The notes beneath the pieces were generated by a model that worked only from the letters and a program-made list of their open reading frames with translations, searched no databases and was not told the DNA's origin. Both the position numbers and the translations under genes were made by a program. A stretch of DNA of 20,000 nt. Source: an uncultured virus (IMG/VR IMGVR_UViG_3300031281_000001) (taxonomy: Duplodnaviria > Heunggongvirae > Uroviricota > Caudoviricetes). Within the stretch, counting starts at the first letter, position 1. The number at the start of each line of letters is the position of its first letter. Below are positions 1 to 20,000 of the stretch, one piece after another. Where the stretch lies: the IMG/VR virus record IMGVR_UViG_3300031281_000001; one strand, 5' to 3'.

Positions 1-407
1 TTTTTTCTTTTCCAATTTATGCCAGGGTCTATCATTTCATGCACAGGAGCTGCATAATTTGCCCCAAATCCAATCACTAAAAACAAAGCATTAGGATTAG
101 ATTGTGTCATTGTCACCGCTTCACCCACTGCTGCACTATACTGTTGTTCAATGTTACTTGCATTATCACCTTTAAAAGAAGGAGGGTTCGACTCTACTTT
201 TTTAGCAGATACCACAAACCAAGATGCTCGTAAATTCCCGTAATCTACAGGAATAACAGGTGGAGTATGATCCATATCACGCCTGATCTTTATGGCGGAT
301 TTCAAAAGACCTTTCATTGTCCTACCTTTTATATTTTTAATCTCAGCATTTAAATTTTTAAATACTTCATCAAACCCCTTAATATGCCCTGATCCTGCAT
401 ATGCCAT
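1..407 (-). CDS. HK97 gp10-like neck/tail-completion protein (runs off window start; not in ORF track)
   Basis: Manual translation from ATG at 407 (TAATG overlap with upstream stop): MAYAGSGHIKGFDEVFKNLNAEIKNIKGRTMKGLLKSAIKIRRDMDHTPPVIPVDYGNLRASWFVV...IGFGANYAAPVHEMIDPGINWKRK, open to position 1. PVDxGNLRAS and YAxxVHE motifs plus position after the head-closure gene are typical of gp10-like proteins. Confidence 0.75.
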   Translation of the reverse strand, partial: MAYAGSGHIKGFDEVFKNLNAEIKNIKGRTMKGLLKSAIKIRRDMDHTPPVIPVDYGNLRASWFVVSAKKVESNPPSFKGDNASNIEQQYSAAVGEAVTMTQSNPNALFLVIGFGANYAAPVHEMIDPGINWKRK

Positions 408-799
408 TATACCATATTTTTACTTGACAAATATACTTTACGTAAGAACTTACTATTTGATCCTAATACAGGTGTTTTATCAAATCGTTTTATAATTGCA
501 GCCCCTTCTACATCTTTAGGGTCAATAGTTACTCCTGCACTGTCACTTTCGTACAAAGCATCCAAAGTACCTAACCACAAACATCCTTCTTCGTCAACAT
601 CCTGAGAAATATATACAATAGACTTTGCAATAAGCTCATCCCCATTTGGAGCGACAAACACCTCATTTCTATCTTCCCATCTGCATTGTATTTCAACAGG
701 TGAATCAAAAGTTTTGTCACCATAACCATCATTTACTGGGTTTCCCCAGTAAACAGCAGTTTGATCTAAGTTTCTCTCTATGATATTAGCTATTCCCAT
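407..799 (-). CDS. Putative head-closure (stopper) / head-tail joining protein
   Basis: 130 aa; QTAVYW..DGYG..TFDSPVEIQCRWED pattern; lies between the adaptor and the gp10-like gene. Confidence 0.65.
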   Translation of the reverse strand: MGIANIIERNLDQTAVYWGNPVNDGYGDKTFDSPVEIQCRWEDRNEVFVAPNGDELIAKSIVYISQDVDEEGCLWLGTLDALYESDSAGVTIDPKDVEGAAIIKRFDKTPVLGSNSKFLRKVYLSSKNMV

Positions 800-801
800 G
801 A

Positions 802-1185
802 TTAATCATCAAAACTAGTTATTGCATAAATATTAGCAGACCTCTTACCTGCATAATTCGCCATCTTTCCAGTTACATCTAATTGAAGTGCCATCTGTCC
901 AAATGGTGTAGAAGAAAGGAAATCTGCATATTTCCCTGTATATTTTACTTGAGCTTCTCCAACCTTTTCTTCAATCGTTGTTCTGTAGTTAGGTGTTGAT
1001 GCAACCATATGTGCCGTAAACCACCTGGAAATCTCTTTCTTTAAAGTATCCGTAATATCCCCATCCCCTTCAAATACTTTATCAATAACAGCTTCCGCAG
1101 CAGCCATACATGCAGCTATCAAAGCATCTGGAATCGTAGTATCATCCATTATTTCTCTTATTTCAATTGCTGTAATTAGTGCCAT
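802..1185 (-). CDS. Putative head-tail adaptor/connector (DUF4054-like)
   Basis: 127 aa, helical N-terminus, RWFTAHM, EKVGEAQVKY and LSSTPFGQ motifs; SD AAGGAG upstream; first structural gene after the glycan cassette. Confidence 0.65.
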   Translation of the reverse strand: MALITAIEIREIMDDTTIPDALIAACMAAAEAVIDKVFEGDGDITDTLKKEISRWFTAHMVASTPNYRTTIEEKVGEAQVKYTGKYADFLSSTPFGQMALQLDVTGKMANYAGKRSANIYAITSFDD

Positions 1186-1186
1186 T

Positions 1187-1873
1187 TTATTCTCCTTTCT
1201 TTCTTTGAGGACTATTTTGTAATAAAGACTCCGCTAATGCAACTACATTACTATTCCAAGATAACCCAACCCATTTGAGTAATTCATGTATTTGACAATA
1301 GTCACCATACACCATACGTTCAGGCCAAATTACTTTACAATTTAAACCACTTTCAATCATTTCAATGAATAATTTTTCATGTTGATGAACCCACCACAAC
1401 CATCCGTCATTTTCCGAATCAGCCCCTACAGCCTTTTGATTTACTTTTAATTTAAATGTATCCATATACGCCGTTTTCATGCACGAAGAAATAATATCAC
1501 CCGTACGTCTACGAACTATAACATATTTAGCATTTGGAAAAGCACAACTCCAAACGGGCCATACTTGCGCAATTCGTGAACTTTTATATAACCATGTAAC
1601 ATCACTGTATAGTTGTATTCTCAATTTGACTTCCTTAGCCCAATTAACAGGAATTAAAAGTTCTTTAGTATCTGGAAGTGGGTAACGACCATTTTTATCA
1701 ACATGCAAATCTGAATAGTATTTATCTACCAAGTTCTTAACTTGATCATTTTCCATCATTTCACTCGTTCGCCCCGTGTATGCCCCGCACATTTGCAAAA
1801 TTCTTGCAATAATAGAACTTCCTGATCGTTCTATTCCTGTAACAAAAATCGGTGAATCAATTACATTCATCAT
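1187..1873 (-). CDS. PAPS-dependent sulfotransferase family protein
   Basis: N-terminal 5'-PSB-type loop PIFVTGIERSGSSIIARIL, then WLYKSSR and FPNAKYVIVRR, matching Sulfotransfer_3-type layout. Confidence 0.75.
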   Translation of the reverse strand: MMNVIDSPIFVTGIERSGSSIIARILQMCGAYTGRTSEMMENDQVKNLVDKYYSDLHVDKNGRYPLPDTKELLIPVNWAKEVKLRIQLYSDVTWLYKSSRIAQVWPVWSCAFPNAKYVIVRRRTGDIISSCMKTAYMDTFKLKVNQKAVGADSENDGWLWWVHQHEKLFIEMIESGLNCKVIWPERMVYGDYCQIHELLKWVGLSWNSNVVALAESLLQNSPQRKKGE

Positions 1874-2481
1874 AAATAACTATTAATAAGTTGACGTCTA
1901 TTCTTTTTACGAGACACTGAATCACAAGTACGAATTATTTGTTTAGGATGCCTACGATACCCTTCAAATGCAAAATCAATATATCCAATATTAAATCTTG
2001 CTTTTAAACATCTTAAATTAAATTCCAACTCTTCAAACGAGTGCATTTTGGGATCTTCATTAAAACCCCCTATTTTTTCAAATACTTCTTTACGATATAT
2101 TAAAGAACTACTATGAATTACATTCTTTTTAAGAAGATCATTTAAAGTAGGTAGTTTAATTGATGGTACATATGTCTTTGAATAAAAACCAACATCTAAA
2201 TACATTTCACGAGCATTTCCATGAGCAAAATGCACATTTTCAAATGTAGGGGATTCAAATGCTTTGATATATTGTTCAATAGCCCCTGGAAGAAGTATAT
2301 CATCTTCATGTAAGAATTTGATTAAATCCCCTTGAGCTTGTGGAAGAGCTTTATTGAAATTCCGAGGCCAATTTCCATTTCCCTGACTCAAAATTAATTG
2401 AACATCAGATGGAACACTATCAATTGCTTGTTTGAGCCATCCTCTATCAATTTTATATGGTATAATTATTGTCACTTTCAT
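1870..2481 (-). CDS. Glycosyltransferase family 2
   Basis: VTIIIPYK start, NFNKAL..AQGDLIKFLHEDD (DxD-equivalent), YRKEVFEKIGGFNED..EELEFNLR. Confidence 0.85.
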   Translation of the reverse strand: MKVTIIIPYKIDRGWLKQAIDSVPSDVQLILSQGNGNWPRNFNKALPQAQGDLIKFLHEDDILLPGAIEQYIKAFESPTFENVHFAHGNAREMYLDVGFYSKTYVPSIKLPTLNDLLKKNVIHSSSLIYRKEVFEKIGGFNEDPKMHSFEELEFNLRCLKARFNIGYIDFAFEGYRRHPKQIIRTCDSVSRKKNRRQLINSYL

Positions 2482-3152
2482 AATGGAACGGAATTAATAT
2501 ACTCATTTATCCATCCAATACGTGATGCTGCAAATATACGAGGTTTTCCATGAAAACACACAATTTTTGTATCATTTGGCAACGACATTAGTAATTCACG
2601 GGTCCTCGGTTTGAAATCTTTAATTCCATTAGTCATACTTTGCCAATACAGATCAGCCGATATATGTTTCTTTAAAAAATAATCCATTCTTTTACCCACC
2701 ATTTTATTGGGATGCCAATTATTCCAAACCTGCTTTATTTTTTCGGAATTAGCCGGAAACCAAACCAATCCAGTTGCTAATTGCCCCTTTTGCCAAAAAT
2801 CTTCAAGGGTAATAAATTTAGTAGGATCCGTTACTAAGTCAAAAAAATACTCTACAGAATCAATAACAGCAGTATCCAAATCAATGTATAAGAACGGTCT
2901 GTATTTTTCCATTTCCGGACTATACAATTGCATTCTTGACCAAGTTCCAATATAATTATTTCTTAAAGGGATTACTTCAACACCTACTGTTAAAGAAAAT
3001 TCAACATCAGTCTGATCCCACAAACAAATAACTCTTGGTCTGATTTCAGATTTCCATTTTGTATTTATATGATGTGCAATCAATTCAACATCATTAAAAG
3101 TAAAATCTCCACTACTTTTTAAAACTAATACAACTGTACGTCTATTTTCCAT
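2478..3152 (-). CDS. GT-A fold glycosyltransferase (GT8-like, phage type)
   Basis: GTWSRMQLYSP, FLYIDLDT (DxD) and C-terminal IVCFHGKPR motifs. Confidence 0.75.
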   Translation of the reverse strand: MENRRTVVLVLKSSGDFTFNDVELIAHHINTKWKSEIRPRVICLWDQTDVEFSLTVGVEVIPLRNNYIGTWSRMQLYSPEMEKYRPFLYIDLDTAVIDSVEYFFDLVTDPTKFITLEDFWQKGQLATGLVWFPANSEKIKQVWNNWHPNKMVGKRMDYFLKKHISADLYWQSMTNGIKDFKPRTRELLMSLPNDTKIVCFHGKPRIFAASRIGWINEYINSVPL

Positions 3153-4110
3153 TGTATTTGCTCCTATAAAAATTTATAACATCATGAATTATATATTCAC
3201 GATCATATATTGGACACCACTCCAATTCACTACTTATTTTTTCAGAGTTCGGAACTTTGTCCCAAGTCTCTTCGAAAAGAGGTCCATGTATCGTTTTAGG
3301 ATCTACATGTATAATCTTACTTTTACTCTTCGTAACTTCCTTTACACAATTGGCAATGTAATTAATGGTTGAAATATTATGTGAATTTCCAATGTTCCAA
3401 ATTTGATTATATTTGTTCATGGTAGAAACTAAATAAATACCATCAACAATATCTTTTACGTGTGTAAAAGCCCGAACCTGTTCACCATTCCCGAACACTG
3501 TTATATCTTTCCCTTCCAAAGCTTGTGTAACGAATGTAGGTAAAACAAATCCCCCTGCTTTTAATTGTCTTGCCCCACTAATGTTGAAAGGACGAACAAT
3601 TTGATATTTTAAATTGGATGTTTTTGCAGTATTACAAAGAACAATTTCAGCAAGTAGTTTTGCCTGGGCGTATTCATTCCGAACCGAAAATTCACCGACA
3701 AGCACCTTGTCATCGTTTTCTTTCAACATTATTGCATGATCCCTATATCCGTATATTTCCGAAGTCGAAACGAATATCAAAGGGCAGTTCCTATTAATTT
3801 TGGCTCCTAAAATGACTCTATAGGTATCTTCAAGAATCATATTTGCCATTTGCCCCGAATGTTTAAGAACTCCAACAGGGCCAACCGGACTTGCATAATG
3901 AAGAATCAAATTAAATTGGGTTGAACCCCAATTATAATCCAAAAGATCACAAATAACAACATTTACATCTTTACAAATCGGGTCATCAGGTGTAATAACA
4001 CTGGATGAAAGATTATCAACAACGGTAACGTTCCACCCCTCGGCCTTGAATTTCTCAATTGAATGAGAACCAAGAAATCCTAATCCACCTGTTATTAAAA
4101 CATTTTTCAT
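3142..4110 (-). CDS. NAD-dependent nucleotide-sugar epimerase/dehydratase (extended SDR; UDP-glucuronate decarboxylase-like)
   Basis: TGGLGFLG Rossmann motif, ASPVGP, STSEIYG, catalytic YAQAK (YxxxK), RPFNISGARQ, GNGEQVRAFTHVKD. Confidence 0.88.
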   Translation of the reverse strand: MKNVLITGGLGFLGSHSIEKFKAEGWNVTVVDNLSSSVITPDDPICKDVNVVICDLLDYNWGSTQFNLILHYASPVGPVGVLKHSGQMANMILEDTYRVILGAKINRNCPLIFVSTSEIYGYRDHAIMLKENDDKVLVGEFSVRNEYAQAKLLAEIVLCNTAKTSNLKYQIVRPFNISGARQLKAGGFVLPTFVTQALEGKDITVFGNGEQVRAFTHVKDIVDGIYLVSTMNKYNQIWNIGNSHNISTINYIANCVKEVTKSKSKIIHVDPKTIHGPLFEETWDKVPNSEKISSELEWCPIYDREYIIHDVINFYRSKYNGK

Positions 4111-4871
4111 ATACTCGTTACTTTACGATATTCTGTTTTATAATCATCTTTCATAAATAATCTTGTTCTTGATGGCCCCCCTTTACTGCTTTTTATTCTC
4201 TCTTTAAACATAATTCCTAATTGGGAATGTGACCAATCTTTCCAATTTGCTTCAATCGCAGGAACATGATCACCTATTTTTCCATCATATTTAAAATAAG
4301 GTTCTTCACAAACCATTCTTTTAACTTCACTACTCGTCACCTTCCATTTATGACGAAACCAAACCCCCGAATATTTACAAGCTTCTGCCCCTTTTGGAAA
4401 TAAAGGGCTTTTCCAAGACTGATCATATTCAGCTTCCTCAGATTCATAATAAGCCAAATTTGCTAACCGTAATCTTAATACAAAGTCATCATCTTCAAAA
4501 CCACCACCAAAATACCCTTCATCCCACCATCCAATTTTACGAATCAATTGTTTTGAAAAACCCATAAAACCAACACTGTATTTGGTGGCCATTGCAAAAC
4601 CATTCTCTAACAATTGAAGTATGTGTTTTGCATCAAAAAATGTAGGCTTTACACGGTCATTAAGAAATAACATATACTCTGTTGGAGAAGTTACAATTGA
4701 ATGATTAATCAATTCTGAAAAGGAATCGTAAGAACCAGGATGTCGATCAATACGATTGTTCCAATATACCTTGTAATAATCATTTAAACCTTCTAAAGCA
4801 TCCATTTGATCATTTACCACTTTCATATTGCAACCACAATGTAAGCAAATAGTTATTTCTTTTATTTTCAT
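4107..4871 (-). CDS. Divergent GT2/GT7C-like glycosyltransferase
   Basis: YMLFLNDR and FSKQLIRKIGWWDEGYFGGGFEDDDFVLRL, the GT-A C-terminal motif. Confidence 0.7.
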   Translation of the reverse strand: MKIKEITICLHCGCNMKVVNDQMDALEGLNDYYKVYWNNRIDRHPGSYDSFSELINHSIVTSPTEYMLFLNDRVKPTFFDAKHILQLLENGFAMATKYSVGFMGFSKQLIRKIGWWDEGYFGGGFEDDDFVLRLRLANLAYYESEEAEYDQSWKSPLFPKGAEACKYSGVWFRHKWKVTSSEVKRMVCEEPYFKYDGKIGDHVPAIEANWKDWSHSQLGIMFKERIKSSKGGPSRTRLFMKDDYKTEYRKVTSI

Positions 4872-5455
4872 AATAAATTTTTATCACAAATAATCAAAAC
4901 ATCATGATCATTCCCTTTTATATACCTACGATCATCAATATAAACACAATGCTGAATATCTTTTGGAAATTGTTCCATAATCAATTGCAACATACGTTTC
5001 TTTTCTTTCAAAGATTTAATCCAACATGCAGCATCTTCAATAATTAAAATCCCATCGTTTTTAAGTAAATTCAAATAATTATTAACCACAAAAATTTGTT
5101 CACCCACTACATGAGAGCCATCATCAATAATAATATCAAATTTACCTAGTTGAGTTAATTGTTGTATAGTTACATAACTATATGCATTCGCTTGTATTGC
5201 ATGTATATTACTATATAATGGAACATTCACTTGCCTCAAATCACAATCAATTCCATAAATAATAGAATTACTAAAATATTCAGCCCACAAATTTAACGAA
5301 TCCCCTTGATATACCCCTATTTCCAATATTTTAATTTTCTTTTCTCTAAATCTTGAGAATAAAACATTATATAATGAAAGATAAGTATGATTATTTTCCC
5401 CATACTTATCTGTAGTATGCTTTTTTTCAAAGTATATATCAATTAAATTACTCAT
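4868..5455 (-). CDS. Class I SAM-dependent methyltransferase (sugar O-methyltransferase-like)
   Basis: TDKY..HTY..LY, KILEIGVYQGDSL..WAEYF..IIYGID, FDIIIDDGSH, GILIIED. Start placed at ATG 5455 (ATGA overlap with upstream stop) rather than the ORF-track 5479. Confidence 0.85.
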   Translation of the reverse strand: MSNLIDIYFEKKHTTDKYGENNHTYLSLYNVLFSRFREKKIKILEIGVYQGDSLNLWAEYFSNSIIYGIDCDLRQVNVPLYSNIHAIQANAYSYVTIQQLTQLGKFDIIIDDGSHVVGEQIFVVNNYLNLLKNDGILIIEDAACWIKSLKEKKRMLQLIMEQFPKDIQHCVYIDDRRYIKGNDHDVLIICDKNLL

Positions 5456-6210
5456 TGCATCATTTTTACCAATGACCAAGTACTATCCCATTTTTTACTC
5501 CCTGCAAAATGTCTAAAAATTACATCCTCCACTTTACCAGATGTGGTGGGTATTTTATAAAATTGATTAGTATCATGCCACGAAGTAACATTCCATTCTA
5601 CTGGTAATATATCTACATTCTTTTCTAAATCCTCAATAGAATAAACAGGTTGATTTTTACCAGTAGAACACCAACCTTTATGGTCAAAATTCATCCAACT
5701 TTTCTGTTTCGGATCGGCAAAAACATCATCTATGCCAGCCAATGAATACCACGAAGCTTGCTCATGAAACACTTTCCAAAATGGGTTGTTTTTAAACTTA
5801 TCATATCTACTTTCACTAAGTAAATAATTTAACATTTCTTTTGACCAATTACTGACTCGTATAGAAACGGCCCCCATACAATGTGTATTACATGAATCAA
5901 TCGCATAAGCAAAACTTTTTCCTCCGTGTGGTTCGAATGATTGTGCACCATTTACAATACAAATATCAGCGTCAATCATAGAAATTATATCACCTTCTTT
6001 TATTTTTCCACCTAATATCCAATCTCGAATTAAAAAAAATCTATCCCATACAATTCCTCTATGAAATGTGACTTGATTTTTAATATCCAAAATTTCAATA
6101 TATTCAAAATCATGATATTCACAATACATTTTATTGCGGGGTGAATGATAGTTTAAAAAATGATCTTGTCTATCATCCTTGTAATCTGCTATGCAAAGCA
6201 AATACTTCAT
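5452..6210 (-). CDS. GT34-like (GMA12/MNN10-type) glycosyltransferase
   Basis: YCEYHDFEY, MIDADICIVN (DxD), HEQAS, WN and FRHFAG motifs follow the GT34-type order. Confidence 0.65.
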   Translation of the reverse strand: MKYLLCIADYKDDRQDHFLNYHSPRNKMYCEYHDFEYIEILDIKNQVTFHRGIVWDRFFLIRDWILGGKIKEGDIISMIDADICIVNGAQSFEPHGGKSFAYAIDSCNTHCMGAVSIRVSNWSKEMLNYLLSESRYDKFKNNPFWKVFHEQASWYSLAGIDDVFADPKQKSWMNFDHKGWCSTGKNQPVYSIEDLEKNVDILPVEWNVTSWHDTNQFYKIPTTSGKVEDVIFRHFAGSKKWDSTWSLVKMMQ

Positions 6211-7073
6211 GTATTCAATATTTTATTTTTCCAATATTCAAAAGTCAATTTACTGTAATCCCAATTTTCTTTCCAAATTCTAGTATATTCAGATAGTAAA
6301 AATTCATAAGTTACTTGACTCCAATCATCAACAAAACAAATAGGCAAATCAGTATAAAATCTATTGTTTAAATTCCTCTTTTCAATAGGTATCGTTTTCA
6401 CATAAAGGCATTCCCAAGTTCTATGCGTATCCATGCCATTCCCCTGGGGGCTAAACACAAATCGATGTCTTTGCAAATTATCAAGGTAACGATCAAAATC
6501 CCTACCATTCACCCCATTTTCACACGTTACCCATGTTTTATCACGAAACATGCTATATAATTTAAGTCGTTCCATGTTCGTGTCGCGATTCACATTCAAA
6601 TAAACCAAATTACGAAGTGGTGGTTTAGTGGATATTAAAGAACTTTGAAGTATTTTTTCTTTCTTGCGCACATCTGGAAACCACATGCTATTTTCCAAAC
6701 CAATAGGAATTGATTCAATTTTAGGATGTATACAATTCACATTTTTGGTGTACCATTTAATTAAATTATCTGGCAATACATAAGGTGTCACGGATTCAAC
6801 TTCCCCCCTCCCATTTGGACGAATAATGCTCTTGTCTTCAATTCTACAATCACAACTATGTGTAATCAAAATAAATTGTCCTTTTAAATGTGCTATTAAA
6901 TTAAGCAATTTAGGGGCATATGAAATATGTGTATATACAATATTTCTATCTTTTAAATTTGACAATTCCATTGTATTTTGCAAATTATCATAATCATCCC
7001 TCATTTTCTGTTTAGGGGAATACGTAAAATCAGCAATTGTTTTGAATTTTTCACCAGTTATAAAATCAATCAT
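6207..7073 (-). CDS. Exostosin/GT47-like glycosyltransferase
   Basis: SIPIGLEN and C-terminal FVFSPQGNGMDTHRTWECLYVKTIPI..LPICFVDDW. First ATG is at 7073; the ORF track starts at TTG 7079. Confidence 0.65.
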   Translation of the reverse strand: MIDFITGEKFKTIADFTYSPKQKMRDDYDNLQNTMELSNLKDRNIVYTHISYAPKLLNLIAHLKGQFILITHSCDCRIEDKSIIRPNGRGEVESVTPYVLPDNLIKWYTKNVNCIHPKIESIPIGLENSMWFPDVRKKEKILQSSLISTKPPLRNLVYLNVNRDTNMERLKLYSMFRDKTWVTCENGVNGRDFDRYLDNLQRHRFVFSPQGNGMDTHRTWECLYVKTIPIEKRNLNNRFYTDLPICFVDDWSQVTYEFLLSEYTRIWKENWDYSKLTFEYWKNKILNT

Positions 7074-7075
7074 AA

Positions 7076-7807
7076 TCAAAACGAATTAATAAAGTTTCTT
7101 AATATTTTTGTTGCCTGTTTGCATTTGTCATTATTTTGTTTATACCAACTTCCACTATGTAACCTATGCGTATAGTATAACCCTGGAACTATTTTAATCA
7201 TATTTCCATATAATAACCATAAACAAGAAAAATACATAGCATCATTATAACTAAGTAGGTTGTCTTTATCATACGATTCGTATACTTGTAAATACATAGC
7301 TCTGTTTACCAAATAATTACCAGTATTTAAACAAGCTTCAAAACTTCCAACGTCTAAATAATTCTTTGCGTTGGTGTGATCAATATCTAAATGACAAAAT
7401 TCGCTATAATCCCATTGCACCTTTCCATCCAAACTCATTAGTTTTTCAGGGCAATACAACACATTCTTATCAAAAAAATGAAGTTGGCCAAAACATTTCA
7501 CATAGTTTTCATCAATTATATTATCAGAATCGAGAAGAATCACATATTCATTATTGCATTTCTTTACAACTTCATACTTATTACGAAGAGGCCCTAAATT
7601 GGATGAATTTCTGTAAATTTTTATTTTTCGCACATCCAAACCAGTATCATATATGATACTTTCAAATAGTTTCGAATAATTTTCTATTGTAGAACAATCA
7701 TCCAAAATAACAATCTCATCAATACATTCATTCGATAACACCTTAGCGAATGATTCCATTGTTAAATCAGGCCGATTAAAAGTAGGTATAGCTAATGAGA
7801 ATTTCAT
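7076..7807 (-). CDS. Glycosyltransferase family 2
   Basis: FSLAIPTFNR, EIVILDDCS, NLGPLRNK, YVILLDSDN. Confidence 0.88.
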   Translation of the reverse strand: MKFSLAIPTFNRPDLTMESFAKVLSNECIDEIVILDDCSTIENYSKLFESIIYDTGLDVRKIKIYRNSSNLGPLRNKYEVVKKCNNEYVILLDSDNIIDENYVKCFGQLHFFDKNVLYCPEKLMSLDGKVQWDYSEFCHLDIDHTNAKNYLDVGSFEACLNTGNYLVNRAMYLQVYESYDKDNLLSYNDAMYFSCLWLLYGNMIKIVPGLYYTHRLHSGSWYKQNNDKCKQATKILRNFINSF

Positions 7808-8430
7808 ACTAATTTTCGTTTAATGTAAAAAGAATCCCCCCATTTGTTTTTAGTCATTTTAGTAGCCATACGAACAAAATCATACAATTTTAAATATTCG
7901 TCAATTTCAGTTACTAAACAGCACCCCTTATATAATTCATCTTCGTTTACTTCAGTATAAATGTAATCAATTTTATCAAGGTATTTCCCCATACTTTTAA
8001 TTACACTCAATTCTACACCTTGAACATCTATATTGAGAAAATTAAAATCTTCAATTTGTCTTTCACCCGAATCAAAAAGTTCATCTAAACGTACCATTTT
8101 TATTTTTTGTTCACCTACATAATAAACATTAGGATGGTACAGTTTATGTAAATGAAGCGTGAGAATTGAAGAACTTTGTCCGTCATTATTGGAAATATTC
8201 AAAGTTGCACTTTTTAAAATATCATGCACACCTGCATTATAGGCATAATGCCCACAAAAAACAGAAATATTCTTTACTAATCTATCAAACAATTCGTTAT
8301 TAGGTTCAAAATAAATAACCTTTTCAAATCCCTTTCGAACATACCAAAATCTTTCCTGTCCTTCATGTGCCCCTACATGAATAGCCCCCCTACATTCCTT
8401 TAAATATTTTTCAAAATTAGTAAATAGCAT
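7804..8430 (-). CDS. FkbM-family methyltransferase
   Basis: IHVGAHEGQE, YFEPN, SSSIL, RLDE, FLNIDVQGVELSVIK, YIYTEV..LYKG. Confidence 0.9.
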   Translation of the reverse strand: MLFTNFEKYLKECRGAIHVGAHEGQERFWYVRKGFEKVIYFEPNNELFDRLVKNISVFCGHYAYNAGVHDILKSATLNISNNDGQSSSILTLHLHKLYHPNVYYVGEQKIKMVRLDELFDSGERQIEDFNFLNIDVQGVELSVIKSMGKYLDKIDYIYTEVNEDELYKGCCLVTEIDEYLKLYDFVRMATKMTKNKWGDSFYIKRKLV

Positions 8431-8433
8431 ACA

Positions 8434-9231
8434 TTAGATTTTTATCCATTCTTTTGGGTAATGTACTGAATCATCATAAGTACTCCATTTCTTTTTTGAA
8501 ATAATCCAATGAGAAGGGGCTACTACCTTTTTACTTTCATTATTATTTAAATAAGCTGCCCACCAACTAAAAGTACTGTGAGAAATTATATTATGAGTGC
8601 ATAACTTCATTAATTCTAAATCCAAATAATCTTCCAAACTAACAAAAGTTATTTTTCTATCAAAATTTTCCTGATTAAAATGTTCCTTGCACCATTCTAT
8701 TTCGTCACTAAATATAAAGATACTTCCTTTATCAATTAGTTTTAAGGCATTATAATAATACTGCAAAGGCAATGGTGTCAAGGCATCTAATTTGTGTGGT
8801 TGAGCGTAATCACCTCTTCTAATATGCACTGAAACTGATTCTTCGGAAGTAATCATTTCTACATATTGTAAGAAATCATCAGTATACCATTTTCTCTCAA
8901 CACAAAATTTATTTCTTAAAATAGGTAAAATCTTATTGTAAAATTTTATATATTGCCAATAACCATCAAAATAACAGCCATCCAAAACGATAACTCTCCT
9001 ATTAGCATCATTCTTCCTATCGTATATTTTTAAAAGTCTAGTTCTGTTTTTAATTTTTACATTAATATCATACTTATCTAATCGATATGGTCTAGGCCAC
9101 TCTAAATTTTTATTCCTCTCATACCACGTATCATCATAATAAACTTTAAGGCCATACTCTTCTTTAGCCATACCAAAAGCATATTGAAATAGCTGATTAC
9201 CTAATCCCCCCTGTAATTTTATTACATTCAT
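8434..9231 (-). CDS. GT11 alpha-1,2-fucosyltransferase family protein
   Basis: GGLGNQLFQYAF, GYWQ, SVHIRRGDY (GDP-fucose-binding HxRRGDY), IFSDEIEWCK, HNIISHSTFSWWAAYL. Confidence 0.92.
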   Translation of the reverse strand: MNVIKLQGGLGNQLFQYAFGMAKEEYGLKVYYDDTWYERNKNLEWPRPYRLDKYDINVKIKNRTRLLKIYDRKNDANRRVIVLDGCYFDGYWQYIKFYNKILPILRNKFCVERKWYTDDFLQYVEMITSEESVSVHIRRGDYAQPHKLDALTPLPLQYYYNALKLIDKGSIFIFSDEIEWCKEHFNQENFDRKITFVSLEDYLDLELMKLCTHNIISHSTFSWWAAYLNNNESKKVVAPSHWIISKKKWSTYDDSVHYPKEWIKI

Positions 9232-9989
9232 ATCATTACATTTTCCATATGTTCTACTTTATTTACAACATATGAAGGATTTTCCTGTAAGAACTCTTTT
9301 AATGTCAATTTTCTAAAAGATACAATTTCACTATCAGGGCAAATATTTAATATCTCTACATTTTTCTTTTTAGCATCTTCCAAAATACTTGGGAATCCCG
9401 TTAGATGCCTATCAAATGGAAAAGTAGGCCGTCTACGAGGATGCCTATCAGCAGGATTTCTTCCCATCCTATGATACAAATTATGCCAATGTTGTTTTCC
9501 TTCTTTATCAATTTTCATATCAAACCCTATTAACATTATTCTCTTTGCACCAAAATGAACAGCTAAATTAATAGCAGCCGAACCACTATTCGAGTTCCAC
9601 GACAATCGTTTAGGATCATTACTTATACCCTTACTATGAGAAGAATCTCTATTTAAATATTTAATCCAACTATACTTTTCACATAATGGATGACAAGAAA
9701 CCTTTATTCCTGGAAAAGCCGCCAGCCCTAATTTTTCTCTAAGAAAAAATCCATTATCCCCAAAAAATACGACATCTATCCAATCCCCTATTTTATAAGC
9801 CATATTTACCGCTATTACATGTTTATCATGTAATATACTCATATATGGCGAGTAGACATTAGGAGTAGTTTTTTCAGAAATGACATCTTGTACTACCCTA
9901 TTAGGAATACCAAATTGTTCAGTTAATGAAGGCCCACCTCCTAATATCCATACATCACCACCTTCCCACATTCTAGGAACATTCCACAT
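9228..9989 (-). CDS. Maf/DUF115 (MptE-like, CstII/GT42-related fold) putative glycosyltransferase
   Basis: ILGGGPSL, VIAVN, FFGD, NSGSAAINLAVHFGAKRIMLIGFDM, HWH. ATG at 9989 overlaps the upstream TGA; GTG at 9992 is an alternative start. Confidence 0.65.
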   Translation of the reverse strand: MWNVPRMWEGGDVWILGGGPSLTEQFGIPNRVVQDVISEKTTPNVYSPYMSILHDKHVIAVNMAYKIGDWIDVVFFGDNGFFLREKLGLAAFPGIKVSCHPLCEKYSWIKYLNRDSSHSKGISNDPKRLSWNSNSGSAAINLAVHFGAKRIMLIGFDMKIDKEGKQHWHNLYHRMGRNPADRHPRRRPTFPFDRHLTGFPSILEDAKKKNVEILNICPDSEIVSFRKLTLKEFLQENPSYVVNKVEHMENVMI

Positions 9990-10357
9990 CACCGAGATAA
10001 ATCTGAAATTAATTTGTTAGCTGTTACTTCATCTAAAGGTTTCTGATTTATTATTTTTCCAGTAGATGTTAAAACATTGAAAAATCCTTCTTCATCTTCG
10101 GCTGGTTGTAATTTGTAAGAAGCTTTATTCACGTTTGAAACTGGTATTTCTTCCATTATTTCCTGTTGTGGAATTATCACATCACGGAAGGCTTTGGAAA
10201 CTTCGTGTGGAAATGCTTTAAACCTTTCCCCTGGTTTTATTATTCTATTTTTTCCTATACGGAAAGTTTTTCCATTATTCTTAAACCAAATCTTTTCATC
10301 TGTAGCCTTATTTTTTTCTAAAGAAACTACACCATTTTGTTTATCACTTCGAATCAT
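9989..10357 (-). CDS. Hypothetical protein directly downstream of the major capsid protein
   Basis: 122-aa ORF filling the gap, coupled to the next gene by TGATG; no family recognised. Confidence 0.6.
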   Translation of the reverse strand: MIRSDKQNGVVSLEKNKATDEKIWFKNNGKTFRIGKNRIIKPGERFKAFPHEVSKAFRDVIIPQQEIMEEIPVSNVNKASYKLQPAEDEEGFFNVLTSTGKIINQKPLDEVTANKLISDLSR

Positions 10358-10402
10358 ATCTTTCTATTTAAATTAATACTTGATTAGTATTATTCTATAA
10401 AA

Positions 10403-11512
10403 TTAAGCTAAGTGAACAATGCCACTTCTCTTATTATAATCCGAACGGATTTGAGGAACCTGGATGGTCATGACTTTGTAGTTAGTGACCATATTCCCCT
10501 CAGATTTCCATTCTACATTCTGAAGGCCCATTCCGCGAACAAGACGAACAACATCAGAAGTCATTTGAACTAAAAGAACATTGCCATCTGTCAATGTATC
10601 AATAACTTTAATTCCTTTAATTCCATTAATCTTCATAATGCGTTCACGAATTGTTGTTCCAGGTGTAGTGGAATCATAATCATCATCCAAAACAGTTTCA
10701 TACGTTGTTGGAATATATAACATCCACGGGCCATAATGATAATCTGCAATACTTGCTTGTTTCATTTCAAGAACATCCTGAATAATTCCTGCCCCCGTCA
10801 TTGCAGAAGAGTTCCATGCAATACTCAAATTAATAAGATTCCTGTCAGGATGATTTACATAACTATAAATAGTATTCCTGCCATTACTTCCTTTCTCACC
10901 CCATGAATACGTTGTATTTGTAAACAACATTGCTTCCAATTTTTCAGCTACTTTACGAGCAGCTATTTGAGCATCAATCGTATCAAGTGGATTACCCAAA
11001 TTGCGGGATGCTGCTAATTCACGAGCATTTATCTCATAATCGATGTGAATTATAGGAATTGGTAAATAATGGTAGTTGAAATCAGGGCGGTCATTCTTTG
11101 CTCTGGTAATACCATCCATCGTAAGTTCAGCTTCAAAAGCATCACTTACATCATGATATTCAAGAATTGTAGTCCCCATTGCATTACCTAAATTATAGGT
11201 AAGCCCATTGTCAACTAAATCCTGAATACCGATTAATCGAGTACGGGATACATCCAATAGTGCATCATCTAATGATTTCCATTCATCACGACGAAGTGTG
11301 GCATTTGTCAAAGGAACTTGGTACGTATGATAACTTGTTGCTTTTTTAGGATTTCCACCAGTATAAACCGTTACATATGCATTACCATTATCATCTATAA
11401 ATGGCCTTCTGGATCCTATATTAAGTTGTCCATTTGCCATTAAATATTTGGCAATGTCCCCTTGTCCACCACTTTTTAAAAGCACATCAACATTTGCATT
11501 TATTCTTTTCAT
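10403..11512 (-). CDS. Major capsid protein, HK97 fold (encapsulin/Linocin_M18-like)
   Basis: 369 aa from ATG 11512, preceded by SD AAAGGAGG. LRRDEWKSLDD..R, LPIPIIHIDYEINARELAASRNLGNPLD..AARKVAEKLE and YGPWMLY resemble encapsulin-type shells; position after protease and decoration genes. Confidence 0.85.
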   Translation of the reverse strand: MKRINANVDVLLKSGGQGDIAKYLMANGQLNIGSRRPFIDDNGNAYVTVYTGGNPKKATSYHTYQVPLTNATLRRDEWKSLDDALLDVSRTRLIGIQDLVDNGLTYNLGNAMGTTILEYHDVSDAFEAELTMDGITRAKNDRPDFNYHYLPIPIIHIDYEINARELAASRNLGNPLDTIDAQIAARKVAEKLEAMLFTNTTYSWGEKGSNGRNTIYSYVNHPDRNLINLSIAWNSSAMTGAGIIQDVLEMKQASIADYHYGPWMLYIPTTYETVLDDDYDSTTPGTTIRERIMKINGIKGIKVIDTLTDGNVLLVQMTSDVVRLVRGMGLQNVEWKSEGNMVTNYKVMTIQVPQIRSDYNKRSGIVHLA

Positions 11513-11530
11513 TGTCTTTCCTCCTTTCAA

Positions 11531-12052
11531 TTACATTATACGAATTAAAGTATGCTGAGTAGTTGTGGCTCCAAACTCACTGGAATCTGTAGTTGACAAT
11601 GAAGTCAAATCCTTTGCTTCAACAGCCTGTCCTACTACATGCTGATCATATAATGTATGAGCACCACCACCTGGGTACGCATCATCTGATTCCCAAGATT
11701 CATTTGTGCGAACTTCCTTACGAACAAATCCTGCCCCATTAGATTCTACAAAATCCCCAATGGAAACGCTGTCTTCATCAGCAAGTAACAAATAGGCCAT
11801 ATCACCACGTTGTGGAATCCATACACGAACCTTATCCCCACTTGCATACGCTTCATCAATGGCCTTACCTTGTAAGGCATCTTCAATCGCAACCATTACT
11901 AAAGCAGTTTTTCCAGCTCCAGAATGTTTCTGCACTTTACCGGCACTAGTCAATTCTACAAGTTGTCCTGGGAGAATTGTTCCATATGCTTCGTATTCTT
12001 CAAATACATGAAGATAATCTTTAATTATAATCGTATTATGTTTAATAGACAT
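11531..12052 (-). CDS. Putative capsid decoration/cement protein
   Basis: 173 aa, beta-rich (GTILPGQLVEL, AYASGDKVRV, SIGDFVESNGAG, VVGQAVEA); strong SD AGGAGG at 12061-12066; between protease and MCP. Confidence 0.7.
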   Translation of the reverse strand: MSIKHNTIIIKDYLHVFEEYEAYGTILPGQLVELTSAGKVQKHSGAGKTALVMVAIEDALQGKAIDEAYASGDKVRVWIPQRGDMAYLLLADEDSVSIGDFVESNGAGFVRKEVRTNESWESDDAYPGGGAHTLYDQHVVGQAVEAKDLTSLSTTDSSEFGATTTQHTLIRIM

Positions 12053-12069
12053 CGTATTTTCCTCCTTTC

Positions 12070-13923
12070 TTATTTCTTAGTTTCTTCTTCAAGTTCAATT
12101 CCGGCAGGTAACATATGATTTACAATGTTTGCATTAACCCCTACTTTCCTCATTCCTAAAGCTGAATAATTAATAATTTCACTGTTTTCATCATTTTCTG
12201 TTACTACAGAATTATAAAGCTTTTCAAGAAAAGCATCATTACATGCTTTCAAATCATCGTCCGACCAAGTTCCCTGTTCAGTATTGGACTGAATGCTTCT
12301 AATCCAATTATCCCTGCGAGCTTGTTTTTGAGCACGTCCAAATTCTAATGCTTCTTTATCTTCTACAGATAACGCATTTAGAATCATTTCACGAGTAATT
12401 TTAACCTCAGAGTTAGTGGCTGGTTTATTTTCTACTGGAACAGCATCCAACCATGCTTCATCCTTTTCCAGTAAATACTCACGATCAGCGGCAGTAAAAG
12501 GATTTGCATTACTCTGAATTATTGCAACCACTTTTTCCATACACTTCCCGCACTCTTCTTTATTTGCCATAGAAGTACCTCCTTTTAAATTATTATTAAA
12601 TTTAGCTTTCTCTTCATGAGTTCCCAATGGGACATAATCAACTTTTTGTCTTACTTCCGTTGGATTTCCCAACAATACTGGAAATCCATTCGTATCCAAC
12701 TCATATTCTTGTTGGTACATACGTTGATCAGGGCTTTCTCTATTTCTTTTAGAGAATACAATATGAGTATTATTCATATCCTCTAAATAATGAGAAGCAC
12801 TTTGATTATCCATTCGATCCAACATTCGTTGAGCTGACTGAACCATAGACTTATATCCTTGATCTATGTTAGCATTAAGAATATTTTGAATATGTTCCTG
12901 TTTCTCAAGTTCAACCCCCATATTATTGCCTACATCAATGTCAAAATCTTTAGCTTTTGCTTTAATCTTAGTAAAGGCAGAAGCTCTTTCTTCAGAACTT
13001 ATTCCTTGTACTTGACTAATTCTTACCAAAGCATTTCTAACATGATCAACATCAAAAAGAGGAAGATGACTTGCACTTGGTGGATCTTTAGGGATGGCAT
13101 AGAACTCATTTGCAGACATCCCTAATTCTTTGCGTTTAGCCTCCATATCGGTGCCTTTAGCATCAATTTGCATGTTTACATTTTCTCCTTTCTTTTCATT
13201 ATTAACACGTACCCCACAACCGTCATTCCATGAACAAGCCCCTGTAGCGCCGGGCAAGAGAGCTAAGTGATCTGGTCTATGGTTTCTAGCTGTAGCAGTA
13301 TATCTTTCATTGTTCCAAATACCCGAAGTTTCATCTTCATCAGTGAATACCCCTATACTAACTTCCAGGGGTTCCCCTGTTATAATAGCTGTGTATGCTT
13401 CTGGGGAAATTTCCTGTAATTTCTCTGGATCTATATATCCTTCTGCTTTTAATTTTACACCATCCATATGGGCATTGAATGTTTGTCCTACAGATAATGA
13501 TAACATTTCTGGAGAATTTGCTGAAACATTGATTCCTTCTGTATTAACAGGATGTTGTATCATTATAGGCATTCCATTCCACGCCTCAGGAAATCTACCT
13601 AATTCAGATGCTGGGTGATATAAAGGGCCTAATGATCCATTATGAACACCTTCAACCATCATTGTAATTGGAACGATAATATGCTTCTTTCCTTTGTATA
13701 CCGTCTCACGAATTACATAATTTATATTGGAAATGTTAATATGTAATTGATTTCCGGTTACACCATTTGCCTGACGAATAGCAGAAGCTGCACAAGTCTC
13801 TTCACTGCCACCATCAGCCATACATTTACGTAAAACAGAATTTGCTATTTCTGCCCATTGTCGTTTTTGTTTAGCAGATAACCCTTTTTTATGTTTATCC
13901 GCATCTTCTGCTCTCCACGGCAT
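12070..13923 (-). CDS. DUF2213-type prohead protease/scaffold fusion with ChaB-like N-terminus and DUF6582-like insert
   Basis: MVEGVHNG..LY..EL..WNGMPIMIQHP, LEVSIG and RPDHLALLPGATGACSWNDGCG in the N-terminal half; charged helical C-terminal half; between minor head and decoration genes. Confidence 0.8.
   Translation of the reverse strand: MPWRAEDADKHKKGLSAKQKRQWAEIANSVLRKCMADGGSEETCAASAIRQANGVTGNQLHINISNINYVIRETVYKGKKHIIVPITMMVEGVHNGSLGPLYHPASELGRFPEAWNGMPIMIQHPVNTEGINVSANSPEMLSLSVGQTFNAHMDGVKLKAEGYIDPEKLQEISPEAYTAIITGEPLEVSIGVFTDEDETSGIWNNERYTATARNHRPDHLALLPGATGACSWNDGCGVRVNNEKKGENVNMQIDAKGTDMEAKRKELGMSANEFYAIPKDPPSASHLPLFDVDHVRNALVRISQVQGISSEERASAFTKIKAKAKDFDIDVGNNMGVELEKQEHIQNILNANIDQGYKSMVQSAQRMLDRMDNQSASHYLEDMNNTHIVFSKRNRESPDQRMYQQEYELDTNGFPVLLGNPTEVRQKVDYVPLGTHEEKAKFNNNLKGGTSMANKEECGKCMEKVVAIIQSNANPFTAADREYLLEKDEAWLDAVPVENKPATNSEVKITREMILNALSVEDKEALEFGRAQKQARRDNWIRSIQSNTEQGTWSDDDLKACNDAFLEKLYNSVVTENDENSEIINYSALGMRKVGVNANIVNHMLPAGIELEEETKK
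12578..12584 (-). promoter_or_regulatory. Internal Shine-Dalgarno (AAGGAGG) for in-frame ATG at 12570 (putative 166-aa scaffolding protein)
   Basis: Minus strand reads AAAAGGAGGTACTTCTATGGCAAAT; 7-nt spacer; ATG is in frame (codon 452). Confidence 0.6.
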
Positions 13924-13948
13924 AATTTTTCATATTTTAAGTTAATAA

Positions 13949-14890
13949 TTACTGAATTAAAAACGGAAGGGCAATACATCTACACAATGGATGTGCTGGA
14001 ATCATTCCCTCTATTTCATCTAATGTAAACACTTTTCCTTGTAAAGAAGCACATTTAGGACATACTCTATCATCACCAGCAGTCATCCATTCACCTTGAA
14101 CAATCACACCATGTACTGCCCAGTTTCTATATTCCTGAATAGTAGCTACATGATGTGCCCTTATAATTTCTGTTCTAGCCAAAATTTCTGCTCTCCGTTT
14201 AGCTGGTATAAATCTACCTAAACTATCAGTGATTCCCAATTCTCCAACACCTTGCCCATTAATAACTGCTATTAATTTACGGGCAATTAATCTTGGATGA
14301 TCCCCATCTGCTATTCCTTGAGCAAGGATTCTACTGATGAATGAATCCATAGCATCAGTTATCCCCTTCAAATCAGTATACACTCTGGTGTAAAGTAAAC
14401 CAAGACGATCTATATGAAAAGGAGTTGTCATCGACATTTCTATTCCCCCTGTTTGCTCTATAGATGGCACATCGAATCCAGCTTTTTGTAATTCAATACG
14501 AGCCCTTATTATCCCTCTTTTATATGAATCATAAATATATTTATTTTCCCAAGCAGAATTAATAGCAGTGCCTATTTGTTCAAATTCTCTTATTGATAGC
14601 AATCCAGCATTTACTTGTTGCTCCAACCATTCCATAAATTTAGCAACTTTATCTTTACTTAAACGATAAGCAAAAACATGCCATCCTGCAGAAATCATTT
14701 GTTGTGTAACAAACCCCCCTTCTACTTCTTTTAATCCAAAACAATCATTTAAATCAACTGTTTGTCTAATGATACTTATTAAATTGTTAAATCGTTTCGA
14801 CATATCATTGGCAAACACATTACGAAGTGCTGTGGTATGCGTGGGATCATATTTATTATACACATATGGTGTTATGCCAGCACTATTCAT
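13949..14890 (-). CDS. Phage head morphogenesis protein (SPP1 gp7 / Mu gpF-like)
   Basis: RRAEILARTEIIRAH and WMTAGDDRVCPKCASLQG..IPAHPLCRC. Probable start ATG 14890 overlapping the portal stop; ORF track begins at 14914. Confidence 0.9.
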   Translation of the reverse strand: MNSAGITPYVYNKYDPTHTTALRNVFANDMSKRFNNLISIIRQTVDLNDCFGLKEVEGGFVTQQMISAGWHVFAYRLSKDKVAKFMEWLEQQVNAGLLSIREFEQIGTAINSAWENKYIYDSYKRGIIRARIELQKAGFDVPSIEQTGGIEMSMTTPFHIDRLGLLYTRVYTDLKGITDAMDSFISRILAQGIADGDHPRLIARKLIAVINGQGVGELGITDSLGRFIPAKRRAEILARTEIIRAHHVATIQEYRNWAVHGVIVQGEWMTAGDDRVCPKCASLQGKVFTLDEIEGMIPAHPLCRCIALPFLIQ

Positions 14891-16307
14891 TTTTCTCGTC
14901 ATTAGATTGTTCAAAATCCTCTTGTTGCGTACTCGATTGTTGCCCTATCGCTTCTATTATCTTTCGCTCTTGCTCAACTTCTGATCCTATCATTTGCCGA
15001 ACCATATTTATCTGATCCGAACTCAAACCAAGACCAAGTTCCAAAAATGCCTGTGGGGGTAATACCGCTTCGGCTATTGGGCTGATAGTATAATCCCTAA
15101 TAGCCGTTGCCCTATCTTTACCGATTTTTACACGATCCGCTTCCGACAATGCAAATAAATCCTCCCAGTTAATAGAATACTTGTTCGTAGAAAGGTTAGG
15201 CAAAAGTCGTAAAGTCTGGCACGCTTTTACAAAAGGGCGTATAATATGTGGTTCGGCATGTTCCTGTCTTCTTATCATCACATAAGATTTCCATTCCCCA
15301 GAATCTTGAGCACTTGAAAGTTCACCACGTTCACTACCTACTAATATTCTTTTTGGTATTCCTGTAACTGCTGAAATCATCATTAATTGTACCTCTGCAT
15401 GATTTTTTGGATCGGCTATTTGTTGATCCAAGGACTTTAAATCAAGCCCTTCACTAATCAATATTCTTCTTAAATTATGTTCAAATTCATCAATTTGATC
15501 TTTTAAATCTTGTTTAGTTTTAAGGGTCATTTGAAAATCCTTATCTACATTACCAGAATAACCAGGGCGGGCCCCACGCCAAAACATTTCTGCATCACCA
15601 CCAACCAACTTCTCTAAGTCCATTAAACGATTGAAAACAACTTCCAAAACAGGAGCACATTCAATATCTGACTCAAGTGGATCGTTTACGATGTGTACGA
15701 TCCGTGAATAATGTACATCAGCAGTCATACTTACTCCACCTTCCAATTCCTGTATAGTAATTGTATAGATTAGTGGTTTACCATATCTCGCATTATTTGG
15801 ATCGGTTTCATATGTTGTTATTTTAGCACTTCCCTCACTAAATGCTTTCAAATAAACTAAATTACTACCAATTTTAGTGGGAGTTCTAAAATCCTCATTT
15901 TGACGAACATCATCCAATCCCAAAAGAATAATTCCATATTTTCCAATACTTGACAAACGATCAACCCTTGAAAACAAAGATTGTAATTCAAATTTAGAGT
16001 TTAATTCCCCCCAAGCTTTTTCAAATGGGGTTTCTTCCATCAATTGGGATTCTACCAATTCCAATTTTCCTTGCCATGTGGCCTTTACAGGACGATCAAT
16101 TATCGCCTTTGCTATATCCTGTCGTAAATATCTTTCTTCATATTGCGTATATGTGATCGTCTTTAAATAACCTAAAGCTTGATAAATATCCCTATTTCCA
16201 CTATAGGATTGAGTCCCCATAGATGTTGCAAGATTCATCCTGGCCACTAATGCACTGGCCAGTGTGTGGAAATCATTTATCTGAATATTTTGTTTTGCCC
16301 GTATCAT
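14883..16307 (-). CDS. Portal protein (DUF1073-type)
   Basis: 474 aa; RQDIAKAIIDRPV, VHYSRIVH, FNRLMDLEKLVGG.AEMFWRGA, GIPKRILVGSERGELSSAQD; directly upstream of the gp7-like gene. Confidence 0.85.
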   Translation of the reverse strand: MIRAKQNIQINDFHTLASALVARMNLATSMGTQSYSGNRDIYQALGYLKTITYTQYEERYLRQDIAKAIIDRPVKATWQGKLELVESQLMEETPFEKAWGELNSKFELQSLFSRVDRLSSIGKYGIILLGLDDVRQNEDFRTPTKIGSNLVYLKAFSEGSAKITTYETDPNNARYGKPLIYTITIQELEGGVSMTADVHYSRIVHIVNDPLESDIECAPVLEVVFNRLMDLEKLVGGDAEMFWRGARPGYSGNVDKDFQMTLKTKQDLKDQIDEFEHNLRRILISEGLDLKSLDQQIADPKNHAEVQLMMISAVTGIPKRILVGSERGELSSAQDSGEWKSYVMIRRQEHAEPHIIRPFVKACQTLRLLPNLSTNKYSINWEDLFALSEADRVKIGKDRATAIRDYTISPIAEAVLPPQAFLELGLGLSSDQINMVRQMIGSEVEQERKIIEAIGQQSSTQQEDFEQSNDEKNE

Positions 16308-16753
16308 TATTTAATCTTTATTAAATACGTTGTATCATTATGCAATGACTTACTTATCATATTATTTAAAACAACATCTTTTTCACCCCCTTTGTCAATA
16401 TTGCTTATTTCATTTTTTATAAACTTCATAAATTCAATAATTATATCAAACTTCATATCAGTTGAACTAACAATACTCTTGTGTTGCTCCTGATTTTCTA
16501 ACTTAAAGTCAGATATATCATTATTAATTTTGTTATCCTGCTGGTTAACGTACTGTAATAATGACATAAATTGCGAATCTACTTCAGTTTTTTTAGGACG
16601 GTCGTTAATGTCTTTTCGCAATTCCTCTGTCTTATTTTTTGCGTCTACTATTACGGAATAAACACCGCTCCACCACAAACCTAAACACCCAAATAAGCAT
16701 GTTAATAAAGCTCCTAACAATAGCTTTGTCCATTCTTTTTTTAACCAGTTCAT
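16307..16753 (-). CDS. Single-TM membrane protein with coiled-coil C-terminus (possible holin-like)
   Basis: Hydrophobic LLLGALLTCLFGCLGLWWSGV followed by a polar helical region; stop overlaps the portal ATG. Confidence 0.55.
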   Translation of the reverse strand: MNWLKKEWTKLLLGALLTCLFGCLGLWWSGVYSVIVDAKNKTEELRKDINDRPKKTEVDSQFMSLLQYVNQQDNKINNDISDFKLENQEQHKSIVSSTDMKFDIIIEFMKFIKNEISNIDKGGEKDVVLNNMISKSLHNDTTYLIKIK

Positions 16754-17144
16754 GTCCCTTGTATATTAATGTTATTACCCCTATTATTATTATTGATATA
16801 AGCATCCCATCCCATATCTTAACCCACACCACATTGTCCTTGCCTACAAATAAATTTACTTCAAAAACGCATATAAAATAATAAGCCATTTTTGCTATTA
16901 AAAAAATAGGCAATATCCATTTAAGAATAATTTTTCCAATCCTTTCAGGGTGCATGTATCCGGCATACCAGCACGTACAAGCGAAAGCAATGTGAGTGGC
17001 TAAATTATAAATAGATTTTTGCAAATAACTATACTCTCTTATTTTAGCCCCTATTGCATGATATTCGCTAATTAACGCCATGTATATAATTGGAATAATT
17101 ACAGCCATGCTTGTTATTAGTTTATATTTTATATCATCTTTCAT
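16632..17144 (-). CDS. Multi-pass (4-5 TM) membrane protein of unknown function
   Basis: Several ~20-aa hydrophobic segments, basic C-terminus (RRKK). Confidence 0.6.
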   Translation of the reverse strand: MKDDIKYKLITSMAVIIPIIYMALISEYHAIGAKIREYSYLQKSIYNLATHIAFACTCWYAGYMHPERIGKIILKWILPIFLIAKMAYYFICVFEVNLFVGKDNVVWVKIWDGMLISIIIIGVITLIYKGHELVKKRMDKAIVRSFINMLIWVFRFVVERCLFRNSRRKK

Positions 17145-17147
17145 CGT

Positions 17148-17237
17148 TTAATATTCAGGCGGTACTGGTGGGTCTGGATCAATACCTCCCCCATCCGGCG
17201 GAGCCATTAATTTTATTTTTTTAAGTCGTTTTTTCAT
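17148..17237 (-). CDS. 29-aa peptide with basic leader and Pro/Asp/Gly-rich tail (not in ORF track)
   Basis: MKKRLKKIKLMAPPDGGGIDPDPPVPPEY*. Fills the gap between LamG stop (17250) and next ATG (17144); locally GC-rich in AT-rich surroundings. Confidence 0.55.
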   Translation of the reverse strand: MKKRLKKIKLMAPPDGGGIDPDPPVPPEY

Positions 17238-17249
17238 ATTATAAATTTT

Positions 17250-17855
17250 TTATTCATTATATAAGGCTGTTATTTCCTGCTCGGTTAATGCGCGGTTGTA
17301 AATTCTTATATCATCTATTGAACCATTTGTAAATTGTCCCGAACTACTTTTACCAATAAACGAATTTTGAGAACCTGTTGCTATGGGTTCGAGAAAAGTA
17401 TTTTCCAAAATCCCATTTACGTACAAACGGGTATAGATTCCATCATTAGTCCCAACCAAATGATACCAATTTTCAATTGCCATCGTAGTAGATGATTCAT
17501 TGGTTTCATCTTCTCCTCCTGATGACCCGTCGAAAAGACAAAAGAATTTTCCAGGAGTAAATCTTGAATAATAACAAACAAAATACCCTGAATAAGTAAG
17601 CATACATTTAATTACCTCATTTATGTTCACTGGCTTTAACCATAGTGAAACAGTTATTCCGGTATAACCTGCAGTACTGATTGTTCCTAAGCCAATATAA
17701 TCATTTATTCCATCAAAACTATAAGCTTTGTTAGGATTTCCTTTTCTATCAGTTGTTAAGGTAGCACCGTAAACAGTTCCATTATGTCCATTGCCGCTCT
17801 CGTCGTTAGCGTTGCCATTAAATGGCCAATAAGCCATGAGACCTTCAGTAGGCAT
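17250..17855 (-). CDS. LamG / concanavalin A-like lectin domain protein
   Basis: GLMAYWPFNGNANDESGNGHNGTVYGATLTTDR..AYSFDG, TVSLWLK, WYHLVGT, LYVNG, GSIDDIRIYNRALTEQEI. True start may be 17902 across an A11 tract. Confidence 0.9.
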   Translation of the reverse strand: MPTEGLMAYWPFNGNANDESGNGHNGTVYGATLTTDRKGNPNKAYSFDGINDYIGLGTISTAGYTGITVSLWLKPVNINEVIKCMLTYSGYFVCYYSRFTPGKFFCLFDGSSGGEDETNESSTTMAIENWYHLVGTNDGIYTRLYVNGILENTFLEPIATGSQNSFIGKSSSGQFTNGSIDDIRIYNRALTEQEITALYNE

Positions 17856-17864
17856 GCCTACTGA

Positions 17865-17875
17865 TTTTTTTTTTT
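17865..17875 (-). repeat. A11 homopolymer (T11 on +) between ATG 17902 and the LamG reading frame
   Basis: + strand ctga(t)11caata; one extra A would join the two frames. Confidence 0.8.
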
Positions 17876-17903
17876 CAATATAGGATATAATGGAAATGTC
17901 ATA

Positions 17904-18440
17904 TTACCAAGTTTTTTTAGTCCACCCTGTTGCAACAGTCGATTGAACTTCTGAAATTGTTAATATAGTAATATTTATAGTATCTAATTGTCTTATTATC
18001 TCCATTTCAGAGGCTTTTAAATATTCGGATATAGATGCTAATCCACCAGCAGGATTTGTATAAAAAATAAGCTCATCGCCAGAATTTTCAAACCAAACCT
18101 CGGCCCCATCTAAAAACCAATCCTTGAATTTTCTAACAACGTCAATTACGTTTAGCCGAAAAGGCAAACCAGACGGTACGTCGGTAGTACCAAAAGATTT
18201 TGGCATTCTAATTCCAGCGAGATATTCTTCAACTTCCCCGGATTCGGCAAGGATATCAAGTAATTCTTGTTGTGTTAATACTATTTTTTGTTCCGTACTT
18301 GCATTGATATCGTTAATTATAACACTTCCATTACTTCTATTTACAGTTAATTCAGTATTAACATCAACGCGGTCTTGGAACCAATTTTTTAAATTGCCAC
18401 CTGTTTGAACAGACGAAATTGGTAATATTATTTTTGCCAT
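17904..18440 (-). CDS. Hypothetical protein
   Basis: 178-aa ORF packed between neighbours on the coding strand; no family recognised. Confidence 0.6.
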   Translation of the reverse strand: MAKIILPISSVQTGGNLKNWFQDRVDVNTELTVNRSNGSVIINDINASTEQKIVLTQQELLDILAESGEVEEYLAGIRMPKSFGTTDVPSGLPFRLNVIDVVRKFKDWFLDGAEVWFENSGDELIFYTNPAGGLASISEYLKASEMEIIRQLDTINITILTISEVQSTVATGWTKKTW

Positions 18441-18451
18441 TTTTTAATCGT

Positions 18452-18964
18452 TTAAATTGTTATTGTTTCAATTGAGTAAAAGGTTTCGTTTTCTGCGTCA
18501 ACAATAATTGAATAAATTATTTTACTTCCTACTGTCGTCGGATACCAGTTTTCCTCACTATCATCAACCGAATTATCAGTGCGGGTTCCAAATGTTGAAT
18601 CGGGTTGTGGAATTGAATAATTTCCACTCCCACTTATTTTTAAAATGATGCAATATGATGATCCAGCTACTTTATTAGACAACGATAATGATGTTAAATT
18701 GCTTGTTACAAGCATTTTCTGCACATTCCCATTATCCATATCAAATATTTTAGTCGCTGAAAAAGTATCTGTTATTACACCCCCTTTTACTTGCCCCAAA
18801 AAATCTACATTTGAAACTACTGATTGATCTGTTTCAATTATTGTATCAAGTTTATTTTCAACATCTGGAATAATAAGATGTTTAATCTTAGGCTCTTCTA
18901 TTTCTACTCCCGCCCCAGGAGTATTCTCCTTTAATATATCAGCATATACAATTCGCTTTCCCAT
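18452..18964 (-). CDS. Hypothetical virion/fibre-associated beta-rich protein
   Basis: FDMDNGNVQKMLVTSNLTSLSLSNKVAGSSYCIILKISGSGNYSI resembles a beta-sandwich module often seen in phage fibre proteins (recognition from memory). Confidence 0.5.
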   Translation of the reverse strand: MGKRIVYADILKENTPGAGVEIEEPKIKHLIIPDVENKLDTIIETDQSVVSNVDFLGQVKGGVITDTFSATKIFDMDNGNVQKMLVTSNLTSLSLSNKVAGSSYCIILKISGSGNYSIPQPDSTFGTRTDNSVDDSEENWYPTTVGSKIIYSIIVDAENETFYSIETITI

Positions 18965-19015
18965 ATTTTTAATACTATTATGTATCTATTTTTTTTACGT
19001 TTAATTAATTTTAAA

Positions 19016-20000
19016 TCAATTAGTAATTGTGTCTGTTGAACCGTCAGTATTTAATCGTACAATCCGATTATAAGAAACTCCGTTGTAATAAGTAAAAAAT
19101 CCACCAATTACATACTTTCCATCAGTTTGTTTTGCTATAGTCCACGGAGTACTTGTAGTAAATCCAGCTCCTAAATCAAATGATGAATCTACACTACCAT
19201 TACTATTTAATTGTAATATTCTTGAATAAGTATCACCATTATAAGCAGTAAAATTACCAATTAATAATATTTTGTTATCATCTAGTAGTACCCCCCCATA
19301 CACACTTGAATTGAATCCACCCCCAATAACAAATGTTTCATCTATAGATCCATCTGTATCTAATCTAATTATTTTACTATAACTAATATCCTTATAAGTA
19401 GTGGCCCCTCCTCCAACAATAAATTTACCATCAGATTGCATGATTATCATATATGAATGACTATTAAATCCTGTTCCAACTACAAACGATGTATCAATAC
19501 TTCCGTCTGTATCTAATCTTATAATTCGATTATACGATTCACCTTGATATGTAGTAAAAGAACCAATAACAACTGCTTTATCATCACTTTGTATTGCTAT
19601 ACCTCTAACTACATCATCAAATCCTGTTCCTACAACGAATGAAGTATCTATAGATCCATTACTATTTAATTGTATAATATTCTTAGATGCTTCACTTTGA
19701 TAAGTATCAAAAGATCCACCAACTAAAATCTGACCAGTAGAAGTAATTGATATACATCTAACATCCGGATCACTCGTTGATCCAAAACCAGATCCTATTA
19801 CAAACGATGTATCAATACTTCCATCTGAATTTAATCGTATAATACTACTATATGATTCCCCTTTATAAGTTGTAAAATCACCACCAACTAAAATCTTACC
19901 ATCAGATTGTACTTTAATACACAATACTAAACCATCAAAACCAGTACCTATATCAAACGAATCATCTACAGTGCCATCATCATTCAAACGAATTAGATAA
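19016..20000 (-). CDS. Delta-60 repeat (DUF5122-like) beta-propeller protein, 5' end outside the window
   Basis: Six complete 51-55-aa repeats of consensus N/D-x-DGSIDTSF..G.GF...V..I..QSDGKILVGG.FTTY.G.SY..IIRL; frame is open to position 20000 (..YLIRLNDDG). Confidence 0.88.
   Translation of the reverse strand, partial: YLIRLNDDGTVDDSFDIGTGFDGLVLCIKVQSDGKILVGGDFTTYKGESYSSIIRLNSDGSIDTSFVIGSGFGSTSDPDVRCISITSTGQILVGGSFDTYQSEASKNIIQLNSNGSIDTSFVVGTGFDDVVRGIAIQSDDKAVVIGSFTTYQGESYNRIIRLDTDGSIDTSFVVGTGFNSHSYMIIMQSDGKFIVGGGATTYKDISYSKIIRLDTDGSIDETFVIGGGFNSSVYGGVLLDDNKILLIGNFTAYNGDTYSRILQLNSNGSVDSSFDLGAGFTTSTPWTIAKQTDGKYVIGGFFTYYNGVSYNRIVRLNTDGSTDTITN

Follow-up and report, generated by a model that had tools for sequence, protein, structure and literature searches.

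The window analysed here, a 20,000-nucleotide stretch of DNA from an uncultured salt-marsh phage (IMG/VR record IMGVR_UViG_3300031281_000001), encodes a cassette of 12 genes whose probable role is to cover the virion with a sulfated glycan particular to the strain. Sequence comparison indicates that abundant, uncultured siphophages of one lineage, with genomes of about 71-78 kb and a GC content of about 30%, carry a hypervariable island in the late head operon, and that the cassette is one form of it. Synthesis of a strain-specific glycan on virion proteins, with the loops of a capsid decoration protein as candidate acceptor, is the best reading of the data, and we give it a probability of about 0.5. 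The observations comprise gene content, hydropathy, operon embedding, variability of the island, two predicted folds and mini-cassettes of cultured phages.

The cassette consists of 12 consecutive, tightly packed minus-strand ORFs (1187-9992, ORF list of the window). Pfam, PHROGs and the ESM Atlas assigned them to eight glycosyltransferase-like proteins, two methyltransferases, one nucleotide-sugar SDR and one sulfotransferase, confirming the composition originally predicted; this total includes two Pfam-negative ORFs because they resemble glycosyltransferase clusters. The features, from the upstream side, are as follows.

11531..12052, minus strand: capsid decoration (cement) protein, 173 aa; phrog_766 (head decoration); candidate acceptor
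10403..11530, minus strand: major capsid protein (MCP), HK97 fold, DUF6260; PF19774 E 9e-21, Linocin_M18, phrog_771/264; upstream boundary of the slot
9989..10357, minus strand: small122, conserved two-domain protein, 122 aa; 4-nt overlap with the first cassette gene
9228..9992, minus strand: anchor 1, DUF115/MptE-like putative transferase of predicted Maf/CstII fold, 254 aa; PF01973 24.8 bits; phrog_4603 E 1e-27
8434..9231, minus strand: GT11 glycosyltransferase (alpha-1,2-fucosyltransferase family); PF01531 E 1.3e-23; phrog_2644 E 1e-38
7804..8430, minus strand: FkbM-family methyltransferase; PF05050 E 1.6e-17; TIGR01444 66 bits, above cut-off
7076..7807, minus strand: GT2 glycosyltransferase; PF00535 E 3e-13
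6207..7079, minus strand: GT47/RXYLT1_C-like putative glycosyltransferase, 290 aa; ESM Atlas, no Pfam match of its own
5452..6210, minus strand: GT34/DUF273-like putative nucleotide-diphospho-sugar transferase, 252 aa; ESM Atlas, no Pfam match
4868..5479, minus strand: class I SAM methyltransferase, Methyltransf_24; PF13578 E 5e-6; phrog_21658 E 4e-20
4107..4871, minus strand: weakly GT-A-like protein with Glyco_transf_7C motif; PF02709 21.5 bits, below the cut-off of 23
3142..4110, minus strand: NAD-dependent nucleotide-sugar epimerase/dehydratase (SDR); Epimerase PF01370 E 1e-36; GDP_Man_Dehyd; phrog_540 E 9e-46
2478..3152, minus strand: phrog_1962 glycosyltransferase, P1 PmgQ-like, penultimate conserved block; phrog_1962 E 2e-24
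1870..2481, minus strand: GT2 C-terminal-type domain protein; PF00535 E 2.5e-8, profile positions 52-168 only
1187..1873, minus strand: anchor 2, Sulfotransfer_3 sulfotransferase, last gene before the adaptor; PF13469 E 4e-9
802..1185, minus strand: DUF4054 head-tail adaptor-type protein, downstream boundary of the slot; PF13262 E 1e-6; phrog_302

Ten of the 11 internal junctions overlap, eight by 4 nt and two by more (11 and 28 nt), and the remaining one is a 3-nt gap, in agreement with the overlaps described at first. The 28-nt overlap with the upstream gene results from the TTG start of the ORF at 4868-5479, and its true start may therefore lie further in. Upstream of the cassette are the portal, MuF, protease/scaffold, decoration protein and MCP genes, and downstream are DUF4054, phrog_797 and tail-completion genes (Pfam, PHROGs). 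The placement originally given to the cassette holds in that it lies inside the head operon, but it does not directly adjoin the MCP gene, as small122 stands between. At the other edge, only 1 nt separates the end of the sulfotransferase gene from DUF4054. Neither promoter-like sites (103 versus 107 ± 14 in shuffled sequence) nor terminator-like sites (11 versus 8.1 ± 3) exceeded expectation, and the scan found no terminator-like site in the gap between MCP and small122, in line with the original observation that no obvious terminator follows the MCP. The maximal hydropathy across the 12 proteins was 1.28 in a 19-residue Kyte-Doolittle scan, a crude measure applied here instead of DeepTMHMM, whereas two membrane-like ORFs upstream of the portal gene reached 1.87 and 2.19. 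All 12 enzymes thus look soluble, consistent with the predicted lack of transmembrane segments. The further claim that a flippase, a polymerase and a priming transferase are missing was extended: none was found among the 12 cassette ORFs (Pfam, PHROGs, hydropathy), and flippase, Wzy and priming phosphoglycosyl transferase were all absent from 141 island ORFs of relatives (Pfam). Chimeric assembly, raised beforehand as a possible error, is ruled out because the same architecture was found again on independent contigs. A separately built Logan contig also covers positions 9411-19901 with zero differences; its run may be that of the source sample.

A search with the MCP recovered 43 related viral loci, and the slot between MCP and adaptor was compared in 25 related viral loci with both flanks visible. 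The slot interval varied from 266 to 9358 bp and from 0 to about 12 genes; in the complete genome of the closest relative it contains 14. Anchor 1 came first in 22 of the 25 loci, the anchor 2 sulfotransferase came last in 19, and a homologue of one or the other was present in 24. The middle genes were shuffled between islands. Two additional MAG-binned contigs showed the same slot arrangement. In a census of 141 ORFs from 21 non-redundant intervals, 86 had a Pfam match (E<=1e-3), all to sugar or glycan enzymes (85) except one to an HTH. The families were GT2/8/9/10/11/32/47, methyltransferases, sulfotransferases, APS kinase, SDRs, DegT, UDP-GlcNAc 2-epimerase, radical SAM and MptE-like proteins. 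Gene flux was high, with 186 island proteins falling into 55 families (34 singletons) upon clustering. The notion of one glycan pathway fails for some versions of the island, because L039/L040 contain only the sulfotransferase and L007 and L043 only anchor 1.

We propose from its modelled fold that anchor 1 is the initiating glycosyltransferase. The AF2 model (pLDDT 90.4) best matched the central domain of Maf (chain residues 261-517; motility accessory factor, a cytoplasmic nonulosonic-acid O-glycosyltransferase of flagellin; PDB 5mu5) with a Z of 14.0 over 195 aligned residues, followed by Cst-I (2p56, Z 10.8) and MptE HPPK (Z 10.5), and TPK gave a Z of about 7 (VIA-align). CstII was matched with a Foldseek E of 5.5e-5. 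At the sequence level, phrog_4603 is annotated as 'alpha-2,3-sialyltransferase', the best PDB match was MptE (E 8e-4), and the PF01973 score lies below the Pfam gathering cut-off (34.6 bits). Since the fold is common to pyrophosphokinases and the Pfam score is below the cut-off, even glycosyl transfer by anchor 1 is putative. Anchor 1 shares a G-G-G-P-S nucleotide-binding motif and an L-x-G-x-D motif with the DUF115/MptE family. Its length is 254 aa against 632 in Maf, and it is devoid of the N- and C-terminal domains of Maf. The logic of the Maf system is akin to that proposed here, with a protein O-glycosylated in the cytoplasm and later assembled outside the cell; unlike in the Maf setting, flagellin and nonulosonic-acid synthesis genes are absent from the islands examined and the closest complete genome. 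The anchor 1 family comprises at least 2867 clusters at 90% identity, and the contigs that carry them do not exceed about 78 kb, except for one among the 120 listed.

Three of the remaining cassette genes (7076-7807 GT2, 5452-6210 and 4107-4871) were singletons in the clustering, with no counterpart in the other sampled islands. The protein of 5452-6210 resembled Glyco_transf_34/DUF273 viral clusters (ESM Atlas score 0.97, TM 0.64-0.71), and that of 6207-7079 resembled mostly viral RXYLT1_C/Exostosin-GT47 clusters (0.97-0.98); the nearest clusters of these two were more than 90% viral. Homologues of the latter match RXYLT1_C in L004 and L032 (Pfam), and in L022 the homologue is fused to Gly_transf_sug and Exostosin_GT47. 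The SDR scored below the cut-off for all NCBIfam equivalogs, and even the closest bacterial proteins share no more than 34% identity with it. No close cellular source of the cassette is apparent from these similarities. The protein of 2478-3152 aligns with the P1 pmgQ region at 28% identity across 225 aa (E 6e-17), and in L004, L032, L020, L022, L019 and L021 the phrog_1962 and 1870-2481 families are fused in a protein of 417-461 aa, with the 1870-2481 type as its C-terminal half. Small122 had no match in Pfam, PHROG or NCBIfam. An HMM of its homologues also detected it in the cassette-less L018 (N-domain only, E 4e-17), in L039 and in L038, and by this sequence evidence it is a gene of the lineage, not of the cassette specifically.

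Distant homologues of anchor 1 (21-31% identity) occur in 65 cultured-phage records. In all five carriers inspected, namely P1 (pmgO...pmgQ), Pseudomonas phages PAJU2 (gp10-gp12) and U7 (vB_Pae_U7), Caulobacter phage CcrColossus (gp126-gp131) and 'Tetraselmis viridis virus S20', the homologue lies among late or structural genes with at least one further glycosyltransferase or methyltransferase gene adjoining. The gene order in U7 is MCP, small gene, DUF115-like gene and Ad1, and in S20 (NC_020840) about 9 genes (TVGG_00049-00041) separate the capsid gene from the head-closure gene Hc1. Like the cassette, these mini-cassettes have a homologous first enzyme, and their PmgQ-type glycosyltransferase, FkbM and GT9-like genes are homologous to island families. 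Island-family homologues include P1 PmgQ, the last glycosyltransferase of S20 and CcrColossus gp131. Unlike it, they are smaller (2-9 genes), have no sulfotransferase in the stretches inspected and sit on unrelated backbones (myovirus, jumbo phage, lambda-like siphoviruses). Our literature search found no paper that treats them as glycosylation genes. P1 pmgO and pmgQ are annotated only with a 'putative morphogenetic function', and the CRISPRi data reported in PMC10695390 indicate that both are non-essential for plaque formation. This dispensability fits an accessory role and assigns no function.

The decoration protein gene lies two genes upstream of the cassette. Its product contains two hypervariable, indel-rich loops at about residues 111-135 and 150-165 (entropy/gap profile of the alignment), the second of which is Ser/Thr-rich. 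The AF2 model (pLDDT 84.4) had low confidence in both loops only, and matched Sf11 capsid chain H (Z 19.9) and the TW1 capsid-stabilizing protein (Z 19.1), with a Foldseek E of 7e-8. The modelled fold identifies it as a true outer-capsid cement protein of beta-tulip type. An acidic D-x-S...SS loop is present in loci with canonical anchor 1 and absent from the cassette-less L018, the sulfotransferase-only L039 and divergent-anchor-1 loci, a co-occurrence that spans at most about four independent lineages and may be phylogenetic. Cassette size did not correlate with loop length (Spearman rho 0.12, p = 0.60, n = 21) or with loop Ser/Thr content (rho -0.06, p = 0.80, n = 21).

By analogy, the sole demonstrated phage precedent for our proposal is the virion glycosylation of mycobacteriophages, in which glycosyltransferases act together with an O-methyltransferase on proteins of the capsid and the tail tube, according to passages in PMC11600133, PMC12363180 and PMC12619734 that refer to Freeman et al. 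2023 (Cell Host Microbe). Three glycosyltransferases and an O-methyltransferase are described for cluster O Corndog-type phages (PMC11600133), and further cases are Che8 gp108-110 and Myrna. As here, the enzymes of that system are soluble phage glycosyltransferases plus a methyltransferase without export machinery, and are said in these passages to be cytoplasmic. The Che8 genes are located at the right genome end, whereas those of the island lie between MCP and adaptor, and Che8 gp108-110 had no detectable similarity to the 186 island proteins (one match, E 0.005, came from an HTH-domain ORF). The Maf/CstII-fold initiating candidate, the sulfotransferase and the hypervariable locus also distinguish the present system, the function of which is putative. 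With 12 genes, or as many as 14 in one relative, compared with 3-4, it is larger than the mycobacteriophage systems as first thought, but the approximately nine genes of NC_020840 at the same place narrow the claim of unusual size. In giant viruses (chloroviruses, mimivirus), capsids and fibrils are glycosylated by many-gene virus-encoded cytoplasmic machinery. Nucleocytoviricota clusters are among those nearest to the GT34-like and GT47-like proteins in the ESM Atlas, a relation at family level only; these viruses have eukaryotic hosts and another capsid lineage.

A serious rival, possible though doubtful in our judgement, is that the soluble enzymes use the priming transferase, flippase and ligase of the host LPS/O-antigen/CPS line and remodel its surface glycan, and the remodelled envelope would exclude competing phages or keep progeny off debris. 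The glycosyltransferases of LPS, O-antigen and CPS synthesis are likewise soluble for the most part; GT2, GT9 and GT11 are typical there, GT8, GT32 and the sugar-nucleotide enzymes are also O-antigen/CPS locus families, and CstII itself works on lipooligosaccharide, CstII-type enzymes being sialyltransferases of LOS. O-antigen/capsule-type loci resemble the island in their GC content below that of the flanks. As in serotype loci, conserved flanks enclose a shuffled middle of glycosyltransferase, sugar-nucleotide and tailoring genes, an arrangement shared with the hypervariable glycosyltransferase regions of pelagimyophages, which their authors interpret as surface remodelling (PMC7029224). Unlike O-antigen/capsule loci, however, the island has no Wzx/Wzy/ABC exporter, priming transferase or membrane protein, and no membrane or export component occurs in the 141 + 12 ORFs. 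Because it lies within the phage head operon without signals of its own, late expression is expected, leaving little time for export. A tyrosine recombinase/integrase in two of the five complete relatives makes lysogenic conversion possible in part of the lineage, but an integrase is missing from the closest of these relatives, the replication module of which is complete. The tested middle glycosyltransferases group with viral, not bacterial, proteins. Anchor 1 homologues are found in phages that infect hosts with unrelated envelopes, and three of these phages also have island-family homologues. The breadth of hosts, which include E. coli, Pseudomonas and Caulobacter, speaks for an acceptor supplied by the phage.

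It is also unlikely that the target is a non-virion phage or host protein (for instance by direct tyrosine or serine sulfation, or by glycosylation of the flagellin or pilin type), that the enzymes produce a sulfated oligosaccharide, soluble or lipid-linked, for signalling or anti-defence, or that anchor 1 is a nucleotide-dependent kinase or pyrophosphokinase. The anchor 1 fold, shared with MptE HPPK and thiamine pyrophosphokinases, and its best PDB sequence match, MptE, would suit the last of these, but by a clear margin its best fold match is a protein glycosyltransferase. The sulfotransferase stands alone in L039/L040, and the only full-length PDB matches of its profile are protein-tyrosine sulfotransferases, although weak (E 0.006-0.04). 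Positive indications of any such target are absent, and linkage to head/neck genes in the lineage and in all five cultured carriers inspected points to the particle.

Sulfotransferases and O-methyltransferases are not known to take part in DNA hypermodification pathways. Phage glycosyltransferase arrays that build DNA glycans are known (bioRxiv 10.1101/2023.12.21.572611, also cited in PMC12619734), but glycosylation of hydroxymethylated genome bases to evade restriction is highly improbable here, given that the genes lie in the head and not the replication module, that a thymidylate-synthase/dCMP-hydroxymethylase family gene is absent from all five complete relatives (assessed in relatives only), and that the Pfam matches of the closest one include no TET/JBP-type or other base-modifying enzyme.

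The original interpretation of a virion glycan made in the cytoplasm is partly supported by the anatomy of the cassette and by the comparative data, at the level of gene and fold comparison; we infer which acceptor and donor sugars are used and what the pay-off is (shielding or adhesion). In glycosylation of the virion, all the enzymes would act on virion proteins in the cytoplasm during late expression. Anchor 1, as a minimal Maf/CstII-fold DUF115 transferase, would add the first sugar to Ser/Thr of an exposed capsid protein, most plausibly in the hypervariable Ser/Thr-rich loops of the decoration protein. The GT2, GT11, GT34-like, GT47-like and PmgQ-like glycosyltransferases would then lengthen and tailor a strain-specific oligosaccharide, with the SDR tailoring the nucleotide sugar and the two methyltransferases modifying the oligosaccharide, and the conserved last enzyme would sulfate the oligosaccharide, or the protein directly. 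The island may thus be, in its behaviour, the phage counterpart of an O-antigen locus, its fixed flanks and shuffled middle implying diversifying selection on an exposed glycan.

Every ORF in the window lies on the minus strand, and the cassette stands between the gene for the major capsid protein (MCP) with its small 122-aa neighbour (small122) and a DUF4054 adaptor-type gene.

Gene order of the window, in the direction of transcription
5'-most, minus strand: DUF5122 beta-propeller, three small ORFs (one with a LamG domain) and two membrane-like ORFs
14883-16307, minus strand: portal
13949-14914, minus strand: MuF
12070-13923, minus strand: protease/scaffold protein, 617 aa
11531-12052, minus strand: decoration protein (phrog_766)
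10403-11530, minus strand: MCP
9989-10357, minus strand: 122-aa gene (small122)
9992 down to 1187, minus strand: twelve-gene cassette
802-1185, minus strand: DUF4054 adaptor-type gene, then phrog_797 and a tail-completion gene (Pfam, PHROGs)

Pfam and PHROGs named ten of the twelve cassette genes, and the other two resembled viral GT34/DUF273 and RXYLT1_C/GT47 clusters of the ESM Atlas (likeness 0.97-0.98). The original prediction had thus counted correctly in proposing eight glycosyltransferase-like genes, two methyltransferases, one SDR and one sulfotransferase. NCBIfam gave no equivalog over its cut-off among the cassette proteins except FkbM. Overlaps of 4 nt occur at eight of the 11 junctions within the cassette, and its GC content is 0.29-0.33 versus 0.34-0.39 in the head genes. 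Promoter-like and terminator-like sites in the window showed no excess over shuffled expectation. That the cassette proteins carry no obvious transmembrane segment was borne out, since the Kyte-Doolittle maximum (19-residue window) among the twelve was 1.28, against 1.87 and 2.19 in two overlapping ORFs (16307-17144; 148 and 170 aa) directly upstream of the portal gene. These two ORFs had no Pfam or PHROG match and are possible membrane proteins, for which this is an odd place. The phrog_1962 gene (2478-3152) and the GT2 C-terminal-type gene (1870-2481) correspond to a single fused protein of 417-461 aa in six relatives, which suggests that their products may work as one enzyme in the window. 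The last cassette gene (1187-1873), referred to here as anchor 2, encodes a full-length Sulfotransfer_3 domain (PF13469; 37.5 bits, cut-off 27; profile positions 1-214 of 216). Its profile found weak, full-length PDB matches to protein-tyrosine sulfotransferases (E 0.006-0.04). Direct protein sulfation is conceivable for this enzyme and would explain the islands that contain a sulfotransferase only.

The four genes upstream of the head genes (17250-19987) could encode appendages of the particle with a lectin-like or adhesin-like role. One is for a LamG/concanavalin-like protein of lectin fold (17250-17855), matching phrog_8510 (virion structural protein); two are Ser/Thr-rich ORFs; and the fourth (19016-19987) is for a DUF5122 beta-propeller with six repeats. 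A 'goes back 152' joint at 20000/19849 in the Logan contigs is consistent with internal repeats of the DUF5122 protein. The 617-aa protein has a DUF2213/protease-like N-terminal part and a DUF6582 segment, and tblastn matches in relatives often fall into two pieces; on these grounds we read it as probably a protease-scaffold fusion.

With the MCP we retrieved 43 related viral loci, of which one (L002) exactly duplicates part of the window's own DNA. Tblastn of the window proteins revealed one conserved backbone: portal, MuF, protease/scaffold, decoration protein, MCP, small gene, island, DUF4054, phrog_797 and tail completion. The original prediction recommended a search for glycosyltransferase clusters at the MCP-adaptor position of related phages; nearly all of the 25 loci showing both flanks hold one or more glycan-type genes there. 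In these loci the MCP-to-DUF4054 interval extends from 266 bp (L018, with nothing but a truncated copy of the small gene) to 9358 bp (L026), and is 9217 bp in the window. The first cassette gene (9228-9992; anchor 1) leads the island in 22 of the 25 loci and the sulfotransferase ends it in 19; after removal of four duplicate pairs, the counts are 19 and 16 of 21. Minimal islands consist of anchor 1 alone (L007, L043), the sulfotransferase alone (L039) or both (L038). The closest complete relative, G002, whose MCP is 79% identical to that of the window, has an island of 14 genes (10.3 kb). Two more contigs, binned in MAGs, show the same layout.

The 141 ORFs of 21 non-redundant islands yielded 86 Pfam matches at E<=1e-3, all glycan-related save one HTH domain. 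They include glycosyltransferases (GT2, GT8, GT9, GT10, GT11, GT32-type, GT47 and DUF6492), methyltransferases (FkbM, TylF-type and C-methyltransferases), radical SAM/B12 proteins, SDR epimerases/dehydratases, Polysacc_synt_2 with UDP-GlcNAc 2-epimerase, and DegT aminotransferases; sulfotransferases number up to four, with an APS kinase besides, in L031. Single-linkage clustering divided 186 island proteins into 55 families, of which 34 had a single member. Three genes of the window, the GT2 (7076-7807), the GT34-like and the GT7C-like, were unique in this sample. An HTH_48 (Mos1-transposase-type HTH) ORF within the island of L020 (16046-16636) may be a trace of an element moving genes in and out.

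The window was found in two runs, both of salt-marsh metagenome, with no RNA dataset listed as containing it, and its anchor 1 protein is recorded on a 71,443-bp contig. A chimeric assembly, a danger pointed out at the outset, is excluded by the recurrence of the same architecture on independent contigs. In addition, one salt-marsh run, possibly the source sample, gave a Logan contig that matches window positions 9411-19901 without difference; positions 1-6200 lie outside the coverage of the Logan contigs shown for X1 and X2.

Between MuF and protease/scaffold, L004 has a second island of sugar genes (3161-8199), which encodes a GT2, a GNAT acetyltransferase, a pair of DegT aminotransferases and a transketolase-like TPP enzyme in split form. 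This slot is empty in the window, where MuF adjoins the protease/scaffold gene; in L026 it is occupied by a 709-aa protein along with others that lack a Pfam match. The MuF homologue of L013 (4797-6992) matched by tblastn in two pieces about 1.2 kb apart, suggestive of an inserted element, for instance an intein or a homing endonuclease. Small122 was considered as a cassette-specific adaptor and ruled out by its homologues in the cassette-less L018 and elsewhere.

Anchor 1 is a protein of 254 aa, comprising a putative catalytic domain only. Among 20 homologues the GGGxS, NSG and LxGxD motifs are invariant and HWH is near-invariant. Its AF2 model (pLDDT 90.4) was used in an all-against-representatives structural search (VIA-align), scored by Z.

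Structural matches of the anchor 1 model
Maf flagellin glycosyltransferase, central domain (5MU5): Z 14.0, rmsd 4.1 over 195 residues (top match)
Cst-I sialyltransferase: Z 10.8
Archaeal MptE pyrophosphokinase: Z 10.5
SteA: Z 9.7
Mammalian sialyltransferases: Z about 8

Foldseek ranked CstII first (E 5.5e-5, TM about 0.44). At the sequence level, anchor 1 scored 24.8 bits against DUF115 (PF01973), under the cut-off of 34.6, and profile-to-PDB comparison gave MptE at E 8e-4 and a sialyltransferase, weakly, at E 0.076. On its model we place anchor 1 in the DUF115/sialyltransferase-like fold class as a minimal representative, and read it as closest in kind to a protein O-glycosyltransferase. Maf flagellin glycosyltransferases possess flanking substrate-binding domains and linked flagellin or nonulosonic-acid genes, whereas anchor 1 has neither, and it is therefore not a member of the Maf family. 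Its likeness to the GT42 sialyltransferases (CstI/CstII) is one of fold, and the near-invariant HWH motif might correspond to their catalytic His/Tyr constellation. To our knowledge, the characterised transferases of this fold class all use CMP-activated ulosonic acids. No NeuB or CMP-NulO synthetase family was found in the 12 window ORFs, the 141 ORFs of related islands or G002; given the CMP-sugar use of the fold class, the absence of ulosonic-acid synthesis genes from every island implies a host-supplied donor. That this donor is CMP-Kdo is speculation.

A candidate acceptor of the glycan is provided by the loops of the decoration protein. Its model matches chain H of the Sf11 capsid (Z 19.9) and the TW1 capsid-stabilizing protein (Z 19.1) over 141-142 residues with an rmsd of 2.1 (Foldseek E 7e-8), and its gene is directly upstream of that for the MCP. 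By predicted fold and by position it is a beta-tulip cement/decoration protein of the TW1 gp56/Sf11 type. Proteins of this type are located on the outer face of the shell. When 34 homologues were aligned, the core was conserved and two segments were hypervariable and indel-rich (about residues 117-136 and 147-169 of the window's protein). Model confidence is low in these two segments only, and in the second of them the fraction of Ser plus Thr is 0.32-0.36. Variation is much lower in the MCP (mean column entropy 1.07 vs 1.35). Loci with a canonical anchor 1 have an acidic serine-rich decoration loop of the type D-x-S-x-S-S-G-x-(D/E)-S-S. Short loops without this motif occur in the cassette-less L018, the sulfotransferase-only L039 group, and the L015 and L043 groups, in which anchor 1 is divergent. 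This co-occurrence is no more than suggestive; it comes from about four lineages and may reflect phylogeny. Neither the length of the loop (rho 0.12) nor its Ser/Thr count (rho -0.06) correlated with cassette size, in a comparison where the regular expression missed the loop limits of three loci, entered as length 1. The best-supported reading, to which we give a probability of about 0.5, is late, cytoplasmic glycosylation, with sulfation, of the particle's own surface, the island being a swappable 'serotype' locus.

Homologues of anchor 1 were found by tblastn in 65 records of cultured phages (21-31% identity). In all five carriers inspected, picked from the top of the list, the homologue lies among late or structural genes with more glycan-type genes adjacent.

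Gene order around anchor 1 homologues in cultured phages
PAJU2: Ad1, Hc1, DUF115-like, hypothetical, methyltransferase, hypothetical, tail terminator
vB_Pae_U7: MCP, small gene, DUF115-like, Ad1, Hc1, hypothetical, methyltransferase
P1: late operon pmgN-pmgO-pmgP-ppp-pmgQ
CcrColossus: tail protein, DUF115-like, two hypotheticals, NDP-sugar transferase, methyltransferase, GT9
'Tetraselmis viridis virus S20' (39-kb caudovirus record): terminase, portal, protease, capsid-position gene, hypothetical; about nine genes including two DUF115-like, two glycosyltransferases and one methyltransferase; then Hc1, tail terminator, major tail

PmgQ of P1 is 28% identical to the window's phrog_1962 glycosyltransferase (E 6e-17), and this family also includes the last glycosyltransferase of S20. 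Between CcrColossus gp131 and the GT9-like gene that comes last in L009, identity is 33% (E 4e-34). The P1 genes pmgO and pmgQ are annotated as 'putative morphogenetic function' only and were non-essential by CRISPRi (PMC10695390). Since the module accompanies head, neck or tail genes in phages of E. coli, Pseudomonas, Caulobacter and marine bacteria, its gene context argues for a substrate supplied by the phage. Our literature search found no paper on the island of this lineage or on the function of phage DUF115-like genes.

G002 (75.4 kb, GC 30.1%, CheckV completeness 100%) is by its gene content a siphovirus, with lambda-like tail tube, tail terminator and tape measure genes. Its structural genes are all on one strand, and on the opposite strand is a replication arm with a split family A polymerase, clamp loader, clamp, primase-like gene, SNF2 helicase and RecA. 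A 1281-aa ORF of G002 (L049:1736-5581) contains an intein with a LAGLIDADG homing-endonuclease domain; without a terminase family match, it is taken for the large terminase from size and position, and the window stops short of the corresponding gene. The host was sought by several routes. No tRNAs were found as a clue, and the best bacterial relatives of the window SDR are at most 34% identical and of mixed phyla. The MCP had two matches only in GTDB genomes, on phage-sized or short contigs binned into a Bacteroidales MAG and a Hyphomicrobiales MAG, which disagree. Megablast of the window against phages gave no match. Among cultured phages the closest MCP (36%) is that of the Brevundimonas phages MaInes and StAshley; MaInes has no cassette after the MCP, and its gene at the position of small122 showed no similarity to it.

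No integrase was found in G002. Two of five complete relatives encode a tyrosine recombinase (G003:C1:56003-56467 and G005:C1:61571-62020) and the other three do not; therefore lifestyle is not uniform in the lineage, where temperate and non-temperate members may exist side by side. These integrases, like the LPS-like enzyme families of the island, favour the main rival, remodelling of the host envelope, which we regard as unlikely while giving it serious weight. Wzx/Wzy- or ABC-dependent polysaccharide loci differ from the island in their export machinery: no Pfam family of flippase, ABC exporter, polymerase, ligase or priming phosphoglycosyl transferase was found in the window's 12 ORFs or the 141 ORFs of the 21 related islands, and such functions may be supplied by the host. 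Modification of a different protein or of a small molecule, or a role of anchor 1 other than glycosyl transfer, is also improbable in our estimate. Glycosylation of phage DNA is very improbable, because, in contrast to known hypermodification systems, no hydroxymethyl-pyrimidine synthesis was detected in the relatives of the window's phage on which the tests were made: PF00303 (thymidylate-synthase/hydroxymethylase family) occurred in none of five complete relatives, with the control detected in 10 of 14 genomes, and the Pfam hits of G002 included no hydroxymethylase or 5mC dioxygenase.

Glycosylation of the particle surface can be given a more detailed form, which we consider doubtful as a whole. 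A minimal Maf-like enzyme would O-link a CMP-activated ulosonic acid to the hypervariable, Ser-rich decoration loops. The donor could be Kdo, drawn from the CMP-Kdo pool of every Gram-negative host, which would explain both the absent nonulosonic-acid synthesis genes and homologues working in the E. coli K-12 phage P1. Swappable glycosyltransferases, methyltransferases and a terminal sulfotransferase would then build a strain-specific sulfated coat under diversifying selection. In this scheme, a two-enzyme core of DUF115-like and PmgQ-like proteins would glycosylate the virions of P1, Pseudomonas, Caulobacter and many marine phages.

We know of phage-encoded virion glycosylation only in a few mycobacteriophages, with 3-4 enzymes. 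The cassette resembles those systems in having glycosyltransferase-like proteins and methyltransferases (eight and two), soluble by hydropathy, without export machinery. It would differ in its non-homologous enzymes, its genomic slot, 3-4 times more genes, sulfation and hypervariability. For Che8 gp108-110, tblastn of the 186 island proteins against 50.0-59.5 kb of Che8 gave one hit (E 0.005), from an ORF with an HTH domain.

The anchor enzyme forms at least 2867 clusters at 90% identity. Judged from these sequences, the lineage is one of very abundant environmental phages, with a conserved head-operon slot for a cassette of 12 (up to 14) genes. Classic laboratory phages contain unexplained homologues of its core enzymes (P1 pmgO/pmgQ). 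Should the particle prove to be the target, a function would be found for the P1 genes now called 'putative morphogenetic', and the minimal Maf-like enzyme would be a new tool for protein glycosylation. Phage surfaces would then commonly vary in their glycan (and sulfate) coats, with consequences for adsorption, grazing, the stability of particles, defences that sense the capsid, and recognition by antibodies in therapy. If the detailed form also holds, virion glycosylation would be common among phages of Gram-negative bacteria and would have been overlooked there.
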